Shown here: positions 1 to 64,000 of the stretch, in pieces
How positions within the stretch are numbered: the stretch's first letter is position 1
Layout of the letters: each line of letters opens with the position of its first letter
IMG/VR virus record: IMGVR_UViG_3300042387_000948
Span: 124,001-188,000 of that record
Strand: one strand, 5' to 3'
Length of the DNA: 64,000 nt
Notes under the pieces: model-generated
What the model saw: the letters and a program-made list of their open reading frames with translations, nothing else
Told to the model about the DNA's origin: nothing
Databases searched by the model: none
Made by a program: the position numbers and the translations under genes

Positions 1-352
1 GGTCTGAAATTTCATAATCATTCCACCACCAATGCGGTCCTTCTTGCACATAGTGTACTTTATGATTTCCTTTTTCTTTTATTCTCTGAACGATGGATTG
101 TTGTAATAATTCTGAAATTGGATTGACTCCGTTTACCAATCTACTCCCCTCCGAACTTAAAAAAGTTTTACCTTTTGGAAATATAATAAATACATGGTCA
201 TAGTTTGTTAGGTTTTTATCCACACCAAACAAATGAATGTTATAGTGGTCAGCATCTAAAGCGTGCATCCAAGCAAACTCCGTTCTCATATTTGGATGAT
301 TTTCTGGCACTTTACCAACAAAACCCATTTCAGTTAAGAATGCTATTCTCAT
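1..352 (-). CDS. Partial ORF running off the window start; probable glycosyltransferase-cluster protein
   Basis: Hand translation from ATG at 352 (MRIAFLTEMGFVGKVPENHPNMRTEFAWMHALDADH...) is open to position 1. ATGA overlap with the stop of the upstream GT2. Not in the ORF track. Confidence 0.7.
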   Translation of the reverse strand, partial: MRIAFLTEMGFVGKVPENHPNMRTEFAWMHALDADHYNIHLFGVDKNLTNYDHVFIIFPKGKTFLSSEGSRLVNGVNPISELLQQSIVQRIKEKGNHKVHYVQEGPHWWWNDYEISD

Positions 353-981
353 AGTGTATCGTAATATGCGTTTTGTTTTTCCTGTCTTTCAATTTCTTTG
401 GGATGATATAGACAGTAATCCTCTTCAGCGGGTAATACTGAAAGTGTGTTATACCCTTTGATTCTTTCGTGTACTTTACCATCCCACTCTATTTCCGATG
501 TTCTTCGATATAATCTAGTCTGATAATCTGGGAAATTTACCCAACCCTTTTCACTTACATTCCATCCCCATTTTTTAATATGTTTAGGAGTCAATCCACC
601 AACTGTATTAATACGTGGTACAAAGAAAAGGTCAACATCTTTATTATATTCCAATAAATCGTGTAAATTTTCTATCAAATATTCTGATGGTATTTCATCT
701 GCATCAATTTGGAAAATGAATATTCCGTTTGCATTATCTTTTAGATTGTTTTTAAAAGATGCAAAATCGTTGTTAAGTGGGTATGATATAACCCTAATGT
801 TTGTGTTATGTAATTGAGATATAATTAATAAATACTGCTTTACAGCATCGGTAACAGAATCCTCATCATATTGGATTAATATTTCATCATCCGTTTGTAT
901 TCTTGGATGTAGGAAATTTATTAATTTTGTAATTTCTTCTAACTCATTACAAACAGTAATAGCATAGGTAATATTTATCAT
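349..981 (-). CDS. Glycosyltransferase family 2 (GT-A fold)
   Basis: N-terminal ITYAITVCNE strand, DxD-like QIDADE, C-terminal LYHPK motif. Confidence 0.85.
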   Translation of the reverse strand: MINITYAITVCNELEEITKLINFLHPRIQTDDEILIQYDEDSVTDAVKQYLLIISQLHNTNIRVISYPLNNDFASFKNNLKDNANGIFIFQIDADEIPSEYLIENLHDLLEYNKDVDLFFVPRINTVGGLTPKHIKKWGWNVSEKGWVNFPDYQTRLYRRTSEIEWDGKVHERIKGYNTLSVLPAEEDYCLYHPKEIERQEKQNAYYDTL

Positions 982-999
982 AACTTATTTTGTATTTTA

Positions 1000-1031
1000 C
1001 AAAGATACGAATAATTTTTCAATTATCCAAA
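1000..1031 (-). promoter_or_regulatory. Bacteroidota-type primary sigma promoter
   Basis: Minus strand TTTGG-N19-TATCTTTG, 19 nt upstream of the GT2 ATG. Confidence 0.8.
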
Positions 1032-1086
1032 CATCTTTTGTTTTTTATATATGTATATATAAATATAAAGTTTTTGAATAAAACAT

Positions 1087-1120
1087 AAAAAAATGGGTAA
1101 CTTTTTTCAAAATTACCCAT
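1087..1120 (-). terminator. Intrinsic terminator after the GTS-repeat gene
   Basis: ATGGGTAA/TTACCCAT stem followed by a T-run on the minus strand. Confidence 0.65.
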
Positions 1121-1140
1121 CTTATTTTTCTTATGTTATT

Positions 1141-2166
1141 TTAGTAGAACGGATTCCAATCTAATCCATCATACACATACGGTTTTGGTGTTGGTGAACC
1201 ACTCATAATCAAACTACCAGTTACCGATGGAGTTGGTTTATTACCTACATATTGTGTTAATACTAAAATATTATTTATGTGTAAAGAACCTGATGCTTCT
1301 AAATAAAATACGTTAGGAGATATTACCGCACCACCTGCACCTTCTACATATGTAAAAACACCCCCATTAGTTGTACCGATTGTAGCAACAGACGTACCAG
1401 AACTACCAGAAGTACCGCTTGTACCAGATGTTCCACTTGTACCAGGTAATCCACTAGTTCCATTAAATCCAGATGAACCGGATGTACCATCCGAACCAAA
1501 CCCATTTGTACCATTTGTACCATTTAAACCAGATGTACCAGATGTACCATTACTACCAATACCATTAGTACCATTTGTTCCAGATGAACCGGATGTACCA
1601 GAAGTACCAGCTGCACCAAAAAATCCATTTATACCAGATGAACCTGAAGTTCCTGATGTACCAGTAGAACCAGTTCCACCAGTCACACCACTACTACCAG
1701 ATGTACCAGATGTACCAGATGTACCAGATGTACCAGTAGAACCAGTTCCACTTGTTCCAGAAGTTCCACTTGTTCCAGAAGTACCAGCTCCGCTTGTTCC
1801 AGAAGTTCCACTTGTTCCAGAAGTTCCAGAAGTTCCAAAGTTAGTACCATCTAATCCACTAGTACCACTTGTTCCAGACGTTCCTCGTGTACCACTACTT
1901 CCAGAAGAACCAGAAGTTCCAGAAGTTCCAGAAGTTCCAGAAGTACCGGCAGTACCAGAAGTTCCAGAAGTACCGGCAGTGCCAGCAGTACCCGTTGTAC
2001 CATTTGTTCCAGATGAACCGGATGTACCAGATGTACCGGATGTACCAGATGTTCCCCCAGTACCAGATGTACCAACTCCAATTAATCCATATAAGTAATC
2101 TAAGTTGTCATCCATTTCCAAAGCGGTCAATGGAGCACCTTTTTCTAATCTTTTAACTAATGCCAT
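1141..2166 (-). CDS. Gly-Thr-Ser repeat (collagen-like) virion protein, 341 aa
   Basis: About 230 aa of G-X-Y repeats between a short N-terminal domain (KRLEKGAPLTALEMDDNLDYL) and a C-terminal domain ending YVYDGLDWNPFY. Confidence 0.85.
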   Translation of the reverse strand: MALVKRLEKGAPLTALEMDDNLDYLYGLIGVGTSGTGGTSGTSGTSGTSGSSGTNGTTGTAGTAGTSGTSGTAGTSGTSGTSGTSGSSGSSGTRGTSGTSGTSGLDGTNFGTSGTSGTSGTSGTSGAGTSGTSGTSGTSGTGSTGTSGTSGTSGTSGSSGVTGGTGSTGTSGTSGSSGINGFFGAAGTSGTSGSSGTNGTNGIGSNGTSGTSGLNGTNGTNGFGSDGTSGSSGFNGTSGLPGTSGTSGTSGTSGSSGTSVATIGTTNGGVFTYVEGAGGAVISPNVFYLEASGSLHINNILVLTQYVGNKPTPSVTGSLIMSGSPTPKPYVYDGLDWNPFY

Positions 2167-2227
2167 ATTCTTATTCTATAAAAATCATTCTTATATGGAT
2201 AAATATAAACAAAAGGGAAATTACGGA

Positions 2228-2698
2228 TTATTTATTTAAATATTCCTTTAATGTATCTTTTTTAATTACAATTTCTGAAATTTGTTTTATACCATCCATA
2301 TTATATGTTCTATATATGTTTTTTCTTCCCATAATAGTTGAATTGCCATTTACATATTTACTGAATAAAGAACTACCATTTCTATCACTTCTAATCATAA
2401 TATCATCCAATCTTTTATTTTCATCTATTTTTTCGTTAGTCAAACTTTTTTGAAATAATTTTTTCAACCACATAAAAAATTTATCAGGTTGTATTTCGCT
2501 TATTTTCAAACATACTAATTTTTTATCGTATATTCCTGTTACAAAAACATAAGCTGTTTTTGGACCTGATAAAGATTTTGCTGTTCCGTCTGCATACTGA
2601 TAATAAACTATTTTATAGATATTTTTAGGTCTCAACAATATTTTTGATATTGGGTCTTCTTTTTCTATAAATGGTTTATATTGTAAGCTAAATGACAT
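2228..2698 (-). CDS. Hypothetical protein
   Basis: 156-aa ORF tightly packed in the minus-strand operon. Confidence 0.7.
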   Translation of the reverse strand: MSFSLQYKPFIEKEDPISKILLRPKNIYKIVYYQYADGTAKSLSGPKTAYVFVTGIYDKKLVCLKISEIQPDKFFMWLKKLFQKSLTNEKIDENKRLDDIMIRSDRNGSSLFSKYVNGNSTIMGRKNIYRTYNMDGIKQISEIVIKKDTLKEYLNK

Positions 2699-2699
2699 T

Positions 2700-3992
2700 T
2701 TACAATTTGTTTAGTTTAGGTATCTGCATTGGTGATTTATTCAATTTTGGAAGATTAAACGGTACAACCTTTGGAGCTGCTTTCACATTACCATCCATAA
2801 TTTGTGTAAACTTTTCATGCATTTTATCCAATGTAAAGTTTTTAAGAGTATTATCTTTCAAACCTTTGGATTTCTCTATATAAGTATCATATTTGTTAAA
2901 TACATCATAGATTTTATTTGCTGCCAAACTATAATTTACACTAAACCATTGTGATTCTTTCATACAAAATTGGTCAGCTGCTGATTCATGCACCTGTGTC
3001 AATGAACCTTCTAATAGAACTGCATTATCTTTTGGTAAAAAATCCACTTGTCCACTCCAACCACTTGCTAATATTGGCTTCCCTGTCAAAGTAAATTCAG
3101 CCATAGGTCTACCATATCCCTCGCCTTTAGCAAATGAAATCATTGCTTTAACTTTAGGGTGATGGTATAGATTTGCCATATCACTTTCTTCCATATCGCC
3201 ATGTAATAGATACACAGATGGACACTTATCACCCAATGGTTTTAATACCGCATCAATCTTTTCTCTTGTTGCTTCTCTATCGATAACAGAAAACCCAGCA
3301 TGCGATGTTTTAACAATAAGGCCTGGTCTTTTATCCTTTGGTAGATATTGAAACACTGTAGCGAATGTTTTAATTGCCATACCAATATCTTTTCTATCCT
3401 GTCCTAAATCTCCTTTTAACCAATGTCCTACAATTAGGAAGTTGAAATCCTCTTTTACATTTGCTAATACATCATTACCAGATGGATTTAAGAATACATC
3501 AACATCAACTCCTTCAAATAGAACTTCACAGGGTTTAGTTAATCTCGTCTCCCCAACAATCTGCTTTGTATTTTGGTCTTGATGCTGATAAACAGTACCA
3601 GCCATAACTTGCTTTGTAAACTCCGATGGAACTAATATTAAATCCATCTTATTCATACCATCAATAAAATCTTTTGGTGCTATTGTAGTTTCAACACCAG
3701 CGGTTACACCAATGTTATAGTTACCCTTTGGCTCAAATTCATTTGCTACTGAAACTTGGAAGAACACATCGGGTTTATCACCAATTTCACCAATAACTCT
3801 TTCTAACATCCATCTTCCAAATTCAGTTGATGGGTCTACTTGGTTTTGCGGAGTGTTACCCCAACGTAATGGTATAATTTTAATATCGTATTTATCCATT
3901 TTTCGTAGTGATTTCATTAAATCTCTACAATGGTCACCATATCCACTACGAGTGAATATAGGTCCTTGAAATACTAATGTAGGTTTGTTCAT
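2700..3992 (-). CDS. Glycosyltransferase, GT-B fold (GT4-like)
   Basis: TRSGYG N-terminal loop; C-terminal donor-binding KGEGYGRPMAEF and KPILASGWSGQVDF. Confidence 0.85.
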   Translation of the reverse strand: MNKPTLVFQGPIFTRSGYGDHCRDLMKSLRKMDKYDIKIIPLRWGNTPQNQVDPSTEFGRWMLERVIGEIGDKPDVFFQVSVANEFEPKGNYNIGVTAGVETTIAPKDFIDGMNKMDLILVPSEFTKQVMAGTVYQHQDQNTKQIVGETRLTKPCEVLFEGVDVDVFLNPSGNDVLANVKEDFNFLIVGHWLKGDLGQDRKDIGMAIKTFATVFQYLPKDKRPGLIVKTSHAGFSVIDREATREKIDAVLKPLGDKCPSVYLLHGDMEESDMANLYHHPKVKAMISFAKGEGYGRPMAEFTLTGKPILASGWSGQVDFLPKDNAVLLEGSLTQVHESAADQFCMKESQWFSVNYSLAANKIYDVFNKYDTYIEKSKGLKDNTLKNFTLDKMHEKFTQIMDGNVKAAPKVVPFNLPKLNKSPMQIPKLNKL

Positions 3993-3995
3993 AAC

Positions 3996-5381
3996 TTATT
4001 TAATTTTAAATACTTCAAATCTTTCTCTTGGTTTCCAATTTTCAAAGGTAGTTTCTATACCTTCTACTAATGTATCACACATATTTGTATGAGATAATCC
4101 CATATTTCCTAAAAACTCTTCTCTACCTCTTAAACCGGCAGCTTTTCTATCAGGTTTTGGTGTGTTATAAACTTTCTCAATTACTTCCGCAACTTCGTAG
4201 TTATCAACTCTATCATCCCAAATATATGGAGTTGGTACTGAACCAGCTAATGCCAATGCTCTACTCCAAATTGGATATGCCCACTCACCATGCTCTAACT
4301 TACCTTCCCACTCTCTCCATTGGTGTAATGAACCAATCTTAATGTAATCTTCGTGCGTTAGGTATTTACCATCTAACTTAAATCCACATTGGTCTTGCAA
4401 TCCACCAGTTACGTTTACAATGATTGGTGTTCCAGCTACTACCGATTCGGCAGTTGCTAATCCAAACCCTTCGTTGTTTGCTATGTTAATGGTGCAATCT
4501 GCAATGTTGTAAAGAAGATTGAGTTCTTCTACCGGCATTCTACTATCTGAAAATACTACATTATATTCAGATGCAATTGCATCAACTACTGCGGGTAAAT
4601 CAGTTCCGTTTTCATCCACAGGTTGTGTATGCATTAATAAACAAACTTTATCAGCTTTTTCTTTACCAATCTTATCACAAAATACCTTAAATGCATGGAT
4701 TACATCTGCTGGTTGTTTTCTTCTGATGTTACGATTTGACCAATATAAGATAAAATCATATTCTTTGCCTTTTAAGATTTTGTTACGGAATTCATCAGAT
4801 ACATCCGCAGGTTTGTAGATGTTTGAGTTAATACCATGTGGTACATAACCCACTTGCCAATCTGCTTTAGGTTTCCAAGTTGGTTTATCATCTAATGCAG
4901 ATAAACGTTTGATAATACCATAAGTTTGACGAGAGATACAACCAATCCAATCTGAACTTTCATAGAAGTTACGATTGTATAATGGGTCAGGTAAATCATC
5001 CCAAATTGCGTAGAATAAAAGTGGAACGTTTTGTCTAATTTCATGCTCTATATCATACAACCAAGTCCAATAGCGAGGGTCAGTAAAGTGTAGGATAGCA
5101 TCGGGTTGTTCGGTGTTAATCAGTTGGCGGATTAAATCTGCATTACCATAACCATTCCAAGGAAGAATCTTAACATTGGCATCTGCTACACCATAGTTTT
5201 TACGAATATCTTCACTTACATCTAATATTTTCCCAGCATCAGGGTGATTGATTGCGGCTCCTACCTGAAACCAATCGTATTTATCTACCGTTCCTAATAC
5301 TAACTCCTTTGACATTGTAGCAATACCACTTGCCATTCTCAAGTCATCTGATAGTAATAGAATTTTTTTCTTTTTTGCCAT
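3996..5381 (-). CDS. Glycosyltransferase, GT-B fold (GT4-like)
   Basis: ILLLSDD...SGIA N-terminus; NRNIRRKQP and NEGFGLATAESVVAGTPIIVNVTGGL motifs. Confidence 0.88.
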   Translation of the reverse strand: MAKKKKILLLSDDLRMASGIATMSKELVLGTVDKYDWFQVGAAINHPDAGKILDVSEDIRKNYGVADANVKILPWNGYGNADLIRQLINTEQPDAILHFTDPRYWTWLYDIEHEIRQNVPLLFYAIWDDLPDPLYNRNFYESSDWIGCISRQTYGIIKRLSALDDKPTWKPKADWQVGYVPHGINSNIYKPADVSDEFRNKILKGKEYDFILYWSNRNIRRKQPADVIHAFKVFCDKIGKEKADKVCLLMHTQPVDENGTDLPAVVDAIASEYNVVFSDSRMPVEELNLLYNIADCTINIANNEGFGLATAESVVAGTPIIVNVTGGLQDQCGFKLDGKYLTHEDYIKIGSLHQWREWEGKLEHGEWAYPIWSRALALAGSVPTPYIWDDRVDNYEVAEVIEKVYNTPKPDRKAAGLRGREEFLGNMGLSHTNMCDTLVEGIETTFENWKPRERFEVFKIK

Positions 5382-5384
5382 AAC

Positions 5385-5936
5385 TTATTGTATTGTAATT
5401 TGTATTTTTGTTTTTGTCCCATCGGGTTGTGAATAAACTGCGTATTGAGGTACACATTTTAATTCGGTTTTTACTTTGTTTAACATATCTACATATTTTT
5501 TACCATAGCCAGGTTTTAGATATGCAATAGTTAAATGTGGGTGGTAATCTGGATACGATGTTGTGTGTGGTAGTTTTTGCAATTCTGCATTTGTTTCGTG
5601 CAATGCAGGACCAGATACATCAAACTTTAGTACATCAAATTTTTCGTTTTCAAAAAGTGATGGATTGTATCCTTTGCATTCACCATATCCAAAATTACCC
5701 AATATACCCTTTACATCATCAACTGATACATCGTTGTGTAATCCATATAAAAATGTAGTGTGAGGTTCATCTTCAATACCATATCCACCATTAGTATCTT
5801 CTTCGTAAAGATGCTGTGGATTTATAGCATCCTGAATTTTGAATACTTCTGGTACTGAAAAATACAACATAGCACACCCATAATCATATGTACCTTTTGA
5901 TTCTTTGATTGAATTAAGTAACGTTTTTAATTTCAT
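5385..5936 (-). CDS. 2H phosphoesterase (2'-5' RNA ligase / Acb1-gp57B-like)
   Basis: Two HxT motifs: EPHTTFLYG and YHPHLTIAY. Confidence 0.8.
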   Translation of the reverse strand: MKLKTLLNSIKESKGTYDYGCAMLYFSVPEVFKIQDAINPQHLYEEDTNGGYGIEDEPHTTFLYGLHNDVSVDDVKGILGNFGYGECKGYNPSLFENEKFDVLKFDVSGPALHETNAELQKLPHTTSYPDYHPHLTIAYLKPGYGKKYVDMLNKVKTELKCVPQYAVYSQPDGTKTKIQITIQ

Positions 5937-5940
5937 AGTT

Positions 5941-6144
5941 TTAAAATTGTGAACCGCTTATTTGAAGTTGTAAGTACTCATTCATTTCGTTTCTGAAATC
6001 ATCATCTCTAACATATCTTTCCACAGTTCTATTAACTAGCTTTTGTAGTGTTACATCGGAATCAAATGATACTTTTTTGAAACTTGAATACACATCTTTC
6101 AAAATTTTTACGGTTGTCAGTTTTGTGTTTTCATTTTGACCCAT
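5941..6144 (-). CDS. Small DNA-binding protein (ribbon-helix-helix-like)
   Basis: 67 aa, beta strand (LTTVKI) followed by two helices. Confidence 0.5.
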   Translation of the reverse strand: MGQNENTKLTTVKILKDVYSSFKKVSFDSDVTLQKLVNRTVERYVRDDDFRNEMNEYLQLQISGSQF

Positions 6145-6210
6145 AGTTATTTCGTTTTATATATTTGTATATATAAATATAAACATTTTAAAAAAACGAA
6201 AAATTATGAA

Positions 6211-7077
6211 TTAAGGTTTACCATCACACAATCCCCTAACAGAGAACTCACACCATTTGCAATTCTTTTTAGCGTTGCCTGGTACTTTTGGATATGGGAT
6301 ATCTCTAAAGTTACCCTCATCATCAAACACAATATCAATGAAACTCATAAACTCATCATATACTTTGTTTACCGATGGAGAACCATTTGGTGGAATATGC
6401 TTTGAAATACGAGGAACAGGATATGGTGAATCTTCAGGAAGTTTCCTACGCATGATTTGGAACTCTACTCTGATTTTTGTTAATGGTATATCAAACAATT
6501 CAGAATAGTATTTCTTATATAATAGAATTTGTGAGTTCTTTAATCTATCTTCCTTTTGATACTTATTCCACCCCATTGTAGAGGTCTTTAAGTCAATGAT
6601 TATGATTGCGTTCTCCGCAATATCTTTTAATACAATATCAATATAACCAATGAAATGTACACCCTTCTTAATCTCTTTATTTAATGGAATCTCAATACCA
6701 ACCAATTCATATCCTGATTTAGAATAAAACTTTCCGATATGTTTCATAAACCATTCTAAAATACGTCTACCATCACCAAAAAACTCTTCTAACTCATCCT
6801 GCGAACAAGGTGTACCCTCACTCATCTTCTCTACCTCTACTTTGTAGTTTTCTCTCATTCTCTCCAATAAGAGTTTATCCACATTGATTTCATCTGCTTG
6901 CTTTTTAGAAACACCATACATAACCGAAAGGTAGTGTTGGATTGTTTCGTGCATAGCCGAACCAAAGATTGTGTGGATGTTAGATGAACTCTCCCCTAAC
7001 TTGTCTATGTAATTCAATTTGTATTGTTGTGGGCAAGAACTCCACATACCATATTGAGAAAAACTAACTCTAGCCAT
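6211..7077 (-). CDS. PD-(D/E)XK nuclease, RecB/Cas4-like
   Basis: SFSQY...CP, FGSAMHE, GYIDIV...IIDLKT, QILLY and C-terminal CKWCEF..C. Confidence 0.85.
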   Translation of the reverse strand: MARVSFSQYGMWSSCPQQYKLNYIDKLGESSSNIHTIFGSAMHETIQHYLSVMYGVSKKQADEINVDKLLLERMRENYKVEVEKMSEGTPCSQDELEEFFGDGRRILEWFMKHIGKFYSKSGYELVGIEIPLNKEIKKGVHFIGYIDIVLKDIAENAIIIIDLKTSTMGWNKYQKEDRLKNSQILLYKKYYSELFDIPLTKIRVEFQIMRRKLPEDSPYPVPRISKHIPPNGSPSVNKVYDEFMSFIDIVFDDEGNFRDIPYPKVPGNAKKNCKWCEFSVRGLCDGKP

Positions 7078-7124
7078 ATTTTTTATTTATATACAAAGAT
7101 ATGTAAAAATGTTGATAATTCCTA

Positions 7125-7574
7125 CTAAATCCCCAATTTTAATTTTGTTATAATTTTAGGGTCAGTTCCATACATTTCTGCAATCTCTTTTATATGCTCT
7201 TTGCCTGTTTTGGTTGAATATAGTATTTTAAGATACTCTTCCGCTTCCGTATCAGATACTTCGTACTTTCGCATTACTAACTTAACCAACCAATCCTCAT
7301 ACTTTTCAGATGAAGCTGCTTTCATATATTTTAGGAAAGTTCTACTCTTTGGTAGTAATCCAATCAATGCTTTGTAAACTGCTTTTGGTGGTGCTTCCTG
7401 AAGATATGGCTGTACATCTGCTATCAACTCTACCCATTGGGGATTCATTGTCATATAACGGATAATCATATAAGTACTCCATCCTTTTTTATCAGATTCA
7501 TCTAATGTATCCCAAAAGTTAGGGTCTTGTTCATTAGTAATTGCCTTAATGTAATCAAACAATCCTTTTGCCAT
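7125..7574 (-). CDS. Clamp loader small subunit (T4 gp62-like)
   Basis: LFDYIKAI N-terminus, YMIIRYM, FLKYMK pattern; located next to the gp44-like gene. Confidence 0.7.
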   Translation of the reverse strand: MAKGLFDYIKAITNEQDPNFWDTLDESDKKGWSTYMIIRYMTMNPQWVELIADVQPYLQEAPPKAVYKALIGLLPKSRTFLKYMKAASSEKYEDWLVKLVMRKYEVSDTEAEEYLKILYSTKTGKEHIKEIAEMYGTDPKIITKLKLGI

Positions 7575-7834
7575 TATTCTTCTACCTTTAATCCTTTTGG
7601 TAATAATTCATTTAATAACTCACCACAATCTCCACATAAAAATACTTCGATTGGAATAACCTCATCTTCAGTACCACCTGTCAATAATTTAGATGTTTTA
7701 CGAAATGAAAACCCTTGTACAAAAACCTCACCACCACAACCTTTACATTCGATTGGGTTTGTTTTTGTTAAATCTAATGGTGCATCCTCTTGTGGTTTTA
7801 ATGCTTTACCATCTGCTCCTATAATTCCTGCCAT
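7574..7834 (-). CDS. Zn-ribbon-like small protein (paralog 1)
   Basis: CKGC...CGDC; shares RKxSKLLxGGTED with the neighbour. Confidence 0.7.
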   Translation of the reverse strand: MAGIIGADGKALKPQEDAPLDLTKTNPIECKGCGGEVFVQGFSFRKTSKLLTGGTEDEVIPIEVFLCGDCGELLNELLPKGLKVEE

Positions 7835-7835
7835 A

Positions 7836-8117
7836 TTATTTATCCTTTTCTATTTTATCTTTAGCTTCCAAATCTTTAAGTTCTTTTGGTTTCAAATCAC
7901 TTTGGTCCGTTCCACATTTTGCACATTCTAAAATATCAAATGGAATAATTCCATCTTCAGTACCCCCAAAAAGTAATTTAGATACTTTTCTAATTTTTAT
8001 TGTTGACTTAAATTTATCATGCCCACAATTTTCACAAACAACCGATGTTGATTGTGAAATATCTACTCTAGGATATCCCATAGATTCGTTGGATGTTCCT
8101 CCCATATTATTTACCAT
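7836..8117 (-). CDS. Zn-ribbon-like small protein (paralog 2)
   Basis: CENC...CAKC; RKVSKLLFGGTED. Confidence 0.7.
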   Translation of the reverse strand: MVNNMGGTSNESMGYPRVDISQSTSVVCENCGHDKFKSTIKIRKVSKLLFGGTEDGIIPFDILECAKCGTDQSDLKPKELKDLEAKDKIEKDK

Positions 8118-8120
8118 AAT

Positions 8121-9065
8121 CTATAATGCGTTTAATATTTGTATAAGTGTTGCTGCCGCAGTTATTTCTTTATCAATTACCAATGCTGATTTATAAGCAC
8201 CATCCCCCAATAAAAGAATTACATTAGCGGTATTTTCTCCAGCATATTCTTCCACTTTATCGTATAGTAAAGTGTATAGTTCCGTAAAATCAGATACCTT
8301 TGAATCAATTAATGCCTGTCTCACATTCATATATTTGTTTCTCTTATCATCATTAGATTTTAAGATATCCAATACTTTGATTTTGTAATCGTTTTCTAAT
8401 AGATTCTGAACATCTACTTTCAACTTTCCTTTGTTAGAGTTAAGTTGACAAGTATTGATAACCTTACGGATATCAGGATATGCAGAATCTATGATAGGTA
8501 CTAAATCCTTAATATCAAATTCAATCTCTTCAGCTTTTAAGATATTACTGATTTGAATTGCCACATCTTTCTTTGTAGGTGGGATGATTTGGAATGTTTG
8601 GCATCTACTTTGGATAGGTTCAATTACCTTCTCTACATAGTTACACGTTAGAATGAATCGGCAGTGTGCGGAAAACGTTTCCATTAAGTTACGCAAGATT
8701 GCCTGTGCATTGTGAGTCATATAATCAAACTCATCCAAAATGATAATCTTAAATGGTTTGAATCCCATAGAAGATGCAAAGTTGGTTACTTTGTTACGGA
8801 CTGTATCTACGTTGTTCTCCGATGATGCATTGATAATCATATAATCACATTCGATTGAATTTACGATTAACTTTGCTAATGTAGTTTTACCAGTACCAGC
8901 TCTACCATACAATAACAAATGTGGTACATCTCCACTTTCTAAATAACCCTCTACTTTGGCTTTTAGGTGGTCATTACCTACATACTCCGATAACTTAGAG
9001 GGTCTGTGTCGTTCCACCCATAAGCTATTGTTTACTTTTTCTTTTGTTTGTTCTATAAAAGACAT
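8121..9065 (-). CDS. Clamp loader large subunit (gp44/RFC AAA+)
   Basis: WVERHRP, Walker A GRAGTGKT, Walker B IILDEFD, CRFILTCN. Confidence 0.95.
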   Translation of the reverse strand: MSFIEQTKEKVNNSLWVERHRPSKLSEYVGNDHLKAKVEGYLESGDVPHLLLYGRAGTGKTTLAKLIVNSIECDYMIINASSENNVDTVRNKVTNFASSMGFKPFKIIILDEFDYMTHNAQAILRNLMETFSAHCRFILTCNYVEKVIEPIQSRCQTFQIIPPTKKDVAIQISNILKAEEIEFDIKDLVPIIDSAYPDIRKVINTCQLNSNKGKLKVDVQNLLENDYKIKVLDILKSNDDKRNKYMNVRQALIDSKVSDFTELYTLLYDKVEEYAGENTANVILLLGDGAYKSALVIDKEITAAATLIQILNAL

Positions 9066-9071
9066 ATTATT

Positions 9072-9497
9072 TTATTTACCTGTACTACCAAATCCACCAC
9101 TACCTCTCTTACTTTCACTTAATTCATCTACCTCTACAATCTGAACAATTGGATGTGGTACGATTATTATTTGTGCAATTCTATCTCCCACATTATATGC
9201 AATAGAATCCAACCCATTCAACTTATTAAAAGTTGCTTGTAATTCTCCCCTATATCCAGCATCAATAACGCCAACTGAATTACTTAATATCAATTCGGTG
9301 TTTCGTATAGATGAACGAGGAAAAACTAATCCAACCATTCCATCAGGTATCTCCATTGCAATACCCAACCCATATGTTATTTGAAATGATGTATTTTCTA
9401 TAACAGATGTTGCTACCAAATCCATCCCAGCATCACTTTCTTTTGCGTATTTTGGTTTTACCGCATCAGGATGTACTTTTTTAATTTTTACTTTCAT
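9072..9497 (-). CDS. dut: Trimeric dUTPase
   Basis: AGMDL, PRSS, GVIDAGYRGE, RIAQ and RGSGGFGSTG motifs. Confidence 0.97.
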   Translation of the reverse strand: MKVKIKKVHPDAVKPKYAKESDAGMDLVATSVIENTSFQITYGLGIAMEIPDGMVGLVFPRSSIRNTELILSNSVGVIDAGYRGELQATFNKLNGLDSIAYNVGDRIAQIIIVPHPIVQIVEVDELSESKRGSGGFGSTGK

Positions 9498-9804
9498 GTG
9501 TAAATAATTTTTGTTTTTGTTGCATTTCTCTACCTTTCTCTGTCATCTCTCTTGCAAATATCTTAAACACCTTCCCATCATTATGGGTAAATGTTATATT
9601 TGAATGTTCATTATTAGATATAGTGAATTGAACTTGTGGTTCATCATCACCCATATTTTCATCCGTCCATGCAAATACTTGTGGTTGGTTATCATCAAAT
9701 TGAAAACACCACTCACACTCTTCGTATTTATTTGGTTGTTTTATATTGATTGATTGTTTTGGAGAATATTCAATATCCTCAAATAACTCTAATTGTTTTC
9801 CCAT
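9481..9804 (-). CDS. Hypothetical protein
   Basis: 107-aa ORF in operon. Confidence 0.65.
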   Translation of the reverse strand: MGKQLELFEDIEYSPKQSINIKQPNKYEECEWCFQFDDNQPQVFAWTDENMGDDEPQVQFTISNNEHSNITFTHNDGKVFKIFAREMTEKGREMQQKQKLFTHESKN

Positions 9805-11018
9805 TATCGTCCTACTTCTTTTAAATATTTTGCTTTGAATTCATCCCAACCCATACCTATACCTTCAATATAGAATAGATGTTCGGGCTTAATTCTACCT
9901 TCATCATACAACTTAGAATATCTACTAATTGCATGTTTTTTCCACCATTTGTTAATGTAATCAATACCTTGCTCAAATTTAGGTTTCAATACCAACGCAT
10001 CTTCTTCAATTTGCTTACATAAGAACTCTCTTCCGTTTTCATACATCATAGCAAGATATACACCCCTCTTAAATCCGTGATGATATTCGTTTGCTTTGAT
10101 ACCACACTCTTTGAAGATTTGACCTAATATCTTTTGTTTAATACCACTTACAGGTCCATTAGCTTCATAACCCATATTAGCACCATTACGAGCTCTTTCA
10201 TCTGATATATTTTGCTTATACCATTCTGCTCTGTTTTCCTTTAACCATTGATGCCACGGGTCATAGAATTTATCATCCGGCTTTAAACTAATCTTACCAG
10301 CCGATTCTCCTAATGTTTTGAAAAGTGGAATACCATTATATTGTGAGTGAATACCATACAAAGATGTTGTACCAACTGCTACAAGAGTTTGACCATACTT
10401 TGTTTTCCAATGGTTTCTAACTTCAGGAACAGTAGTCATCATAGCAACTAACTTACCACCTAAGAAGTTATATCCTAATGGCTGTGTACATACAATAGTA
10501 GATGCTATTGTAGTATGATTTAACTTACCATCAACAAACTTATTATCTTTACTCCAACCAATGAAATTATCTCTAACCCCCATTGAAGTAACATCAGATG
10601 CCAATGAAATTTGTCCCAACAACTTTCCACTCACTCTATCTTTCACATTAATCTTAACATTTCTACCAGGGTTTGCTGTAAAATCCATTGTGTGAATCAT
10701 CCTACGGATTTGTGCCCATTTAGTAGATTCTTTTGGATTATCATCTACAATCTCAACATAAGGGTCTAACGATTCAATTTCTTTTATCGTTAGCTCCTTA
10801 TTGTTGATATCAGTTGGCTTCCATTGTAAATCATAATATGTAGCTATAAGGGATTTATCTTTAATCATTGTATCTCCCTGTAATTCTACCCATTTTTTGT
10901 ATAGAGTTTGTTCCTCCACACTCATAGTAAGTAGGTAATCCATATTTTCTATTAGATTTGCCTTCTCTCTATCAAAGTCAAATACAGGTTTTTCCGGTTC
11001 ACTATCCCAAAAGCTCAT
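9804..11018 (-). CDS. DUF4338 / DruA-like protein
   Basis: LLGQISLASDVTSMGVRDNFIGW, QPLGYNFLGGKLVAM, TTSLYG..SQYN and HGFKRGVY match DUF4338 as remembered. Confidence 0.7.
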   Translation of the reverse strand: MSFWDSEPEKPVFDFDREKANLIENMDYLLTMSVEEQTLYKKWVELQGDTMIKDKSLIATYYDLQWKPTDINNKELTIKEIESLDPYVEIVDDNPKESTKWAQIRRMIHTMDFTANPGRNVKINVKDRVSGKLLGQISLASDVTSMGVRDNFIGWSKDNKFVDGKLNHTTIASTIVCTQPLGYNFLGGKLVAMMTTVPEVRNHWKTKYGQTLVAVGTTSLYGIHSQYNGIPLFKTLGESAGKISLKPDDKFYDPWHQWLKENRAEWYKQNISDERARNGANMGYEANGPVSGIKQKILGQIFKECGIKANEYHHGFKRGVYLAMMYENGREFLCKQIEEDALVLKPKFEQGIDYINKWWKKHAISRYSKLYDEGRIKPEHLFYIEGIGMGWDEFKAKYLKEVGR

Positions 11019-11024
11019 ATTATA

Positions 11025-11204
11025 TTATTTTACGATTCCTCTAATTTGATTAGTTGTTATTGATGGTGCGTAGATATAAAGTTCCTTACCAGCATTTTCT
11101 ACAAGAAACTTCTCTAAGTTCATATCCCATTCCTCACAAATATAAAGATAATCATCAATTAGTATTTGTGGTTCTTCAATTACAGTATAGTGCTGATTTG
11201 CCAT
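11025..11204 (-). CDS. Small hypothetical protein (59 aa)
   Basis: Hand translation MANQHYTVIEEPQ...IRGIVK*; fills the gap between the clamp and DUF4338 genes. Not in the ORF track. Confidence 0.65.
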   Translation of the reverse strand: MANQHYTVIEEPQILIDDYLYICEEWDMNLEKFLVENAGKELYIYAPSITTNQIRGIVK

Positions 11205-11205
11205 C

Positions 11206-11901
11206 TTATTTAATCTCTACCAAATAATAGTTCGATACATAATCTCCATCCGTAAATGATACGTGCGATAATCCTTTTGAAGAGATTTTCAATGAAGATG
11301 TTTTAGAACCTTTGTTAGCCATTAAGATAGCTTTCAAATACTTTGCAGAAAATGCAATTGGTTCGATATCATTAGTTGCAGTTGAATCTACATCCAATGA
11401 AATTCGGTTGGAGTTAATTGAAGAATATCCTAAAATAATCTCACCCTTACCACCTTTGTGAATAAATGTAAATGTATCTGCATCCGATAATACACCTTTT
11501 GATTTGATGAACTTATTTACAAAGTCATCATCCAAAGTGATTTCTGCATCAAACGGAGGAAGTGCTTTCAAATCAGGTACCGCAGGGATAACCGATGGTG
11601 CAGCTAACATATATTGTACTTTAGTTTTCTTATCGGAAAACTTTAATGCCCCAGTCACTTCTTCAATAGTGATAGCATCATCTAATACTGATAACAAACC
11701 TTTTAATTGTGATGTTGTGTAAATACCAAACTCACCATTTGGGAAATCCGATTCGGCAACACTTACATCACCTAATAAAGTTTTATCATCTGAAATCATT
11801 CTTACCGATAAGTTATTCTCATCGGATTTTACCATAACGGATTCAATCTCACCACCTAAGTTGTAACGACCAACGAAACCATCAAATTTGCTTCTGTTCA
11901 T
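11206..11901 (-). CDS. Sliding clamp (gp45/PCNA-like)
   Basis: 231 aa, repeated beta/alpha pattern, EFGIYTTSQL and YYLVEIK terminus; adjacent to polymerase and clamp loader. Confidence 0.8.
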   Translation of the reverse strand: MNRSKFDGFVGRYNLGGEIESVMVKSDENNLSVRMISDDKTLLGDVSVAESDFPNGEFGIYTTSQLKGLLSVLDDAITIEEVTGALKFSDKKTKVQYMLAAPSVIPAVPDLKALPPFDAEITLDDDFVNKFIKSKGVLSDADTFTFIHKGGKGEIILGYSSINSNRISLDVDSTATNDIEPIAFSAKYLKAILMANKGSKTSSLKISSKGLSHVSFTDGDYVSNYYLVEIK

Positions 11902-11941
11902 AATTAGTTATTTATTGTTTTATTTATTTTATATTCGTTCA

Positions 11942-11973
11942 CAAAGATACAAATATTTTGTGAATATTCCAAC
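11942..11973 (-). promoter_or_regulatory. Bacteroidota-type promoter for the clamp operon
   Basis: GTTGG-N19-TATCTTTG on the minus strand. Confidence 0.65.
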
Positions 11974-14495
11974 TAAAAAGAGAAAAACTTTTCAGCTGTT
12001 TTTTGTGAGGAAAGAACCTCACCCCAACCCAATGCTCCATAGAAATCCTCTAACTTCTTTAGTAATTCCCTTTCAAAGATTTTATCATAATCGATGTAAG
12101 TTTTTACCAAATCCATAATTTGGTCTGAATCCTCATATCCCTTAAATCCCAACCCATCCAAACCATATGGATTTTGCTTTAGATATACCCACTTAATTTT
12201 ATCACCATCTTTCATTGGTTCGCAGGTATTTTGTATATTAAAGTGAGCTATTAGTTGGTTATGTGCAATTGCTGCCTTAACGTGCGCCGGAGTTCCACTA
12301 TTGAATTGAAACATTGCTCTATTATCCTTTTTCTTTGGTATGTATTTAGATAACTCTTTAACTGCTGAATTCTTAGCGATTGAAGTTACATCCATATTAA
12401 CTAAATCCTTTTTGAAATCATGTATCTTATCAGTTAGTACATCTTCCGTTTCACCTTTTAGAATATCAATTAGGATACCACTCATAAACTTACGGAATTG
12501 TGCAGGATATGATGAACGAACCACATCCAATCCTTTAACATCCAATCTATCGCATGGAATACCATTTTCCGCAATAATCCATTGTGCATATCGTTTCTTA
12601 GCAATCCAAATACCTGATTTAGATACAAACTCTTTTTTGATTTGGAATCTATGTTTGGTTTTATCTACATTGAATACTCTTTCCGATAATACATCATAAA
12701 AGTTATTTAAGAAATCCTGCGTTTCACCAGCAATTGTATCTACTTTCAATGCAATTTCAGTATCATTATCAGCTTTCCAATTCTCATATCTATGGTCTAA
12801 TATAGGTACTGCTGAAAAGAATACCGAATCCGTATCAATGTATATGTTGAAATCCTGTCCGGTTGTTCCTAACTCTTTATTGTATTTAATATTAGCCATA
12901 TCAGCCGTAGATTTAATTACAGTTTGACCTGTTGTTGTTACAGCTTCTGCATTATCAACATCATAGAAACGGAACGCAGGTAATCCCAATACTCCATATA
13001 ATGAGTTCAATAAAATCTTTTGTACTAACTGTCTTTTCTTATAGAATGCATATTTTTCTTTATCACCACTCTCACCAAATTGTTTTTCCAACTTACGGAA
13101 CTCCACACGTTGAGAGAACCACAAATCTAAAATATCAGGGATACAACCAGCTTTATCGGTTCTATACATTACACCATTAGATGATACCGAATACTTACTT
13201 TCTTCTAATAGTTTCTTTAAGTTTTCTTTTGATATCGTTCGGTTTCCAATAAAAAACTCATCAATTTCACCCTTCATATACTTTTGAGCATCCCAATTAT
13301 CAATCTTAGCTACCTTTGTTTCAGGTGATATGTTAAGAGTCATAATGATGGATGGGTATAGTGATGTTAAGTCCAAGTCATATATCCAATCATACTTACC
13401 AACGATAGGTGCTTTTACATATGCCCCAATAAATTTCTCTTGGTCATTATCTCTTAATGCCTGCATCCTTTCTTGTCTATCCGCAGGTTTGTTAGGTGCT
13501 ACAATGTTCTTTCTCTTTAAGTAAGTTAATAGTGCTCCCTCCAAATACTTTGATGAATAAACGAAATCTTCGTATGGAACGTGTCCAGCGTGGCAGATAC
13601 CCCTAGCAGTATCAATGAATTGTAGTTTTGCATCCATATCTACAACTAACTGAACATCCACTAAGTTATACTCAATAAACTTTTCAATATCATCTCTGAA
13701 TAGGATATCCAAATTACCTTTGTATTCAATCTTACCTCTACCCAACTCTCTCATTGCAATACTATCCAAACGATAGTTATCCAACTCCGTATATGTAAAG
13801 TTTTTGTACAATCCTAAATAATCCAAATAGGATACCCCCGCCATAAAGAATCTCTTACGATATGGTGACCAGAAACATTCTCCAATAGGTGATAATCGAT
13901 TAGCATGTTTTTGACCCAACACCCTCTTAATACGATTGTATAAATAAGGTGTATCAAAGTAATCAATGTTCCAACCTGTAACGATTGTGGGATTAATATA
14001 CTCATATAAATCTAAGTATTTAAGTATCATATCCCTCTCATCCACAAATGGAATTACAATTGCCGTATCGGTTTTCTTCTCCACCATCTTACCGCTCTTA
14101 TCCATAATAAGGACATAGTATTGGTCAGCTGCTGAATCATGTAAACCAATTGCGGTTAATTCATTTTCAGCTTTTTCAGTATCCGGCAATCCCGTCTCCA
14201 TCTCACACTCAATATCGTATGTTAAGATAACGTGCCCCTCCGATGGAACATCTGAATCCGTATAAGTATCAACCAATACTCTAGTAGTTTCGGCAACATC
14301 TGATTCAAACAAATTAGGGTCATCTCCCTTAAATTTGTATATTTTTGTTAGTTTATCACCATATAAAGATGTGTAATCACCTCTTTCGGCTTTTTCATAC
14401 GCATAACGAGTGTAAGGAAAACTTCTGTATCCCTGAACATCATCCCAAATGTGCACTAAATTCTTTTCTCTCTGATAATATACGTTCTGGTACAT
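11973..14495 (-). CDS. DNA polymerase family B (gp43-like)
   Basis: Exo I YDIE, GWN..FD, DLDLTSLYPS, KILLNSLYG, YIDTDS, KKRYA. Confidence 0.97.
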   Translation of the reverse strand: MYQNVYYQREKNLVHIWDDVQGYRSFPYTRYAYEKAERGDYTSLYGDKLTKIYKFKGDDPNLFESDVAETTRVLVDTYTDSDVPSEGHVILTYDIECEMETGLPDTEKAENELTAIGLHDSAADQYYVLIMDKSGKMVEKKTDTAIVIPFVDERDMILKYLDLYEYINPTIVTGWNIDYFDTPYLYNRIKRVLGQKHANRLSPIGECFWSPYRKRFFMAGVSYLDYLGLYKNFTYTELDNYRLDSIAMRELGRGKIEYKGNLDILFRDDIEKFIEYNLVDVQLVVDMDAKLQFIDTARGICHAGHVPYEDFVYSSKYLEGALLTYLKRKNIVAPNKPADRQERMQALRDNDQEKFIGAYVKAPIVGKYDWIYDLDLTSLYPSIIMTLNISPETKVAKIDNWDAQKYMKGEIDEFFIGNRTISKENLKKLLEESKYSVSSNGVMYRTDKAGCIPDILDLWFSQRVEFRKLEKQFGESGDKEKYAFYKKRQLVQKILLNSLYGVLGLPAFRFYDVDNAEAVTTTGQTVIKSTADMANIKYNKELGTTGQDFNIYIDTDSVFFSAVPILDHRYENWKADNDTEIALKVDTIAGETQDFLNNFYDVLSERVFNVDKTKHRFQIKKEFVSKSGIWIAKKRYAQWIIAENGIPCDRLDVKGLDVVRSSYPAQFRKFMSGILIDILKGETEDVLTDKIHDFKKDLVNMDVTSIAKNSAVKELSKYIPKKKDNRAMFQFNSGTPAHVKAAIAHNQLIAHFNIQNTCEPMKDGDKIKWVYLKQNPYGLDGLGFKGYEDSDQIMDLVKTYIDYDKIFERELLKKLEDFYGALGWGEVLSSQKTAEKFFSF

Positions 14496-14508
14496 CGTGT
14501 CTTTTTAA

Positions 14509-15621
14509 TTAATCTTCAAATATTCTAGCGGTTTTTTCAAAATTGTTTTCAATATCCCAACTTTTCAATGAGTTTTCCCATAATAGAGCTTTTGATATTG
14601 CACTTACATCGGGTCTTTCAATTATTCCATCTAATAACCCAACAACCACTTCTTTAAAATGCTCCTTCGAATTATATAGTAATGGATAATCATTGCCAAC
14701 CATTTCAGGGTAACATAATCCGTTTGGTAGTACATATGGAACACCTCTACTCAATCCATCCGTTGTACTCATACTCCATGCTGAATATGTTTGGAAACAA
14801 CCAACTCCAAAATGAGCTTGTGATAGTTGATTCATATACACATTTCTATCAGCATGTCCAATGTATTTTGTGTATGGTTTTTTCATATCTTTTAAACTAG
14901 TCCACACCTCAAAATCCTGTCTTTCTTTCCATAGATTATCCATAGTTTCAAAGAACCATTCGGAACCTGTATATACCCCTTCCCTATGATTGAATACAAT
15001 GGTTTTTGGCTTGTATTCTTTTGGTTCTACGAATTCATCCGTACCCAAATACCAAGGCTGAATAATTCTATCTAATTTTTCAATGATATGTGGTTGAAAA
15101 TCTTCAGATACTCTTTTAATTACCAAATCCTTAACCCATTGAGAGTTTACACCACATACTTTCATATCCAACATACCCTTTACGTTTTTCCAAAAAGAGT
15201 TATCATCCCTAGCACCATTATCTTTAATTTCCCACCAATGGCAGTATCCGATAATAGGTTGAGTTTTGTTGTAAATACGAGTAATTTTATATTCGTGAGT
15301 CCATTCAGGTAAATGTGACCAAATTAGATTAAAGTTTTCCTTATCAATCAATCGTTGGAAGAATTTGTATGGATAGTTTACCCTCATTTTTGGTGGGAAG
15401 CAATCTAATCCATCCATTCTACGAAGTGATACGTTTGGATATTCGAATGTATTGATAATACCAGGATGGTTATCCATGTCAGGATATGGGAGTACAAACT
15501 CCCACTCCTTACCTATTTTTGTGTTATCTAAAAATGCTTTAAATACCAGCAAAAATGAATCTCTATTTATATCTTTGTTAGAGCCAAAGTTTGTATAATT
15601 TGGTATTACCAATACTTTCAT
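14509..15621 (-). CDS. Glycosyltransferase, GT-B fold; possibly DNA-acting
   Basis: KVLVIP N-terminus, IVFNHR, AWSMSTTDGLSRGVPYV, YPEM; sits 13 nt upstream of polB. Confidence 0.75.
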   Translation of the reverse strand: MKVLVIPNYTNFGSNKDINRDSFLLVFKAFLDNTKIGKEWEFVLPYPDMDNHPGIINTFEYPNVSLRRMDGLDCFPPKMRVNYPYKFFQRLIDKENFNLIWSHLPEWTHEYKITRIYNKTQPIIGYCHWWEIKDNGARDDNSFWKNVKGMLDMKVCGVNSQWVKDLVIKRVSEDFQPHIIEKLDRIIQPWYLGTDEFVEPKEYKPKTIVFNHREGVYTGSEWFFETMDNLWKERQDFEVWTSLKDMKKPYTKYIGHADRNVYMNQLSQAHFGVGCFQTYSAWSMSTTDGLSRGVPYVLPNGLCYPEMVGNDYPLLYNSKEHFKEVVVGLLDGIIERPDVSAISKALLWENSLKSWDIENNFEKTARIFED

Positions 15622-15622
15622 A

Positions 15623-17410
15623 TTATGCGGATAAATCTAATGTGTCAACTATTTGATAAATTGTATTAATTGATTTCTCAACTACCTTTTTTTCAGAACC
15701 ACTAAGTGTATCTAATATAGCTTCATTTCGTTCAGCTATCATAATCCAATATTCATTTGGTGAGCAATTCCAATTTTTATTTTTCTGATTACCATCTAAG
15801 TTATCATCTATCATTCCTAAAAATCCATCTTTAGCATCACCACCAGTACTATGCATTTGCTTATGTAACCAATGAAGTCCTTCTCCATTTGAAAAATTTA
15901 CAATAGATATGTTATCTGTGGATAATGGGAATAGTTTTAATCTAGCTACCATTGATTCACTTTCAATGAAAGATGCAGTTCTTTTCAATACATTTTCACG
16001 ATATTCAGCTTGTAAATCTCTATCTTTTGAACGATTTTTAATGTCCGAATCTACATTTTGAAATACATATTGAAAGATTTTATCCCAACGAGAATTAGCA
16101 CTTGTTGAATTATAAGTGGAAGCTTCTGTTCCAAAGTATTTCCAAACAGGAACTTTTTTATTATTATGGTTTACATCCGAATTCAAAAGTCTTGCATACT
16201 CATTGATAACTTTATTTACAACCTTAGAAATACCCATTTTTGGATTCTTTCTTTTAAAATAAAGTGCCAAACTAACCATCAATATACCGGTATGATATTT
16301 TTTAATATGAAGGTCTTCCATAGCTTGGATTTTAGAACCTCCTATTTTTTTCCAATCATTAACTAAGCTATTAATTGTTGTAGTAATTGTAGTCCACTCT
16401 TCTGATTCAAATACAAGTTTATATTCTTTTTCATAAAATGAAACAATATCTAAATAACTAGCATCTGTAATTGTTTTCTTAAACATATCTCTCCAATAAT
16501 CAGTTTCTTTTCCATCATCTTTACCATTTTCAAAACTAACTACCATATTATTAAACTTTTTAAACTCATCGATAGTATCACAATATCTAGAACCTATATA
16601 TGCCTGAAGAATTGGAATCATTTTGGCTACTTTATGCTTATCAGCATAACTTTGATGACCAAACATTAATTTACCTTTATTAAAGTTATCAGTTCCAATT
16701 TTATTGGTAAAATATTCAAGTAGTTTATCTCCACAATAATGAGTTTTATATTCATTTGTTCGTTTTAGTGGAGTCATATAATAGTTATAAGCCAACCAAG
16801 GGTTTGGTTGTCTATTACAATTCATCATATCTTTTTCAAATTGACGGGTTGTTTGTAAACTAACTACAAATCCAATCTTAACATTATTATAAAACTCTTT
16901 AAACTCATCGGATGATTCTACCACAGACTTCAAAGAGTAAGCGTAGTCTAATTGTTCTTCTTTTTTTGAATTAAAAAAATTGCGAATTAAATTTATCAAA
17001 TACTTATCGTCTTCATTATTTATATCATAATGCAATATGATATCATCGCACATATTCAACCATTCCTTTCCATTAAGAACTTCGTTGGTATAATATTTTC
17101 CAAATGTTAATGAAAACATAGTTCCATTATCACGAATAAATCCAACTTTCGATGGATTATCTTTTAAAATACTTACCAGTAATTGACCTTTTTCTGAAAT
17201 ACCGGTCATATAACGAATTAAATGATGAACTTTACCATAATACTTTATTTTTGTATCTAAATCTTCATCACGATTTCCTTCATTATCTAATTGTTTAGCT
17301 TCAATAAGATATTTACATTCATTGAATGTAACTACTCCTATTTGTTTTACAAACATAGCAGGTTTTTGTTTGTTATTACCTACATACTTAATTGATTCTT
17401 TTAATTCCAT
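15623..17410 (-). CDS. Hypothetical 595-aa protein; possible degenerate DUF262 + HNH
   Basis: Weak matches only: IRDNGT, QFEKDMMNCN, and C-terminal HWLHKQMHSTGG...DDN. The ORF is secure; the function is tentative. Confidence 0.4.
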   Translation of the reverse strand: MELKESIKYVGNNKQKPAMFVKQIGVVTFNECKYLIEAKQLDNEGNRDEDLDTKIKYYGKVHHLIRYMTGISEKGQLLVSILKDNPSKVGFIRDNGTMFSLTFGKYYTNEVLNGKEWLNMCDDIILHYDINNEDDKYLINLIRNFFNSKKEEQLDYAYSLKSVVESSDEFKEFYNNVKIGFVVSLQTTRQFEKDMMNCNRQPNPWLAYNYYMTPLKRTNEYKTHYCGDKLLEYFTNKIGTDNFNKGKLMFGHQSYADKHKVAKMIPILQAYIGSRYCDTIDEFKKFNNMVVSFENGKDDGKETDYWRDMFKKTITDASYLDIVSFYEKEYKLVFESEEWTTITTTINSLVNDWKKIGGSKIQAMEDLHIKKYHTGILMVSLALYFKRKNPKMGISKVVNKVINEYARLLNSDVNHNNKKVPVWKYFGTEASTYNSTSANSRWDKIFQYVFQNVDSDIKNRSKDRDLQAEYRENVLKRTASFIESESMVARLKLFPLSTDNISIVNFSNGEGLHWLHKQMHSTGGDAKDGFLGMIDDNLDGNQKNKNWNCSPNEYWIMIAERNEAILDTLSGSEKKVVEKSINTIYQIVDTLDLSA

Positions 17411-17436
17411 ATTTAAGGGGGTTATTGTTTATATAA

Positions 17437-17468
17437 TAAAGATAAGTAAAATAAATGATATTTCCAAA
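17437..17468 (-). promoter_or_regulatory. Bacteroidota-type promoter (variant -7)
   Basis: TTTGG-N19-TATCTTTA. Confidence 0.6.
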
Positions 17469-17472
17469 TATT

Positions 17473-18273
17473 TTACCAAAAATTTTCAGTACCTTCAGGT
17501 ACTTCGTATGTTGTTAAATGATGTACTACTTCTGTATTATAAGATGCAGTATCTTTGGGGTATGGCTTGATTTCATGCTTCAATCTACTCATCAAATCTT
17601 TCTTCTCCCGCTTATCTTGCGCAATTATCTGAACGTACCTATGTTTTGGTGGTTCTTCTCTTCTCCAAAATTCTTTGTATCCTTCTTTACCAATTTCGTT
17701 TTGTAAATGTGCTAAATTACCACTACCCCATAAAGAGAATACTGTCCTACTATGAATCCATTTGTAAGGGTCTTTACTTAATGAGATACCCCAATTTGGC
17801 ATTAGTGCTATATCGGATGATAATCCTTGATAAATCCAATTTGTAGCTTGGTAGATACCACCTAAATGTGCTTGTCCATTGTCTGCATATGATAGGAGTA
17901 CTTTGATTGCTTTATCGTTTTCTTTTAACCATTTGAATGTCTGTCCTAATGCAAATGATTCGATGTTAGAACCATAACCATCATCACAATATAGACGAGT
18001 TAGTTCTAAAATGTTATCTTTGGTTAATCCTTCACAAATTGATGTTGATGCTTTTGCTCCCACTGGGAATCCATAAATTACACAACCTATTAATCTATCT
18101 CCATCAAATGTATTAGCATCATCGGATTTGTAATAAATTCCTAATGCGTATCTACAAGCTGTCCAAGCGTGCGTATAGTGTTTCTTTACAATAATATCTT
18201 TTGCTATGTTTTTAGCTATTGGGTGAACATACACCTTACTAACATCACAATAATCTTTTCCTTCTACTTTCAT
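17473..18273 (-). CDS. Mom-like DNA modification enzyme (GNAT fold), copy A
   Basis: IIVKKHY, LIGCVIYG, LELTRL, SNIES, LSYAD, HLGGIYQATNWIYQG, PKHRY. Confidence 0.85.
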   Translation of the reverse strand: MKVEGKDYCDVSKVYVHPIAKNIAKDIIVKKHYTHAWTACRYALGIYYKSDDANTFDGDRLIGCVIYGFPVGAKASTSICEGLTKDNILELTRLYCDDGYGSNIESFALGQTFKWLKENDKAIKVLLSYADNGQAHLGGIYQATNWIYQGLSSDIALMPNWGISLSKDPYKWIHSRTVFSLWGSGNLAHLQNEIGKEGYKEFWRREEPPKHRYVQIIAQDKREKKDLMSRLKHEIKPYPKDTASYNTEVVHHLTTYEVPEGTENFW

Positions 18274-18578
18274 ATTTTACCAGAAGCCATCTTCTTCTTT
18301 ATTGTCATTTTTTTTTTAGCTACCGGCTTTTTCTTTTTCTTCCGTTTAGCATCCAACTTAGCGAACGCATCATGTAACTCACCTAATTTACCTTCTGCTT
18401 TTGGTTTTTTTGGTGATTTGTTTTCTTTAAGATATTCAGCTGTCCATTTGATTTCAACCGATACAGGTCCATTTTGGAATTTGTTGGTATCATACTTCCA
18501 AACCATTGTACAATCCTCATCTTTATAAACTCTTTCAAATTGTGTTGCGTTTGGTACTTCTATTAGTTTTTTAGCCAT
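18270..18578 (-). CDS. Hypothetical protein with Lys-rich C-terminus
   Basis: 102 aa; VWKYDTNKFQNGPVSVEIK; basic tail. Confidence 0.7.
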   Translation of the reverse strand: MAKKLIEVPNATQFERVYKDEDCTMVWKYDTNKFQNGPVSVEIKWTAEYLKENKSPKKPKAEGKLGELHDAFAKLDAKRKKKKKPVAKKKMTIKKKMASGKI

Positions 18579-18582
18579 AGTA

Positions 18583-18614
18583 CAAAGTTACAAAATTAAT
18601 TTGATATTTCCAAA
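18583..18614 (-). promoter_or_regulatory. Bacteroidota-type promoter
   Basis: TTTGG-N19-TAACTTTG, overlapping the 3' end of Mom copy B. Confidence 0.75.
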
Positions 18615-19369
18615 TTTACAGGTTCCATTTTATGAACCTCATCAATGATATCTAACTCTACTTTTGGGTATGGGAATACCTCATGTTTAAGTGAGTTTAT
18701 AAATGCTTTCTTTTCTTTCTTATCTTTGGTTAGAATATACACATATCTATGCTTGCGAGGTTCTCTCTTAATCCAAAATGGAGATGTTACCATTGTCTGA
18801 ATTATCTTAGGGTCATTTGTTCCGTATTTTACATAAGATGTTCTACTATGATGCCACTCATCATCTTCGTTCCATTTGAAACTCCAACTGTCACTCCATC
18901 TGATTTTGTTACCCTGATAAATCCAATTGGTAGCTTGATATACTGTTCCTAAATGTCCAGCATTTGGGTCTGAATATGATATTAGTGCTTTGATTCTAGG
19001 TACATTCTTTCGTAACCATTCAAACGATTGTCCAACAAACCAACTCTCAATGTTAGAACCATATCCATCAAATACAAATAATCGGGTCAATTCTAACACA
19101 CCATCTCTTGGGAGTAACTCCGATATCGATGCTCCCGCGTTTCTACCAACCGGGTCACCATAACATGCAACTCCAACTAATTGTTCGTTTACACCACTAA
19201 AGAAATTATGTTCATCTTCGGATATGTAAAACAAACCAATAGCATAGGATACCTTCGTCCATATCCCACTATAATGGTTATTTACAATGATATCCTTTGC
19301 TATGTTTTTGTTTATCTCTCTAATTGAAAATTTAGAGATATCGCAATATTGTTTACCTTCTATTTTCAT
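18596..19369 (-). CDS. Mom-like DNA modification enzyme, copy B
   Basis: IIVNNHY, LVGVACYG, LELTRL, SNIES, ISYSD, HLGTVYQATNWIYQG, RKHRY. Confidence 0.85.
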   Translation of the reverse strand: MKIEGKQYCDISKFSIREINKNIAKDIIVNNHYSGIWTKVSYAIGLFYISEDEHNFFSGVNEQLVGVACYGDPVGRNAGASISELLPRDGVLELTRLFVFDGYGSNIESWFVGQSFEWLRKNVPRIKALISYSDPNAGHLGTVYQATNWIYQGNKIRWSDSWSFKWNEDDEWHHSRTSYVKYGTNDPKIIQTMVTSPFWIKREPRKHRYVYILTKDKKEKKAFINSLKHEVFPYPKVELDIIDEVHKMEPVNLEISN

Positions 19370-19569
19370 AAACTACCAGACCAAAATTCGTTTAGATGAG
19401 TCCAAGTTTTACGTTGGATAATTTTTAACACATTTGATGGTGATACCTTATTGTTTCGGGCAATCACTTTAATATTCCTATGACCCATTTGCCATAGTCT
19501 TCTAATTTGTAACACCTGCTCATCCGTAAGTTTGGCAGATGGGTGCGTTTGACCCCTTAATATTCCCAT
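19366..19569 (-). CDS. Small HTH protein resembling the C-terminal DNA-binding module of HNH homing endonucleases
   Basis: GQTHPSAKLTDEQVLQIR...IARNNKVSPSNV..I..RKTWTH. Confidence 0.65.
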   Translation of the reverse strand: MGILRGQTHPSAKLTDEQVLQIRRLWQMGHRNIKVIARNNKVSPSNVLKIIQRKTWTHLNEFWSGSL

Positions 19570-19573
19570 GTAA

Positions 19574-19605
19574 CAAATATAACACTTTTATTTGGATTTT
19601 CCTAA
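19574..19605 (-). promoter_or_regulatory. Bacteroidota-type promoter
   Basis: TTAGG-N19-TATATTTG, 4 nt before the ATG. Confidence 0.7.
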
Positions 19606-19609
19606 TTTT

Positions 19610-19873
19610 TTATCCTAAATTTTCATTTATGGCAGTTTCATATACCATTTTAGATTGAGCTCCCACAATTCTTTTTACTTCCTTACCATCTTTAACTAAT
19701 AATACAGTTGGTACTGAACGGATTCCAAATTGAGATGCAACATCTGAACTATCATCAATATCGTATTCGTTGAAGGATACTCCACTAAATGAATTTTTTA
19801 CCTCATTAAATGTTGGTGCCAATGTTTTGCATGGGCCGCACCAACTTGCCGAAAATTTCTTAACTTCTAACAT
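19610..19873 (-). CDS. trxA: Thioredoxin
   Basis: WCGPC active site and IRSVPT. Confidence 0.95.
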   Translation of the reverse strand: MLEVKKFSASWCGPCKTLAPTFNEVKNSFSGVSFNEYDIDDSSDVASQFGIRSVPTVLLVKDGKEVKRIVGAQSKMVYETAINENLG

Positions 19874-19893
19874 ATTTTTATTTGTTTATTTGT

Positions 19894-21675
19894 TTATCCC
19901 TCACAACTTACACAGTCCGGGTCAGTTGCTCTTGCTGCAATATCACCTCTTAATACTGATTCGGTTCTCATATAATATAGGGTTTTTACTCCCTGCTTCC
20001 AAGCTTCCATAGTTACTTGATTAATCCATTTCGGGTCAGCGATTGATGGAAATGCTAAGTTTAGAGATACCGCCTGGTCAATGTATTGTTGTCTTATACC
20101 TGCCTGCTTTACCAAATCTAATTGGTTAATCTCTTTGAATGTACGGAATACATCCTTAACTGAATTACATTTATTCTGATGCTCTTCCGTAGTCACTTCG
20201 TTACATTGTACTAACTTACTATCCAAGAAACACCACTCATCTAAAAATGCTAAATCTTGCACCGAACCACCATCTTCTAATATTCTATCCCAAGTTTCTT
20301 TTGTATTTTTTCCAATCTTTTTCAAAACTCTTTCCAATTCAGGATTCTTACGGATAAACGTACCTTTAGAAGTTTGCTCCGTAAATACGTTAGCTGCCCA
20401 AGGTTCAATACCACTACTCACGTTACCACTCAATTTAGAGTTTGATACCGTTGGTGCTACTGCTCTTAGGTGAGTATTTCTGAAACCTGTATCTCTACAC
20501 CATAGGGGTTCTCCCAATTCAGCTGCCATATCTCTACTTGCTCTTTCCGATTCAATCTTAATTTGAGAGAATATTTTACGAGTTTCAAATTGTGCCTGCA
20601 ATCCTTCAAATGGAACACCTTTTTGTTGTAGGTATGTATGCCATCCTAAAACTCCCAATCCCAATGCTCTTCCTTTTGCCGCTGAACGAACTGAATTCTC
20701 AAATCCAACCAATCCCTTAGCTCTTTGAATAAACTCCTCTAAAACACCATCTAAAAACATCGTAGACGTGTACACTAAATCAGTATCTTTCCACTCATCG
20801 TATTTGGCTAAGTTTAGTGATGAAAGGCAACATACAAATGAGTGAGATTCATCAGTATGTAGAACAATCTCCGAACAAATGTTAGTCATAAACACTTTTA
20901 ATCCGTTCTTCTTATATGCTTCTGGATTTTGTTTGTTCACATTACCTTTAAACATAATATAAGGTTCTCCAGTTGCTTTTCTCTTTTGTAATAGTTTACC
21001 CCACTTTCTTCTTGCTTCGGATTCCCCCTCCTGCAACTTTCTCATAAACTTATCACCCACTACCGCACATTGGTGCATATTAAGTGATTGGCGGTTTACA
21101 TCACCCTTTGGTTCTCTAATCTCCAACCAATCTTCAAAATCTTTGTGTTCAATGTTCATATTCACCGAAGCGGCTCCTCTACGAACTGAACCCTGATTTG
21201 TTGCTAATATAGTTGAATCGTAAATCTTACAAAATGGAACTACACCATCGGATGTTCCATTACCAGTAATCTTTGCACCTGCTGGTCTGATTTGATTAAT
21301 ACCAATACCTACACCACCACCATGCTTTGCCAATAACATCAACTCCAAATTCTTATATCCAATCTCATAGATACTATCACCAACATCGATTCCAAAACAA
21401 GAGATTGGTAATCCTCTATCAGTACCTGTATTTGATAATACCGGTGTTGCTAAACATAACCATCCTTTCCAAATGTAATCAAAGAACTTTGTAGCAAGTT
21501 GTGGTTTACCCAATCTTCTAGCTACTGCCGTTGCAACTCTCCAATAGGCATCTTTTGGTTTTTCACCATCTAATAGATAACCTTTTGAGATTGTTTTAAC
21601 GTATATTTCCGTATTTCCCCACGATGGGTAATCAACATCGATTTCCCAACCGAATTCTTCTCCGTAATGCTTCAT
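19894..21675 (-). CDS. nrdA: Class I ribonucleotide reductase alpha subunit (no ATP cone)
   Basis: ATPVLSN, ISCF, TNICSE, APTVSNS, KTLYY, C-terminal CVSC. Confidence 0.96.
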   Translation of the reverse strand: MKHYGEEFGWEIDVDYPSWGNTEIYVKTISKGYLLDGEKPKDAYWRVATAVARRLGKPQLATKFFDYIWKGWLCLATPVLSNTGTDRGLPISCFGIDVGDSIYEIGYKNLELMLLAKHGGGVGIGINQIRPAGAKITGNGTSDGVVPFCKIYDSTILATNQGSVRRGAASVNMNIEHKDFEDWLEIREPKGDVNRQSLNMHQCAVVGDKFMRKLQEGESEARRKWGKLLQKRKATGEPYIMFKGNVNKQNPEAYKKNGLKVFMTNICSEIVLHTDESHSFVCCLSSLNLAKYDEWKDTDLVYTSTMFLDGVLEEFIQRAKGLVGFENSVRSAAKGRALGLGVLGWHTYLQQKGVPFEGLQAQFETRKIFSQIKIESERASRDMAAELGEPLWCRDTGFRNTHLRAVAPTVSNSKLSGNVSSGIEPWAANVFTEQTSKGTFIRKNPELERVLKKIGKNTKETWDRILEDGGSVQDLAFLDEWCFLDSKLVQCNEVTTEEHQNKCNSVKDVFRTFKEINQLDLVKQAGIRQQYIDQAVSLNLAFPSIADPKWINQVTMEAWKQGVKTLYYMRTESVLRGDIAARATDPDCVSCEG

Positions 21676-21685
21676 AAAATTTTAA

Positions 21686-22699
21686 TTAAAATATATCAGA
21701 CCAATCTTCACCTTCGTTTGCTTTACTGTAATCAGTAGGTCTCATTGCAAAGAAGTCGGTATGGGTTACTCCACCAGTTAAGTGATAGAACCAATCTAAT
21801 TGAGATGCTGATTCTTCGTTGTATTCAAAGTAATCATCACCACCGGGTATTGGGTTATATCCCAACTCTCCTAATTTCTCATTAACTCTTTTTGTAATAA
21901 ATTCTTTTAGGTCATCCGCTTTTAGATTTTCTAAATCACCTTTTTCAAATATTCTATCAATGAATTTGTGCTCCAAATCTCTAATGATTAATGCTGCTTC
22001 ATATATAGATGATTTTGCTTCTTCTAACAATTCAGGAAACTCATCACACATATGTCTGAATAATTGACAACCCATCTTTGAATGTAGGGATTCATCTCTA
22101 ACACTCCACTTCATTTGTTGTCCAATTCCTTTTAATAGGTTTCTCATTTGGAATGAATATAGAACTGCAAATGATGAGTATAGTGCTACACCTTCAGCAA
22201 ATGCCGAAAAAATAGCAAGTGAACGAGCAACCTCAACTCTAGCTTTGTGATTTGTTTGTAAATCAGTAGGAGTCCAATCTGCGGTTGTATTTGTTAATAA
22301 TTCAAATCTCTCCTTCATAACATCATCGTGCATAAAACCTGCAAAATCATCCAATCCTAAAGTTTCATTCAAATACGAATATGCAACCGAATGTATTGTT
22401 TCTTGCGAACCAAACGCCATTGCCATTTGTTTAATTTCGTGTTTTGGAAACCATTTAGTTACCATCCCCGTCCAATAATCGGAAACCGCACATTCAGTTT
22501 GGGCAAAACCCAATAGAATATTTCCTACTAAATGTTTTTCTTCTTTTGTTAAATTTTCATTCCAGTCTTTAACATCTCCTTGCATTGGGATTTCGGTATG
22601 TAACCAAAATGCCTGCATTTGCTTCAACCACCCTTCGGTGTAATAGTCTGGATATTCAAATGGTTTGTACGCTATTCTTTCTGTAAATAAATTGCTCAT
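21686..22699 (-). CDS. nrdB: Class I ribonucleotide reductase beta subunit
   Basis: FWLHTE, ETIHSVAY, FAEGVALYSSF, RDESLH, TDFF. Confidence 0.96.
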   Translation of the reverse strand: MSNLFTERIAYKPFEYPDYYTEGWLKQMQAFWLHTEIPMQGDVKDWNENLTKEEKHLVGNILLGFAQTECAVSDYWTGMVTKWFPKHEIKQMAMAFGSQETIHSVAYSYLNETLGLDDFAGFMHDDVMKERFELLTNTTADWTPTDLQTNHKARVEVARSLAIFSAFAEGVALYSSFAVLYSFQMRNLLKGIGQQMKWSVRDESLHSKMGCQLFRHMCDEFPELLEEAKSSIYEAALIIRDLEHKFIDRIFEKGDLENLKADDLKEFITKRVNEKLGELGYNPIPGGDDYFEYNEESASQLDWFYHLTGGVTHTDFFAMRPTDYSKANEGEDWSDIF

Positions 22700-22811
22700 A
22701 TGTAATTATCTTTTTGTATGCTTTAGGTTTTAATAAATACAACCAATCTTAACTTCTCATACAAAAAATTGCATGTTTTTTTAACTTTTTATTTTTATAT
22801 TTTTATATATC

Positions 22812-24209
22812 TTATCCTAGTCCAGATACCGGCTTTACTGCCCCACCCAACGGCATAGTATCCATATATTTTTTGTGTAATAATTGCCTTTCTTCTTCAG
22901 CTCCACTATTACTTTCTTTCCGTGCTAATATCCCATCTGCTGAATTTGCATCAAATACTTCAATTATTCCTTTATTAGTATCCATTTTAGTTGGGAATGT
23001 GATACCATCCATACCAAAACGATTTTTCATAACGTGAACCCTAGCAGTATTGTTTAGTTTATCCTTTGATTTTCTACTAACACTCATAATAAAATCTGCA
23101 TTCATTACTTTAGCGTATGAATCTGCAATCTTATCAGCTTCAATAACCTCTGAATCTATACCACTTCTATTTGTTTGTGATGCTGTCCAAATTGGAATAC
23201 CTAACTCACCACCCATTCCTCTCAATTCAATATACACACCACCTTGCTCCCCATATGTACTATCATTCTTATTTGAGTGTGATAGTAGTAAATCGGCATA
23301 ATCTACAATGATTAAATCGGGTTTATTACCAGCTGCTGTCATCTTTTCAATGTGAGCTTCAATCTTTTTGGATGATACACCCTTTGGTGGGAAATACTTA
23401 ATCAATAACTTACCTGCTAATGATTTTATTTTTCTATGTACTAAATCTCTATTATCAACCAAATCCGCAGATGGGATACTAGTAAAGATTGTATCGTATC
23501 TCTCACCTACATAGTTTTCGGATAGTTCCAATGAGTAGTGAACAACACTCTTACCTGCTTTAACTGCAGCCGCTCCGATTGCTGCAAGAACCCAAGTCTT
23601 ACCAACCCCAGAAGGTGCCACTACAACCCCTAACTCACCCGGTCCTAAACCTCCGTTCATTAATTCGGTAATAACCTCCCACGGAGTAGCAATGGTATCT
23701 CTTTTCTCATCCTCAATACGAGCTATGTAATCCAATAGATAATCATGTCCCAAATCGGTTTCAATACCAACTTTCATTGCCTTATCTACTAAATCCTTAA
23801 TCCTATCGTAATTACCCGCTTTGAGTAAATCTACCGATTGTATAATTACCTCTTTTAGATTCTGATTGATACAAAATGATGAGAACTCCTTCTTTACATA
23901 ATCCGTATCATCTTGTCCAACTTGGGTATAAACTACTTTAAGTTGCTCGATTATGGTTTTTTGTAAAGATGGATTATCTACTTTGGATATTTCTGATTTG
24001 AATACATCCAATGTAGGTTCTTTCTTAAACTCATCAAAATAATCTTTAATTGTTTCAACTATCCATTTATTAGCTTCCGATTCAAAAAACTTCTTATGTA
24101 TAATATCACTTAACGAATCCAAAAGTTTAGCATCCGTCAATAATACAGATATTACTTTTGATTGAAACGATTGACCGTATTTAGATAATGTATCTAATGC
24201 TTCTGCCAT
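22812..24209 (-). CDS. dnaB: Replicative SF4 helicase (gp41/DnaB-like)
   Basis: APSGVGKT, IIVDYAD, WTASQTNR, KNRFG. Confidence 0.93.
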   Translation of the reverse strand: MAEALDTLSKYGQSFQSKVISVLLTDAKLLDSLSDIIHKKFFESEANKWIVETIKDYFDEFKKEPTLDVFKSEISKVDNPSLQKTIIEQLKVVYTQVGQDDTDYVKKEFSSFCINQNLKEVIIQSVDLLKAGNYDRIKDLVDKAMKVGIETDLGHDYLLDYIARIEDEKRDTIATPWEVITELMNGGLGPGELGVVVAPSGVGKTWVLAAIGAAAVKAGKSVVHYSLELSENYVGERYDTIFTSIPSADLVDNRDLVHRKIKSLAGKLLIKYFPPKGVSSKKIEAHIEKMTAAGNKPDLIIVDYADLLLSHSNKNDSTYGEQGGVYIELRGMGGELGIPIWTASQTNRSGIDSEVIEADKIADSYAKVMNADFIMSVSRKSKDKLNNTARVHVMKNRFGMDGITFPTKMDTNKGIIEVFDANSADGILARKESNSGAEEERQLLHKKYMDTMPLGGAVKPVSGLG

Positions 24210-24215
24210 TTATTT

Positions 24216-25259
24216 TTATTTAACTATAATGTTTGAAAATGTTGATTTTAACCAATCGTTAATATCACTCCAATTTTGTAGGATTTTGTATTTAGCGCCT
24301 ACCTTAAAGAACTCCATCTTTTCAAACTTCTTATTTGGTTCTCTAAACCTATCTAAAATTTTCATCTTTTCGTTAGTGGAAATTATAGGTTCGGCTAATT
24401 GCATTAATTGTTGATTTCTTAAAATAACATCTTTATTAGCTACAATATCAGAATATAATTTAGATTCTTTGATTTTAGTTTCCGCAATATCAAAAAACTC
24501 ATCAAATTCTATCTTTCTATCTTCACTTAACTCTGGGAATCTTTTTAGTACTGTCTTTAATCCACACCCCTTTACACCCGGAATATTATCCGAATTATCC
24601 CCATCCAACGTTCTGAATAGAAGTAGATTTTGTGGATATAAGCCATACTCTTCAAATACCGCTTTCCTATCATATTTTTTCTTTTTAGTTGGAGAATAGA
24701 TTGTGACCTTATCATTTACCAATTGTAGGAAATCCTTATCAGTAGATACGATTACACACTCTTCATCCTCACCCAATAGTTGTGTAGTGATGTGTCCGAT
24801 AACATCATCTGCTTCGATACCATCATACACCATTGTTGTAACAGGCAAACTATCTAATATATCCACTAACCAAACGAATTGGCGTTTCATAGATACCTGC
24901 TCATCTTCTTGGGTCATCATTTCGGGGTATTGTCTATTAACTCTGAAACGATTCTTACCTCTTTCAGATTTATACCCCTCATAAATCTTTTTTCTACCAT
25001 TAGAACCACCCTTACCATCAAAAGTAAGGATAACTCTTGTAGGGTTAAATTGGCGAATGCCAAACCCTATTGATTTCAATGAACCAATAACTCCACCCGT
25101 ATGGTCACCATCCTCATTCATTGTAGGATTGGTTGTCCAACTACGGATGAAGGTATTTAGTCCATCAATGATAAGAACTCTACTATTTCTCACTCTTTGA
25201 GAGTTTGAGTCGTGTTCCGTTTCTACTTCATTGAGTAATTTTTTGTAAAGTTCTTTCAT
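24216..25259 (-). CDS. 5'-3' exonuclease / RNase H (flap endonuclease family)
   Basis: LIIDGLN, YKSER, EADD, STDKDFLQ, GDNSDNIPGVKGCGLKT. Confidence 0.93.
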   Translation of the reverse strand: MKELYKKLLNEVETEHDSNSQRVRNSRVLIIDGLNTFIRSWTTNPTMNEDGDHTGGVIGSLKSIGFGIRQFNPTRVILTFDGKGGSNGRKKIYEGYKSERGKNRFRVNRQYPEMMTQEDEQVSMKRQFVWLVDILDSLPVTTMVYDGIEADDVIGHITTQLLGEDEECVIVSTDKDFLQLVNDKVTIYSPTKKKKYDRKAVFEEYGLYPQNLLLFRTLDGDNSDNIPGVKGCGLKTVLKRFPELSEDRKIEFDEFFDIAETKIKESKLYSDIVANKDVILRNQQLMQLAEPIISTNEKMKILDRFREPNKKFEKMEFFKVGAKYKILQNWSDINDWLKSTFSNIIVK

Positions 25260-25282
25260 TTTGTTTGTAACATATTAGTTAA

Positions 25283-26404
25283 TTAATCTCCAATAACTTC
25301 CGAATCTACAAATAGTTCATCTGAATCGATTGTACTACCCTTTTTGTATTGTAAGATGGTTGCCTCACAAATACGTTTGTAGATTTGGTCTTTAACTGAT
25401 TGATTAGTTTCCAATAATTCAGGAAAATCCTTTGATTGGAACTTAATTTCCTCACCGGTATCAGTGTCCACATAAGTGTACCAAGCACCAGATTGTTTAA
25501 GTAAGCTATTGTCTTTCATACTACCCAACCAAGCTCCGTAGTTATCAATACCTCTATCAAAGAAGATATCAAAATCCGCCGTTCGTAATGGTGGGCCCAT
25601 ACGATTCTTTACAACCTGACAACGAACTTTAATTCCCACAATTTGGTCATTTCCATTCTTGTCTTTTGCTTTAATTGTACCCATACCCTTCAATCGTAAA
25701 CGAACCGAAGCATGAAAAGCGATTGCTTTACCACCAGAAGTTGTCCACGGGTCAGAGAATGGCATAGCGTTCATCTTCTGTCTTAATTGATTTGTGAAAA
25801 CCAAAGTGATTTTCTGTCTACCAATTAAGTTAGTGATTTTACGCATTGCTTTTGAGATAATGATTGCCTTATCGGTAGCGTATCCGTCTTTATCGTAATC
25901 AGCATCCATCTCCTTTTTAGTTGATGCTGCTGCTACTGAATCCACTACGATAGTTACATACTTATCCTTTGATGCAACTCTCACTTTTTCGATAATCGTT
26001 TCGGTGTACTCAAAACACTCTTCCACAGTTTCAGCTGCTACATAAAGCATTTTAGATACATCTACTCCAATTGCGTTTAAGAACTCCGCACTTACTGCAT
26101 TTTCAGTATCAATTAATACTGCCAATCCACCTAACTTTTGCGTTTCGGCAAGAAGGTGGGCGGATAAGAGCGATTTACCACTCTGCTCCAACCCAGTAAC
26201 TTCGGTAATTCTACCAACAGGCAATCCACCATAAGGGCGATTTGAGATAGCCACATCCAACAATGATGCTCCAGTTGATACCCAACCTTCTACATTTGTA
26301 GGTGCTTCATCCGAATCCAAAAAGAATGCCACTTTCTGGTCTTTAGATTGTTTGTTTAGAGTTTCAGCAAGTATATCTGCTAACTCAATTTCCTTTTTTG
26401 CCAT
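25283..26404 (-). CDS. recA: RecA/UvsX recombinase
   Basis: GLEQSGKS, IVVDSVAA, FTNQLR, SGGKAIAFHASVR, VKNRMGPP, GAWY. Confidence 0.95.
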   Translation of the reverse strand: MAKKEIELADILAETLNKQSKDQKVAFFLDSDEAPTNVEGWVSTGASLLDVAISNRPYGGLPVGRITEVTGLEQSGKSLLSAHLLAETQKLGGLAVLIDTENAVSAEFLNAIGVDVSKMLYVAAETVEECFEYTETIIEKVRVASKDKYVTIVVDSVAAASTKKEMDADYDKDGYATDKAIIISKAMRKITNLIGRQKITLVFTNQLRQKMNAMPFSDPWTTSGGKAIAFHASVRLRLKGMGTIKAKDKNGNDQIVGIKVRCQVVKNRMGPPLRTADFDIFFDRGIDNYGAWLGSMKDNSLLKQSGAWYTYVDTDTGEEIKFQSKDFPELLETNQSVKDQIYKRICEATILQYKKGSTIDSDELFVDSEVIGD

Positions 26405-26415
26405 AATAACTTATT

Positions 26416-27252
26416 TTAGTTGTTGAAAAGGTCATCAAATGCAGATGTTACATCATCTAATTTCTTAGTTGGTGCTGGTGCTTCCGTTACTGCCTCCACT
26501 TTCGGTGTTGGTGTTGGAATTACCGATTCCGCAGGTGATGCCGTTGAAGATAATGTTTGAGCCGATACTGATGTTTCTAATTCATCATCACCGGTTGCAG
26601 ATGGGTTTAACCATCCCTCTAACACACTTTTCAACTCTGAATAAGTTAATTCTTGATAAAGGTCTGTGATTTCCATTTGGCTTGTAAGGAATTTCTTAGT
26701 TTCCTCCGCTGATTCTACCAATGGTGTTTCTTTTGGTTTTACTCTGATTGTTGTAACAGGGTATGATGTACCACTATCTTCAGCCGATACAATCTCAACA
26801 GTGATATCTCTACCAGTTGTTGGGTCAGTAATATCGCCGTAATCTGGGTCAGCCATATATCCTAAGATTTCTTGGTAAACAGTCTTACCAAATCCCCAAA
26901 AACGAACACCTTCTCCTTCTTCACCTCTTACCAATACAGGTACGAATGTACGAAGTTTTGGCTCCATCTTTTTCGCTGCTTTCCAATCTTCCTTATCACC
27001 CATACGCTTTAATTTGTCAGCGAACTCAACAATTGGGTCAGGTCTGCCAAATGACATTGGAGATAAATAAGATTTGTTGTTAATGTTGTAATGAAAATAA
27101 AGTTCGATAAAAGGATTTTCTTCGTTGAACTTATATGGGACTAATCGGATTTGATGTTTGCCCGGTGCTGGTTTCCACAATTCTACTTTCTTCGATGTGG
27201 TTGATTGCAGTTTGTTCAGTCTGCCTCTGATAGCATCTAAATTAATAGCCAT
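26416..27252 (-). CDS. Single-stranded DNA-binding protein (gp32-like)
   Basis: WKP...IRLVP, FWGFGKTVY, DITDPTTGRD, acidic C-terminal FDDLF. Confidence 0.85.
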   Translation of the reverse strand: MAINLDAIRGRLNKLQSTTSKKVELWKPAPGKHQIRLVPYKFNEENPFIELYFHYNINNKSYLSPMSFGRPDPIVEFADKLKRMGDKEDWKAAKKMEPKLRTFVPVLVRGEEGEGVRFWGFGKTVYQEILGYMADPDYGDITDPTTGRDITVEIVSAEDSGTSYPVTTIRVKPKETPLVESAEETKKFLTSQMEITDLYQELTYSELKSVLEGWLNPSATGDDELETSVSAQTLSSTASPAESVIPTPTPKVEAVTEAPAPTKKLDDVTSAFDDLFNN

Positions 27253-27338
27253 TTTTTTGAGTTTTAAGAGTTTATGATTTATGGTTTTATTTTGGTGTCT
27301 GTCCTACACCGACGTCCTATATAAATATAACGTTCTTA

Positions 27339-27450
27339 CAAAGATACGAAGAATATTTGATAATACCAAATGTTTTTTTAAACTTTTTTTTATGCAGATA
27401 TTTTTCATATAATTGTAACAAAGATACTAATAATTTGTTACAAATCCAAA
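27339..27450 (-). promoter_or_regulatory. Tandem Bacteroidota-type promoters driving the SSB-RecA-helicase operon
   Basis: Two TTTGG-N19-TATCTTTG sites, at 27339-27370 and 27419-27450. Confidence 0.85.
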
Positions 27451-27451
27451 C

Positions 27452-27481
27452 AAAAAAGGGAAAACTTTCGTTCTCCCTTTT
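27452..27481 (-). terminator. Intrinsic terminator
   Basis: AAAAGGGA/TCCCTTTT stem with a T-run. Confidence 0.6.
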
Positions 27482-27483
27482 GT

Positions 27484-28605
27484 TTATCGTATGATTGATT
27501 CTTTTACTAATTGTTGGAGTTGATTAACTGCCAACCTAGCTTCGTTTTGTGTTATAGTATCACCTTTCTTTTCTGCATTATATTCTTCAACTGCTTTTGC
27601 TATTATTTCATTGGGTATATCCATTTTTTCTATATTATCGGCTATTACTGAAAGAAATTGCTCCATTGCCTTTTCTTCATCACTATCAGTATCACCAGCA
27701 AATAATGCTGCCTTACCAACCCCAGCTATAATAGTTTCTTCAACAACATGCGGAATGAATCCACTAACACACTTTGCGGCAAATGCACCAGCACCAGCTC
27801 CCAATCCACCTGTCACAACACCAAGTACAACCCCTAATGCAAACTTTTTAGCAACACTTTTTACTGCTTTCTTTTGTGGTTCGGTCATATCAATACCATC
27901 TTTCCACATTGCAATTCCTGTTGCAGCATCTTTAAATGTATGAACTTCGTGTTTAAACCCTTTTTTAAGAGCATGGTAAGCACCGACTGCTTTATCTTTT
28001 AATGCCTTACCCCAACTTCTTCTTTCTGGTGTATCACCTTTATGTACTTTTTCTTTAAAAAATGCTTTTTCTTCTTCCGCCCAATCTTTGATACCATCTT
28101 TAATTGCTCTAACATACACTTTTGGTTTTGTTACTGCGGTTTTTACATTTTTTCTTAAACCAGCTTCATCATCACTACCTGATGAATGAGCTGCTATTTT
28201 AGCTTGTGTTTCTTTTTCTGTATCCATTCTAGCTGCCATAGCAGGGTCTGCTGTAAATAATTGAGCTTTTACTTGTGGTGATGGTTCGTTTGAGGATGGT
28301 TTTTCAGATTGCGGTGTTTTTTCATCACCACCTTTTTTAGTATTATTAATTGATGGTACTGATTTTCCATCTTTTTCACTACCCAATGATTTGTTTATTG
28401 CTTTTCTTTCTGGTGTCCCATCCTTTGGAAGTGTTTTTTCAGCAGCAATTCTACCTGCACTATCTTTGGGTAATCTTAACAAATTACCAACAATACCTTC
28501 GGTATCTTCACCTTTGGAGTTTTTGTATTTTATCTTTTTATTTAACGCAGGATTACTAAAATTTTTATCATCTGCCTCCGTTACTAACTTTGATAATCTA
28601 ATCAT
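27484..28605 (-). CDS. Hypothetical protein with a Gly-rich hydrophobic segment; possible internal head protein
   Basis: MIRLSKLVTE start; FALGVVLGVVTGGLGAGAGAFAA segment. Confidence 0.6.
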   Translation of the reverse strand: MIRLSKLVTEADDKNFSNPALNKKIKYKNSKGEDTEGIVGNLLRLPKDSAGRIAAEKTLPKDGTPERKAINKSLGSEKDGKSVPSINNTKKGGDEKTPQSEKPSSNEPSPQVKAQLFTADPAMAARMDTEKETQAKIAAHSSGSDDEAGLRKNVKTAVTKPKVYVRAIKDGIKDWAEEEKAFFKEKVHKGDTPERRSWGKALKDKAVGAYHALKKGFKHEVHTFKDAATGIAMWKDGIDMTEPQKKAVKSVAKKFALGVVLGVVTGGLGAGAGAFAAKCVSGFIPHVVEETIIAGVGKAALFAGDTDSDEEKAMEQFLSVIADNIEKMDIPNEIIAKAVEEYNAEKKGDTITQNEARLAVNQLQQLVKESIIR

Positions 28606-28644
28606 TGAAAATATATTTATTATATACTATAAATATTGTGAAAT

Positions 28645-28675
28645 AAAAAAGGAGGAATAAATCCTCCCTTTTTTT
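28645..28675. terminator. Intrinsic terminator after endolysin (bidirectional form)
   Basis: GGAGGA/TCCTCC stem flanked by A- and T-runs. Confidence 0.7.
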
Positions 28676-29546
28676 ATGCTAATAAGTGATAGTATTCTTT
28701 GAAGTGTTTGATTCTGTCTGCCAAACCAATTGTACCTCCGTTTACTCTTTTAGTAATCTTTGTTACAACTGCATCCGAACTTCCTTCATCTGCCATCTTA
28801 TGTAATCCATTTTTAGAAAAAAACCAAGCTGCTGATAATAATGCATATGGACCAGCTACTTTATCCTGATTAACTGTCATATCTTCACCAATTGATTTAC
28901 CAAATGCAGTATAATTTTCTTTTCCAGTCAATTGGATATATCCTCTTCCTCTGAATTTGTATCCCTCTCCACTACTTTCAGGTCCGTTACCCATTCTACC
29001 ACCATATACTCTATTTGCAATCTTTTCCGGCTTTCTTTCGTAAGCTGCTGCTAATGCTGAAGTTGGGAAGTACTTTTTGAATATACCCATCAAACCTTTT
29101 GCAGAATAGTTTAGGTTTTCTTGCGTTGCACGGAATCCTCCACTTTCGTGTCCACATTGTGCTAAGAAGTGTGCTAATCTTAACGGTGTATTGATACCGA
29201 ACTTTGCAGCAGTATCAGGAATCATTGCAATTACATTATCAGGAATATGACCTTTTAATTTTGCCAAATTCAATCCAGCTACACTTACCACCGGTGTAGA
29301 TGAAACAGGTTGTGGTGCAGGTACAGTAGCGGTTGGTTGTGCTACTGGTTTTGGAATTTGGGTAACTCCCATAATTTTGTTCCAAGTATTAGGTCCAACA
29401 ATACCATCGGCAGTTAAACCATTCTTTGCTTGCCATGCTTTTACAGCATCTTCCGTTTTAGGACCGAAGTTACCAATTGGTTCTAAACCCAATTTGGCTT
29501 GTAACTTCTTAACATCTTCGTTATTATCGCCTCTTTTTAATAACAT
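28674..29546 (-). CDS. Endolysin: peptidoglycan-binding domain + GH19 catalytic domain
   Basis: DGIVGPNTW PG-binding; FLAQCGHESGGF, ENLNYS, FRGRGYIQLTGKENY, INGG-like VNGG. Confidence 0.92.
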   Translation of the reverse strand: MLLKRGDNNEDVKKLQAKLGLEPIGNFGPKTEDAVKAWQAKNGLTADGIVGPNTWNKIMGVTQIPKPVAQPTATVPAPQPVSSTPVVSVAGLNLAKLKGHIPDNVIAMIPDTAAKFGINTPLRLAHFLAQCGHESGGFRATQENLNYSAKGLMGIFKKYFPTSALAAAYERKPEKIANRVYGGRMGNGPESSGEGYKFRGRGYIQLTGKENYTAFGKSIGEDMTVNQDKVAGPYALLSAAWFFSKNGLHKMADEGSSDAVVTKITKRVNGGTIGLADRIKHFKEYYHLLA

Positions 29547-29560
29547 TTCTTAAATATTGT

Positions 29561-29986
29561 TTAATTAGTGGTTGTAACTTCTTCTTTTTCCTCACCAAAT
29601 GATATTACCTCAAAAACACGAGTTTGTATCTTTTTAGTTCCGGTTGCGTTTGTTAATATGATTGAATTCTTAAACTTAGGCCAATCAATTACAAAATTGG
29701 AGTTCAATACCCCACCATTCTCCTCTTTAACTAATTCGTTAAGAGCATTAATTGTGTATAAGGTATTAGATTCCTTTTTTCTATGTATTAATATAGTGTT
29801 TTCTAACGGAGTTGCCGGTTGAAAAGCTGTATCTATGTTGTATGTAATAAACAATTCCTCTAAATTGGATTTGTTTTGTAGAATATAAATATAGTTGTAA
29901 ACTATATGATATATTTCTCTAATTTGTTGTAGAGTGTTTTGTAACTCTTCTTTTGTTGTAAACGTGCAAAGTAACTGTGTCTTCAT
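29561..29986 (-). CDS. Hypothetical protein
   Basis: 141 aa; QLLCTF, HRKKESNTLYTINALN. Confidence 0.7.
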   Translation of the reverse strand: MKTQLLCTFTTKEELQNTLQQIREIYHIVYNYIYILQNKSNLEELFITYNIDTAFQPATPLENTILIHRKKESNTLYTINALNELVKEENGGVLNSNFVIDWPKFKNSIILTNATGTKKIQTRVFEVISFGEEKEEVTTTN

Positions 29987-30052
29987 CTATCCTTCTTTGT
30001 AATTCTTATTCATAAATAAATATTAAATTACAAATGAAACATAGTTTTGGAG

Positions 30053-32284
30053 TTATTTTTTAGCTTTACTCTGCAAACAATCTCTGATATCTTTACCAAA
30101 ATAACTTGCTACTTTTTGAGTAGTACCTGCGGTTCTCCACTGGTCATTAAATAATTCAACCTCCTTACCCTCATTCATTACACTTACCTTTTCACCACCA
30201 GGTGTTACTCTTGATTTTTTCAAAAGATGTTCTTTAAGTCCATTTTTACCTTCAGATGTACTTAAATCACCATTGTATCCACTTTGTTCAGCTATACAAT
30301 TTCTAATCATAGATGGTTTTACGCCATTAAAACCCATTTGTATTAACATTGCATCATCATCCGCATCATCTAAATCTATGTAAGTTCCCAAATGCATTGC
30401 ATCCATTACACCAGAAATATAAGCTTGGGTATGCTTCCCATTATCTGCATTTGGCTTTGTATCAGGATGATACCCATCAGGCTCATCATCTTTAAACAAT
30501 TGATTAGTTACTTCGGTATGAACGGCGGTTACAATATCTTTTTCAGTTTGCTTTATAGCTTTAGTTTCATCATTTACACCAAATTCTCCTAATTTAATTG
30601 CTATTTTTCCAAATGGTTCATATGGTAATCCTATTTGACCTAATGATTTAATAGGACCAACTTCGTTTCCATTATCATCTTTATAAAAAGTTCCCTCATC
30701 TTTTTCTACAATACGTGAATTTCCTTGCTCATCATATAATCTACTATTAGAATATTCGTTCATTAATTCTAATTTTTTGGAAGTGGGTAAATTTTTCCAA
30801 TCTTTTACTTTAGATTGGATGTATTTTGAAAATCTATGTTTACCATCGGTGGCAATGCCATCCAATACATTCATATAGTTTTTCATTTTTGGAGATTCAC
30901 ACGCACTAACTACCAAATCATCAATTTTAATTTTAGCTTGACTTTTTACAGTAGCTGCTGCAGCATTTGATACTTTTTGAATTCCCTCTTCAATTGTATT
31001 AGAAACCCCAACTGATACATCATCCCCAAATTTAATTTGCATTAATCTTAATCTTTGTGCTGGAGTTGTGTTGTTTTGTGGGTCTTTAACTTCTGAATCT
31101 TTTTTATTTGAAATACTAACTATTGCGGTTCTTCCATTTTTATCCTTTCCTATTGCAAATGTATCGTGATAACTTTTAAATTTTTTAAATAATTTTAATT
31201 GATGTGCATAATATTGCTTATCATCACCTTCGGATTTTACAACCATATCTTCTAAGTGAGCTTGAACTGCATCATTTAATTCTGTCGTTGATTGTACAAC
31301 TTTATGTGGTTGTGAAGTATCTAATTTAGATTCATTTAATCTGTTAATGGTTGATAACCCACCGGCATATGCAGCTCGCATCCATTCCATATACGCTTTT
31401 TCATTATTATCAAAACCTGTTTTTCCTGGTTTACTAAATACACTATCCGAATCCGATTGTGCTTTTTGTAAATTAACTTCCGCAAATACTTCTCTTTCGG
31501 CTAATATTGTTAAAAATTCATCACTATCTGATTTTAATCCCAATGATATAGCAAATTTTTTCTCTTCAACATTTAATTTTTTTCCTATTAATTCTTTTGT
31601 TTTTGTTTGTATTTTTTCTGAATTTTCTTTTTTAAATTCATCTAAATTATTAATTGAATTGCAGTATTTAGATTCACCCTCACTAGCCACAGGACCACCA
31701 GCCCCAGCTATACCTTTTTCTCTATTTAATTCAACCTCATTTTGGTATTTAGTTATTGTATCAAAATTACCTTCATTTAAGTCATTAACAATTTCTTGTT
31801 GAGTAGGTCCATTAGGTGCATCTTTATAATTTTTATTTTTGGTATCAAATCCACTTCTATCAACATTTGTAGCTTCTTCTTTTGATTTGGGTTGCTCTTT
31901 TGATTGAGGTTCTGCTTTTGGTTTTGGTGTTTGCTCCTCACCACCTCTTTGTGATTGGTAATCACCACCAAACAAATCCGAACCTGCTACTTTTTTAGGT
32001 TTATCTTCATCATCGGCTTTCATTGTGTGAGTTCCATCTTTTACAGCCGCATCTCTTGCTTCCTTTGATTTAAATACGGAAGTTTTACCTGTATCTTTTT
32101 TGGTTGCGGTAAATGTATCATCCGCTTCCATTAAATTTTTTAATAGTTCGTGTTTTATTTCACCCAACCCCATTTCGGTTAATACTAAAGATAGTTCGGT
32201 TAAATGTTTTGAGTTCTTTGGATTTGGCATACCATTATCCACTCTATAAGCCCACTCTTCTAATATATTGTTAATTAAAGACAT
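30053..32284 (-). CDS. Large hypothetical protein, possible internal head/ejection protein
   Basis: 743 aa; ILEEWAYRVDNGMPN N-terminus, LLKNLMEA, low-complexity linker. Confidence 0.6.
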   Translation of the reverse strand: MSLINNILEEWAYRVDNGMPNPKNSKHLTELSLVLTEMGLGEIKHELLKNLMEADDTFTATKKDTGKTSVFKSKEARDAAVKDGTHTMKADDEDKPKKVAGSDLFGGDYQSQRGGEEQTPKPKAEPQSKEQPKSKEEATNVDRSGFDTKNKNYKDAPNGPTQQEIVNDLNEGNFDTITKYQNEVELNREKGIAGAGGPVASEGESKYCNSINNLDEFKKENSEKIQTKTKELIGKKLNVEEKKFAISLGLKSDSDEFLTILAEREVFAEVNLQKAQSDSDSVFSKPGKTGFDNNEKAYMEWMRAAYAGGLSTINRLNESKLDTSQPHKVVQSTTELNDAVQAHLEDMVVKSEGDDKQYYAHQLKLFKKFKSYHDTFAIGKDKNGRTAIVSISNKKDSEVKDPQNNTTPAQRLRLMQIKFGDDVSVGVSNTIEEGIQKVSNAAAATVKSQAKIKIDDLVVSACESPKMKNYMNVLDGIATDGKHRFSKYIQSKVKDWKNLPTSKKLELMNEYSNSRLYDEQGNSRIVEKDEGTFYKDDNGNEVGPIKSLGQIGLPYEPFGKIAIKLGEFGVNDETKAIKQTEKDIVTAVHTEVTNQLFKDDEPDGYHPDTKPNADNGKHTQAYISGVMDAMHLGTYIDLDDADDDAMLIQMGFNGVKPSMIRNCIAEQSGYNGDLSTSEGKNGLKEHLLKKSRVTPGGEKVSVMNEGKEVELFNDQWRTAGTTQKVASYFGKDIRDCLQSKAKK

Positions 32285-32291
32285 TATTTTT

Positions 32292-32936
32292 CTATTTTAT
32301 TAGGTTATGCTTAACCAATTGTTTGAATAAGTATTCTGATATCTTCCTATCCGATGGAAAATGTACACCACTTAATTCTCTTACTCTTTTTATTTTGTGA
32401 TAAAATTTATCTATTTCTTCTGCCGCTTCGGGTTTTATTTTTCCAAAGTGATATAATGTTACTAAAAAATCTAATGAATGTCCTGATGGGTATGATGCCG
32501 AATTTGCATCGGTTGTTACTATTGCATACAATTCCAATCCCAATTCTCTTGCCAATTGATATGGTCTTGGGCGGTTGAATTTATCTTTAAGATAAAACAA
32601 TACCGGGTCTATATCAAAACACCAATTCTTTACCTGTTCGGTAGTGACATTTAATCCCAATTTTCTACCAGCTAATGCTAAAAAATCGTGATGATTATGC
32701 TCTAATAATTTACAAAATTTAAAGTCATCAGCATCAGCTTTTTTTGTAATTTCAACCAAATATTCTAATTCCTTTTTGGTTTCATCTGATGAATTGGTTG
32801 GAAATGGATGATTTTCTAATATATCCTTTACTATACCCTTATTAATACAATCCTGTAAGATACCAGCTCTATCAGCTTTTACCTTATCATCTTGCTCTTT
32901 GGGTGGATTACCAAATTTTATATCATCCAAATTCAT
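32292..32936 (-). CDS. PAP2 / vanadium-haloperoxidase-like acid phosphatase
   Basis: KDKFNRPRP, SYPSGH and R..SGVHFPSD catalytic motifs. Confidence 0.88.
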   Translation of the reverse strand: MNLDDIKFGNPPKEQDDKVKADRAGILQDCINKGIVKDILENHPFPTNSSDETKKELEYLVEITKKADADDFKFCKLLEHNHHDFLALAGRKLGLNVTTEQVKNWCFDIDPVLFYLKDKFNRPRPYQLARELGLELYAIVTTDANSASYPSGHSLDFLVTLYHFGKIKPEAAEEIDKFYHKIKRVRELSGVHFPSDRKISEYLFKQLVKHNLIK

Positions 32937-33018
32937 ATATATAAGTATTAATTGAAAAGAAACTCATTTCTAATCAAACATTTTGTTGTTGGTATGCTGC
33001 GGTTTAAATAACCTATAT

Positions 33019-33648
33019 TTATTTAAATTTAAATCCGGTCAATTTTTCTATTTGTGTAATCGGTACTTCGTTATTTTGGAATCCATCGGCCGGTGATAAA
33101 TCATTGTTGAATAGATATGCGTGCCATTTTCCTGCTACCTGAACTACTTTCCAGCATTGTGTAGGAACTGATACTAACCCTATTTTCTTTGCTTCACCAA
33201 CTGAACCACTCCATACTCTTACTTTTGAACTAATCATTGCCCAATTTCGGGTTGCAGTTTCTAATGATTTCCAATCCCCTGCATTTAATCTATGAGTTTG
33301 TGCTACCATATTACTAAAATAGAAACATTCATCCTGCACCGCTTGAGTTTGACAAAGGTTGTCCGCCGCCGGCATTACATGTCCTCTATCGTATCCACTT
33401 TTTAGGTAATAAAATGCAATATTAGTTTCATCTACCAATTGTGGGTCAGGTTTAAAGTTATCTTTTCTTTTTAGGGGTGTTGGACAACCTACCATTGCTT
33501 TTGTTGTTTCCCATTCCACTAATACTGGGTATCTTTTTGATTTACTGAAGTGTGTTGTGTAGTTTGTGTGTTTGATTACTACGATGTCTTGTGCTCTTAC
33601 AACAATTAATGTAAAAAAGAACAATAGAGATAAACCTAATTTTTTCAT
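33019..33648 (-). CDS. Non-specific DNA/RNA endonuclease (NucA family) with Sec signal peptide
   Basis: YDRGHVMPA, FYFSNMVAQ, LN.GDW..LE, ITQIEKLTG; N-terminal MKK + hydrophobic core + VRA/QD. Confidence 0.9.
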   Translation of the reverse strand: MKKLGLSLLFFFTLIVVRAQDIVVIKHTNYTTHFSKSKRYPVLVEWETTKAMVGCPTPLKRKDNFKPDPQLVDETNIAFYYLKSGYDRGHVMPAADNLCQTQAVQDECFYFSNMVAQTHRLNAGDWKSLETATRNWAMISSKVRVWSGSVGEAKKIGLVSVPTQCWKVVQVAGKWHAYLFNNDLSPADGFQNNEVPITQIEKLTGFKFK

Positions 33649-33689
33649 ATGTTATAGTATTGTTTTGTATATACTATAAATATGGTTTT

Positions 33690-34976
33690 CTACACTTTTC
33701 CATAATCCAAACCCCAACTTGCTTTGATTGGAAACCCACCCTCTTCAATGATTTCTTTCAAATCCTTAATCTTATTCTTATCCACATTCGTAGGAACATC
33801 AAATAGAAACGAGTCATAAGTATATAAACTAAATCCGATTCCACTATTTCTAATGTAATCTAATATCTTTTTCATCTTATCAATGTTCATTTCAGTCTCT
33901 AAGGCTTGTAGAAGATAGTTAAACACCTTTTGTGGATTTGAACCCTCTATCCAACTTAGGGGTATTCTACGATATTTGGTTTGTAGGTATCCGTTTTGTT
34001 GTGTTTCAATCCATAATCCATCTATGTAATCAGCTACTGCGTTTAGATATGGAATTTGACGGAATGTATCATCGATTCCCCCATATAGTAATTGGAATGT
34101 AATACCCTTACCCTCATTTACATCACATCCATATTGTTCGGCTAACCACTCATGCACATTACCATCCGGCATATCAAACTTAATCAACTTACCAATAAGA
34201 CGGGGGTGGTATGCATTATAATCCATTTGTAGGAATATCCCATCGGAAACGAAACACTCCCTACTACCATCCGATTTATTGAGAGCGGCATAGTTCACAC
34301 CACCATGTCGATTTGAAGGTCTACCCGTTACCGTAAATGGATTGTATTCCGTAAACACTTTACTATCATCTGTCAAATGTCTAATAGCTTGATTCCATCT
34401 ATCAGTAAATTTTTTCCTATCGACCCGAATCCCATATCCCTCCATTTCTGAAAGTGTGGGTATGAATGTTTGGTTATACCATCGATATGTGTTAGAATCT
34501 GAATTATTGGAATAGTATTTAATGAATTGTGGTTCTATTACTTCCACAATCTTCATTAAAGGAATGGATTGAATTAAGTCATCTCTATACCCTTTATGAG
34601 TTAGCGTTGATAATAAAGGATTTAAAGGTGCCTCATAATCAATAACCTCACCTGTCCTTACAAAGTATTCCGAATCTACATCATATAGATTTACCGAAAC
34701 ATAAAGAGAGTGTAATATTTTTTTCTTTTGGAATACCCACTTCTTACCATTGGTATTTAGTATCGATTTAACGTCCGATACTTTGATTGTAAGAGCATCT
34801 GCGTGTTGAATTGGTAAAACATACAACTCATCCAAACATCGTACCAGTATGAGAGAAAGATTAGTATGAAGAGGATGCTTTGAGTTATCAACCCATAGTG
34901 GATACCATATAGATACTTCGGTTTCCAGCTTATCTTTCAACCAATTTACTTCCTCTATGGATTCTATAACTTTCAT
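33690..34976 (-). CDS. Family A DNA polymerase-like protein
   Basis: TGRPS, motif A QMDYNAYHPRL, motif B KGITFQLLYG, motif C YTYDS. Start placed at ATG 34976 because the track's extra 9 codons overlap a promoter. Confidence 0.8.
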   Translation of the reverse strand: MKVIESIEEVNWLKDKLETEVSIWYPLWVDNSKHPLHTNLSLILVRCLDELYVLPIQHADALTIKVSDVKSILNTNGKKWVFQKKKILHSLYVSVNLYDVDSEYFVRTGEVIDYEAPLNPLLSTLTHKGYRDDLIQSIPLMKIVEVIEPQFIKYYSNNSDSNTYRWYNQTFIPTLSEMEGYGIRVDRKKFTDRWNQAIRHLTDDSKVFTEYNPFTVTGRPSNRHGGVNYAALNKSDGSRECFVSDGIFLQMDYNAYHPRLIGKLIKFDMPDGNVHEWLAEQYGCDVNEGKGITFQLLYGGIDDTFRQIPYLNAVADYIDGLWIETQQNGYLQTKYRRIPLSWIEGSNPQKVFNYLLQALETEMNIDKMKKILDYIRNSGIGFSLYTYDSFLFDVPTNVDKNKIKDLKEIIEEGGFPIKASWGLDYGKV

Positions 34977-34980
34977 TTTA

Positions 34981-35012
34981 CAAAGATACAAAAAAAATCC
35001 CACAATTCCAAA
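34981..35012 (-). promoter_or_regulatory. Bacteroidota-type promoter for the polA-like gene
   Basis: TTTGG-N19-TATCTTTG, 4 nt before the ATG. Confidence 0.8.
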
Positions 35013-35026
35013 TGGAAAAGTGGGAG
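34990..35026 (-). terminator. tmRNA terminator
   Basis: TCCCAC...TTCCA/TGGAA...GTGGGA followed by a T-run, directly after the CCA end. Confidence 0.7.
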
Positions 35027-35406
35027 TGGTGGAGATGGCGGGATTCGAACCCGCGTCCAGATAAGTTTCTAATGTAAATCGTTCACAAGTTTAGGATAGT
35101 GTTTTATCTTACTAACACTCCAAAAGAATTGGGGCCGAATGGTTAATTCAGCAGATTCCACCAATCCATTTTAAGTTTGGATAAACTTAAATGTTCACTT
35201 CTTTTTAAATCCCATGAGTGATACGGGAGCGATTAGGCAGCTACTGCGTAATCGAAAGACTCCATCCATGCCATAGCATCTCCGAAAGTCATTGTAGATA
35301 ATTCTACGTCTGCACTTATTGTTTGATAGGTCTTCAAAGGTTTCCATCTAACCTTACTTGCATCAATACAACCAGTCTTCATACCTGTCAAAAGCCGGTC
35401 ATCCCC
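35027..35406 (-). ncRNA. ssrA: tmRNA (one-piece, 380 nt)
   Basis: 5' GGGGATG pairs with 3' CATCTCC-ACCA, including G3.U; T arm GCGGGTTCGAATCCCGC; resume context AATAAGT-GCA; tag ORF 35313-35233 ADVELSTMTFGDAMAWMESFDYAVAA*. Confidence 0.95.
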
Positions 35407-35425
35407 ATATTTTAAAGAACTCTTA

Positions 35426-35457
35426 CAAATATACGATAAATATTTGTAATTTCCAAA
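35426..35457 (-). promoter_or_regulatory. Bacteroidota-type promoter of tmRNA
   Basis: TTTGG-N19-TATATTTG, 19 nt before the mature 5' end. Confidence 0.8.
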
Positions 35458-35811
35458 TTAATACTTATAAAATTGTAAATAGTTTAAAAGATATATTAAT
35501 ATTCCCTTCATTTTGTGTGAGGCTAGTTTAACTGATTTAAAATTTGATTCTTTTATTTGTTCAATAGTTCCATTTAATCTCCAATCTAATGTAATAGTTG
35601 TGTAGAAGGAATTATTGTTTAAATTAGAATATGTATTTAAATTAATTTCATATATGACAGAATTTGTATCATTTGTTTTTTGAGCAAAATATCTAGTTAT
35701 GTACCCTCTCTTATAATCAGTTTCCGAAATTATAGGAATGTGTGTATTAATTTTTTTTAAATTATAATCATCTGGTAATTGTACTATTTTTTTATATCTA
35801 GTTATATCCAT
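35458..35811 (-). CDS. Hypothetical protein (baseplate operon)
   Basis: 117 aa; DYKRGYITRYF. Confidence 0.65.
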   Translation of the reverse strand: MDITRYKKIVQLPDDYNLKKINTHIPIISETDYKRGYITRYFAQKTNDTNSVIYEINLNTYSNLNNNSFYTTITLDWRLNGTIEQIKESNFKSVKLASHKMKGILIYLLNYLQFYKY

Positions 35812-35825
35812 TTTATTTAGGTTTT

Positions 35826-38105
35826 TTATGCTGAAGGTAACTGTCTAAAACCACCACTTATTTCAGTTTTCCAAGTCATATCCGTAATTGTATGTTTTAC
35901 AGATAATACTTGAAAAAACCCACCAGTTTCATATTGTTCAGGTATTCCTTTAATTCTAAATTTATCTCCCCGCTTTATTCCACTAATACCATGTATTGTA
36001 AATGTGAAATTTATTGGAAATAGTATTGATACACTTGTTTTATTTAATTTTTCATCCGAACCAACTTTTATTGATTCAAATAAAGCTAAATCATCCAATG
36101 ATGCTATGTATGATTGGTCTGAAATATTATCCGAAACCGTATCTTTTGTTATCATAACTTTGGGAAATATACCAACTTTACTTAAAAATAATTGTAAGTT
36201 TTTTTCTTTTAATTTTTCCTCATCTTCATCACCTGCAACCGTTGATGGTGTTTTTTTTGGAAATGGTGATGCTTCAGCTCTTTTTATTTCAGTTAGTATT
36301 TTATCTTTTAAATTTTTTGCAAAAAGCTTACCAGTAACAGGTGGTTGTGATGAATTTACATTATTTGATAATCGTTGACCTATAATTTGATTCATTTTAG
36401 CTCCTGATATATTTAAATCCAAAGATGCATCCATAAATATTGATTTATTACCATATACATCAAATGCAATTGGTAATTCGGGAACTGCATTATTTTTTAA
36501 ATTTAAATCTACTACAACTAATTCTGTTACTTCTGGATTTTTGGGGTCTGTTGTCTCTATTATTTGATAATCCCAAATTCCACCGGCCGCAGATGCCATT
36601 CCATTTAAGATTTGATATAAAGCATCTTTAACATAAAAATTTTTTGTTTCTAATATACCTTTTACAAAATCAAAATTAACATACAAATCATCTAAAAATC
36701 CCCAATGTTCACCAGGAACATTAAGTGATTCAATTGTAGAATCTTTATATGATAGAATACCTTTATATGTTTGATTATCAGTTATAGCACCTTTTGATGG
36801 GAAATGTATATCCAATGCCTTTCCACCACTTGTCCCAATAACACTATTATTTAAAATTTCTTTATATTTTTTTTGTGGCGTTTTGGATTTTATAGCTGCC
36901 AATAAATCAAATTTTGGTGTTTTTGGATTTGGAATGAATAATTTTGATTTATTACAACTAAATATTTTAGGAAATGCACTTACAACAGTTCGTTCGGTAT
37001 TCACTTGCATTTTTACTTTCTTTCCTCCAATAACATAGTGGTCTATACCTATTGCATTTATTATTTTCATTAATGTACCAAATCTAATAAATTTATCAGG
37101 TCCAATTATTTCAGTACCAGATGGAAAACTTACAGATTCACTACCAACTGTTGCCGAATTTTCAAATATTCCCCATGCCCAACCATCCGTTTGATTGTTC
37201 ATTTCTTCTCTAACCGATTCATCAAAATTTATAAAATTGACTACATGTGCAACTTCCTTCGTATCTTTTATTAAACCATATACAGCATCCGTTCTTCTAT
37301 TTGATGGTAGTTGATTATACATCATCATAAAACGTTTTAAACCTAAATCTGTTTGAGCTGATATTTCAGCAGGGTCAAACTCATTTGCTGCTTCTTCTAA
37401 CTCTTCTGGTGTTTGGTCTGGTTTTGTATTATCTGCGGCTAAAAAGTATGCAGGTAATTCCGTAAATCCAGTACATTCTACACTTATTTCCCAAAATTGT
37501 CCACTTATAGCTATACTACCGCCTGTTATAAATCCCAAATAATTATCATATAAACCACCAGTTTCCTCTCTTCGTTGATTTACATTTTTAAAAGATTGAT
37601 TTTTTGCAACATAAGGAACACTTATTGCCTCAAACCCATTCATTGCTCTTCTTTCATTCCACCCCCATTCTAAAAATATAGTAAATCCAGGCTCTAAAAA
37701 AAATTTACATAATTCATTTAATTGACCCGGTGTGTATGCAGTTATTGTAAATTTTGCTTTTCTAGAAAGATTACCAGCTCCCTCATCTATTTCTATTGAG
37801 GTTACATTTGGCTTTGGTCTAAATGCTAAATCATTATAATCTATATAAGGTCTACCATCCCATGTTACTCCAATAGTTCCACTTGATGATTGATTACCAT
37901 ATATAGTACCAATAGACCTATCTCCAGCAGCTTCAAATATTGTAAAATTAGGATTTGAATATAGTATTAATCCAGAATCAACACCAGAAGCAATTCTAAC
38001 CCAAGCGTTTAAACCACTAATAGTTTCAATTGGGTTTGCAATTCTTCTATCCAATTCCGCTCTAGCGTATGGAGCAACATTTGAAAAATTAGGAAATCCT
38101 GACAT
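35826..38105 (-). CDS. Probable baseplate hub protein
   Basis: Position after the GpX/LysM gene; LEWGW and C-terminal GFFQVLSVKHTITDMTWKTEI, as in hub proteins. Confidence 0.6.
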   Translation of the reverse strand: MSGFPNFSNVAPYARAELDRRIANPIETISGLNAWVRIASGVDSGLILYSNPNFTIFEAAGDRSIGTIYGNQSSSGTIGVTWDGRPYIDYNDLAFRPKPNVTSIEIDEGAGNLSRKAKFTITAYTPGQLNELCKFFLEPGFTIFLEWGWNERRAMNGFEAISVPYVAKNQSFKNVNQRREETGGLYDNYLGFITGGSIAISGQFWEISVECTGFTELPAYFLAADNTKPDQTPEELEEAANEFDPAEISAQTDLGLKRFMMMYNQLPSNRRTDAVYGLIKDTKEVAHVVNFINFDESVREEMNNQTDGWAWGIFENSATVGSESVSFPSGTEIIGPDKFIRFGTLMKIINAIGIDHYVIGGKKVKMQVNTERTVVSAFPKIFSCNKSKLFIPNPKTPKFDLLAAIKSKTPQKKYKEILNNSVIGTSGGKALDIHFPSKGAITDNQTYKGILSYKDSTIESLNVPGEHWGFLDDLYVNFDFVKGILETKNFYVKDALYQILNGMASAAGGIWDYQIIETTDPKNPEVTELVVVDLNLKNNAVPELPIAFDVYGNKSIFMDASLDLNISGAKMNQIIGQRLSNNVNSSQPPVTGKLFAKNLKDKILTEIKRAEASPFPKKTPSTVAGDEDEEKLKEKNLQLFLSKVGIFPKVMITKDTVSDNISDQSYIASLDDLALFESIKVGSDEKLNKTSVSILFPINFTFTIHGISGIKRGDKFRIKGIPEQYETGGFFQVLSVKHTITDMTWKTEISGGFRQLPSA

Positions 38106-38111
38106 AACTTT

Positions 38112-38408
38112 TTAATTTATTTTAGTTTGATTTGATACTATTTCTATATAATTTAATGGTATCCTTAATATTGTACCATCTTCAAATCCAAATACCGCAT
38201 TATGTATGTTATTAGCCGATGCTATTATCCAACCTAATGTAGAATCTCTATAATAATCGTATGCTAATGTATCCAACCTATCACCGGTTTCAGTAGCAAC
38301 ATACAAATCATCATCTCTCAATGGTATGTTTGGATATATTTTTGGTTTATATACAGTTCTCCCATCAACAGTCTTTTTAGTTTCGTTATTTGAATATCTA
38401 CTTATCAT
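38112..38408 (-). CDS. Baseplate LysM/GpX-like protein
   Basis: GDRLDTLAYDYY..STLGWIIASAN...LRIP. Confidence 0.8.
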   Translation of the reverse strand: MISRYSNNETKKTVDGRTVYKPKIYPNIPLRDDDLYVATETGDRLDTLAYDYYRDSTLGWIIASANNIHNAVFGFEDGTILRIPLNYIEIVSNQTKIN

Positions 38409-38421
38409 TTTAATTATTTAT

Positions 38422-41064
38422 TTAGAGACCCGCTCCACCAAGTAATGAACCACGTCCTTTATTTAAAAATTTATTAAATGGATTATCTTTATCTATTTTT
38501 TGTTGTATTTCTGTTTGACGTTTATTAAAATTTTCGTTACTTAATATCGCTGATGGTGTTTTGCTTGTTACGGATGCTGCCTTTTTTTGTGGATTTACCT
38601 CTTGGAGTTTTTTAGCAATATCATTTTGAGGAAGTGTACTATTCCATCCATAAAAATTATTTACAGTATTATTTCTACTTTCTATAAATTTAAGACTTAT
38701 ATTTACACTAACTACCATTGGAAGTTTATATCCGTTTAATGGTTTTGTTACTTCGGCAGTATTACCATCAGTTTCAATATTTACTTTACCACCATTACCA
38801 CCATATGATTTATTATCACCAATTTCCCAACCAGCAGTATCATCTACCGTATACGATAGACTATCTATAATACATTCTTTATCTTTATATAAATTACCAA
38901 TTGTTACTTTTGTAAATGGTGAAATTATATAAGTTTCATTATGATATCCAGCAGGATATGCTAATGATGTTAAGAAGTTTATTCGTTCCCACATTGCTAC
39001 GTGCTCTTGTGAATTTGTAGAATATAATGTAAGTGTAAAACTAACACTTCGTTCTATACCCGAATATGTATAATAATTAAAAGGAGAACCTAAAAATTTA
39101 GCAGAATCCCAACTAGGTGATACATTTTCACTAATACCAGTAATTGTAGCTGTAAAATTAACTGATTTTTTGTTTGGTACGGATGTAAACTTCACAGTTA
39201 TAAAATCCAAATCCCCAAATACATCATTTCCAGTATCAGTATAATGATTTTTTGTATTTAAAAAATTTACAGCATTTCCTAATGATTTTTTAGATTCAAT
39301 ACTACGAGCAAATTCTTCTGAACTATACTTTAACTTATCGGTTTTTTGTGGTATTCCATTATTACCAATTCCGGTTATATTTAATTCATTACCAGTAGAT
39401 TTTGTTTCAGCTACAGTTTGAATTTTAGTTAATAAAGTAGATAAATCATTTCTACTTTTTTCATCATCATTTGTTTCATCAACCGTATTTGAATAAGCAG
39501 TTGCAGATAATCTAGGGTCATATTTTAATAAATCGTTTCCTTTTGATTCTTGAACTTTTCTACCTAATTCTTGCTGTCCTTCTTTTCTAGCAGTTAATAA
39601 ATCTTCTGCTTTTGCGGGTGGGGGTATTATTATACCGTTTGGTAATGATAACCCATTTTCACCAGCCAACGCTTTAAATAAACTTTTTTCTTGTTGAGTT
39701 TTTTTATTTAAACCAGCAAATTGAGAACCTATTGATGTTGTACTTTGTTTATCCTTTGTAGTTGCATTTATTAATGCAAGACTTGCAGGGTCTACACCTC
39801 CAATTTGTTGTAATCTTGTAGATAAATCGTTTCGTTGTTCAATTACCAGTGATTCTTCATCAACTGTATTTGAGTATTTTGTTATTGTATTATCAGCATT
39901 GTATTTTAATATACCTTCACCAGTTCCTACTTTTAATAATTCCTTACCTATTACTTGCTGTCCTTCCTTTCTACCCGTAATTAAATTATTTGCATTTGCT
40001 TTTGGAATTGTAAATACGTTTGATTGATTTGCTCCCTTAACTGGTATATTAAATACGTTTGAAGTTCCCGATTTACTAGGTAAACTAAATACGTTTGATA
40101 CACCGCCTCCGCCTATACTAAATGGATTTGATACACCACCACCACCTATACTAAATGGATTTGATACACCACCACCTACAATTGAACTAAATAAATTATT
40201 TGGTTTATTTTCTTTTGATAATCGTAAATATTCACCACTTAAATTAGCAGGTCCATCTTTTTTTATTGTTGATAATTCATTTTTTATTGTTGATAAATCA
40301 TTTCTTAATTTTAAATCTGTACCTGTATAATCTACGGTATCTTTATATGGCATTGCGCTTGAATACAAACGTGATGTAGGGTCATTTTTTGCCAATAATT
40401 GTTGTCCACTTTTTCTTGCACCAAATAGATAAGTTTGAACTTTATCTTTTGCTAATTGAATACCAGAACCCAACACTGCGTTTCCAATTTGTCTAGGAGT
40501 TCCTGTTACGTTTTGTGCTAAAAACTTACCAACCAATGTCCCACCTGCATCTTTTTTAATTTTAGCAAGTGTTTGCATTGTATTTGGTTCAAGTCCATTT
40601 TTAAAATCATTTTTTAATATTACTCTAGATGGAATTATCTCTTCTGGAAATGCTACACCTATTTTTGATGCTAATTCTAATCCTTTTCCTTTTACTTTGT
40701 TTAATAAGTTTCCAATTATACCATTATTACCCGCATTTCCATTTACACCAGCTTTCATATCATCCAACATATTGGTGGATAATCTATTTAAGCGGATAAT
40801 ATCCGTACCATATATGATTGGCTGTGATAAAAAACGTAATTGTCTTAATCCTAATAATTCTTCTTCGATGACAGTTTCTCTCGTTCTATCACTTATTCTA
40901 CTTCTACGCAATTTATTTACTAACGGAAATGAAGTTGCGTTTAGAGCACCATTTGGAGTTGATATTGATATATCTTTACTATTACGGGTTTCGTATTTTT
41001 GTTCAGCAGTTTGTGTGTTGCTTAATTTTTTAGTTTGAAAAAGTTCTAATATAGTTTTTCCCAT
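38422..41064 (-). CDS. Tail tube initiator/baseplate protein with internal repeats
   Basis: C-terminal ITGISENVSPSW...YTYSGIERSVSFTL...SYTV tube-fold domain; follows tape measure. Confidence 0.65.
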   Translation of the reverse strand: MGKTILELFQTKKLSNTQTAEQKYETRNSKDISISTPNGALNATSFPLVNKLRRSRISDRTRETVIEEELLGLRQLRFLSQPIIYGTDIIRLNRLSTNMLDDMKAGVNGNAGNNGIIGNLLNKVKGKGLELASKIGVAFPEEIIPSRVILKNDFKNGLEPNTMQTLAKIKKDAGGTLVGKFLAQNVTGTPRQIGNAVLGSGIQLAKDKVQTYLFGARKSGQQLLAKNDPTSRLYSSAMPYKDTVDYTGTDLKLRNDLSTIKNELSTIKKDGPANLSGEYLRLSKENKPNNLFSSIVGGGVSNPFSIGGGGVSNPFSIGGGGVSNVFSLPSKSGTSNVFNIPVKGANQSNVFTIPKANANNLITGRKEGQQVIGKELLKVGTGEGILKYNADNTITKYSNTVDEESLVIEQRNDLSTRLQQIGGVDPASLALINATTKDKQSTTSIGSQFAGLNKKTQQEKSLFKALAGENGLSLPNGIIIPPPAKAEDLLTARKEGQQELGRKVQESKGNDLLKYDPRLSATAYSNTVDETNDDEKSRNDLSTLLTKIQTVAETKSTGNELNITGIGNNGIPQKTDKLKYSSEEFARSIESKKSLGNAVNFLNTKNHYTDTGNDVFGDLDFITVKFTSVPNKKSVNFTATITGISENVSPSWDSAKFLGSPFNYYTYSGIERSVSFTLTLYSTNSQEHVAMWERINFLTSLAYPAGYHNETYIISPFTKVTIGNLYKDKECIIDSLSYTVDDTAGWEIGDNKSYGGNGGKVNIETDGNTAEVTKPLNGYKLPMVVSVNISLKFIESRNNTVNNFYGWNSTLPQNDIAKKLQEVNPQKKAASVTSKTPSAILSNENFNKRQTEIQQKIDKDNPFNKFLNKGRGSLLGGAGL

Positions 41065-43916
41065 TATTTAAGTGCGTATGAATTTGAAGTTACAGTAGAT
41101 ACTACTTTTGAAACGCCAGATGTTACTTTTTTACCATCCATATGTACTGATATTTTACCAGAATTTAAATCTGTTCGTAATGCTTTTATTTCGTTTATTA
41201 ATTCATCCATTTTAGCATTTTTATCTTCAGCTTCTTTACCACCACCTTCTCCACCACCACTTAGTGCCTCTATAACAGAACCACCACCTATTTCTAAAAA
41301 TGTACCAACTGCTAACATTGCAGGTATTGCTAATAATCCAGCTACTGCAAACGATGCCATTGCAGCAGATAATGCAATAAATCCACCTGCCATAGAAAAT
41401 AAAGCGGCTGCTGCATCCATAGATAACAATGGTAATATTTTAACCATTAAATCACCTATACTACCCACCACCGATGCAATTCCCTTTCCAATTGATTCTA
41501 CTACACTACCAATTGATTTACCAATGGATTCAATTAATGGTGCTAACAAACTCAATGCATATGTTAATGGTATTAATGATGCACCAAATAATGCCAATAA
41601 TCCAATTCCAATTAATGCAGCCGGTGCACTAACACCAAATGCGGACAATCCTCCAGCTAATGCAACTAATCCAATTGCTGCGGCTTCTCCACCCAATGCA
41701 ATTGCAGCTAAACCTAATGAACCTACTGTCATAATTGCAAATGCCAAACCAGCTACTACTAATACACCAGCACCAGCTAATACTTTACCATCACCAAATG
41801 CGGATAATCCTTTAGCTAATGATTTTAATCCAGTACCAACCGTACTTATATCAATTTTTGATAAAACAAATAATGTTGGTAAACCTACCGACATTAATGC
41901 AAAACCAATTCCAGTTGGTATTAAATTAAAAGCACCAAATAATACTTTTGGATTTCCCATTGCTTTTAATCCTGAAGCTAAATCTTTAAGTTTATCACCC
42001 ATTGATTTATCTTTATTCATAGATTCGGTTGCTTGTTCTACACCTTCAGGTGATGTTACGGAATCTATTTTATTATCTACTAAATCTTCTACTTTACCAC
42101 TTGCTTTATCTTGTATAGTTTCTTTTGCTTTATCCGCTAAACTACCTCCAGCTACATCTGCTATTGATTGAGTTGCCGTTGATACCGCTCCACCACCCAT
42201 AAATTTTTGCAGTACATTAGATGCCATATTTTTTATAAATTCAGCTGATGTTTTTACCCAACCACCCATAGTACTACCAATTGATTTTGCGTACTCACCC
42301 AATTTTGTAAATTTAACACCCATTTGACCTAATGCACCTCCAAATTGAACTCCTGTCATTATTCCACCACCTAACAATTGTATAAATGAACCCAATCCTG
42401 TATTCATACCAGCTTGTATAGTTTCATTTATCATACTAAATTGTGAATTCATTTGTCCAGTTAATGTAGTTGCATTCTCCTGATTAGCAGCCATTTTACC
42501 AAGTTCAGCTACGGATATACCTAATAAATCTGCAGTTGCTTTCTTTTGGAAATAATCCATTTTATTAAAAGCATCCACACCACCTAATGCATTTAAAGTT
42601 TCTTGTGTAGCTTCTTCAATTTTACCTTCAAATGCTAATGCTCTAGCTCTATCTAAATTGATATTCTTACCCATTAAAGCACCCAATTCCAATTCTTTAG
42701 TTATTGATGTTTCAAAATCTAAAAGGTTATCAGCAATACCGGTCATAGTTTTTAAACTAACACCCATTTTGGCTGCTGCTGCTGCTGCTTTTATTATATT
42801 CTCACCGCCATCTTTACCAAATAAAGCAAATTCTTCAGCAGAACCGGCTAAATCTGCCATTAAAGCTGCAGGTATTATTCCATTTTGTTTTGCAAACTCT
42901 TGTGTTGATTTTGTTAAATTTAGGGCAGCTTCTTCACTATTTCCGTTTAATCTACTAAAAGAACCCAATAATCCGGCTGCTTCAGTTCCACTAATACCCA
43001 TATTTTTGGATATTAATGATGTTGATGCTTGTAATTCCCCACTAACATTATTCATACCTCCGAATTCGGAAGCTAATGCTTTAGCGTTTTCAACTGCATT
43101 ATCATCAAAGAAAGCCAAACCAGTTGTTGCAAATTCTGTTAATCCTCCCAATTGAGAACGAACTTCACCTAATTTATTAACAAATGTACCAACTCCCATA
43201 ACCATCAAACCAATTGCTACTTGTGGTTTTTTTAATGCAGTTGTTATTTGGTTAGCAACTGCATTAAACCTAGCTTGCATTCTATTTGCCTCTTCGGTAA
43301 GTTCTTTATAAGCATCTAACTCATCTTCAGTAAGACCTATCGTTGCCTGCATTGCTTTATTTACTTTACTTTGTGCCGCACCAAAATCCTGAACTGCTCT
43401 TGCTATATCTTTATTATTACTAAAAACAGAATCGCTAGATTTTATTAAATCTACATACATTTTTTTTGCAATATCTAAATTTTCAGTAGCCGCTTTCATT
43501 GCATCGGAATCACCACTAGCAGATGCATGCATTAACTCATTTTGGGCTTGTGTTAGCATATCAGCACCTGCCATAAAATCTTTTACAAAATTAGCAGCAT
43601 CAACATCACCAACATCAATACTTATACTACCTATTTTATTAACTTGCTTAGCCATAAGAGTAAGTTCTTTACCCATATCGGATGTAACATTACCAGCTAA
43701 TGACATTTGAGTTGTTAAGTCTTTAAAATTAGAAATCGATTCTCTAATTCCTTTTGTTCTACCAATAAAATCATTTATTTTTTTAATTTTTTTATCTAAA
43801 GCACTTATTTGAGCAGAATCTTGCGCAGCAGTTGCTTCTGCAAGTTTTTCTTGCAAATTGGCTAAATTTTGTATAGCTTTAGCTTCGGCATCAATTAATT
43901 TTGATTTATCTGCCAT
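41064..43916 (-). CDS. Tape measure protein
   Basis: 950 aa, Ala/Gly-rich coiled coil with hydrophobic segments and C-terminal MDGKKV; canonical position. Confidence 0.85.
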   Translation of the reverse strand: MADKSKLIDAEAKAIQNLANLQEKLAEATAAQDSAQISALDKKIKKINDFIGRTKGIRESISNFKDLTTQMSLAGNVTSDMGKELTLMAKQVNKIGSISIDVGDVDAANFVKDFMAGADMLTQAQNELMHASASGDSDAMKAATENLDIAKKMYVDLIKSSDSVFSNNKDIARAVQDFGAAQSKVNKAMQATIGLTEDELDAYKELTEEANRMQARFNAVANQITTALKKPQVAIGLMVMGVGTFVNKLGEVRSQLGGLTEFATTGLAFFDDNAVENAKALASEFGGMNNVSGELQASTSLISKNMGISGTEAAGLLGSFSRLNGNSEEAALNLTKSTQEFAKQNGIIPAALMADLAGSAEEFALFGKDGGENIIKAAAAAAKMGVSLKTMTGIADNLLDFETSITKELELGALMGKNINLDRARALAFEGKIEEATQETLNALGGVDAFNKMDYFQKKATADLLGISVAELGKMAANQENATTLTGQMNSQFSMINETIQAGMNTGLGSFIQLLGGGIMTGVQFGGALGQMGVKFTKLGEYAKSIGSTMGGWVKTSAEFIKNMASNVLQKFMGGGAVSTATQSIADVAGGSLADKAKETIQDKASGKVEDLVDNKIDSVTSPEGVEQATESMNKDKSMGDKLKDLASGLKAMGNPKVLFGAFNLIPTGIGFALMSVGLPTLFVLSKIDISTVGTGLKSLAKGLSAFGDGKVLAGAGVLVVAGLAFAIMTVGSLGLAAIALGGEAAAIGLVALAGGLSAFGVSAPAALIGIGLLALFGASLIPLTYALSLLAPLIESIGKSIGSVVESIGKGIASVVGSIGDLMVKILPLLSMDAAAALFSMAGGFIALSAAMASFAVAGLLAIPAMLAVGTFLEIGGGSVIEALSGGGEGGGKEAEDKNAKMDELINEIKALRTDLNSGKISVHMDGKKVTSGVSKVVSTVTSNSYALK

Positions 43917-43919
43917 TTA

Positions 43920-44111
43920 TTATTTTGCGTATTTATCTAAATATTTTACTAAATCATCCAAATCATTTGTTATATTTGCTAATTTTTTAGATACTTCTGG
44001 ATGCTTTTCTGCCGATTTATTTATAAAAGTTTGGTCCAATCCTTTTTTATAAGAATCAAAAAAAGCATCTACAAATTTATTGAGAATTCCTTCGTTTAAT
44101 TTTTTTGCCAT
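43920..44111 (-). CDS. Small hypothetical protein
   Basis: 63 aa, MAKKLNEG start, own TATTTAT motif upstream. Confidence 0.65.
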   Translation of the reverse strand: MAKKLNEGILNKFVDAFFDSYKKGLDQTFINKSAEKHPEVSKKLANITNDLDDLVKYLDKYAK

Positions 44112-44145
44112 TTGTACAGTTGGTTATATATAATAAATATTGAAT

Positions 44146-44180
44146 AAAAAAAAAGTGAGGATTATCTCATCCTCACTTTT
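44146..44180 (-). terminator. Intrinsic terminator after the chaperone extension
   Basis: GTGAGGAT/ATCCTCAC stem with a T9 run. Confidence 0.7.
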
Positions 44181-44381
44181 CCTGCTTTTGATTTACTTTG
44201 TGCAGCTTTCATTTCATCTGCTTCTTTCTTTTTGATATCAACTAATTTTTTAAAATAAAATTTTCTAAGATGTATTGGCATCGTATAAACTTCTGTCCAA
44301 TTGAATCCATTACCAAAATGAACCATTTCCCAAATTTGATTATGAAGTGTTGTTTTATAATCAATTGGCAGGGTAAAAAAA
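44162..44381 (-). CDS. Tail chaperone 'T' extension, probably reached by frameshift
   Basis: Overlapping +1-frame ORF with no ATG near its start; T7 tract at 44375-44381; YTMPIHLRKFY motif. Confidence 0.6.
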
Positions 44382-45152
44382 GCTAACCCCAAATGGGATA
44401 TCTAACGCCTCCGTTTCGCCTGTTATATCTGATGTAAATTCGAATTTTAAGTCTAAATCTGGACTAATTTCTCTAACATATTTTCTAAATGCTTTTGTAT
44501 CTAATGCTAAAAATCCATTTTGAATCCATTTGTTAATAAATCCACCATCCTTATTACCATCTACTGATAAAATCATATATCTAAACCGAGTAGTTACATC
44601 AAAAGATGTTGTGTTTTTTGTTTTATTTACTCTTTCCAATGCTTGATTATCTTTATTAATATCCTGCTCATCACCATGCGTTAATAACTTAAATTCAATT
44701 ACCTTTTTACTTTGTGGTAATGTAAATTTGTACACATTTTCGGCGTTTAATACAGATTCATCAACATCTTTTGTTTGTACTTTTGATAAATCAATTGTAA
44801 CTTCTTGCTTTTCGGATGTAAATGGGTCAGTAATTTCAACCGTATAATCAGCCCCATATCCTAAAATACGAGTAGCCAATAGAATTGCGTTTTTATCACC
44901 AATGAAAATATCATTTATATTTACACCAGGTTCAACAACAACCGATTCAAATAACTTATCTAACACAATACCTTTTTTAATTAAATTTTGAGATGCTAAG
45001 ATATCTTCTTCTCTTGCTGTCATATATTTTATTTCAACCGTTCCTTTACTCAAAGGGTTATCTTTTGAATATACCAATCCTCTTGATGGTAATTCTATAA
45101 TTTCGGTTGGAAATTCAAATTTACTTGTAGTTGCATTTGCACTTTCTGCCAT
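44361..45152 (-). CDS. Tail assembly chaperone / gp26-like hub assembly protein
   Basis: IIELPSRG..Y, IKYMTAREEDIL, GDKNAILLATRI; lies between tube and tape measure. Confidence 0.75.
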   Translation of the reverse strand: MAESANATTSKFEFPTEIIELPSRGLVYSKDNPLSKGTVEIKYMTAREEDILASQNLIKKGIVLDKLFESVVVEPGVNINDIFIGDKNAILLATRILGYGADYTVEITDPFTSEKQEVTIDLSKVQTKDVDESVLNAENVYKFTLPQSKKVIEFKLLTHGDEQDINKDNQALERVNKTKNTTSFDVTTRFRYMILSVDGNKDGGFINKWIQNGFLALDTKAFRKYVREISPDLDLKFEFTSDITGETEALDIPFGVSFFYPAN

Positions 45153-45211
45153 AACTTTAATAATTTAGTTTTATATATATATAAATACATCAAAATAAAA
45201 AAATTAGAAAT

Positions 45212-45244
45212 AAAAAAGGGATAACCTTTCGGAAATCCCTTTTT
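45212..45244 (-). terminator. Intrinsic terminator after the tail tube gene
   Basis: AAAGGGAT/ATCCCTTT stem with a T-run. Confidence 0.7.
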
Positions 45245-45263
45245 AATATTGTAGTAGATATTA

Positions 45264-45755
45264 TTAATATTCCAAAATAGCGTAATCGTAAGCTATTTCT
45301 AATGTAATATCGGCAGGGTCAGTAGCGTTTGACCAATCCAAGTCTCCAAAATTTGCATTTACTATAAATGCTCCTTTAAGAGTCCATTGTTCAATTACAT
45401 CACCAACAGGTCCTAACATTTTACAAGTTATATCTTTTTTGTAAAAATCAGCATAACCTCTTCTACCAGTGATTGATTCGTGTCCTAAACGTACCCACTC
45501 CATTACAGCTTGAGCCGCAGATGGAACAATAGGGTCAATAAGTGTAAATGTTACGTTAGACCACTCACCCTTTCCTTGCAACTTTCTTTTTATATTAATA
45601 TGGTCTAATGTTACCGTTTCAAATGCAATAGTCGGTCTTTGCGCCACTTTAATAGTATATGCTTGAAGCCCGTCTACATCAATTGTAAAACGATGCTTCA
45701 TTTTAGGTTCGAAGTTCGTATAGAACATCTTGTCAAACTCTAGTATCTCTGCCAT
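45264..45755 (-). CDS. Tail tube protein (gp19-like)
   Basis: FEPKMKHRF, AVMEWVRL, YKKDI, EQWTLKGAF, LEIAYDYA. Confidence 0.92.
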   Translation of the reverse strand: MAEILEFDKMFYTNFEPKMKHRFTIDVDGLQAYTIKVAQRPTIAFETVTLDHINIKRKLQGKGEWSNVTFTLIDPIVPSAAQAVMEWVRLGHESITGRRGYADFYKKDITCKMLGPVGDVIEQWTLKGAFIVNANFGDLDWSNATDPADITLEIAYDYAILEY

Positions 45756-45812
45756 TTTTTTTTAATTTCTATTTTGTTATTAATAAATATTGGTTTTTCG
45801 TTTTTTTCTTAA

Positions 45813-48131
45813 TTAAGCGTTAAACGATGCTCCAGTTGGTAAGATGTTGAAATCAATTACGATGAATTCAGCTGTCTTAGCCGGTTGTAAAAATATTTGT
45901 CCTGCTAATACATTTCTATCTATTACATCAGGAGTATTGTTAGTTTCATCCATCACTACTTTGAATGCGTATAAACCTTGTCTTTGTTGAATTGCTTCGA
46001 AATAAGGGTTTACAGTGTTTAAGAATCTATTTCTAGTCGTTGTAGTGTTTTGTTCAAACAATAGGTAACGAGACGTAGATGCGATGAATTTCTTAACAGT
46101 GATTAATAATCTTCTTACGTTGATTCTATCCAATGCTGATGCTTTATCTTGCAATGTCTTCTGTCCGAATGCTACAATACCTTGTCCAGGGAATGAAGCG
46201 ATTGGATTAACTTTGTTTTCGTATAAAGTATCTCTTTCAGAATGTGTTAATCTATTCAATACACTAATTGCTCCAGTGATACCACCTCTATTTAAACCAG
46301 CAGGTGCGAACCATTCTGCTGCCAATCTATCATTAGCTGCAAACACTCCAGGTAATAATACTGAAGGTGGAACACTCATTATTTTATTATTATTATTGTC
46401 AATTGTCTTAACCCAAGGGTAGTAAGTTGCTACATAGTTTGAATCTACTGAATTAGATTGTAAAGTAGTATCTGCTATATCGGAATCAGCTTCACTAAAG
46501 TCAGCTATGTAGAATGTATCTTGTCTATCTTCAACCATATCAATAACCTTAGTAGTTACCGATGGGTGTAGAGAACGAATGATACCAGGAGTTACAACTA
46601 AGTTAATATCATACTCATCCGGATTAGATACAGCGTTTATTGCTTTGAAATATGCAGTTGTACCAGATGATGCTCCATTTGAACAATCAAATCCTTGCGT
46701 ATTTTGTTGAGTGATATCAGTTCCAAGTGCTTTAGCTACCGTTGGGTTCATACCATCGTATCCACCTTGCAATGCTAATACAAACTGTCTTTTAACCATA
46801 TCTGCCGAATTTGAGCCCGTCATTTGATAATTTAATTGAGAATCAAACGCAAATGTTACGTTAGAACCAGTTTGTGCATTTGCAGGAAGTGGTTTTAAAT
46901 ATTGTTTGTTATCAATTGCCACACCAACAGTTTCAAAATCAAATCCAGAATAATATAATGGAGATGATGATGTATTTCCAGTTGAGCTTGTTTGTAATGT
47001 TATAGCAGGTACTAATAACGATTCTGCAGCATTTGTTGCTGTAATTGGGTTTGTATATGCCCCATGTCCAAAAGGTGCTGCTGATATAGGGAATGAACCC
47101 TGAGCTGCTACTTCAACTCTAATATATTTTGAACGATTTTGGTAATCACCATTTTCAGTAATTTTACCATCTTGATTTAATGTAATAAATCTATCACCAA
47201 TTCTTCTTGCAATATAATTTGTAGAAGCAGGGTCTAAGTTTACATTATTAAATGTTTCAAAAACTACTTTTCTTTTATCAGTATCAGAGTATGAACGAAC
47301 AGTTACAGTAAATGTTGAATAATCCGTTGCTCCATCTTCGCCAGCTGCCTTAACATTAGAGATACCAATTTTAAATTTAGTATTATAAACATTACCATGT
47401 CCTAATGTGTGGAAACTGAATAGAGGATATCTAACACCACTAATATCTTGAGATACTACAAATGGTGTTGATGCTACACTTGCCTCATATGCATAATCTT
47501 GAGTTGGTAATACAACTCTAGTTATTACAATGTTATTTCCAGCAGAACCTGTGTAGAATGATGCCAAATTCTCAAAATAAGAATGTACATATGCTGCTTT
47601 ACTTCCAAATGGTGATTCACCAAATACATCAGCTAAATCGTTTGTTGCGGTTGGTAATATTGATGCGGATACGTTTGTACCAGCAACCAATGCATTGATT
47701 ACAAAAGAACCATCTAATGCATCATTACTAACTATACTTGCTCCAGTAAATCCAACACCCTCATCACCAGCTGCAGTTGAGTGTAATACACCAATTAGTT
47801 TAGTTCCTACTGATTGTGCCGATGAACCAGAAGCAAATATTGCTAAAGGTGCTACTTGAGAATATCCAGCAGTACCAGCTACCCTTACAATAGTTGCTGA
47901 ACCAGCTTCTCTAAGGTAGTTTTGTACTGCATATTCAGTATAATATGTCCCATCAGGTGTACCGAAGATATCTTCAAATTCTGATTGAGTTCTTACAATC
48001 GTTGGTACGAATGCCGGTCCTTGCTTAAAAGGTCCTATAAATGCTGCTCCGATTTCACCGATTCCTTGCGCTAAGAAGGATAAATCGTTTTCTCTTGTGA
48101 ATACACCGGGTGATACAATTCTTTCTGCCAT
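45813..48131 (-). CDS. Contractile tail sheath protein
   Basis: IVSPGVFTRENDLS, AAEWFAPAGLNRG, LYENKVNPI, GQKTLQ, RINVRRLL, PAKTAEFI. Confidence 0.96.
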   Translation of the reverse strand: MAERIVSPGVFTRENDLSFLAQGIGEIGAAFIGPFKQGPAFVPTIVRTQSEFEDIFGTPDGTYYTEYAVQNYLREAGSATIVRVAGTAGYSQVAPLAIFASGSSAQSVGTKLIGVLHSTAAGDEGVGFTGASIVSNDALDGSFVINALVAGTNVSASILPTATNDLADVFGESPFGSKAAYVHSYFENLASFYTGSAGNNIVITRVVLPTQDYAYEASVASTPFVVSQDISGVRYPLFSFHTLGHGNVYNTKFKIGISNVKAAGEDGATDYSTFTVTVRSYSDTDKRKVVFETFNNVNLDPASTNYIARRIGDRFITLNQDGKITENGDYQNRSKYIRVEVAAQGSFPISAAPFGHGAYTNPITATNAAESLLVPAITLQTSSTGNTSSSPLYYSGFDFETVGVAIDNKQYLKPLPANAQTGSNVTFAFDSQLNYQMTGSNSADMVKRQFVLALQGGYDGMNPTVAKALGTDITQQNTQGFDCSNGASSGTTAYFKAINAVSNPDEYDINLVVTPGIIRSLHPSVTTKVIDMVEDRQDTFYIADFSEADSDIADTTLQSNSVDSNYVATYYPWVKTIDNNNNKIMSVPPSVLLPGVFAANDRLAAEWFAPAGLNRGGITGAISVLNRLTHSERDTLYENKVNPIASFPGQGIVAFGQKTLQDKASALDRINVRRLLITVKKFIASTSRYLLFEQNTTTTRNRFLNTVNPYFEAIQQRQGLYAFKVVMDETNNTPDVIDRNVLAGQIFLQPAKTAEFIVIDFNILPTGASFNA

Positions 48132-48284
48132 TTTTTTATCTCTAAAATTCTATGTTTGTTATTTTGTAAAAAGTATTCCAATTTACACATATAAATATAA
48201 ACAAAATACCCAAAACATAAATTTTATATTAAAAATATATTTTGGGATGTTTTACTATTGTTTTATTGTTTTAAATGATACCTA

Positions 48285-48716
48285 TTATGGATTAGATATA
48301 CTTACAAACTCCCATCTATCACAAAATATTTCGGAAGATATACTTGCTCTCCCTGGCCAACCACCATTGCTAGGACTCTGAAACCAAAGGTCGGCTTGTC
48401 TAAATGATGTACTCCAACCCCTATCTATATTTGCACCACTTGTCCAACTTCCAGCATTGAAACCATAAGTGTTTCCACCAGTATCAACCCATAACGCATT
48501 CCATATTGTCAATGCTGAATTAAAATCAGAAGAACCATTTGTTTGAACAAATGACATATAAGTTTTAACAATAATGTGTAGATGCGGATTTCCTCCAGAA
48601 ATATTAAATCGAAGGTAAGGACCAACATTATTTTTACCGCGTGAATATACTCTCATATAAGAGTTATTATTCGATTGATTCATAATTAATCCCTGATTCC
48701 CTGTTATTCTTGCCAT
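48285..48716 (-). CDS. Fibre-associated ~150-aa protein, paralog A
   Basis: Beta-rich; LRFNISGGNP and FNAGS shared with paralog C. Confidence 0.6.
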   Translation of the reverse strand: MARITGNQGLIMNQSNNNSYMRVYSRGKNNVGPYLRFNISGGNPHLHIIVKTYMSFVQTNGSSDFNSALTIWNALWVDTGGNTYGFNAGSWTSGANIDRGWSTSFRQADLWFQSPSNGGWPGRASISSEIFCDRWEFVSISNP

Positions 48717-48722
48717 AATTAT

Positions 48723-49184
48723 TTAATCACTAAAAACGTTTACTACTAAATTTGAAAATGACATAGTACATATATTTATCCAAACCGAACCAATTACTCC
48801 CGTAGCCATACCACTATTTGCCCCTATAAATATAGATGCACCACCTTTTCCTACATATGGGAATAATATCCCATTACCTCCCCAACTATGCCAATCTAAT
48901 CCAGAACGCATTTCAACTTCACCATATGTTTGCATAGAAAATCTTGCAGATGCGTAAAGAATAGGTAATTCTGTTTTTGAACCTTCCGTTCTTATTGCTG
49001 CCCATCTTAATTGTACTGATACTTCTTCTCTTGTGCCTGTTCCACCACTTTGATACATTTGTATCATATTAATATTAGACTGATACGGTGCCCAAGTTCT
49101 AGTTGAGGTATATACTCTAGACCCCCATTGGTTGTTGTTACTACTATCTATTCTTATACCTTCGAGTGAACGTAAAACTGCCAT
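48723..49184 (-). CDS. Fibre-associated ~150-aa protein, paralog B
   Basis: SNNNQWGSRVY resembles paralog A SNNNSYMRVY. Confidence 0.55.
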   Translation of the reverse strand: MAVLRSLEGIRIDSSNNNQWGSRVYTSTRTWAPYQSNINMIQMYQSGGTGTREEVSVQLRWAAIRTEGSKTELPILYASARFSMQTYGEVEMRSGLDWHSWGGNGILFPYVGKGGASIFIGANSGMATGVIGSVWINICTMSFSNLVVNVFSD

Positions 49185-49185
49185 A

Positions 49186-49647
49186 TTATACGCAATATAA
49201 TGTTATTAAATCTATCCTTTCACTATATACCATCACACGATGTATAGTAGTTGATACTCCAGCTGCACTTGACGCTCTCCACGTTATTGTTCTATTTCCT
49301 ACATCCCAATAAGACCAATCTGTACTACCAGCATTAAATTCTAGTTGATATGCAACAAAATTTGCAGCACCATTACCTGTTGGGTTATCAATATTACCAT
49401 TTGATTGAACTCTCCATCCATGCGCAAAAGCTATCCATCGTATATCAGCCCCATTATTATGGGTAACAGTTTCCTCTTGTAGTGTTGAAAAATAAAATTC
49501 AGGATTTCCACCGGATACTTCTAATCTTAAACTACCAACAGTTTGATATGAACCTCCATTACTTTTTCCACAAACACATTCTTTCCATCCGCGTGTTGCA
49601 GATTGGGTACGTGTAATACCGTGTAATTGTCTGTTTAATAATCTCAT
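49186..49647 (-). CDS. Fibre-associated ~150-aa protein, paralog C
   Basis: LRLEVSGGNP, FNAGS. Confidence 0.6.
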   Translation of the reverse strand: MRLLNRQLHGITRTQSATRGWKECVCGKSNGGSYQTVGSLRLEVSGGNPEFYFSTLQEETVTHNNGADIRWIAFAHGWRVQSNGNIDNPTGNGAANFVAYQLEFNAGSTDWSYWDVGNRTITWRASSAAGVSTTIHRVMVYSERIDLITLYCV

Positions 49648-49650
49648 AGT

Positions 49651-50007
49651 TTATGGTATAATTGGGTCTTGCGTTTCCATTAAGGTAGGCAAACCATTCC
49701 ATGCTACATATTCTCTATTAGTAAATTGTTCATTAATAGCTCTTCTTAAACTAGCCTTTACATTAGCCATAGGTTCGCAGTTTTCTACCCAACTTATAAT
49801 TTCTTCTTCGGTTAGTTCATCGTAGGGTTTAAAGTTTTCAACATTTGGTGTATCAACCGGCACATCTGCTAATGCCCAATCAAACTTTGGTAATCCTGCA
49901 ATTTCCGCACTAACAATAAAATCAGCACTTACTACAATATCCTCCAATCCATCAAATGATTTTACTTTCTTGATTCCAACAAGTGTGTATGAATAATTTA
50001 TTTGCAT
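49651..50007 (-). CDS. Conserved tail-fibre-associated small protein
   Basis: YSYTLVGI...FKPYDELTEEEIISWV; paralog of the next gene. Confidence 0.65.
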   Translation of the reverse strand: MQINYSYTLVGIKKVKSFDGLEDIVVSADFIVSAEIAGLPKFDWALADVPVDTPNVENFKPYDELTEEEIISWVENCEPMANVKASLRRAINEQFTNREYVAWNGLPTLMETQDPIIP

Positions 50008-50013
50008 ATTTTA

Positions 50014-50412
50014 TTAATTAGTTGGTGTTAGTGGTTGTGGTGTTACACTAGAACCGCTTGTTGGTGACCATGGTAAATTAACATCACTAACTTCCGCAAT
50101 AGACAATTTACTTCTATTGATTTGTTTATCCATTTGTCCTTGAATATGGTCCCAATAATTTGTTACAGCCGAACTACTTACCGTATGTTTAATCCACCCT
50201 AATACTTGAGTTTCAGTTAAATTAGCATATTCAATGAAACTACCCGTATCAATTGTTTTTAAATCAAATGGAGTTGCTCCACTAAATTCACCAGTATTTC
50301 CATCCATATCGGTACAAATCACTTTCCATCTAGTTCCAATAACAGCATCATTGATACTATCGGAAGTTGCTTTTTTAATACCTGTTACAGACCATTCGTA
50401 GGTATATCCCAT
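50014..50412 (-). CDS. Conserved tail-fibre-associated small protein
   Basis: YTYEWSVTGI...FIEYANLTETQVLGWI. Confidence 0.65.
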   Translation of the reverse strand: MGYTYEWSVTGIKKATSDSINDAVIGTRWKVICTDMDGNTGEFSGATPFDLKTIDTGSFIEYANLTETQVLGWIKHTVSSSAVTNYWDHIQGQMDKQINRSKLSIAEVSDVNLPWSPTSGSSVTPQPLTPTN

Positions 50413-50471
50413 AATTTTATTCGTTTATTATATATTATAAATATAGTTATTTTTTATTTTTATTGTAAACA

Positions 50472-53400
50472 TTACTTACCCAATAATGCCTTTAATTCAT
50501 TTATTTGTTGTTGTTGTTCTTTTATTGCCTCAATTAGTAATGCCGTTATTCTTCCATAAGATACCGAATCTGCTTCTCCAGATTTTGTAAAGTTAATAAT
50601 TTCAGGAACAATATCTGCAACTTCTTCCGCAATTACACCAATTTCAGTATCATCCGAACCTTTTCTATTGTAAGTTACACCTCTTAATAATAATACTTTA
50701 TCCAATGATTTATTTAAACTAACTACATTTTCTTTATATCTAATAGATGATGTTTCTGTCAATGATATACAATTCAGTACATTTAAGTTTGTTGTACCAT
50801 CCGGGTCACAATAATACCCACTATTATTTGAATCATAAATTATAGTTGACCAGAATACACCTGAACTTTCGTTCAAGCCATACATTGCTATTTTATACCA
50901 AGCACGTTTTGTATTCCAATAAGATGTATGCCATAAACCTTGAATAGGTCCACCAACTATTTGGATACCATATCCGTTATTATACCCAGCTACATAGTGA
51001 TGGGCCTGAACACCTACATAGTGAGATGTATCACCAGGAGAGTTTGGAATACCACCCCAAGTATCAATAAATCCAGACCCCCAACCAAATGCAGAAATAA
51101 AATCGGTTGTACCCCAACCCATTGTACCTACCCAATAGTTAGAATCTCCAGTATAATCGTTTCTTCTAAAGTTACCTTTGGCTGTCAAACCAATTCTCAT
51201 TTTAGAGTAATCATCAGTTCCTTGCCATCTAGTAGTACCATTTCCATCAAAATAGAATCCGGTATCACTTCTGTCATAAAATATAGCTGAGCGAATATCT
51301 CCCGTATTAATGTATGAACCATCGTTTACGGTTAATGGTACGTTAAAGTAAAAATTAGGTCTATCAGTGTACATGTGTGCATGTCCACTATTCGCAGGTC
51401 CAAACCAAATATATCCATCATTTGTTCTAAATCTAACTCCCCATGTACTTTCCCCATCAAATCTACCAGTATTAGTTGATGTACCAAATCTTAGTTGATT
51501 AAATATAGATGTAGATAACGGGTCTGCGTAATATCCAGTATTATCTCTATCATAAAATATTGGTGCTCTCATCGAATCTCTAGCAAACATATTACCAGAA
51601 GTATCTATACCACCAACCGTTTGACCTGCAGCTTCCGAATAAAAATGGAAAGATTCAGTTCCCACTAATTGCGATGTTACTCTTTTACCAACATACCAAC
51701 CACTACCACTACCACCATTATAACGAACCATAGCTTCGTATCCATTTCCTGGATTGATATAAAGGTATTTGTTTGATGCACCGGTAATAGTTAAATCCCA
51801 AAGAACAGATGTTGAACGAGGGTCTGTATAATAACCGGTATCGTTACTATCGTAGAATATTGGTGCTCTTAATGAGTTACCACCCGTTGCGTAATTGTTA
51901 AATAATACAGTATTGTTTGGATACAACTCCATATTAGTAACTCTAGTACCAGATGTGTTAGTATTGTAGAAATATATATCCCCAGATGAAGCGAATCTCA
52001 TATAACCTTGTCCAAACGAAGTATTTAGTCTACCAAATCCAGAAGGAGAACCACCATCGTTTGTTACGTTATATCCAAATCCAGCTCCTTCCCAACTTAC
52101 ATTAGGTTCAGAACACCACATTTGCAGTTGTACAATACCAGTACCATTTCCATTATTTGCAGCAGGTAATCTATTAATTATTTGAGAAGTAGCATGTGCT
52201 CCACTATTTCTTATACCACCAAATAATTCGGTAAATGTTGCAGGGTCTACATAATAAGCAGTATTTGCCGAATCATAAAACGCAGTTGCATATAATCCAG
52301 TAGCGTTCCAATATCCTAATTCAGCTCTATTATAACGATAGAAATGTAATGCTCCTCCAGCTGCACCAGCTTCAGTTTTTCTGCCACCAATACCAGCATA
52401 TTCTCTAATTGTTCCACCACTATCTTTTAGTTGGAAATGTAAATTAGAACCTACTGATGTTGCTGAGTTATTGTGATTTGTTCTTGTTAAATGTAATGTA
52501 CCATATGTACCATCATCACTAAATGAAGTTCCACCTTTTCTCATATCAAACGCAACAGGTGTCGAATTTGATGTGTGCTCTAATATTACTTCATTTGCAT
52601 TACTAAAGTTTATTGCATTACCAGCGTTTGTTAAATTTAATGTAGCAAATGTTGGAGAATCGGTTGTTTGAATATTTTGATTCATTAAATGAACTTCAGT
52701 TGCACCAGGACCTGTGTTAATATTACCAGCTATTGTTAGTGTAGTACCATCAAATGTAAGATTACTTTCAACTGTTGCGTTTGGTGCAGTTCCGTTTAAT
52801 GTAATTACACCATTATCGGTTGTACCGGTTAAAGCAAGTACTCCAGACGTACCAGATGTACCAGCGCCAGATGTTCCAGACGTACCAGATGTACCAGCAC
52901 CAGATGTACCACTACTTCCAGATGAACCAGATGCGCCGGATGAACCAGATGCGCCGGATGCACCAGAAGTACCACTACTTCCACTACTTCCAGAAGAACC
53001 AGATGCGCCGGATGCACCACTACTACCACTTGTACCACGTGTACCAGACGTACCTGATGTGCCTGAAGTACCACTTGTACCAGAAGTTCCGGATGAACCA
53101 GAAGTTCCGGATGAACCAGAAGTACCACCAGAACCAGAAGTACCAGCTGCGGCTAACCAAGCTGAACCATTATATCGATATATGTTTGTATCTGAAGTAT
53201 TGTAATATATTTGTCCAGCTTTTGTACCAACAGGATTTGTTGCGAATGCTGGAATTCTCAATGAACCACTTATATCCACCGAACCAGTAAATTCTTGTGT
53301 ATCATTTGTTGCATCACCAAATTTATTTGAACCAGATGAGTAAATTAAAGATGATGAAATAAATTGTACTAATATTTGTTGTGCTCGGATTGTACCACCA

Positions 53401-56400
53401 ACAGTTAAGTTACCACTAAGGGTTTCGTTTCCAGTAATAGTAGAATTACCCACTAAAGTTTGAGTTCCAATAACATTTAAGTTTTGAACTCTAGTACTAC
53501 CACTTACATCTAATGCAAATGTTGTTGATGGGTTTTGATTTATACCTAAACTACCAGTAATTATTGTATGTGCGGTTGATATTACAGTATTTCTACCACC
53601 AATAATATCAACTTTCTTTAAATTAGTATTATTTAATAAAGATGTTGGTTGGGTTGCTTGTGCAGTTAGTGTTGTAACTGAACTACCTCTTGTCAAATAT
53701 ACATTAAAAGTTCCGGCAGCACTAGTACAAGCCTGCACAAACACCCATATTTCAGGATTAGTTGCACTTGCAGTATCACCTACTATAAAACTATTTATAG
53801 TTGTATTATTTAATCTACTATATGGATGTACAATTATATCAGTTCCCTGATTATATGCCCCCACTATAAAAGTCACTTCACCACCATATCCATTATTATC
53901 CCAACTACTTTCAATATAAGTTGATAATGTTTGTTGACCATAAGTTGTGTATGAATTATGTATTCTTATATAAGCAGCGGGGTCTCCGGGATTTCTAACT
54001 AATGTTAATTTTGTATTATAAACATTACCACCTCTAATGTACTCACCAGTTATACCTCTGATTATTGTTACATCATTTCGTAATCTAGTAGAACCACTAA
54101 CATCTAATGTAAATCCACCATTTACAGTTGAACCAACGGTTAAGTTACCACTAATGGTTTCGTTTCCAGTTACCGCAAGAGTTGTACCATTAAATGTTAA
54201 GTTTGCCTCAACACTTGCGTTTGGAGCAGTTCCGTTTAATGTAATTACACCATTATCAGTTGTACCTGTCAATGAAAGTAAACCAGAAGAACCAGAAGAA
54301 CCAGATGTACCGCTTGTACCGCTTGTTCCAGATGAACCACTACTTCCAGAAGAACCACTACTACCGCTTGTTCCGGAAGTACCTCGTGTCCCAGATGTTC
54401 CGGATGTTCCAGAAGTACCGCTTGTTCCAGAAGTTCCAGAAGTACCGCTTGTTCCACTAGCACCAGTTGCTCCAGAAGAACCACTACTTCCAGAAGAACC
54501 ACTACTTCCAGATGAACCACTACTACCGCTTGTTCCAGAAGTACCTCGTGTCCCAGATGTTCCAGAAGTTCCAGATGTACCGCTTGTACCACCAGTACCA
54601 GCAGTTCCCATTGTACCACTTGAACCAGATGTTCCAGAAGTACCAGATGTTCCACTTGTGCCGGAAGTACCACTACTACCGCTTGTTCCAGAAGTACCAC
54701 TTGTACCCCCACTACCAGATGTTCCGGCTGCTGCTAACCAAGTTGTACCATTGTATCGATATATGTTTGTATCAGCTGTGTTATAATATATTTGTCCAGC
54801 TTTTGTTCCCGTTGGGTTTGATGGATATGCTGGAATTCTTAATGAACCACTAATATCTACCGAACCAGTGAATTCTTGTGTATCATTTGTTGCATCACCA
54901 AATTTGTTACTCCCACTTGCGTATATTAATGATGATGAAATATATTGTACTAATATTTGTTGTGCTCTGATTGTACCACCAACCGTTAAGTTGCCACTAA
55001 GGGTTTCATTTCCAGTTACCGTTAAAGTAGTACCATCGAATCTAAGATTAGCCTCCGCAGTTACGTTTGGAGATGCACCATTAAGAGTAATTACACCATT
55101 ATCGGTTGTACCACTTATAGATAATGCTCCAGAAGTACCAGATGTTCCGCTTGTACCGCTAGTACCAGATGTACCACTTGTACCCGAAGAACCTCCACTA
55201 CCAGCAGTTCCGTTTGTTCCACTTGAACCCGATGAACCACTACTTCCGCTTGAACCACTACTACCAGATGTTCCGCTTGAACCAGATGTTCCAGATGAAC
55301 CTCCACTTCCTGCAGTTCCGTTTGTTCCAGAAGAACCAGAAGAACCAGATGAACCAGATGTTCCGCTTGTTCCACTTGTTCCGCGTGTACCAGATGTACC
55401 ACTTGTTCCAGATGTTCCAGAAGAACCCCCACTACCAGCAGTTCCACTACCACCACCAGCTCCAGTTACACCACTACTACCACTCGTTCCAGATGTTCCA
55501 GATGTTCCACTTGAACCAGTAGTTCCAGAAGAACCACTACTACCTGATGAACCCGAAGTACCTACAGTTCCAGAAGAACCAGAAGTACCTGATGTACCCG
55601 AAGTACCAGCAGTTCCCGAAGAACCACTACTACCAGATGAACCACTACTACCAGATGAACCACCAGCTCCAGTTATACCACTTGTACCGGAAGTACCAGA
55701 TGTTCCACTTGTACCAGATGTTCCAGAAGTTGCGGATGTACCACTCGTTCCAGAAGAGCCAGTTGTACCAGATGAACCAGTTGTTCCACCACTACCAGAT
55801 GTACCAGATGAACCAGTAGTACCACTACTACCACTTGAACCAGAAGTTCCAGAAGTACCTCCACTACCAGATGTACCAGAAGAACCAGATGAACCAGATG
55901 AACCAGATGAACCAGATGTACCACCACTACCAGCAGTTCCTCTTGTACCACTACTACCGCTTGTTCCAGAAGTACCAGAAGTACCAGAAGTTCCGCTTGT
56001 TCCAGAAGAACCCCCACTACCAGATGTACCACCACTACCAGACGAACCATCCGTACCAGATGAACCAGATGAACCAGATGAACCACCACTACCGCTTGTA
56101 CCACCACTACCGCTTGTACCAGATGAACCACCACTACCGCTTGTTCCAGATGTTCCAGAAGTACCAGAAGTACCAGATGATGCAGCTGCAGTTCTTCTAC
56201 CAACCACACCAGTAGTTGTATTAAGTACTAAGAATTCTTGCGTTGTATTATCGGTAGTTACATTGGTATTATCAAATCTAACACTACCAGAAACTGCTAA
56301 ACTACCACTTATACCTAACGAACCTGTTATTTCTTGTTTATCGTTACTTGCATCACCAAATTTGTTTGAACCAGATGAAAAAATAATTGATGATGATATA

Positions 56401-57200
56401 TAAGTTACTTTTAATTCAGTTGCGTTTATTGTACCACCAACACTTAAATTTCCAGTTATTGTTTCATTACCAGTGATGGTTTGATTTCCAATCACACTTG
56501 AATTACCCACTAAAGTTTGAGAACCAGTTATTCTTAGTGCACCAGATATAAAAGTTGAACCACTTATATCAAATTGAGTTGTTGGTGTTTTTCTTATACC
56601 AACATTTCCACCACCATTTGCTAAAATTACATTAGATGTTGATGCCCTATTAAGATATAAATCTACATTTGTTGAATCTATTCTACCATTAGATGGTGTA
56701 ATTGCAATTGTTCTACCATTAGTAGTTGCGGTTATTGAAATTGAAGTATCGGGTGCGTTTACATTAATACCACCACTAACTATGTTTAAATTTCCACCAT
56801 TTATGTTTTCACTACCACTAATATTTAATGAACCACTTATCGTTGTATTTGTATTTACAACTAATCCTAAATTTGGTGAAATTACTGCTTGTGCTGAACC
56901 TGATTTAATTCTATCCAAATCACCAATTGAAGATGCATTGATATTCGTTAAACCACTACCATTTCCTGTAAATAATGATGCCGATACTGAACCACTAAAT
57001 TGTGAATTTGCATTTATTTGTAATGTTGCTCCGTTTGGAGTCCCAATTTGATAAGTTTGTACGGCCGAACCACTTAGTTTACCAACAACACTTACCGATT
57101 CTGAAGTAGCAGTTAAAATAGATGAACCACTTACAAAAAGTGATACACTATTTACACTATTTTGATTTAACCCATTGGGACTTTTACCGTTGAACTCCAT
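50472..57200 (-). CDS. Giant tail fibre (2242 aa) with GTS repeats and a C-terminal intramolecular chaperone (peptidase S74-like)
   Basis: [10 protein letters not shown] cleavage motif, [31 protein letters not shown] coiled coil. Confidence 0.9.
52845..56180 (-). repeat. Gly-X-Y (GTS/GSS) repeat blocks within the 2242-aa fibre
   Basis: Three blocks at about 55130-56180, 54290-54730 and 52845-53150. Confidence 0.9.
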
Positions 57201-57219
57201 TCAATTATGTTTTTTTATT

Positions 57220-57552
57220 TTATGTCAATTCTAATATTGAAACAATCACATCTGCTGAATTAGCTAATGAGGATGTTACCGAAAGTAAATCATTTGCTTC
57301 CATTACCACTTTTTGTTCTCCACCAACTAATACCGTTGAACCACCCTGTACAATTAAAGCATCTTTTACTAAAAATACTGCTTTATTTGCCGAAGTATCT
57401 CTCAACATTACACTAACCGATATGTTTTGTGAAGCTACATTAGCCACATTTACACCAATTACCGTTGTTGTAGTTGCAGATGGTACAGTGTACACCCCAA
57501 CTCCCGTTGAACCAATTGAACCAGTTATACTATTTTTAAATATATTTGCCAT
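57220..57552 (-). CDS. Small conserved virion-region protein
   Basis: 110 aa beta sandwich-like; VYTVP...IGVNVANV...VSILE. Confidence 0.65.
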   Translation of the reverse strand: MANIFKNSITGSIGSTGVGVYTVPSATTTTVIGVNVANVASQNISVSVMLRDTSANKAVFLVKDALIVQGGSTVLVGGEQKVVMEANDLLSVTSSLANSADVIVSILELT

Positions 57553-57558
57553 CTTTTT

Positions 57559-57888
57559 TTATCCTAATGCAATAGCAAAAGCTAATGCGGTATCTAATAC
57601 GTTTACACCATCTACTTGAAATTGTCCTCCATCAATTACATTTATACTACCTTGAACTTGCTCCGAACCACTTATAAACACAGAACCAGTAATTCTTTGT
57701 CTATCCGTTGATAATGTACCAACAGTTATTGTTCTTGTAACTGTTAAGTTTTCAAAAGTAGCAGTATTTACTTCAATTTGACCTTTAAATGAACCAGTAA
57801 AAGACCCAGTGAATGAACCACTTAAATTTGCATAGGCATTTGCCGATTGAATTATCGAACCCGAAAATATGGGACTTTGTATTTTCAT
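57559..57888 (-). CDS. Small virion-region protein with SGSF repeats
   Basis: LSGSFTGSFTGSFKG; ends ALAFAIALG. Confidence 0.65.
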   Translation of the reverse strand: MKIQSPIFSGSIIQSANAYANLSGSFTGSFTGSFKGQIEVNTATFENLTVTRTITVGTLSTDRQRITGSVFISGSEQVQGSINVIDGGQFQVDGVNVLDTALAFAIALG

Positions 57889-57934
57889 TTAATAGTTTGT
57901 AATGTTATAGATATAAATATAAGTTATCTATCTT

Positions 57935-58408
57935 TTATGGTTTCTCCGGCCAAACTATACTGAAAGGGTCTGATTGATTTGTAATATCTCTCAAATCTTG
58001 TCTATATGATTGGTAGGAAGTTTTAATACTTTCAGAAACATCCGATAATTGTGTCCAATCACACTCTGATAATAACTGATTTCTTAATTCTCTAATTTCA
58101 CTCCATTTTATTGCTAATCTTAATTCTTTTTCAGAATTAGAAGCATCTATTTGTACCCAATTTTGATAATATATACCATCCGTTAAAGTTGGAGTACCTT
58201 CGGATATGTTTTTAGTATAATCGTTTGGTTTTTGGGTTTGAGTTACTTCAAATACACCAAAATCACTTAATATTTCAGTTGGTATGTTTAACGGAAATGT
58301 ATAAGTTTTATTATCCACTCTAAATTGTTTTAAAGAGTATGGGTATGTTATTTCATTATCTATTATTCTTAAATACATATTATTTGAAAGTTGATGGTAT
58401 TGATGCAA
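57935..58408 (-). CDS. Tail fibre assembly chaperone-like protein
   Basis: IRELRNQLLSECDWTQ...YRQDLRDIT...WPEKP. True start is probably the internal MYLRII. Confidence 0.8.
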   Translation of the reverse strand: MHQYHQLSNNMYLRIIDNEITYPYSLKQFRVDNKTYTFPLNIPTEILSDFGVFEVTQTQKPNDYTKNISEGTPTLTDGIYYQNWVQIDASNSEKELRLAIKWSEIRELRNQLLSECDWTQLSDVSESIKTSYQSYRQDLRDITNQSDPFSIVWPEKP

Positions 58409-59282
58409 AGTTAGTTAATCCAGTACAATTTCTAAATGCACCAGTTCCAAAAGGTGTTGGCGTTCTTAACCAAATTGTAGGAGCAGTTCCACTAATACTA
58501 TTTGTTGTAGATGTCATATAATACACATTTTGAAAAGTTGAAACCGCTGTATTAAAGGTAAATTGAATTACACCAGATGTTATTGCTGCACATTGTCTAA
58601 ATGTTTGTGAAAAGTTTACTACATCAGGACATAAATCAAATAAAGTCAAAGGTACGGTTGTTAATGATACACATCCGTAAAATGTAGATGTAAAATCAGT
58701 TGCTAAAGGTACATTATTAAACAATCCAGAAGGAACTGAAGTTATTTGGGTAAATGAAAATGCACTACTAAATATTTGTGCATTAGGTGAAAAATTAAAC
58801 ATATCAGATGGAATTGATGTTAATCCAGTTCTTGACATAAATCCCGTCCAATCAATCATTTCATCTAAACCATCATATCCACCAACTGCAGATAAAGATG
58901 CGGAGGATGGAATTGATGTTAAAAGATTACATCCTTGAAAGTTTAATCTTCTTAATCCATTTATACCAAATTGTACAATGGAAGTGTATAAACCACGATT
59001 AGATACACTATTATTCACAGTAAATGCGGGCATAAACCCACTTATACTTATTGTATATGAACCTATGGATACATAATTATGTGTTAATGCTATATCCGAT
59101 GATGATGTTATTACATCACTACTACCATCTCCCCAATCGACAACAAAATTTGGAGTCAATCCCTCATAATCAAAAATAGGTAATCTAAATGCTCTGTTGG
59201 CAGTTGTAGTTGTTATTGTAACCTTAAATGGAAACAATTCACTACCTTCACCCGATGATGTTAATCTTCTAAATATTCCCAT
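58380..59282 (-). CDS. PKD-like + BspA/DUF285-type leucine-rich repeat protein
   Basis: VDWGDGS; repeats LTSIPSDMF, ITSVPSGLF, LTTVPLTLF with FxxCxxL. Confidence 0.75.
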   Translation of the reverse strand: MGIFRRLTSSGEGSELFPFKVTITTTTANRAFRLPIFDYEGLTPNFVVDWGDGSSDVITSSSDIALTHNYVSIGSYTISISGFMPAFTVNNSVSNRGLYTSIVQFGINGLRRLNFQGCNLLTSIPSSASLSAVGGYDGLDEMIDWTGFMSRTGLTSIPSDMFNFSPNAQIFSSAFSFTQITSVPSGLFNNVPLATDFTSTFYGCVSLTTVPLTLFDLCPDVVNFSQTFRQCAAITSGVIQFTFNTAVSTFQNVYYMTSTTNSISGTAPTIWLRTPTPFGTGAFRNCTGLTNFASIPSTFK

Positions 59283-59287
59283 AACTT

Positions 59288-62200
59288 TTAATTCATGTTT
59301 AATCCGGTCACAAATCCATAATAAGATGAGCCCCCATCAAATGTGTAAAATACTAATATATCCTCACCAGATGAAGTTAAAATTGGAGGTGTACCACCTA
59401 CCCAATTTACACCACTCCAAGCTAATGAATGTGCTCCTGCGTTTACTGCTAATAATGTAAATCCAAATGCTTTTCCAGCAGGTGCATTTGAGAATGATAT
59501 TGAACCATTTCCAGTAAAAGTTCTCTTAAAGTTGTTAGCAGTTGATAAATCAATTGATGCACCACTACCACTTCCTAAATCAGAGAAAGTTTCTCTGAAA
59601 GTTGTTGATGTTGTAAATCCAGTTGTAGATAAACTAGTTGATAGATTTACACCATTTGTTGCAATTATGTTTAAAGATGTGGGTGAAGTCAAATTAGGAG
59701 TTCCACCGGTATAAATGTTAAATGCTGATGCGGATACGGGTCCAGTTGCTTGAATTGTACCAGTTACAGTTAATGTACTACCATCAAAAGTTAAATTACT
59801 TTCAACCCGTCCATTTGGTGCAGTACCATCTAATGTGATAACACCATTATCAGTAGTTCCTGTCAATGCTAAGAAACCACTTAAACCAGACGAACCAGAT
59901 GTTCCAGCTCCAGATGTACCCGATGTTCCAGAAGTTCCAGATGAACCAAAATTTGTTCCATCTAATCCAGATGAACCAGAAGTTCCAGATGTACCATTTG
60001 TACCTTCACCAGATGTTCCAGACGTTCCAGACGTTCCTGATGTACCACTACTACCAAATAAAGTTCCATCTAAACCAGATGTACCAGACGTTCCCGATGT
60101 ACCATCTGTTCCAGTTGAACCAGATGTACCAGACGTTCCTGATGTACCACTTGTACCAGACGAACCAAAGAATGTTCCATCTAAACCAGAAGTCCCAGAA
60201 GTTCCAGAAGTTCCAGATGTGCCATCTGTCCCAGATGTACCCGAAGTACCACTTGTTCCAGATGTTCCAGACGAACCAAAATATGTACCATCTAAACCAG
60301 ATGTGCCAGAAGTTCCAGATGTGCCAGAAGTTCCATCAGTAGCATCAATTCCAGATGTTCCAGATGTACCACTTGTTCCAGAAGTTCCAAAGAAAGTTCC
60401 GTCTTGTCCACTTGTACCAGATGTACCCGATGTACCAGAAGTTCCATTGGTAGCATCTAAACCAGATGTTCCAGATGTACCAGATGTACCATTTGTTCCA
60501 AAAAAAGTTCCATCTTGTCCACTTGTACCAGATGTACCACTCGTTCCGCTTGTACCATCGGTCCCAACACCAGATGAACCAGAAGTTCCGCTTGTACCAG
60601 ATGAACCAAAGAATGTACCATCTACACCACTTGTACCAGATGTACCACTTTCGCCACTTGTACCAGATGAACCGCTTTCTCCACTTGTACCAGATGAACC
60701 GCTTTCTCCACTTGTACCAGATGAGCCAAAGAATGTTCCATTTAAACCAGAAGTACCGCTTGTACCAGATATACCATCAGTACCACTAACACCAGATGAA
60801 CCAGAAGTACCGCTTTCTCCACTTGTACCAGATGAACCAAAGAATGTTCCATCTAAACCAGAAGTACCGCTTGTACCCGATGTACCAGAAGTTCCATCAG
60901 TCCCAGAAATACCGTTTGTACCACTTTCTCCACTTGTCCCACTTGTTCCAGATGAGCCAAACAATGTTCCATCTAAACCAGAAGTACCAGAAGTCCCAGA
61001 AGTTCCAGATGTACCATCGGTCCCAGATGTACCAGAAGTTCCATCAGTACCAGAAGTTCCATCAGTACCGCTAGTACCAGATGTACCACTTTCACCACTT
61101 GTTCCGCTTGTTCCAGATGTACCACTTGTGCCTGAAGTACCAGATGTACCACTTGTGCCTGAAGTACCAGATGAACCAAATAAAGTTCCATCTAATCCAC
61201 TTGTTCCAGATGTACCAGATGTTCCATCGGTACCCGAAGTACCAGAAGTTCCATCAATACCGCTTGTACCAGATGTACCTGATATACCTGAAGTACCGCT
61301 TGTACCCGAAGTACCAGATGTTCCATCAGTTCCAGAAGTTCCGCTTGTTCCAGAACTACCATCACTACCACTTGTACCAGATGTTCCGCTTGTACCAGAT
61401 GAACCTTCAGCCGATGTACCACTACTACCACTTGTACCAGATGTTCCATCACTACCACTTGTACCATTTGTACCACTTGTCCCACTTGTACCATCACTTC
61501 CAGAAGTTCCGCTTGTTCCGCTTGTTCCAGAAGTACCACTTGTACCTGATGTACCATCAGTTCCGCTTGTACCCGATGTACCATCAGTTCCGCTTGTACC
61601 CGATGTACCATCGATTCCCGAAGTTCCAGAAGTTCCGCTTGTACCAGATGAACCGCTTGTACCAGATGTACCATCAGTTCCGCTTGTACCAGATGTACCA
61701 TCCGTACCGCTTGTACCAGATGTACCGCTTGTACCAGATGTACCATCAGTCCCAACACCAGAAGTTCCAGATGAACCGGAAGTACCATCAGTTCCAGAAG
61801 TTCCACTTGTCCCATCTGTTCCAGAAGTACCGCTTGTACCAGATGTACCATCCGAACCAGTTGTACCACTACTTCCGCTTGTACCAGATGTACCATCAGT
61901 TCCGCTTGTACCAGAAGTACCGCTTGTACCAGATGTACCGCTTGTACCAGATGTACCATCCGAACCAGTTGTACCACTACTACCAGAAGTACCGCTTGTT
62001 CCATCGGTTCCTGAAGTACCAGAAGTACCGCTTGTACCGCTTGTACCAGATGTACCGCTTGTACCAGATGTACCGCTTGTACCAGAAGTACCGCTTGTAC
62101 CAGAAGTACCATTTAACCCAGAAGTTCCCGATGTACCACTTGTTCCGCTTGTTCCACTTATACCACTTGTTCCAGAAGTACCAGAAGTTCCAGAAGTACC

Positions 62201-64000
62201 ATTTGTACCAGAAGTACCAGAAGTACCAGAAGTACCAGATAAACCACCGGAACCAGATGTGCCCGATGTACCAGATGTGCCAGAAGTTCCATCAGAACCA
62301 TCAGCTCCATCACTACCAGATGTTCCACTTGTACCAGAAGTACCCCCACTACCTGCACTACCATCTATTCCATCCGAACCTTTTGCTCCAGATGTTCCGC
62401 TTGTTCCTGATGAACCAGACGTACCAGATGTTCCCGATGTACCATTTAATCCGTTTACACCAGAAGTACCCGAAGTACCAGAAGAACCAGATGTTCCACC
62501 ACTACCAGCAGTACCAGCAGTTCCATTTGTACCACTTGTACCGCTTGTTCCACTTGTACCACGTGTGCCACTACTTCCACTTGTTCCAGATGTTGCGGAT
62601 GTACCTGATGTTCCACTAGTACCAGATGTTCCGCTTGTACCAGCAGTTCCAGATGTTCCAGATGTTCCCCCACTTCCAGATGTACCAGAAGTTCCAGAAG
62701 TTCCAGATGTTCCAGATGTTCCATCCGAACCAGTTGTACCACTACTACCGCTTGTTCCAGAAGTACCGTCCGAACCAGTTGTACCACTACTACCGCTTGT
62801 TCCAGAAGTTCCAGAAGTTCCGCTTGTACCAGATGAACCACTTGAACCGCTACTACCAGATGAACCTGATGAACCACTTGTTCCAGATGTTCCAGATGTT
62901 CCAGATGTTCCCGAAGTACCATCAATTCCACTTGTTCCCGAAGTACCGCTTGTACCAGATGTTCCGCTTGTTCCAGAAGTACCATCCGTACCATTTGTAC
63001 CAGAAGTACCAGAAGTACCAGAAGTACCAGAAGTACCGGCTGCCTGCTGAACATCTCTTGTTTCTAATTTTTTAGTAGTAGGGTCCCAAGTTACAACCAA
63101 TTGAGAGGCTGATGATGTATAAAATTGTTGTATATATACACTACCAGTAATATCTAAACTACCAGTTATTACCAAACTACCACTAAATCTTTGATTACCT
63201 GAATTTAGTAAGAATGATGATGTATCTATACTTTGTGCATTTAATGCAAATTGTGCAATACTTGCAAATGATGAACTAAATACTGTCATCGATGCAGTTT
63301 GTGCATTTGTAATAAATCCTTCCGCAGATAATACCCCACCTAATACATGAGATGCGGTTAGTGCGTAAGATGCGGAAACTGCTAATGAAGCAGTACCAAC
63401 CAACATTGATGCGGTTTGTGCATTTTGTACAAAGTTAGCAGTATCAACATTTGATGCGTTTTGTGCAAATAATGCGTAAGAAGCAGTTCTAGCAAACGAT
63501 GCACTTAATACTGTCATCGATGCGGTTTGTGAATTTAACACAAATTCACCAGCATTTACCGATGCTGATATTAATGCTTCTAAAGATGCCGTATTTAATC
63601 CTATTACACTGCCAGCTATGGTTGCAAAATTAGCGTTTACCGCATGTGATGAGGAAAGTACCGTTCCAATTACTCTATCCGCCTGAATTGTACCATTTAT
63701 TAACGAACCACCACTACCAATTACGATATGTCCACTTGTCAATCCACTAAATGTTACTTGAACAGTGTTATTATCGATTGCTAAAATAGATGCAGGAAGA
63801 ATCATTTCATCTTGCGAACCAGTTCCATACACCTGTACCATTGGGTATCTAATATCCAAATTATGTACAATCGTTACCGAACTTGCGTTACTAAATGGTA
63901 CAGTCTCCGTTAATGAAGTTTCGGGTTGAGGAATATAGTATCCCCTATTCTCATCATATCTTAAAGTATTGTATTCCGCAGATGCTTCGATACCAGCTCC
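59288..64000 (-). CDS. Giant GTS-repeat fibre protein (>1570 aa; 5' end outside the window)
   Basis: Frame stays open from 64000 ([10 protein letters not shown]...VHNLDIRYP), so the track's start at 63859 is not the real start. About 1060 aa of Gly-X-Y; C-terminal IDLSTANNF...WVGGTPP...DILVF domain. Confidence 0.88.
59880..63050 (-). repeat. About 3.2 kb Gly-Thr-Ser codon repeat
   Basis: Degenerate 9-nt periodicity with synonymous variation. Confidence 0.95.

What the first reader, a model, noticed from the sequence alone, without database searches (positions are those of the whole stretch)
1..5381. Glycosyltransferase cluster wrapped around a Ser/Thr-saturated Gly-X-Y protein: candidate phage-encoded virion O-glycosylation system
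Seen: one GT2, two GT-B/GT4 genes and a further partial ORF surround a 341-aa (GTS)n protein. The same repeat, and its GLDGTNFG motif, recurs in two giant fibres at 50-64 kb, giving well over a thousand Ser/Thr acceptors in this window. Known: giant eukaryotic viruses glycosylate their fibrils with their own GTs, and Thr glycosylation can stabilise Pro-poor collagen. Inference: these GTs decorate the GTS fibres to form a mucin-like coat for stability, shielding or adhesion. I know of no characterised system like this in a tailed phage.
Basis: partly seen in the sequence, partly recalled or inferred. Interest (0 to 1): 0.78.

Follow-up and report, generated by a model that had tools for sequence, protein, structure and literature searches.

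The report
Phage glycan island embedding collagen fibre
A freshwater T4-like phage carries a roughly 21-kb block of sugar-building genes into which a gene for a short serine/threonine-rich collagen-like fibre has been inserted; the enzymes plausibly sugar-coat virion proteins late in infection, but nothing found here ties them specifically to that fibre.

Summary
The four glycosyltransferase (GT) genes at 1-5381 are the start of a ~21-kb island of 25 genes: about 11 GTs, nucleotide-sugar enzymes, and methyl- and acetyltransferases. None has a membrane segment.

The 341-aa (GTS)n gene is a separate cassette with its own late-type promoter and terminator. It lies next to a gp2-like gene, and both are hypervariable.

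The conserved core (PD-(D/E)XK nuclease, p67, GT4, GT-B, small protein, GT2) recurs in about 95 other phage loci with no collagen gene. One is Flavobacterium phage immuto, which has no Gly-X-Y protein at all. So the GTs do not depend on GTS proteins.

Virion-protein O-glycosylation is still the best reading:
- Late-type promoters drive the GT operons.
- The nearest solved relatives of the GT2 are protein GTs (GmaR, SunS).
- There is no export machinery.
- Published nucleoside analysis of immuto DNA shows no sugar-modified base.

A new lead: relatives, including Mel-JY01, encode TibC-like protein heptosyltransferases beside (GTS)n collagen genes.

Verdict: a new variant of a known kind. The acceptor is unproven, and host-surface remodelling remains a live rival.

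The parts
2..352 (-). First 117 codons of a 330-aa GT4-like (GT-B) glycosyltransferase. The rest lies beyond the window start.
   Evidence: Full gene seen on the source contig. ESM Atlas feature score 0.97-1.00 to GT1/GT4 clusters. No Pfam hit.
349..981 (-). GT2 (GT-A) glycosyltransferase of 210 aa. It is the first gene of a tightly packed 21-gene operon and the candidate priming protein O-glycosyltransferase.
   Evidence: PF00535 above cut-off. The D93-A-D95 motif is invariant in 8 homologues. A family profile finds GmaR as best PDB match (3.9e-8, full length), then SunS and ThuS.
1000..1066 (-). Tandem promoter-like sites before the GT2 operon. A late-type site (ATATTTATATATACA) lies at 1066-1052. 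A Bacteroidota-type -7 box (TATCTTTG) lies at 1007-1000.
   Evidence: The strict late-type motif has 7 sense-strand hits, all in the 4.4% of intergenic DNA, and none on the antisense strand.
1090..1123 (-). Intrinsic-terminator-like hairpin followed by a T run, directly after the collagen gene.
1141..2166 (-). Collagen-like mini-fibre of 341 aa. It has a conserved 31-aa N-terminus, about 230 aa of (GTS)n Gly-X-Y repeats, and a variable C-terminal knob of about 80 aa.
   Evidence: Pfam Collagen 1.9e-25 and PHROG tail-fibre families. Composition. Length ranges from 247 to 961 aa and the C-terminus is swapped among relatives.
2190..2206 (-). Late-type promoter-like site (ATATTTAT-CC-ATATAAG) 40 nt before the collagen start codon.
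   Evidence: It is conserved as ATATTTAC-N3-TATAA upstream of the collagen gene in diverged relatives.
2228..2698 (-). 156-aa protein, probably a T4 gp2-like DNA-end protector. It is hypervariable and is not a GT.
   Evidence: AlphaFold model has pLDDT 75. BFVD matches to Gp2 / DNA end protector proteins have probability 0.98-0.99 and TM 0.37-0.49. The Atlas gives a weak Gp2 lead. Identity among relatives is 36-51% where flanking genes are 75-90%.
2700..3992 (-). GT-B glycosyltransferase of 430 aa.
   Evidence: PHROG 2170 at 5.6e-13 over the full length. E291-X7-E299 is invariant. It shares 27% identity with the GT4 domain that is fused to the TibC-like domain in Mel-JY01.
3996..5381 (-). GT4 glycosyltransferase of 461 aa.
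   Evidence: PF00534 and PF20706 above cut-off. Best PDB match is chlorovirus B736L at 5.6e-10. E304-X7-E312 is invariant.
5385..5936 (-). 2H-phosphoesterase / Acb1-like protein of 183 aa. It is a strain-specific insertion and not part of the glycan machinery.
   Evidence: Weak Pfam hits and PHROG 755. It is present only in loci identical to the window.
5941..6180 (-). p67 (67 aa, conserved partner of the module) together with the late-type promoter-like site at 6180-6166. That site heads the unit p67, 2H, GT461, GT430, gp2-like.
50472..57200 (-). Giant fibre of 2242 aa with four (GTS/GSS)n collagen blocks and a C-terminal S74 chaperone domain.
   Evidence: Pfam Collagen 4e-54 and Peptidase_S74. 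Composition.
59288..64000 (-). C-terminal part of a 3322-aa fibre. It holds about 339 Gly-X-Y triplets, mostly GTS.

Best explanation
The window opens inside a ~21-kb glycan island of a ~190-kb freshwater T4-like phage whose host is probably a member of the Bacteroidota.

What the island encodes (shown):
- About 11 soluble GTs: 4 GT2, about 5 GT4/GT-B, 1 GT11 and a possible GT-D.
- Sugar-nucleotide enzymes: a WecB-type 2-epimerase, GDP-fucose synthase plus two further SDR enzymes, a heptose-7-phosphate-kinase-like PfkB protein, and an aminotransferase fragment.
- Two FkbM methyltransferases and two acetyltransferases.

Most likely mechanism (inferred):
1. A strain-variable oligosaccharide is built in the cytoplasm late in infection.
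2. It is attached O-linked to Ser/Thr of virion surface proteins.
3. The small GmaR/SgtA-like GT2 (349-981) primes the acceptor, and the GT4, GT11 and methyltransferase enzymes extend and cap the glycan.
4. The (GTS)n mini-fibre and the giant (GTS)n fibres are the most obvious acceptors, but not necessarily the only ones.

The 341-aa gene itself is a late, separately transcribed, hypervariable fibre cassette. It was inserted beside a gp2-like gene in this clade only.
For: - Extent and content of the island.
- No predicted membrane segment in any island protein of the window's own contig, so no Wzx, Wzy or phosphoglycosyl transferase.
- Transcription: a bipartite late-type motif that also precedes sheath, tube, baseplate and DUF7936 genes heads three units. 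These are p67-GT461-GT430-gp2, the collagen gene, and (together with a host-type box) the 21-gene GT2 operon. All 7 strict hits are intergenic.
- The GT2 family profile matches the flagellin O-GlcNAc transferase GmaR at 3.9e-8 over its full length, and the peptide glycosyltransferases SunS and ThuS.
- GT461's best solved relative is the chlorovirus GT B736L.
- In a motif-based scan of 185,579 species genomes, the GT461 family turned up only on MAG-binned contigs that carry the same phage module.
- Precedent: in C. difficile the GT2-type gene sgtA lies next to bclA3, and SgtA puts O-GlcNAc on Thr/Ser of the collagen repeats (PMC7157674).
- In the nearest isolate, Mel-JY01, a GT4 + sugar O-methyltransferase + TibC-like protein (PDB 4rap, 1e-69; catalytic Asp and all four Fe-finger Cys kept) lies between (GTS)n collagen genes.
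- 19 of 30 TibC-like lineages in IMG/VR have a Ser/Thr-rich collagen ORF within 10 kb, against 0 of 174 control loci.
- The island carries a heptose-7-phosphate-kinase-like gene.
Against: - No glycan has been observed. Everything rests on sequence.
- The core GT module occurs without a collagen gene in 80 + 14 loci and in L071. Phage immuto has it with no Gly-X-Y protein at all. The collagen fibres therefore cannot be its obligate acceptor.
- A gp2-like gene is embedded in the same way, so adjacency is weak evidence.
- No TibC-like gene was found in the ~118 kb of this phage that could be read.
- GT2 and GT4 similarities say little about the acceptor.
- The enzyme set (WecB, Fcl, GT11, WcaF-like acetyltransferase) would equally suit a cell-surface polysaccharide.
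- The promoter classes are inferred from motifs, not from transcripts.
Confidence: 0.4

Rival explanations
1. Host-envelope remodelling. The island is an auxiliary metabolic block whose soluble GTs add sugars to the host's own lipid-linked LPS, capsule or S-layer glycan intermediates during infection, for example to block superinfection or to stop progeny sticking to debris. The host would supply the carrier lipid, flippase and ligase. On this reading the collagen gene is an unrelated fibre cassette.
For: - The enzyme repertoire is typical of O-antigen and exopolysaccharide loci: WecB above cut-off, GDP-fucose synthase, GT11, WcaF-like acetyltransferase, FkbM methyltransferases.
- The distal half differs between near-identical strains, as O-antigen loci do (L003 versus L004).
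- Similar clusters in cyanomyoviruses are read this way in the literature (PMC12801897).
- The GT module is independent of collagen genes.
- A weak PAP2-like gene lies at 32292-32936.
Against: - No membrane or export component is encoded.
- Late-type promoters precede the GT units, which leaves little time to rebuild a cell surface in a lytic cycle.
- The GT461 family was not seen in isolate bacterial genomes, though that scan has limited sensitivity.
- The GT2's nearest solved relatives act on proteins or peptides.
Confidence: 0.3
2. Virion glycosylation that does not involve the collagen-like proteins. The GTs decorate the capsid, tail or other Ser/Thr-rich structural proteins, as in mycobacteriophages. 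The (GTS)n proteins remain bare, and the gene was inserted at this spot by chance.
For: - The core module is conserved in phages without collagen genes.
- immuto has other Ser/Thr-rich structural proteins.
- The collagen gene is an insertion with its own promoter and terminator and is absent in L071.
- Mycobacteriophage glycans sit on capsid and tail-tube C-termini (PMC12619734).
Against: - Over 1000 exposed Ser/Thr residues in Pro-poor triple helices would be hard for a promiscuous Ser/Thr GT to avoid.
- The SgtA-BclA3 precedent.
- The association of TibC-like GTs with (GTS)n genes in relatives.
Confidence: 0.15
3. DNA hypermodification. The GTs glycosylate modified bases of phage DNA to evade restriction, as in T-even phages.
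For: - Phage GT-B and GT-A enzymes do this in T4 and in many metagenomic phages (Pyle 2024, as cited in PMC12619734).
- GT461 also hits Pfam 'GT4-conflict'.
- The module always follows a PD-(D/E)XK nuclease.
Against: - Published LC-MS of immuto DNA, which carries the same core module, found only dA, dC, dT and fdPreQ1 (PMC10516641).
- No dCMP or dUMP hydroxymethylase and no TET/JBP-like gene was found in the 64-kb window, which contains the replication genes. Two Mom-like genes already provide a DNA modification.
- About 11 GTs plus fucose, heptose and methyl chemistry is far more than any known DNA glycan needs.
- The promoters are late-type, whereas T4's DNA GTs are early genes.
Confidence: 0.04

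Closest known systems
Clostridioides difficile SgtA-BclA3 (and Bacillus BclA) exosporium collagen-like glycoproteins
   Same: A GT2/WcaA-type soluble GT gene lies directly beside a collagen-like gene. In that system the Ser/Thr residues of the Gly-X-Y repeats are the O-GlcNAc acceptors (PMC7157674). As here, the collagen protein has an anchoring N-terminus and a C-terminal knob.
   Different: SgtA carries TPR repeats, whereas the 210-aa phage GT2 has none. The known system is bacterial spore surface, not a virion. Here the GT2 is the first of 21 operon genes, and the pairing is found in one phage clade only. No biochemistry exists for the phage system.
Mycobacteriophage virion O-glycosylation (Freeman et al. 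2023, Cell Host Microbe; known here only through citing papers)
   Same: Tailed-phage GTs modify the phage's own structural proteins with O-glycans. Weak similarity (23-28% over 120-145 aa) links GT430 to GTs of Arthrobacter phages, which are actinobacteriophages.
   Different: Those systems use two to four GTs and target C-terminal tails of capsid and tail-tube subunits. Here the island is ~21 kb with its own sugar-nucleotide synthesis, and the candidate acceptors are collagen-like fibres.
Giant-virus glycosylation machinery (chlorovirus A064R/B736L sets, Mimivirus fibril clusters, Mimivirus L230 acting on collagen-like L71)
   Same: The virus itself encodes the GTs, the sugar-nucleotide enzymes and the sugar methyltransferases, and these work in the cytoplasm on virion proteins. 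B736L is the best solved match of GT461. A viral collagen-like protein with a viral GT is known (PMC9614988).
   Different: L230 glucosylates hydroxylysine, not Ser/Thr. The hosts are eukaryotes. No lysyl hydroxylase is present here. Similarity to B736L covers only the C-terminal GT-B domain.
TibC/AAH bacterial autotransporter heptosyltransferases (BAHT)
   Same: In Mel-JY01, and in more than 340 IMG/VR contigs, a full-length TibC-like domain is present, keeping the catalytic Asp and the four-Cys iron finger. It is often next to Ser/Thr-rich collagen genes. The window's island has a heptose-7-phosphate-kinase-like gene.
   Different: No TibC-like gene was found in the parts of this phage that could be read. 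Known BAHT enzymes act on beta-helical adhesins, not on collagen repeats. The position matching Arg-286 is not conserved in the Mel-JY01 alignment.
Listeria GmaR flagellin O-GlcNAc transferase; SunS/ThuS peptide S-glycosyltransferases
   Same: These are the best solved relatives of the GT2 family at 349-981. They are soluble GT-A enzymes that glycosylate proteins or peptides directly from nucleotide sugars.
   Different: Identity is low. GT2 is a very large family and acceptor specificity cannot be read from this match. There is no antirepressor domain.
LPS-like GT clusters of T4-like cyanophages (P-SSM2, S-SCSM1, S-SCSM2R)
   Same: Large GT and epimerase clusters (up to 13 GTs) occur in T4-like aquatic phages (PMC12801897).
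   Different: Those are assumed, without tests, to modify the host surface or DNA. No embedded collagen gene has been reported for them.

Membership tests
GT2 (GT-A fold) glycosyltransferases | Match to the family profile above the curated cut-off | tested here: met
   PF00535 at 35.4 bits against a cut-off of 23.3 for 349-981.
GT2 (GT-A fold) glycosyltransferases | D-x-D metal and nucleotide-sugar binding motif | tested here: met
   D93-A94-D95 is invariant in 8 homologues down to 40% identity.
GT4 (GT-B fold, retaining) glycosyltransferases | Profile match above cut-off and an E-x7-E motif | tested here: met
   GT461: PF00534 at 34.4 bits (cut-off 26.4), with E304 and E312 invariant. GT430: no Pfam hit, but PHROG 2170 at 5.6e-13 and E291/E299 invariant.
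Bacterial/viral collagen-like proteins | Long uninterrupted Gly-X-Y runs | tested here: met
   Runs of 26, 21, 11, 6 and 6 triplets in the 341-aa protein; Pfam Collagen 1.9e-25.
Bacterial/viral collagen-like proteins | Formation of a stable triple helix | not testable with these tools
   Proline is only 1-3%. Stability without Pro or Hyp is exactly what glycosylation might supply, but this needs circular dichroism or melting experiments.
SgtA-BclA3-type collagen O-glycosylation pair | GT2-type GT gene directly adjacent to the collagen-like gene | tested here: met
   The GT2 starts 160 bp downstream of the collagen gene. The adjacency is kept in 23 of 24 spanning contigs of this clade. It is absent in all other lineages that carry the module.
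SgtA-BclA3-type collagen O-glycosylation pair | TPR protein-binding domain on the GT | tested here: not met
   The protein is 210 aa with only the GT2 domain.
SgtA-BclA3-type collagen O-glycosylation pair | Sugar found on Ser/Thr of the repeats | not testable with these tools
   Needs mass spectrometry of virions or of co-expressed proteins.
BAHT (TibC/AAH) protein heptosyltransferases | A TibC-like gene in this phage | tested here: not met
   tblastn over the window and source-contig loci covering record ~3.8-122 kb of a ~190-kb genome found only a GT4-domain match. The rest of the genome could not be read.
BAHT (TibC/AAH) protein heptosyltransferases | In relatives: catalytic Asp-110, sugar-binding Thr-226, Lys-230 and Trp-305, and iron-finger Cys-339, 342, 358 and 370 | tested here: met
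   All are aligned and conserved in the Mel-JY01 domain and in the consensus of 103 phage homologues. Residue list from PMC4358343. The position matching Arg-286 is Ile in the alignment.
T4-type DNA glucosylation | Hydroxymethyl-pyrimidine synthesis gene (dCMP/dUMP hydroxymethylase or TET/JBP) | tested here: not met
   None among the window's ORFs scanned with Pfam and PHROGs. Only about 60% of the genome was seen.
T4-type DNA glucosylation | Glycosylated nucleosides in the DNA of a phage carrying the module | tested here: not met
   Published LC-MS of immuto DNA found dA, dC, dT and fdPreQ1 only (PMC10516641). This is indirect, because it is another phage.
Wzx/Wzy- or ABC-dependent polysaccharide loci | Initiating phosphoglycosyl transferase, flippase or polymerase, or an ABC transporter | tested here: not met
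   No hydrophobic segment in any island protein of the window's own contig. One weak segment occurs in a variant-strain (L004) enzyme. No such Pfam families were found.
T4 gp2 DNA-end protector (for the 156-aa protein) | Fold similarity to Gp2 proteins | tested here: inconclusive
   BFVD matches to Gp2 / DNA end protector have probability 0.98-0.99 but TM only 0.37-0.49 and E about 0.02. The Atlas lead scores 0.77. No sequence-family hit.
GT-D fold glycosyltransferases (for the 258-aa island protein) | Profile or fold match to GT-D (DUF1792) | tested here: inconclusive
   Atlas feature scores of 0.93-0.95 with 213-223 shared features to GT-D and GT-D-like clusters. No Pfam or PDB sequence match. 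The structure model was too poor to use, at pLDDT 50.

The most novel reading that the evidence does not exclude
Large aquatic tailed phages O-glycosylate their proline-poor, Ser/Thr-saturated collagen-like fibres with protein glycosyltransferases they encode themselves. In this phage the enzyme would be a GmaR/SgtA-like GT2 backed by a strain-variable glycan island. In Mel-JY01 and many other phages it would be a TibC-like heptosyltransferase. The result would be a mucin-like, hypervariable sugar coat on the fibres, in the manner of the BclA nap on spores, that stabilises the triple helix and shapes adsorption or shielding.
Probability: 0.33. Interest if true: 0.8.

Novelty: new variant of a known kind. 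Interest (0 to 1): 0.55.

Why it matters
If the island does glycosylate virion proteins, it would extend phage virion glycosylation well beyond its current examples. So far it has been shown only for small GT sets in actinobacteriophages. This would be an abundant group of freshwater and marine T4-like phages that carry their own sugar-nucleotide synthesis, on the scale seen in giant viruses.

The strain-to-strain swapping of the distal GT genes, and of the fibre's knob, would then mark two linked layers of surface variation in natural phage populations.

The association of TibC-like protein heptosyltransferases with (GTS)n collagen genes was found here in passing. It gives a concrete test using two genes and one substrate: does Ser/Thr glycosylation explain how Pro-poor viral collagens fold?

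If instead the island remodels the host surface, it is a further example of a known, and still untested, idea about auxiliary genes.

Tried and rejected
- Nucleotide search of 1-6000 against isolated phages found no match.
- The 156-aa protein has no detectable homology to immuto's 152-aa protein in the same position, by BLASTP or hhalign.
- It shows no excess covariation with the collagen protein: Spearman 0.19-0.32, the same as with flanking genes. The idea that it is a dedicated fibre chaperone was dropped in favour of a gp2-like protein.
The question is unresolved.
- The cytidylyltransferase-like giant gene next to the TibC-like GTs was tested as a possible ADP-heptose synthase. It looks like an NMN adenylyltransferase instead, so the idea was rejected.
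- GT-D assignment of the 258-aa protein: a search with the family alignment returned only unnamed close relatives, there was no PDB or Pfam match, and the model had pLDDT 50. It remains a lead only.
- PDB fold search of the 156-aa model gave nothing significant.
- The collagen N-terminal anchor motif was not found in the collagen proteins next to TibC-like genes.

Full report
**What the window is.** All genes lie on the - strand. The window carries T4-type replication and tail genes:
- family-B DNA polymerase, clamp and clamp loader, UvsX, helicase and ribonucleotide reductase;
- tail sheath, tail tube and a baseplate protein.

The nearest isolates are distant. Microcystis phage Mel-JY01 shares 50.7% polymerase identity. 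Flavobacterium phage immuto shares the GT genes at 42-46%. There is no nucleotide-level match to any isolated phage.

The source contig was found (JGI 3300042361, Ga0453953_0000002, 279,674 bp). A 189,822-bp contig from another sample breaks inside the island. This suggests a genome of about 190 kb (inference).

**The observation.** The reported genes are present at the stated coordinates:
- GT2 (349-981);
- a 341-aa collagen-like protein with 40 GTS triplets (1141-2166);
- a GT-B protein (2700-3992);
- a GT4 protein (3996-5381);
- the start of a further GT4-like gene (2-352).

The catalytic motifs are invariant across homologues. These are D-x-D in the GT2 and E-x7-E in both GT-B proteins.

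Four corrections apply:
1. A 156-aa gene that is not a GT also lies inside the cluster.
2. The exact GLDGTNFG motif occurs in one giant fibre only.
3. That fibre is really 3322 aa and runs off the window end.
4. The cluster is truncated by the window start.

**True extent of the island.** On the source contig the island continues for about 17 kb beyond the window. In order, the genes are:
- a GT4-like protein of 330 aa;
- a GT2;
- a WecB-type UDP-GlcNAc 2-epimerase (above the NCBIfam cut-off);
- a 258-aa protein with an Atlas-only GT-D lead;
- a GNAT acetyltransferase and an aminotransferase fragment;
- a WcaF-like acetyltransferase;
- a GT4, a GT11, and an FkbM methyltransferase;
- a GT1_2, and a second FkbM methyltransferase;
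- GDP-fucose synthase (5.9e-85) and two more SDR enzymes;
- a 134-aa protein;
- a PfkB protein whose best match by far is heptose-7-phosphate kinase (3.8e-39, below cut-off);
- a 410-aa GT2 and a 286-aa protein.

None of these proteins has a predicted membrane segment. The 21 genes from the GT2 to the 286-aa protein overlap or are less than 35 nt apart, and have no internal intergenic promoter motif. In a near-identical strain the distal genes are replaced by different ones (L004).

**Transcription signals.** Two motif classes stand out in upstream regions.

*Class A (ATATTTAY, 1-4 nt, TATA[T/A/C]A).*
- It has 7 strict sense-strand hits. All 7 lie in the 4.4% of DNA that is intergenic, and none lies on the antisense strand.
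- Six of the seven lie 29-36 nt before a start codon. The seventh lies 85 nt before the GT2.
- It precedes baseplate and DUF7936 genes. In relaxed form it precedes the sheath and tube genes.
- I read it as the late promoter (inference). Its 3' half resembles the T4 late box TATAAATA, which I cite from my own knowledge.

*Class B (TATCTTTG).*
- It fits the Bacteroidota -7 box TAnnTTTG (my own knowledge).
- It precedes the clamp, SSB and PD-(D/E)XK genes, so it is an early, host-type signal.
- This promoter type points to a Bacteroidota host. So do two other facts: immuto infects a Flavobacterium, and the closest MAG-binned hits are labelled Bacteroidetes and Flavobacteriaceae.

*How the island is driven.*
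- Class A heads the unit p67, 2H, GT461, GT430, 156-aa gene.
- The collagen gene has its own class-A-like site. This site is conserved in diverged relatives. The gene also has its own terminator.
- The 21-gene operon has class A and class B sites in tandem.

**The collagen gene is an inserted, hypervariable cassette.**
- Among 80 IMG/VR relatives (GT461 82-100% identical), 23 of 24 contigs that span the site carry a collagen gene there.
- Its length ranges from 247 to 961 aa.
- The 31-aa N-terminus is conserved (mean pairwise identity 0.66). The C-terminal part is not (mean 0.39).
- One contig (L071) has no collagen gene.
- The segment after the collagen repeats resembles the segment that follows each collagen block of the giant fibres. 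The protein is therefore a mini-fibre paralogue.
- The neighbouring 156-aa protein is equally variable (mean 0.44, against 0.85 and 0.79 for the flanking GTs). Its model (pLDDT 75) matches Gp2 / DNA-end-protector proteins. It shows no special covariation with the collagen protein.

**The GT core does not need collagen proteins.** The order PD-(D/E)XK nuclease, p67, GT4, GT-B, small protein, GT2 is kept in:
- immuto and 79 relatives;
- 13 of 14 long MAG-binned contigs at 40-59% identity;
- Mel-JY01, without the small protein.

None of these loci has a collagen ORF within 10 kb. The complete immuto genome has no Gly-X-Y run longer than six triplets. Mel-JY01 does have (GTS/GSS)n proteins, but elsewhere in its genome.

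**What the GTs most likely act on.**

*DNA is unlikely.*
- Published nucleoside LC-MS of immuto DNA shows only dA, dC, dT and fdPreQ1 (PMC10516641).
- The window has two Mom-like genes but no hydroxymethylase.
- The GT units carry late-type promoters.

*A lipid-linked polysaccharide pathway is not encoded.* No such components are present. Use of host machinery cannot be excluded.

*Pointers toward proteins.*
- The GT2 family profile matches GmaR, the flagellin O-GlcNAc transferase, over its full length (3.9e-8). It also matches SunS and ThuS.
- GT461's best solved relative is chlorovirus B736L.
- SgtA, a GT2-type enzyme encoded next to bclA3, O-GlcNAcylates Thr/Ser in collagen repeats (PMC7157674).

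I therefore favour late, cytoplasmic O-glycosylation of virion proteins, with the (GTS)n fibres as likely but not exclusive acceptors. My confidence is 0.4. Host-surface remodelling is second at 0.3.

**A lead found on the way.** In Mel-JY01 a 1226-aa protein lies between (GTS)n collagen genes. It combines three parts:
- a GT4 domain, 27% identical to GT430;
- a MycE/TylF-like sugar O-methyltransferase;
- a full TibC-like domain (PDB 4rap, 1e-69). The catalytic Asp, three sugar-binding residues and all four iron-finger cysteines are conserved.

TibC is a protein-serine heptosyltransferase (PMC4358343).

IMG/VR holds at least 347 relatives of this domain.
- 33 of the 80 best loci carry a collagen-like ORF whose X and Y positions are mostly 60-99% Ser/Thr, with almost no Pro.
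- After clustering at 75% identity, 19 of 30 lineages have such an ORF in the locus, and 10 have it within 3 kb.
- Three control sets totalling 174 loci have none. These controls are lineage-limited.

Freshwater relatives of the window's phage carry the genes split as GT4-methyltransferase plus TibC-like, next to the terminase gene. I could not show that the window's own phage has one. I found no paper on this association.

**Placement against what is known.** Virus-encoded glycosylation of virion proteins is established in chloroviruses and mimiviruses (PMC9614988) and in mycobacteriophages (cited in PMC12619734). Large GT clusters in T4-like cyanophages have been described (PMC12801897). The window's island is a new variant in three respects: its size, its own sugar-nucleotide supply, and the embedded late fibre cassette. 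It is not a new kind of system. The reasons are that the specific coupling is not supported and that precedents exist. The collagen-glycosylation idea remains testable and would be notable if true.

Noticed in passing
window 35027-35406 (-): A full-length tmRNA gene lies in a 481-nt intergenic gap of the phage. ARAGORN predicts a tag peptide ending in YAVAA, and Rfam RF00023 scores 99.6 bits against a gathering score of 47.
   Followed up: partly
window 17473-18273 and 18596-19369 (-): Two paralogous Mom-family DNA-modification genes (Pfam Mom, 1e-43 and 6e-44) lie next to two unannotated genes of 595 and 370 aa, beside the DNA polymerase gene.
   Followed up: no
window 9804-11018 (-): A 404-aa phage protein matches DruA of the Druantia defence system (Pfam PF14236, 1.5e-20).
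   Followed up: no
window 5385-5936 (-): A 2H-phosphoesterase with weak Acb1 (anti-CBASS) similarity sits directly upstream of GT461. It is present only in contigs identical to the window and absent from relatives at 98% identity or less, so it is a recent insertion.
   Followed up: partly
window 1000-1007, 7094-7101, 11942-11949, 27339-27346, 27419-27426, 34981-34988 (-): TATCTTTG boxes, fitting the Bacteroidota sigma-A -7 element TAnnTTTG, lie before early genes. This suggests a Bacteroidota host for this uncultured phage.
   Followed up: partly
L003 versus L004, from about locus position 16100 onward (source-contig record about 88 kb): Two otherwise identical strains carry different distal island genes. 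One has GT11, methyltransferases and GT1_2. The other has two unknown genes, a HAD-phosphatase/nucleotidyltransferase fusion and another methyltransferase. Assemblies also break at this point.
   Followed up: partly
L091 4750-8430 (Mel-JY01), and L178-L335: TibC-like protein heptosyltransferase domains are widespread in phage contigs and frequently lie next to Ser/Thr-rich collagen-like genes. In Mel-JY01 the domain is fused to a GT4 and a sugar O-methyltransferase.
   Followed up: yes
L091 2-3049 (Mel-JY01 record 2-3049): An open frame of at least 1016 aa with 202 Gly-X-Y triplets is not annotated in the GenBank record. The record instead lists a '-' strand hypothetical protein (739-2298) that looks like the antisense shadow of the repeats. 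The frame probably continues across the record's ends.
   Followed up: partly
L415 11099-17531 (source-contig record about 103-109 kb): Downstream of the island lie a 764-aa protein, a 422-aa S74-chaperone fibre, a 228-aa protein with a Legionella collagen-like C-terminal domain (Lcl_C), a subtilase and an APS kinase.
   Followed up: no
L176 1-9038 (source-contig record about 3.6-12.8 kb): A further giant gene of 3067 aa precedes the 3322-aa fibre. Together with the 2242-aa fibre this gives three giant genes in a row, only two of them partly or wholly inside the window.
   Followed up: no
window 32292-32936 (-): A 214-aa protein has a weak PAP2 (phosphatidic-acid / undecaprenyl-pyrophosphate phosphatase superfamily) match, below the Pfam cut-off.
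   Followed up: no
L093 4571-5170 (Mel-JY01): A 2OG-Fe(II) oxygenase is annotated as prolyl 4-hydroxylase in a phage that has collagen-like proteins. No counterpart was seen in the window.
   Followed up: no

What the first reader, a model, noticed from the sequence alone, without database searches (positions are those of the whole stretch)
5385..5936. Acb1/gp57B-like 2H phosphoesterase with a possible capsid-targeting N-terminus
Seen: two HxT motifs. HTTSYPDYHPHLTIAY resembles the second motif region of T4 gp57B/Acb1 as I recall it. Known: Acb1 hydrolyses CBASS cyclic nucleotide signals. The N-terminus MKLKTLLNSIKES resembles the leaders described in the next finding. Inference: an anti-CBASS or anti-CRISPR type III signal nuclease that may be packaged and injected with the DNA.
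Basis: partly seen in the sequence, partly recalled or inferred. Interest (0 to 1): 0.65.

Follow-up and report, generated by a model that had tools for sequence, protein, structure and literature searches.

The report
Acb1-like phosphoesterase with capsid-targeting-type leader
A marine T4-like ("Far-T4") phage encodes a small RNA/nucleotide-cutting enzyme distantly related to the anti-CBASS nuclease Acb1, and its first 12 residues match a leader shared by unrelated proteins of the same phage that looks like T4's signal for loading proteins into the capsid, so the enzyme may be injected with the DNA.

Summary
The ORF is real: window 5385-5936, minus strand, 183 aa. It is a 2H phosphoesterase. 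Two His-x-Thr motifs (H59/T61, H134/T136) are invariant in 51 homologues. The AlphaFold model (pLDDT 89) matches solved 2H enzymes at Z 11-14.

The nearest characterised family is Acb1, but the relationship is distant:
- its only PHROG hit is phrog_755, the T4 57B family;
- Pfam Acb1 is its best hit but scores 24.6 bits, under the cut-off of 27;
- hhalign against T4-type Acb1 gives 92% probability;
- fold comparison does not separate Acb1 from Usb1, LigT or CPDase;
- Acb1's C-terminal Trp lid and E141 contact are missing.

The N-terminal observation holds and is the more interesting part. Six other unrelated ORFs of this genome start with M-I-K/R-L-x-x-(I/L)-(L/V/M)-x-E, and the motif never occurs inside a protein. 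In relatives it heads genes next to a T4 gp21-type protease, whose known cleavage motif is L/I-x-E. All 115 family members scored keep a hydrophobic-x-E 3-9 residues (4-5 in 111 of them) before the fold, and the leader is disordered in the model.

Packaging, cleavage and substrate are all untested. The substrate could be a cyclic-oligonucleotide signal or a 2',3'-cyclic-phosphate RNA end. This genome record lacks its head module.

The parts
5385..5936 (-). Complete CDS, 183 aa plus stop (P0001): leader followed by a 2H phosphoesterase domain
   Evidence: ORF list and translation. 851 homologues of about 180 aa. AlphaFold2 model with mean pLDDT 89.1.
5901..5936 (-). Residues 1-12, MKLKTLLNSIKE: putative capsid-targeting/propeptide leader ending in I-K-E, with predicted cleavage before S13
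   Evidence: pLDDT is below 50 for residues 1-13. All 115 family members scored have a hydrophobic-x-E 3-9 residues before the core motif, 4-5 residues in 111 of them. The same kind of leader is found on six unrelated ORFs of the genome.
5388..5900 (-). Residues 13-183: predicted mature 2H phosphoesterase, about 19.3 kDa, pI 5.3
   Evidence: Foldseek and VIA-align matches cover model residues 15-183. Mass and pI were computed.
5754..5762 (-). First catalytic motif, H59-T60-T61
   Evidence: H59 and T61 are invariant in alignment A1. They align with H44/T46 of T4 Acb1.
5529..5555 (-). Second catalytic motif with its Acb1-like lead-in, Y128-P-D-Y-H-P-H134-L-T136
   Evidence: Y131, P133 and H134 are invariant; T136 is nearly invariant. 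The stretch aligns with F107-D-D-Y-T-P-H113-I-T115 of T4 Acb1.
27484..28605 (-). Second leader-bearing ORF in the window (373 aa, starts MIRLSKLVTE), with no Pfam or PHROG match. It belongs to the same leader family, not to the enzyme.

Best explanation
The gene encodes a catalytically competent, metal-independent 2H phosphoesterase of a large marine-phage clade whose nearest characterised relative is the anti-CBASS nuclease Acb1. Residues 1-12 form a detachable propeptide of the kind T4 uses as a capsid targeting sequence. The proposed sequence of events is as follows. The leader binds the prohead scaffolding core. The phage's gp21-type (Peptidase S77) protease cuts after I-K-E12. The mature 171-residue enzyme stays in the head and enters the next host with the DNA. 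There its His-x-Thr tetrad cleaves ribonucleotide phosphodiester or cyclic-phosphate bonds. The most likely targets are cyclic-oligonucleotide immune signals (CBASS or type III CRISPR). The alternative is 2',3'-cyclic-phosphate RNA ends. Shown here: the fold, the catalytic residues, the distant Acb1 relationship, the leader family, its L/I-x-E ending, and the S77 protease in relatives. Inferred: targeting, cleavage, injection and substrate.
For: Enzyme:
- H59/T61 and H134/T136 are conserved in 51 homologues.
- The model has pLDDT 89 and matches 2H enzymes at Z 11-13.8.
- The only PHROG hit is phrog_755 (1.2e-8). That family holds T4 57B (228 bits) and FBB1 Acb1 (199 bits).
- Pfam Acb1 is the best Pfam hit, and 50 of 51 family members match it.
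- hhalign against a T4-type Acb1 alignment gives 92% probability, E 5e-7, and spans both motifs.

Leader:
- Residues 1-13 are disordered in the model.
- Six other unrelated ORFs carry the same leader: 6 N-terminal and 0 internal occurrences in 63,845 residues.
- Serine is encoded by different codon families in two otherwise identical leaders, and the upstream DNA is unrelated, so selection acts on the peptide.
- In 994 kb of related head-module loci, 17 of 18 six-frame matches start long ORFs on the gene strand.
- In the complete genome G006 (288,673 bp, terminal repeats) the leader heads the 2H homologue and three ORFs in the head module, two of them between the S77 protease and the scaffold genes.
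- All 115 family members scored keep a hydrophobic-x-E (107 of them L or I) 3-9 residues before the fold, 4-5 residues in 111 of them.
- T4 gp21 cleaves after L/I-x-E, and a 10-residue CTS suffices for packaging (PMC9026906).
- The three genomes carrying a P0001 homologue that were tested have Peptidase_S77 at 93-103 bits. Close relatives of this phage have gp20/gp21/gp23-type head genes.

Other support:
- The Colly_1 homologue lacks the leader, so the leader is a modular add-on.
- Packaged 2H domains have been proposed before, from MuF/portal fusions (PMC9503650).
- Four of 14 large genomes with this gene have no detectable RNA ligase.
Against: - There is no direct evidence of packaging, cleavage or activity.
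- This genome record holds neither an S77 protease nor a Gp23 capsid gene. It ends 191 bp upstream of the head-tail adaptor gene, so the protease is inferred from relatives.
- The Pfam Acb1 score is under the gathering cut-off (24.6 against 27). PDB sequence matches to Acb1 are not significant.
- Fold comparison does not favour Acb1 over Usb1, LigT or CPDase. T4-type Acb1 models rank below other phage 2H proteins.
- Of Acb1's ligand contacts (PMC9117128), the C-terminal lid with W147 and the E141 contact have no counterpart, and Y12 appears unmatched.
- The gene lies among replication and glycosyltransferase genes, not late genes.
- The mature protein is acidic (pI 5.3), unlike most of the other leader-bearing proteins.
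- Some homologues lie next to RNA ligases.
Confidence: 0.45

Rival explanations
1. It is an RNA end-healing 2',3'-cyclic phosphodiesterase. It opens the cyclic-phosphate ends left by host anticodon nucleases or other metal-independent RNases, so that the phage's kinase, phosphatase and RNA ligase can reseal tRNA. This would work whether or not the enzyme is packaged.
For: - In a 242,855-bp contig the homologue lies directly after Rnl1- and Rnl2-type RNA ligase genes, near an AAA_33 kinase, a HAD phosphatase and a metallophosphatase.
- RNA ligase lies within 10 kb in 8 of 80 loci, and RNA-repair-type genes in about 14 of 80.
- This genome also has an Rnl1-type ligase, a P-loop kinase and a HAD phosphatase.
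- The HAD phosphatase-like protein carries the same leader in G006.
- Pfam 2_5_RNA_ligase2 matches 48 of 51 members almost as well as Acb1 does.
- The literature assigns this role to many phage 2H proteins (PMC7824862; PMC9503650).
- A megaphage homologue is fused to an RNase T-type exonuclease.
Against: - In this genome the gene lies about 90 kb from the ligase cluster.
- Ligase within 10 kb in a tenth of loci is about what chance gives for genomes of 200-290 kb. Only close adjacency is mildly enriched.
- Four of 14 large genomes with the gene (CheckV 95-100%) have no hit over the cut-off to either RNA ligase family.
- The RNA 2',3'-cyclic phosphodiesterase equivalog TIGR02258 scores 13 bits against a cut-off of 65.7.
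- The only PHROG matched is the Acb1 one.
Confidence: 0.3
2. The enzyme works only in the cytoplasm of the producing cell, as T4 Acb1 is thought to. The conserved N-terminal peptide is not a capsid-loading signal. It could be a short amphipathic helix for another shared partner, a stability or turnover tag, or a site that lets the late protease switch the protein off.
For: - The gene lies in a replication/early-type neighbourhood with 3-4 nt gaps to its neighbours.
- No virion data exist.
- The complex prediction of protease with leader gave no answer (not evidence either way).
- The Maribacter phage homologue has no leader although that phage has a weak S77 match.
- The phage G Acb1-like protein was not found in its proteome (PMC12484599).
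Against: - The same leader heads three ORFs of the head module in G006, two of them between the protease and scaffold genes, and recurs at that position across relatives.
- It ends in the exact motif that gp21-type proteases cut, and T4 precedent shows such a 10-residue peptide is sufficient for packaging.
- The motif is confined to N-termini.
Confidence: 0.3
3. The ORF or its motifs are chance features without function.
For: None found.
Against: There are 851 homologues at E up to 1e-3, with 34 invariant columns including both catalytic motifs, and a confident fold.
Confidence: 0.01

Closest known systems
Acb1 (T4 gene 57B; Erwinia phage FBB1 Acb1, PDB 7T26/7T27; Pfam PF23474; phrog_755)
   Same: It has the 2H fold and the HxT/HxT tetrad. 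It shares the lead-in (F/Y)-x-D-Y-x-P-H-(I/L)-T-(L/I)-x-Y before the second motif, and Y64 matches Y49 after the first. It is similar in size and phage-encoded. Acb1 is its only PHROG hit and its best Pfam hit.
   Different: About 15-18% identity. It scores under Pfam's cut-off. It has no C-terminal lid (residues 145-152 with W147). The E141 position is variable, and Y12 appears to be replaced by Ala/Val. The C-terminus is a beta-hairpin, and residues H67, H132 and C21 are additionally conserved. It carries a 12-residue cleavable-type leader. T4-type Acb1 has a 9-residue N-terminal peptide without an L/I-x-E site.
T4 internal proteins IPI, IPII and IPIII with their capsid targeting sequence
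   Same: A leader of about 10 residues is shared by otherwise unrelated proteins of one phage. It ends in L/I-x-E. The genes are partly clustered in tandem (genome 104123-105894). Most mature products are small and basic, and the head module is T4-type with a gp21-like protease in relatives.
   Different: The consensus differs: MIKLxxLLxE against T4's MKT(Y/F)(Q/K)EF. The cargo here is an enzyme of known fold. Nothing has been shown experimentally, and no paper in the held library links Far-T4 phages with capsid targeting or propeptides.
LigT/ThpR, the CPDase domain of tRNA ligase (Trl1), and plant CPDase (RNA 2',3'-cyclic phosphodiesterases)
   Same: Same fold and tetrad. Z is 11-13 to PH0099, Arabidopsis CPDase, Deinococcus CPDase and E. 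coli LigT. The gene is occasionally linked to RNA ligase and kinase genes.
   Different: TIGR02258 scores 13 bits against 65.7. LigT_PEase matches only 3 of 51 members. No fusion to a ligase or kinase was seen.
2H domains fused to MuF, portal or large virion proteins (Iyer, Burroughs and Aravind 2022)
   Same: The proposed logic is the same: a 2H enzyme is delivered from the phage head to counter oligonucleotide signalling (PMC9503650). The structural neighbours in BFVD include 2H domains inside proteins of 550-1100 residues, one of them named a structural protein.
   Different: Delivery here would be by a short cleavable leader, not by fusion to a head protein.

Membership tests
2H phosphoesterase superfamily | Two His-x-Thr/Ser motifs | tested here: met
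   H59-T-T61 and H134-L-T136. H59, T61 and H134 are invariant and T136 is in at least 90% of 51 sequences.
2H phosphoesterase superfamily | Two-lobed alpha/beta fold with the motifs facing a central cleft | tested here: met
   The model has pLDDT 89.1. Z is 11-13.8 over 130-160 residues to Usb1, PH0099, CPDase, Acb1 and LigT. Foldseek probability is 1.00.
Acb1 (PF23474 / phrog_755) | Score over Pfam's gathering cut-off | tested here: not met
   24.6 bits against a cut-off of 27 for this protein. 50 of 51 relatives match at E below 0.01, best 1.9e-7.
Acb1 (PF23474 / phrog_755) | Profile similarity to bona fide Acb1 that spans both catalytic motifs | tested here: met
   phrog_755 is the only PHROG hit (1.2e-8), and T4 57B and FBB1 Acb1 belong to it. 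hhalign of A1 against A2 gives 92.3%, E 5.4e-7, over residues 55-143 against 40-122.
Acb1 (PF23474 / phrog_755) | Aromatic base-stacking residues Y12, W74, F107, W147 and the adenine contact E141 (PMC9117128) | tested here: inconclusive
   F107 aligns with Y128 (Y/F in the family). Invariant F95 lies two positions from the W74 column, across an alignment gap. Y12 would fall on A22 if the two invariant Gly residues at the start of strand 1 correspond. There is no Trp in the C-terminus, and the position corresponding to E141 varies. No residue-level structural superposition was available.
Acb1 (PF23474 / phrog_755) | Flexible C-terminal lid (residues 145-152) that closes over the ligand | tested here: not met
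   The C-terminus is modelled as ordered strands (159-169, 175-178) at pLDDT about 95, and it has no Trp.
Acb1 (PF23474 / phrog_755) | Cleavage of 3'3'-cGAMP, cUA, cAAA or cAAG 3' of adenosine | not testable with these tools
   This needs a biochemical assay.
T4-type capsid-targeted, gp21-processed head proteins | A short N-terminal peptide shared by unrelated proteins of the same phage | tested here: met
   Seven ORFs in this genome and six or more in G006. The peptide is disordered in the model.
T4-type capsid-targeted, gp21-processed head proteins | The leader ends in the L/I-x-E cleavage motif | tested here: met
   I10-K11-E12 in the target. 115 of 115 homologues scored have a hydrophobic-x-E 3-9 residues before the fold, 4-5 residues in 111 of them. 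The motif is as described in PMC9026906.
T4-type capsid-targeted, gp21-processed head proteins | The phage encodes a gp21-type (Peptidase S77) protease and a T4-type scaffold and capsid | tested here: inconclusive
   Absent from this record, which also lacks Gp23 and ends at the adaptor gene. Present in relatives: L037 at 102 bits, with Portal_T4 and Gp23; L015; G004, G005 and G006.
T4-type capsid-targeted, gp21-processed head proteins | Presence in virions with a processed N-terminus | not testable with these tools
   No cultured phage carrying this gene with a leader was found. No proteome is available.
RNA 2',3'-cyclic phosphodiesterase (LigT/ThpR, TIGR02258) | Score over the equivalog cut-off | tested here: not met
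   13.3 bits against a cut-off of 65.7.
RNA 2',3'-cyclic phosphodiesterase (LigT/ThpR, TIGR02258) | Consistent linkage or co-occurrence with RNA ligase and polynucleotide kinase | tested here: inconclusive
   Adjacent in L093/L094 and a few other loci. RNA ligase lies within 10 kb in 8 of 80 loci. Ten of 14 large genomes have an RNA ligase and 4 do not.

The most novel reading that the evidence does not exclude
Far-T4 phages, which are abundant in marine and freshwater viromes, use their own capsid targeting sequence (consensus MIKLxxLLxE, cut by a gp21-type protease). With it they load a varied set of 7-10 or more proteins per genome into the head. One of these is an Acb1-like nuclease that arrives ready-made with the DNA and destroys cyclic-nucleotide alarm signals before any phage gene is expressed. 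The leader would then be a sequence tag that picks out injected counter-defence proteins across hundreds of uncultured phage genomes. The CTS-like start of T4 Acb1 itself (MMEFKDF) hints that capsid delivery may be an older property of this enzyme family.
Probability: 0.25. Interest if true: 0.8.

Novelty: new variant of a known kind. Interest (0 to 1): 0.6.

Why it matters
If the leader is a capsid-loading signal, it provides a simple sequence rule for listing the injected proteins of a very abundant but almost uncultured phage group. Such proteins are prime candidates for counter-defence functions. It would also be the first case of an Acb1-type nuclease delivered as protein rather than expressed after infection. 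That changes the timing argument for how phages beat signalling-based immunity. If the enzyme instead heals RNA ends, it would be a packaged RNA-repair enzyme, which is equally undescribed. If the leader is not a packaging signal, the gene is an ordinary member of the widespread phage 2H phosphoesterases.

Tried and rejected
- Searching this genome for the prohead protease (PF03420) and the capsid gene (PF07068) found nothing. This is explained by the record ending just upstream of the head-tail adaptor gene, not by a different head type.
- PHROG scans of about 40 proteins of the genome left most structural proteins unnamed.
- megablast of the first 20 kb against known phages gave no match.
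- The T4 late-promoter motif TATAAATA is not enriched before genes here, so it gave no timing information.
- Structure searches could not tell Acb1 from other 2H families. A profile search of PDB sequences gave only non-significant hits.
- The complex prediction of the G006 protease with the first 45 residues of the G006 homologue returned "no answer" (score 0.00). It is not evidence either way.
- Literature searches for the BCSR5 phosphodiesterase and for Far-T4 combined with capsid targeting or propeptide found nothing.
- The idea that the leader reflects shared DNA (a promoter or 5' cassette) was rejected. Upstream regions are unrelated and the leaders differ at synonymous sites.
- The non-conserved H124-T-T126 was rejected as a catalytic motif.
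- The search of protein representatives, the reads tools and alternative genetic codes were not needed and were not used.

Full report
**Where the window lies.** The window is bases 124001-188000 of a 207,029-bp IMG/VR virus record (G000). The record has 34% G+C and nearly all its genes are on the minus strand. It carries T4-type replication genes: clamp loader, B-family polymerase, UvsX-like and gp32-like proteins, helicase and primase. It also carries contractile-tail genes. It has neither a Peptidase_S77 nor a Gp23 match, and it ends 191 bp upstream of a head-tail adaptor gene (genome 205684-206838).

Contigs that share that adaptor at 69-95% identity show what lies just upstream of it. They carry a T4-type head module:
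- Portal_T4, 218 bits;
- Peptidase_S77, 102 bits;
- an acidic scaffold protein;
- Gp23 capsid protein, 258 bits.

So the record is cut at the head module despite CheckV's "100% complete". The capsid protein of a close relative is nearest to Flavobacterium phage immuto, Microcystis phage Mel-JY01 and Rhodothermus phage RM378. That places the phage in the Far-T4 group (PMC4360716).

**The observation.** The ORF at 5385-5936 (minus strand) encodes 183 residues. A word-index search found 851 homologues of about 180 residues, mostly from metagenomes. In an alignment of 51 of them, 34 columns are invariant. These include H59, T61, H134, P133 and Y131; T136 and H132 are in at least 90% of sequences. 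The middle triplet H124-T-T126 is not conserved.

**The fold.** AlphaFold2 run on that alignment gives mean pLDDT 89.1 and pTM 0.83. Only residues 1-13 fall under 50. Foldseek against the PDB returns only 2H enzymes at the top: Usb1, the BCSR5 phosphodiesterase/Acb1, penguinpox cGAMP phosphodiesterase, FBB1 Acb1, plant CPDase and LigT. All have TM 0.47-0.59. VIA-align puts them all at Z 11-13.8, for example:
- human Usb1: Z 13.8;
- PH0099: Z 13.2;
- FBB1 Acb1: Z 12.2, rmsd 2.7 Å over 131 of 137 residues.

The fold assignment is firm, but structure does not say which 2H family the protein belongs to. In BFVD the nearest models are other phage 2H proteins: Maribacter phage Colly_1 (TM 0.74/0.84), two "cyclic phosphodiesterase" proteins of uncultured myoviruses, and Tenacibaculum phage PTm1. 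T4-type Acb1 models come in at TM 0.50-0.56. The list also includes 2H domains embedded in proteins of 550-1100 residues, one of them named a structural protein.

**Is it Acb1?** The sequence evidence points to Acb1 as the nearest characterised family, but distantly.
- Pfam Acb1 is the best hit at 24.6 bits, under the 27-bit cut-off. 2_5_RNA_ligase2 follows at 18.4 bits.
- Across the family, 50 of 51 members match Acb1 (best 1.9e-7) and 48 match 2_5_RNA_ligase2 (best 9.7e-7).
- Among 38,880 PHROGs the only hit is phrog_755 (1.2e-8). That is the family of T4 57B (228 bits) and FBB1 Acb1 (199 bits). Colly_1 and another homologue also hit only it.
- hhalign of the family against 15 T4-type Acb1 sequences gives 92.3% probability, E 5.4e-7. 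It pairs H59/T61 with H44/T46, Y64 with Y49, Y128 with F107, Y131 with Y110, and H134/T136 with H113/T115.
- Direct searches of PDB sequences are not significant.
- The RNA 2',3'-cyclic phosphodiesterase equivalog scores 13 bits against 65.7.

Hobbs et al. define Acb1's ligand site by Y12, W74, F107, W147, E141 and a C-terminal lid at residues 145-152 (PMC9117128). Here only the F107 position is clearly matched. An invariant Phe (F95) sits two positions from the W74 column. The lid, its Trp and the conserved Glu are absent. The C-terminus is instead an ordered hairpin.

I therefore file the protein as an Acb1-like but separate 2H clade, with unknown substrate preference.

**The leader in this genome.** Seven ORFs of this genome start alike:

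| Genome position of start | Length (aa) | N-terminus |
|---|---|---|
| 33112 | 250 | MIKLKSILSE |
| 104665 | 180 | MIKLKDLLFE |
| 105206 | 178 | (GTG start) IKLKSILSE |
| 105604 | 132 | MIKLIDLME |
| 105894 | 96 | MIKLTQILTE |
| 152605 (window 28605) | 373 | MIRLSKLVTE |
| 129936 (the target) | 183 | MKLKTLLNSIKE |

Written as a pattern, the core occurs six times directly after an initiator Met and never internally in 63,845 predicted residues. The proteins are otherwise unrelated and mostly without family matches. Four of them lie in tandem. Their upstream DNA is unrelated, and two identical leaders encode Ser with TCC in one and AGT in the other. Selection therefore acts on the peptide.

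**The leader in relatives.** In 994 kb of head-module loci from relatives, the pattern occurs 18 times in six frames. Seventeen of these start ORFs of 128-524 codons on the gene strand, and most head the gene between protease and scaffold.

In the complete genome G006 (288,673 bp, terminal repeats) the leader heads several kinds of gene:
- the 2H homologue;
- a gene between terminase and portal;
- two genes between the S77 protease and the scaffold;
- a tandem cluster that includes a HAD phosphatase-like protein.

**The leader within the 2H family.** N-terminal extensions vary from 11 to 27 residues. Even so, every one of the 115 members scored has a hydrophobic-x-E (L or I in 107) placed 3-9 residues before the conserved Y-x-Y-G-C strand, at 4-5 residues in 111 of them. 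The Colly_1 homologue starts directly at that strand, without a leader. The closest homologue in the phage collection is from a 635-kb uncultured phage. It starts MKLKKYKQFIKE and continues into an RNase T-type exonuclease domain.

**How this compares with T4.** In T4, the first 10 residues of IPIII suffice to load foreign proteins into the head. The propeptide binds the scaffolding core and gp21 removes it by cutting after L/I-x-E. The internal proteins are a varied set of anti-defence proteins that share only that signal (PMC9026906; PMC3012670). The leader family here has the same length, position, ending and genomic behaviour. Relatives encode the same type of protease. This is the basis for the proposed mechanism, but every step after translation is inference.

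**Substrate.** Two readings remain open.

For a signal nuclease:
- the Acb1 affinity described above;
- the logic of pre-loading an enzyme that must act early;
- four of 14 large genomes with the gene lack any RNA ligase hit over the cut-off;
- Iyer et al. have already proposed head-delivered 2H domains acting against oligonucleotide signalling.

For an RNA end-healing phosphodiesterase:
- direct adjacency to Rnl1 and Rnl2 ligases with kinase and phosphatase genes in one 243-kb contig, and similar neighbourhoods in a minority of loci;
- the leader on a HAD phosphatase-like protein;
- the general role assigned to phage 2H enzymes.

The most common neighbourhood, which includes this window, is clamp loader - exonuclease - small ORF - 2H - two glycosyltransferases. 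The 2H gene shifts position among those genes between loci. That pattern says little about function.

**Verdict.** The enzyme class is certain and the Acb1 label is a reasonable but unproven nearest neighbour. The capsid-targeting idea is supported by strong comparative sequence evidence but by no physical evidence. Within the held literature I found no description of this leader in Far-T4 phages.

Noticed in passing
window 35027-35406 (-): A full-length tmRNA gene in the phage genome. ARAGORN predicts a tag peptide ending in AVAA. Rfam RF00023 scores 99.6 bits against a cut-off of 47.
   Followed up: partly
window 27484-28605 (-); genome 32360-33112, 104123-105894 (L004, L008): A family of at least seven ORFs share the leader M-I-K/R-L-x-x-(I/L)-(L/V/M)-x-E. 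Four lie in tandem. Most predicted mature products are basic (pI 8-9.4) and have no known domain. They are candidates for an internal-protein-like set.
   Followed up: yes
G000 record end (genome 205684-207029; L010): The record is called 100% complete but has no capsid, portal, protease or scaffold genes. It stops 191 bp upstream of the head-tail adaptor gene, where relatives carry the T4-type head module.
   Followed up: yes
L011:3953-4411 (T4 gene 57B) and T4 genes ipI, ipII, ipIII, 61.1: T4 Acb1 starts MMEFKDF. The pattern M-x-x-(F/Y)-(K/Q)-(D/E)-F occurs six times on both strands of T4: at the starts of ipI, ipII, ipIII, 61.1 and 57B, and once antisense in nrdB. 57B lies next to ipI. The FBB1 Acb1 crystal construct begins at G10. 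A Morganella T4-like phage virion preparation listed a gp57B homologue with 2 peptides, which the authors say may be an impurity (PMC5384007). Whether T4 Acb1 enters heads is unknown to me.
   Followed up: partly
L202:2116-2715 (Edwardsiella phage vB_EpM_ZHS, ZHS_4): A 199-residue protein annotated 'prohead protease' is in fact an Acb1-like 2H protein (phrog_755, 2e-18). It lies between the terminase and portal genes.
   Followed up: partly
L179:1501-2814 (uncultured 635-kb phage LR745206): This is the closest homologue in the phage collection. It is a 438-residue fusion of a leader (MKLKKYKQFIKE), a 2H domain and an RNase T-type DEDD exonuclease (PF00929, 31.8 bits).
   Followed up: partly
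G006 243627-244175 (L192); genome 105939-106472 (L008:5939-6472): A HAD phosphatase-like protein (phrog_415 'polynucleotide kinase') starts MIKLKDMISRSLFVES in G006 and MISRTLFLES in this genome. It sits at the edge of the tandem leader-gene cluster.
   Followed up: no
window 50472-57200 (-), window 59288 onward (-), genome 194219-203422: Three giant ORFs of 2242, 3322 and 3067 codons lie in the tail/fibre region.
   Followed up: no
genome 39498-43080 (L004/L005): A run of about ten small paralogous ORFs start MLTIKN- or MLRIKN-.
   Followed up: no
genome 98136-99734 (L007:18136-19734): A 532-residue subtilase (Peptidase_S8, 110 bits) is encoded next to tail-fibre genes.
   Followed up: no

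What the first reader, a model, noticed from the sequence alone, without database searches (positions are those of the whole stretch)
14509..19605. Candidate DNA hypermodification island: two Mom paralogs, an unknown nuclease-like gene and a GT-B coupled to DNA polymerase
Seen: three small units, each with its own host-type promoter: [HTH + Mom-B], [basic ORF + Mom-A], and [595-aa ORF + GT-B + polB, gaps of 1 and 13 nt]. The Mom copies share MK.EGK.YCD.SK and KNIAKDIIV..HY, indicating a duplication that has since diverged. Known: Mu Mom makes N6-carbamoylmethyladenine to evade restriction, and T-even DNA glucosyltransferases are GT-B enzymes. This GT is unlike the GTs at 1-5 kb and lies 9 kb from them. 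Inference: a multi-step or dual-specificity base modification pathway, possibly acylation plus glycosylation. No hydroxymethylase or TET is present in the window to supply a GT acceptor.
Basis: partly seen in the sequence, partly recalled or inferred. Interest (0 to 1): 0.75.

Follow-up and report, generated by a model that had tools for sequence, protein, structure and literature searches.

The report
Phage Mom pair, glycosyltransferase, swappable nuclease
A lake-water phage carries two real copies of the Mom DNA-modifying enzyme next to a sugar-transferase whose constant partner turns out to be a different acyltransferase-type gene (DruA-like) beyond the DNA polymerase, with a rapidly swapped nuclease-like gene wedged in between; the Mom part is a known kind, the sugar-transferase/DruA/nuclease trio looks undescribed.

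Summary
Window 17473-18273 and 18596-19369 (minus strand) are two genuine Mom-family genes, 49% identical. Window 14509-15621 folds as a GT-B (GT4-like) glycosyltransferase. Window 15623-17410 is a DUF262(ParB-like)+HNH-like protein. The 1-nt and 13-nt gaps to polB are correct. The claimed separate host-type promoters are not above chance.

The interpretation needs revision. The Mom pair is an old, conserved tandem duplication of a known kind, since several Mom copies per phage are already on record. The GT is not tied to Mom. In 75 of 75 related viral loci with enough flank it co-occurs with a DruA/DUF4338 (GNAT-type) gene, here at 9804-11018 beyond polB and the sliding clamp. Mom is present in only 7 of 28 distant loci.

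The 595-aa gene is one allele of a hypervariable, optional cassette. Near-identical genomes hold alleles only 15-16% identical, or none.

The genome has a canonical ThyA. It has no TET/JBP, ThyX, DNA methyltransferase or TGT, so no classical sugar acceptor exists.

Best reading: momylation of adenine, plus a separate, uncharacterised DruA-GNAT + GT-B module, probably acting on DNA, with a swappable GmrSD-like nuclease. DNA glycosylation itself is unproven.

The parts
19366..19569 (-). 67-aa very basic HTH-like protein. It overlaps the Mom-B start by 4 nt and is conserved upstream of Mom-B in relatives. Possible regulator, occupying the position that Com has in phage Mu but not homologous to Com (no Cys residues).
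   Evidence: Weak HTH_7 hit (E 0.0095) and PHROG hits to the C-terminal parts of HNH endonucleases (3e-6). Sequence. pI 11.7. Synteny.
18596..19369 (-). Mom-B, a Mom-family GNAT. Predicted tRNA-dependent aminoacyl transferase acting on adenine N6 in dsDNA.
   Evidence: PF25680 6e-44 and PHROG 1384. Hits the Mu Mom structure 8bv8 at E 1e-10. Mu residues H58, Y59, R111, S124, D149, Y159 and W181 are conserved. R151 is N here, K in most orthologs.
18270..18578 (-). 102-aa lysine-rich basic protein. It overlaps the Mom-A start by 4 nt and is present only in the closest relatives.
   Evidence: pI 9.9. No family hit.
17473..18273 (-). Mom-A, a Mom-family GNAT and paralog of Mom-B (49% identity).
   Evidence: PF25680 1e-43. 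Hits 8bv8 at 1e-5. The same catalytic residues are conserved. R151 is G in 86% of orthologs.
15623..17410 (-). 595-aa protein with a DUF262(ParB/Srx-like) N-terminal domain, a helical middle and an HNH-like beta-beta-alpha C-terminus. It is one allele of a hypervariable, optional cassette immediately upstream of the GT.
   Evidence: AF2 model, pLDDT 83. AFDB clusters return HNH, DUF262 and GmrSD-N proteins at E 8e-5 to 6e-3. SspE is the top PDB hit (E 0.28). BrxU gives Z 5.4 over residues 22-187. Conserved residues N46, R47, K60, D94, G96 and N537. Cassette behaviour.
14509..15621 (-). 370-aa GT-B (retaining GT4-like) glycosyltransferase from a virus-restricted family. Its start lies 1 nt after the cassette stop, and its end lies 13 nt before polB.
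   Evidence: No match in 50,697 cultured phage records. 223 + 371 relatives in IMG/VR. Only 6 hits in 185,579 species genomes.
11973..14495 (-). Family-B DNA polymerase (gp43-like).
   Evidence: PF00136/PF03104 and PHROG 262. 50.7% identical to the Microcystis phage Mel-JY01 PolB.
11206..11901 (-). gp45-like sliding clamp.
   Evidence: Atlas feature and structure neighbours are gp45/PCNA clamps.
9804..11018 (-). 404-aa DruA/DUF4338-family protein (GNAT-type according to the literature). It is the conserved genomic partner of the GT.
   Evidence: PF14236 1.5e-20, above cut-off. PADLOC DruA 2.5e-15. Co-occurs with the GT in 75/75 loci and in MAG contigs. GNAT assignment from PMC10853773.

Best explanation
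The interval is the junction of separate DNA-conflict modules. They are embedded in the replication-gene block of an uncultured 207-kb freshwater T4-like myophage.

(1) HTH67-MomB-(basic ORF)-MomA is an anciently duplicated Mom pair. By homology to Mu Mom, each enzyme transfers an aminoacyl group from a charged tRNA to N6 of adenine in double-stranded DNA. The two copies have diverged, probably in sequence context or in donor, to widen protection against restriction.

(2) The GT-B glycosyltransferase works with the DruA/DUF4338 GNAT-type protein encoded beyond polB and the clamp, not with Mom. I infer a second, two-step modification: acyl or aminoacyl transfer by the DruA-like enzyme, then glycosylation by the GT. 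It would be made during replication, most likely on DNA.

(3) The 595-aa ORF is a GmrSD/BrxU/SspE-like DUF262+HNH protein sitting in a swap-in slot that is translationally coupled to the GT. I infer a nuclease that discriminates DNA by modification state. It would be used against host or competing phage DNA while the phage's own modified DNA is spared, and its alleles would turn over under an arms race.

Shown: family memberships, folds, conserved residues, synteny, cassette polymorphism, and the absence of other modification genes. Inferred: all substrates and activities.
For: Mom:
- Pfam and PHROG hits, a match to the Mu Mom structure, and seven of nine functionally tested Mu residues conserved in about 90 orthologs.
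- The Mu mechanism comes from PMC13219725.
- Multiple Mom copies per phage are known (PMC7824862).
- The pair is conserved in 43/47 close loci.
- No other DNA-modifying enzyme family was found in the genome: no MTases, TGT, Tet_JBP or ThyX, and ThyA is canonical.

GT with DruA:
- GT-B fold.
- A DruA-like gene is present in 47/47 and 28/28 loci with at least 5 kb of flank on both sides. It is adjacent in 16, across different genomic contexts and down to 37% GT identity.
- It is again adjacent in MAG contigs.
- DruA-like occurs without the GT in 31 cultured marine phage records, while the GT occurs in none. This fits the GT acting downstream of DruA.
- DUF4338 is a GNAT domain (PMC10853773).
- ParB_N-DruA fusions exist in viruses.
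- A GT-A (GT_PLOD) is added in the slot in some relatives.

Cassette:
- Alleles are 14-17% identical inside genomes whose flanks are 92-99% identical. Six distinct loci (L008, L017, L018, L020, L023, L061) have no insert. Borders coincide with the ORF start and stop.
- The same superfamily lies between DruA and GT in distant lineages.
- In lake metagenomes the cassette is a separate contig with lower depth than the flanks.
Against: - No direct evidence that any of these proteins touches DNA.
- The GT's best structural neighbours are small-molecule, lipid and polysaccharide GT4 enzymes (MshA, BshA, sucrose-phosphate synthase). The classical EX7E motif is only half kept (D288), and the protein is acidic (pI 5.9).
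- My own profile comparisons did not show DruA-like to be homologous to Mom. Its GNAT status rests on Pfam membership plus one paper.
- Part of the GT/DruA linkage could be inherited synteny of the replication block.
- Mu residue R151, essential in Mu Mom, is not conserved in either paralog.
- In the cassette superfamily the putative catalytic His is replaced by Gln or Arg in one subfamily. All fold matches for the 595-aa protein are weak (TM about 0.2-0.3, Z 5.4).
Confidence: 0.5

Rival explanations
1. The GT and the DruA-like protein act on something other than DNA. Candidates are a small metabolite, a tRNA nucleoside, a phage or host protein, or the cell envelope. Only the Mom pair would then modify DNA.
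For: The top structural neighbours are MshA, BshA, sucrose-phosphate synthase, PimA, WaaG and SenB, with Z 22-29. T4 AGT/BGT are absent from the top 50. A tRNA-queuosine mannosyltransferase is among the Swiss-Prot fold hits. No acceptor-making enzyme is encoded in the genome. The GT is acidic.
Against: - The GT and DruA-like genes sit inside the replisome gene block: polB, clamp, clamp loader.
- The GT family is almost entirely viral.
- The recurrent neighbour is a DUF262+HNH nucleic-acid-type protein.
- Viral ParB_N-DruA fusions exist.
- The phage HY126 glycosyltransferase (PDB 9ir0/9iqz), from a phage whose DNA carries arabinosylated 5-hydroxycytosine (PMC13326640), is itself a GT4-like fold hit at E 4e-10. 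Its acceptor was not checked here.
Confidence: 0.3
2. The 595-aa ORF is a selfish free-standing homing endonuclease with no functional tie to Mom, the GT or DruA. It has simply lodged next to an essential gene.
For: Its presence is patchy among near-identical genomes. The insert borders coincide with ORF boundaries. It lies next to polB and nucleotide-metabolism genes, as homing endonucleases do in T4-like phages. It has an HNH-like C-terminus.
Against: - The slot is usually filled, but by very divergent alleles (14-17% identity). This looks like allelic replacement rather than presence/absence.
- The protein is 2-3 times larger than typical free-standing homing endonucleases and carries a conserved DUF262-type domain.
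- The same superfamily keeps the same position relative to the GT in lineages where polB is elsewhere.
- Stop and start are 1 nt apart, which suggests coupled translation.
Confidence: 0.2
3. One reading: Mom-A, Mom-B, the 595-aa protein and the GT form one multi-step pathway in which the GT glycosylates the Mom product.
For: The genes are adjacent in this window and in most close relatives. Both Mom and the GT occur in all large contigs of the clade that were checked. An aminoacyl-derived side chain could in principle offer an acceptor group.
Against: - The GT family occurs without Mom nearby in 21 of 28 distant loci.
- The Mom pair travels with the thioredoxin and ribonucleotide-reductase genes and lies about 13 kb from the GT in one lineage.
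- The Mom pair is intact in loci whose slot content differs or is empty.
Confidence: 0.12

Closest known systems
Phage Mu Mom (PF25680; PDB 8bv8), a tRNA-Gly-dependent adenine N6 aminoacyl transferase
   Same: Same Pfam family, with a direct sequence match to the solved structure. H58, Y59, R111, S124, D149, Y159 and W181 are conserved. A small gene overlaps the start of Mom-B, as com overlaps mom.
   Different: Two tandem paralogs instead of one. The essential R151 and the dimer residue W48 are not conserved. The upstream small protein is an HTH-like basic protein, not the zinc-finger Com. The setting is a lytic T4-like phage. Donor and sequence context are unknown.
Multi-Mom jumbo phages and predicted Mom + endonuclease pairings (PMC7824862)
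   Same: Several Mom copies in one phage. A nuclease-type protein sits beside Mom, which has been read as a phage-borne restriction/modification logic.
   Different: Here the nuclease-like protein is a separate DUF262+HNH gene, not an REase fold fused to Mom. It is tied positionally to the GT rather than to Mom, and it is hypervariable.
GmrSD / BrxU / SspE (DUF262 + DUF1524 type IV restriction-like nucleases)
   Same: Same order of domains: an N-terminal ParB/Srx-like DUF262-type domain with QR-like and DGQQR-like motifs, a helical linker, and a C-terminal His-Me/HNH-like motif. Weak fold matches to BrxU, SspE and AFDB DUF262/HNH clusters.
   Different: No Pfam or PADLOC hit. The motifs are altered (NR and RDNGT/KDRGH). 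It is phage-encoded, in an allelic cassette coupled to a glycosyltransferase. The catalytic His is not universal in the superfamily.
Druantia type I DruA (PF14236, DUF4338)
   Same: The 404-aa protein passes the Pfam and PADLOC DruA models.
   Different: No DruB-E partners. It is encoded by a phage inside the replisome block and paired with a GT-B. Homologs occur in Pelagibacter and Synechococcus myophages at 25-33% identity.
Phage DNA glycosyltransferases (T4 AGT/BGT; the arabinosyl-5-hydroxycytosine system of RB69, DLP3 and HY126, PMC13326640)
   Same: GT-B fold. The HY126 GT (9ir0/9iqz) is a fold hit at E 4e-10. A variable extra GT in relatives recalls multi-sugar chains.
   Different: No sequence similarity. 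No hydroxymethylase, 5hoC synthase, TET or sugar-nucleotide pathway is encoded. The conserved partner is a GNAT-type protein instead of a thymidylate-synthase homolog.

Membership tests
Mom family (PF25680) | Profile HMM match above the curated cut-off | tested here: met
   149.8 and 150.5 bits against a cut-off of 27.1. Also found by the own-genome search.
Mom family (PF25680) | Residues shown to matter in Mu Mom: H58, Y59, R111, S124, D149, Y159, W181 | tested here: met
   All are conserved in Mom-A and Mom-B and in 82-100% of about 90 orthologs. Residue list from PMC13219725.
Mom family (PF25680) | R151 (essential in Mu) and W48 (dimer interface) | tested here: not met
   R151 aligns with G (Mom-A) and N/K (Mom-B). 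W48 aligns with N/S.
Mom family (PF25680) | Gly-tRNA-dependent formation of N6-carbamoylmethyladenine in dsDNA | not testable with these tools
   Needs LC-MS or in vitro assay.
GT-B / GT4 retaining glycosyltransferases | Two Rossmann-like domains with the GT-B topology | tested here: met
   AF2 pLDDT 88.6, pTM 0.87. VIA Z 28.7-22 to GT4 enzymes over about 320-340 residues.
GT-B / GT4 retaining glycosyltransferases | Pfam Glycos_transf_1 / Glyco_transf_4 profile match and the EX7E motif | tested here: not met
   No Pfam, NCBIfam or PHROG hit for the window protein. Only weak sub-threshold hits in distant 450-aa relatives. By eye, only the second acidic position (D288) of EX7E is kept among the invariant residues.
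T-even DNA glucosyltransferases (AGT/BGT) | Sequence or closest-fold relationship, and a hydroxymethyl-pyrimidine acceptor supplied by the phage | tested here: not met
   Not among the top 50 structural matches. ThyA is canonical (PPCH and GLPFNIASY motifs, TIGR03284 313 bits). No ThyX or Tet_JBP.
GmrSD/BrxU/SspE (DUF262 + DUF1524) | Profile match to DUF262/DUF1524 or to defence-system models | tested here: not met
   No Pfam, PHROG, NCBIfam or PADLOC hit.
GmrSD/BrxU/SspE (DUF262 + DUF1524) | Fold and domain order: N-terminal ParB/Srx-like domain, C-terminal His-Me finger | tested here: inconclusive
   AFDB clusters named HNH, DUF262 or GmrSD-N at E 8e-5 to 6e-3, but TM only 0.17-0.31. BrxU Z 5.4 for residues 22-187. 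SspE E 0.28. Predicted beta-beta-alpha at residues 512-545.
GmrSD/BrxU/SspE (DUF262 + DUF1524) | Conserved QR and DGQQR motifs, and HNH catalytic His and Asn | tested here: inconclusive
   N46-R47 and D94-x-G96 are invariant in 18 divergent members. N537 is kept in 17/18. H516 is kept in many members but is Q/R in one subfamily.
DruA / DUF4338 (PF14236) | Profile match above the curated cut-off | tested here: met
   74 bits against a cut-off of 27. PADLOC DruA 2.5e-15.
DruA / DUF4338 (PF14236) | Membership of a Druantia type I operon (DruB-E partners) | tested here: not met
   The neighbours are polB, the clamp, dUTPase and the clamp loader.
DruA / DUF4338 (PF14236) | GNAT fold / relationship to Mom | tested here: inconclusive
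   hhalign against Mom gave probability 1-6%. The literature calls DUF4338 a GNAT domain. Some Atlas DruA clusters also carry Mom hits.
Free-standing homing endonucleases | Patchy presence between conserved genes, and cleavage of the empty allele | tested here: inconclusive
   Patchy or allelic distribution is shown. Cleavage is not testable here.

The most novel reading that the evidence does not exclude
A DruA/DUF4338 GNAT-type enzyme and a dedicated virus-only GT-B form a previously undescribed two-step nucleobase hypermodification pathway: acyl or aminoacyl transfer, then glycosylation, without any hydroxymethyl or hydroxy pyrimidine precursor. It would be widespread in aquatic phages. A co-located hypervariable DUF262+HNH nuclease reads the modification state, making a phage-borne restriction/modification-like weapon against hosts or rival phages. 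If so, it would also suggest what DruA does in Druantia type I defence.
Probability: 0.25. Interest if true: 0.85.

Novelty: new variant of a known kind. Interest (0 to 1): 0.62.

Why it matters
Mom was only recently shown to use charged tRNA to modify DNA. A conserved, subfunctionalised Mom pair that lacks the Mu-essential R151 is a natural test bed for donor and sequence specificity.

More importantly, the GT-B/DruA-like pairing holds in 75 of 75 loci, has hundreds of viral relatives and has almost no cellular ones. It links a glycosyltransferase to the uncharacterised DruA domain of Druantia, and it gives a concrete two-gene system to express and assay.

The cassette upstream of the GT is an unusually clean example of allelic replacement. 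Alleles are 14-17% identical inside genomes that are 92-99% identical, and the cassette persists in lake populations over several years. This is the signature of an ongoing arms race in a lytic phage.

Tried and rejected
- Nucleotide search of 14000-20000 against cultured phages found nothing.
- Sequence searches of the GT and the 595-aa protein against PDB gave only noise.
- VIA wide search for the 595-aa model was dominated by helical-bundle noise. Only BrxU (Z 5.4) was meaningful.
- I tried three ways to show DruA-like is a Mom relative: BLASTP, hhalign in the Python box and hhalign on curated alignments. None was significant. A profile search of DruA-like against PDB also found nothing.
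- I considered that the 231-aa ORF between polB and DruA might be a third module component. It is a sliding clamp, so I rejected this.
- I considered a hydroxymethylase hidden in the thymidylate-synthase homolog. I rejected this because it passes the ThyA equivalog cut-offs and keeps the catalytic Cys and the dUMP-specifying Asn.
- The Koonin-group YprA paper held nothing on DruA function.
- The last protein search, on DruA-like, returned only close relatives and added no diversity.

Full report
**Setting.** The window is bases 124001-188000 of a 207,029-bp IMG/VR virus record that CheckV rates complete. Every gene of the region lies on the minus strand.
- The closest cultured relative by DNA polymerase is Microcystis phage Mel-JY01, at only 50.7% identity. 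T4-like cyanophages and Pelagibacter myophages are at about 30-33%.
- Near-identical sequence is held by at least 20 lake-water metagenome runs from 2020-2024. This is a persistent, uncultured freshwater T4-like myophage.

**Check of the observation.** The ORF coordinates and spacings are as reported.

| Feature | Coordinates |
|---|---|
| polB | 11973-14495 |
| 370-aa ORF (GT) | 14509-15621 |
| 595-aa ORF | 15623-17410 |
| Mom-A | 17473-18273 |
| basic 102-aa ORF | 18270-18578 |
| Mom-B | 18596-19369 |
| 67-aa HTH-like ORF | 19366-19569 |

- The 595-aa ORF stops 1 nt before the GT start, and the GT stops 13 nt before polB. The two small ORFs each overlap the following Mom gene by 4 nt.
- Both Moms match Pfam Mom at 1e-43 and 6e-44 and PHROG 1384. 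They are 49% identical, and the quoted shared motifs are present.
- The promoter claim fails. A sigma-70 consensus scan finds fewer sites than shuffled sequence (48 against 58.6 +/- 7.5). Only 17 nt separate Mom-B from the basic ORF.

**The Mom pair.**
- Both proteins hit the solved Mu Mom structure 8bv8.
- I aligned Mu Mom with 49 Mom-A and 42 Mom-B orthologs. The residues shown by mutagenesis to matter in Mu are H58, Y59, R111, S124, D149, Y159 and W181 (PMC13219725). All are conserved in both groups.
- R151, essential in Mu, is Gly in Mom-A orthologs and Lys or Asn in Mom-B. The dimer residue W48 is not kept.
- Each paralog has its own conserved group-specific positions. The order HTH67-MomB-MomA holds in 43 of 47 related loci with full flanks. 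The duplication is therefore old and both copies are under selection.
- Mu Mom transfers glycine from Gly-tRNA to adenine N6 in dsDNA, followed by an on-base rearrangement.
- More than 8000 Mom homologs have been mined from viromes, and phages with up to five Mom genes are on record (PMC7824862). A Mom pair is thus a new member of a known kind.
- The genome also encodes 24 tRNAs, including two tRNA-Gly(TCC). I do not claim that this is connected.

**The glycosyltransferase.**
- The 370-aa protein has no Pfam, PHROG, NCBIfam or PADLOC hit. It has no relative in 50,697 cultured phage records.
- It has hundreds of metagenomic homologs.
- With a 29-sequence alignment, AlphaFold2 gives a confident GT-B model: pLDDT 88.6, pTM 0.87.
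- Foldseek and VIA-align place it with retaining GT4 enzymes. These include sucrose-phosphate synthase (Z 28.7), MshA (28.4), BshA, PimA, PglA and WaaG.
- The phage HY126 glycosyltransferase is a hit at E 4e-10. A tRNA-queuosine mannosyltransferase appears among the Swiss-Prot models. T4 AGT and BGT are not in the top 50.
- In BFVD, the best matches outside its own family are Arthrobacter phage GTs at E 4e-15.
- Fold therefore confirms 'GT-B' but cannot name the acceptor. Taken alone, it leans towards non-DNA acceptors.

**No classical acceptor.**
- The genome's single thymidylate-synthase homolog passes the NCBIfam ThyA equivalog cut-offs. It keeps the catalytic Cys and the dUMP-specifying Asn.
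- There is no ThyX, Tet_JBP, N6/N4 or Dam or C5 methyltransferase, and no TGT/DpdA.

**What the GT is really linked to.** Downstream of polB lie a gp45-like clamp and then a 404-aa protein. This protein passes the Pfam and PADLOC models for DruA/DUF4338.
- I fetched 80 IMG/VR loci of close GT relatives (55-100% identity).
- After a profile search of 1.84 billion representatives revealed a wider ~450-aa subfamily, I fetched 80 loci of distant relatives (37-41% identity).
- Among loci with at least 5 kb on both sides of the GT, a DruA-like gene is present in 47 of 47 close loci and 28 of 28 distant ones. It lies within 5 kb in 66 and directly adjacent in 16.
- The distant loci have several different gene contexts, some without polB nearby.
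- Mom is present in 43 of 47 close loci but only 7 of 28 distant ones.
- In one close lineage the Mom pair sits about 13 kb from the GT, still next to the thioredoxin and ribonucleotide-reductase genes.
- Across 185,579 bacterial and archaeal species genomes the GT family occurs only six times. All six are short MAG contigs, again with DruA beside it wherever flank exists.
- Conversely, DruA-like genes occur without this GT in 31 cultured phage records, of Synechococcus and Pelagibacter myophages and related marine phages, near the clamp-loader genes.
- The asymmetry (GT never without DruA, DruA often without GT) fits a GT acting after the DruA-like enzyme.
- DUF4338 has been described as a GNAT domain (PMC10853773). 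Atlas clusters of DruA proteins sometimes also carry Mom hits, and viral ParB_N-DruA fusions exist.
- My own profile comparisons could not demonstrate homology between DruA-like and Mom.

**The 595-aa ORF.**
- It has no family hit. Its model (pLDDT 83) matches AFDB clusters named HNH nuclease, DUF262 and GmrSD N-terminal domain (E 8e-5 to 6e-3). SspE is the top PDB hit, and BrxU matches over residues 22-187. All of these are weak matches.
- The decisive finding is comparative. In genomes whose flanking Mom-A and GT DNA is 92-99% identical to the window (L012, L013, L075), the slot holds proteins of 614-669 aa that are only 15-16% identical to it.
- A profile built from 18 members recovers those and further members at E 1e-79 to 1e-191. 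They form one fast-evolving superfamily.
- Invariant N46-R47, K60 and D94-x-G96 resemble the DUF262 QR and DGQQR motifs. N537 lies in an HNH-like C-terminal motif. The preceding His is replaced by Gln or Arg in one subfamily.
- Other loci carry different families in the slot. One is a ~505-aa family with a weak HNH hit. One is a ~398-aa family. One arrangement has a superfamily member, a 99-aa ORF and a GT_PLOD-type GT-A. Six distinct loci have nothing, with Mom-A abutting the GT by 3-48 nt.
- Homology with relatives breaks at the cassette ORF's start and stop.
- In distant lineages the same superfamily lies between DruA and the GT.
- In lake metagenomes the cassette assembles as a separate 2104-nt contig whose ends match the cassette borders. 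Its depth is lower than that of the Mom flanks, as expected if co-existing strains carry other alleles.

**Expression.** A lake metatranscriptome holds contigs on the GT (96% identity) and on Mom-A (94%), from a related strain. Because DNA carry-over cannot be excluded, this is only weak evidence of transcription.

**Synthesis.** The interval is a real DNA-conflict locus, but it is not one pathway. I commit to the following.
- (i) Momylation of adenine by two diverged Mom enzymes. Confidence is high for family and chemistry type. Donor and motif are unknown.
- (ii) A separate DruA-GNAT + GT-B module, probably a second, two-step modification made during replication. Confidence is moderate to low for DNA as the target.
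- (iii) A swappable GmrSD-like DUF262+HNH protein coupled to the GT. It is probably a nuclease used against host or rival DNA. A selfish homing endonuclease is the main rival.

**Novelty.** The Mom pair is a known kind. I found no description of the GT-B/DruA-like/DUF262-HNH association. Full-text searches for DUF4338 returned four papers, none on phage glycosyltransferases. I rate the whole as a new variant of a known kind, with a 0.25 chance that it is a genuinely new hypermodification chemistry.

Noticed in passing
window 35027-35406 (-): A full-length tmRNA gene lies in a 455-nt gap between ORFs. Rfam RF00023 scores 99.6 bits against a gathering score of 47 (E 1e-39). ARAGORN gives a 26-residue tag peptide. 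So this is a phage-encoded tmRNA.
   Followed up: partly
genome G000:C1:70704-76445 (outside the window): A cluster of 24 tRNA genes plus one odd call covers 19 amino acids (no Ile). It includes two tRNA-Gly(TCC), two tRNA-Ser, and one each of Thr and Ala. This may be relevant because Mu Mom uses charged tRNA-Gly as donor.
   Followed up: no
window 5385-5936 (-): A 183-aa ORF has a sub-threshold match to the anti-CBASS protein Acb1 (PF23474, E 2.3e-5, 24.6 bits against a cut-off of 27). Going by the loci tabulated, it is absent from some near-identical relatives (L012, L075).
   Followed up: no
window 349-5381 (-): A second sugar-related block holds GT2 (349-981), a collagen-repeat protein (1141-2166), two unknown ORFs and a GT4 with a 'GT4-conflict' hit (3996-5381). 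The GT4 and the 430-aa ORF are conserved in relatives and lie near the GT in some distant lineages (L146 type).
   Followed up: partly
L014:9245-9994 (also L025, L039, L067, L024, L057): In some relatives a GT-A of the PLOD type (PF25342, 1e-27) sits directly upstream of the GT-B. It is often preceded by a cassette-superfamily member and a 99-aa ORF. This points to variable sugar decoration.
   Followed up: partly
L007:1928-2524; L041:13878-14489; L064:14543-15241; L137 (two copies): Relatives carry a third, shorter and more divergent Mom gene (about 200-230 aa) elsewhere in the replication block.
   Followed up: no
L146:3100-4305 and L146:7235-8002: One distant lineage has two DruA-like genes. 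The shorter one (255 aa) lies directly upstream of the GT.
   Followed up: no
genome G000:C1:14609-15760 (-) (= L090:1495-2646): The canonical thymidylate synthase is 383 aa, about 110 residues longer than usual because of internal insertions. A UvdE UV endonuclease and a weak peptide-deformylase-like ORF are its neighbours.
   Followed up: partly
window 50472-57200 and 59288-63859 (-): Two very large ORFs (2242 and 1523 aa) lie in stretches of raised G+C (0.43-0.46 against about 0.33). Long antisense ORFs there are typical of repetitive structural genes.
   Followed up: no
window 14671-14699 (-): The best promoter-like match of the region (TTGGCA-17-TATAAT, 11/12) lies inside the 3' part of the GT gene, about 175 nt upstream of polB. 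It may be an internal polB promoter or it may be chance.
   Followed up: no
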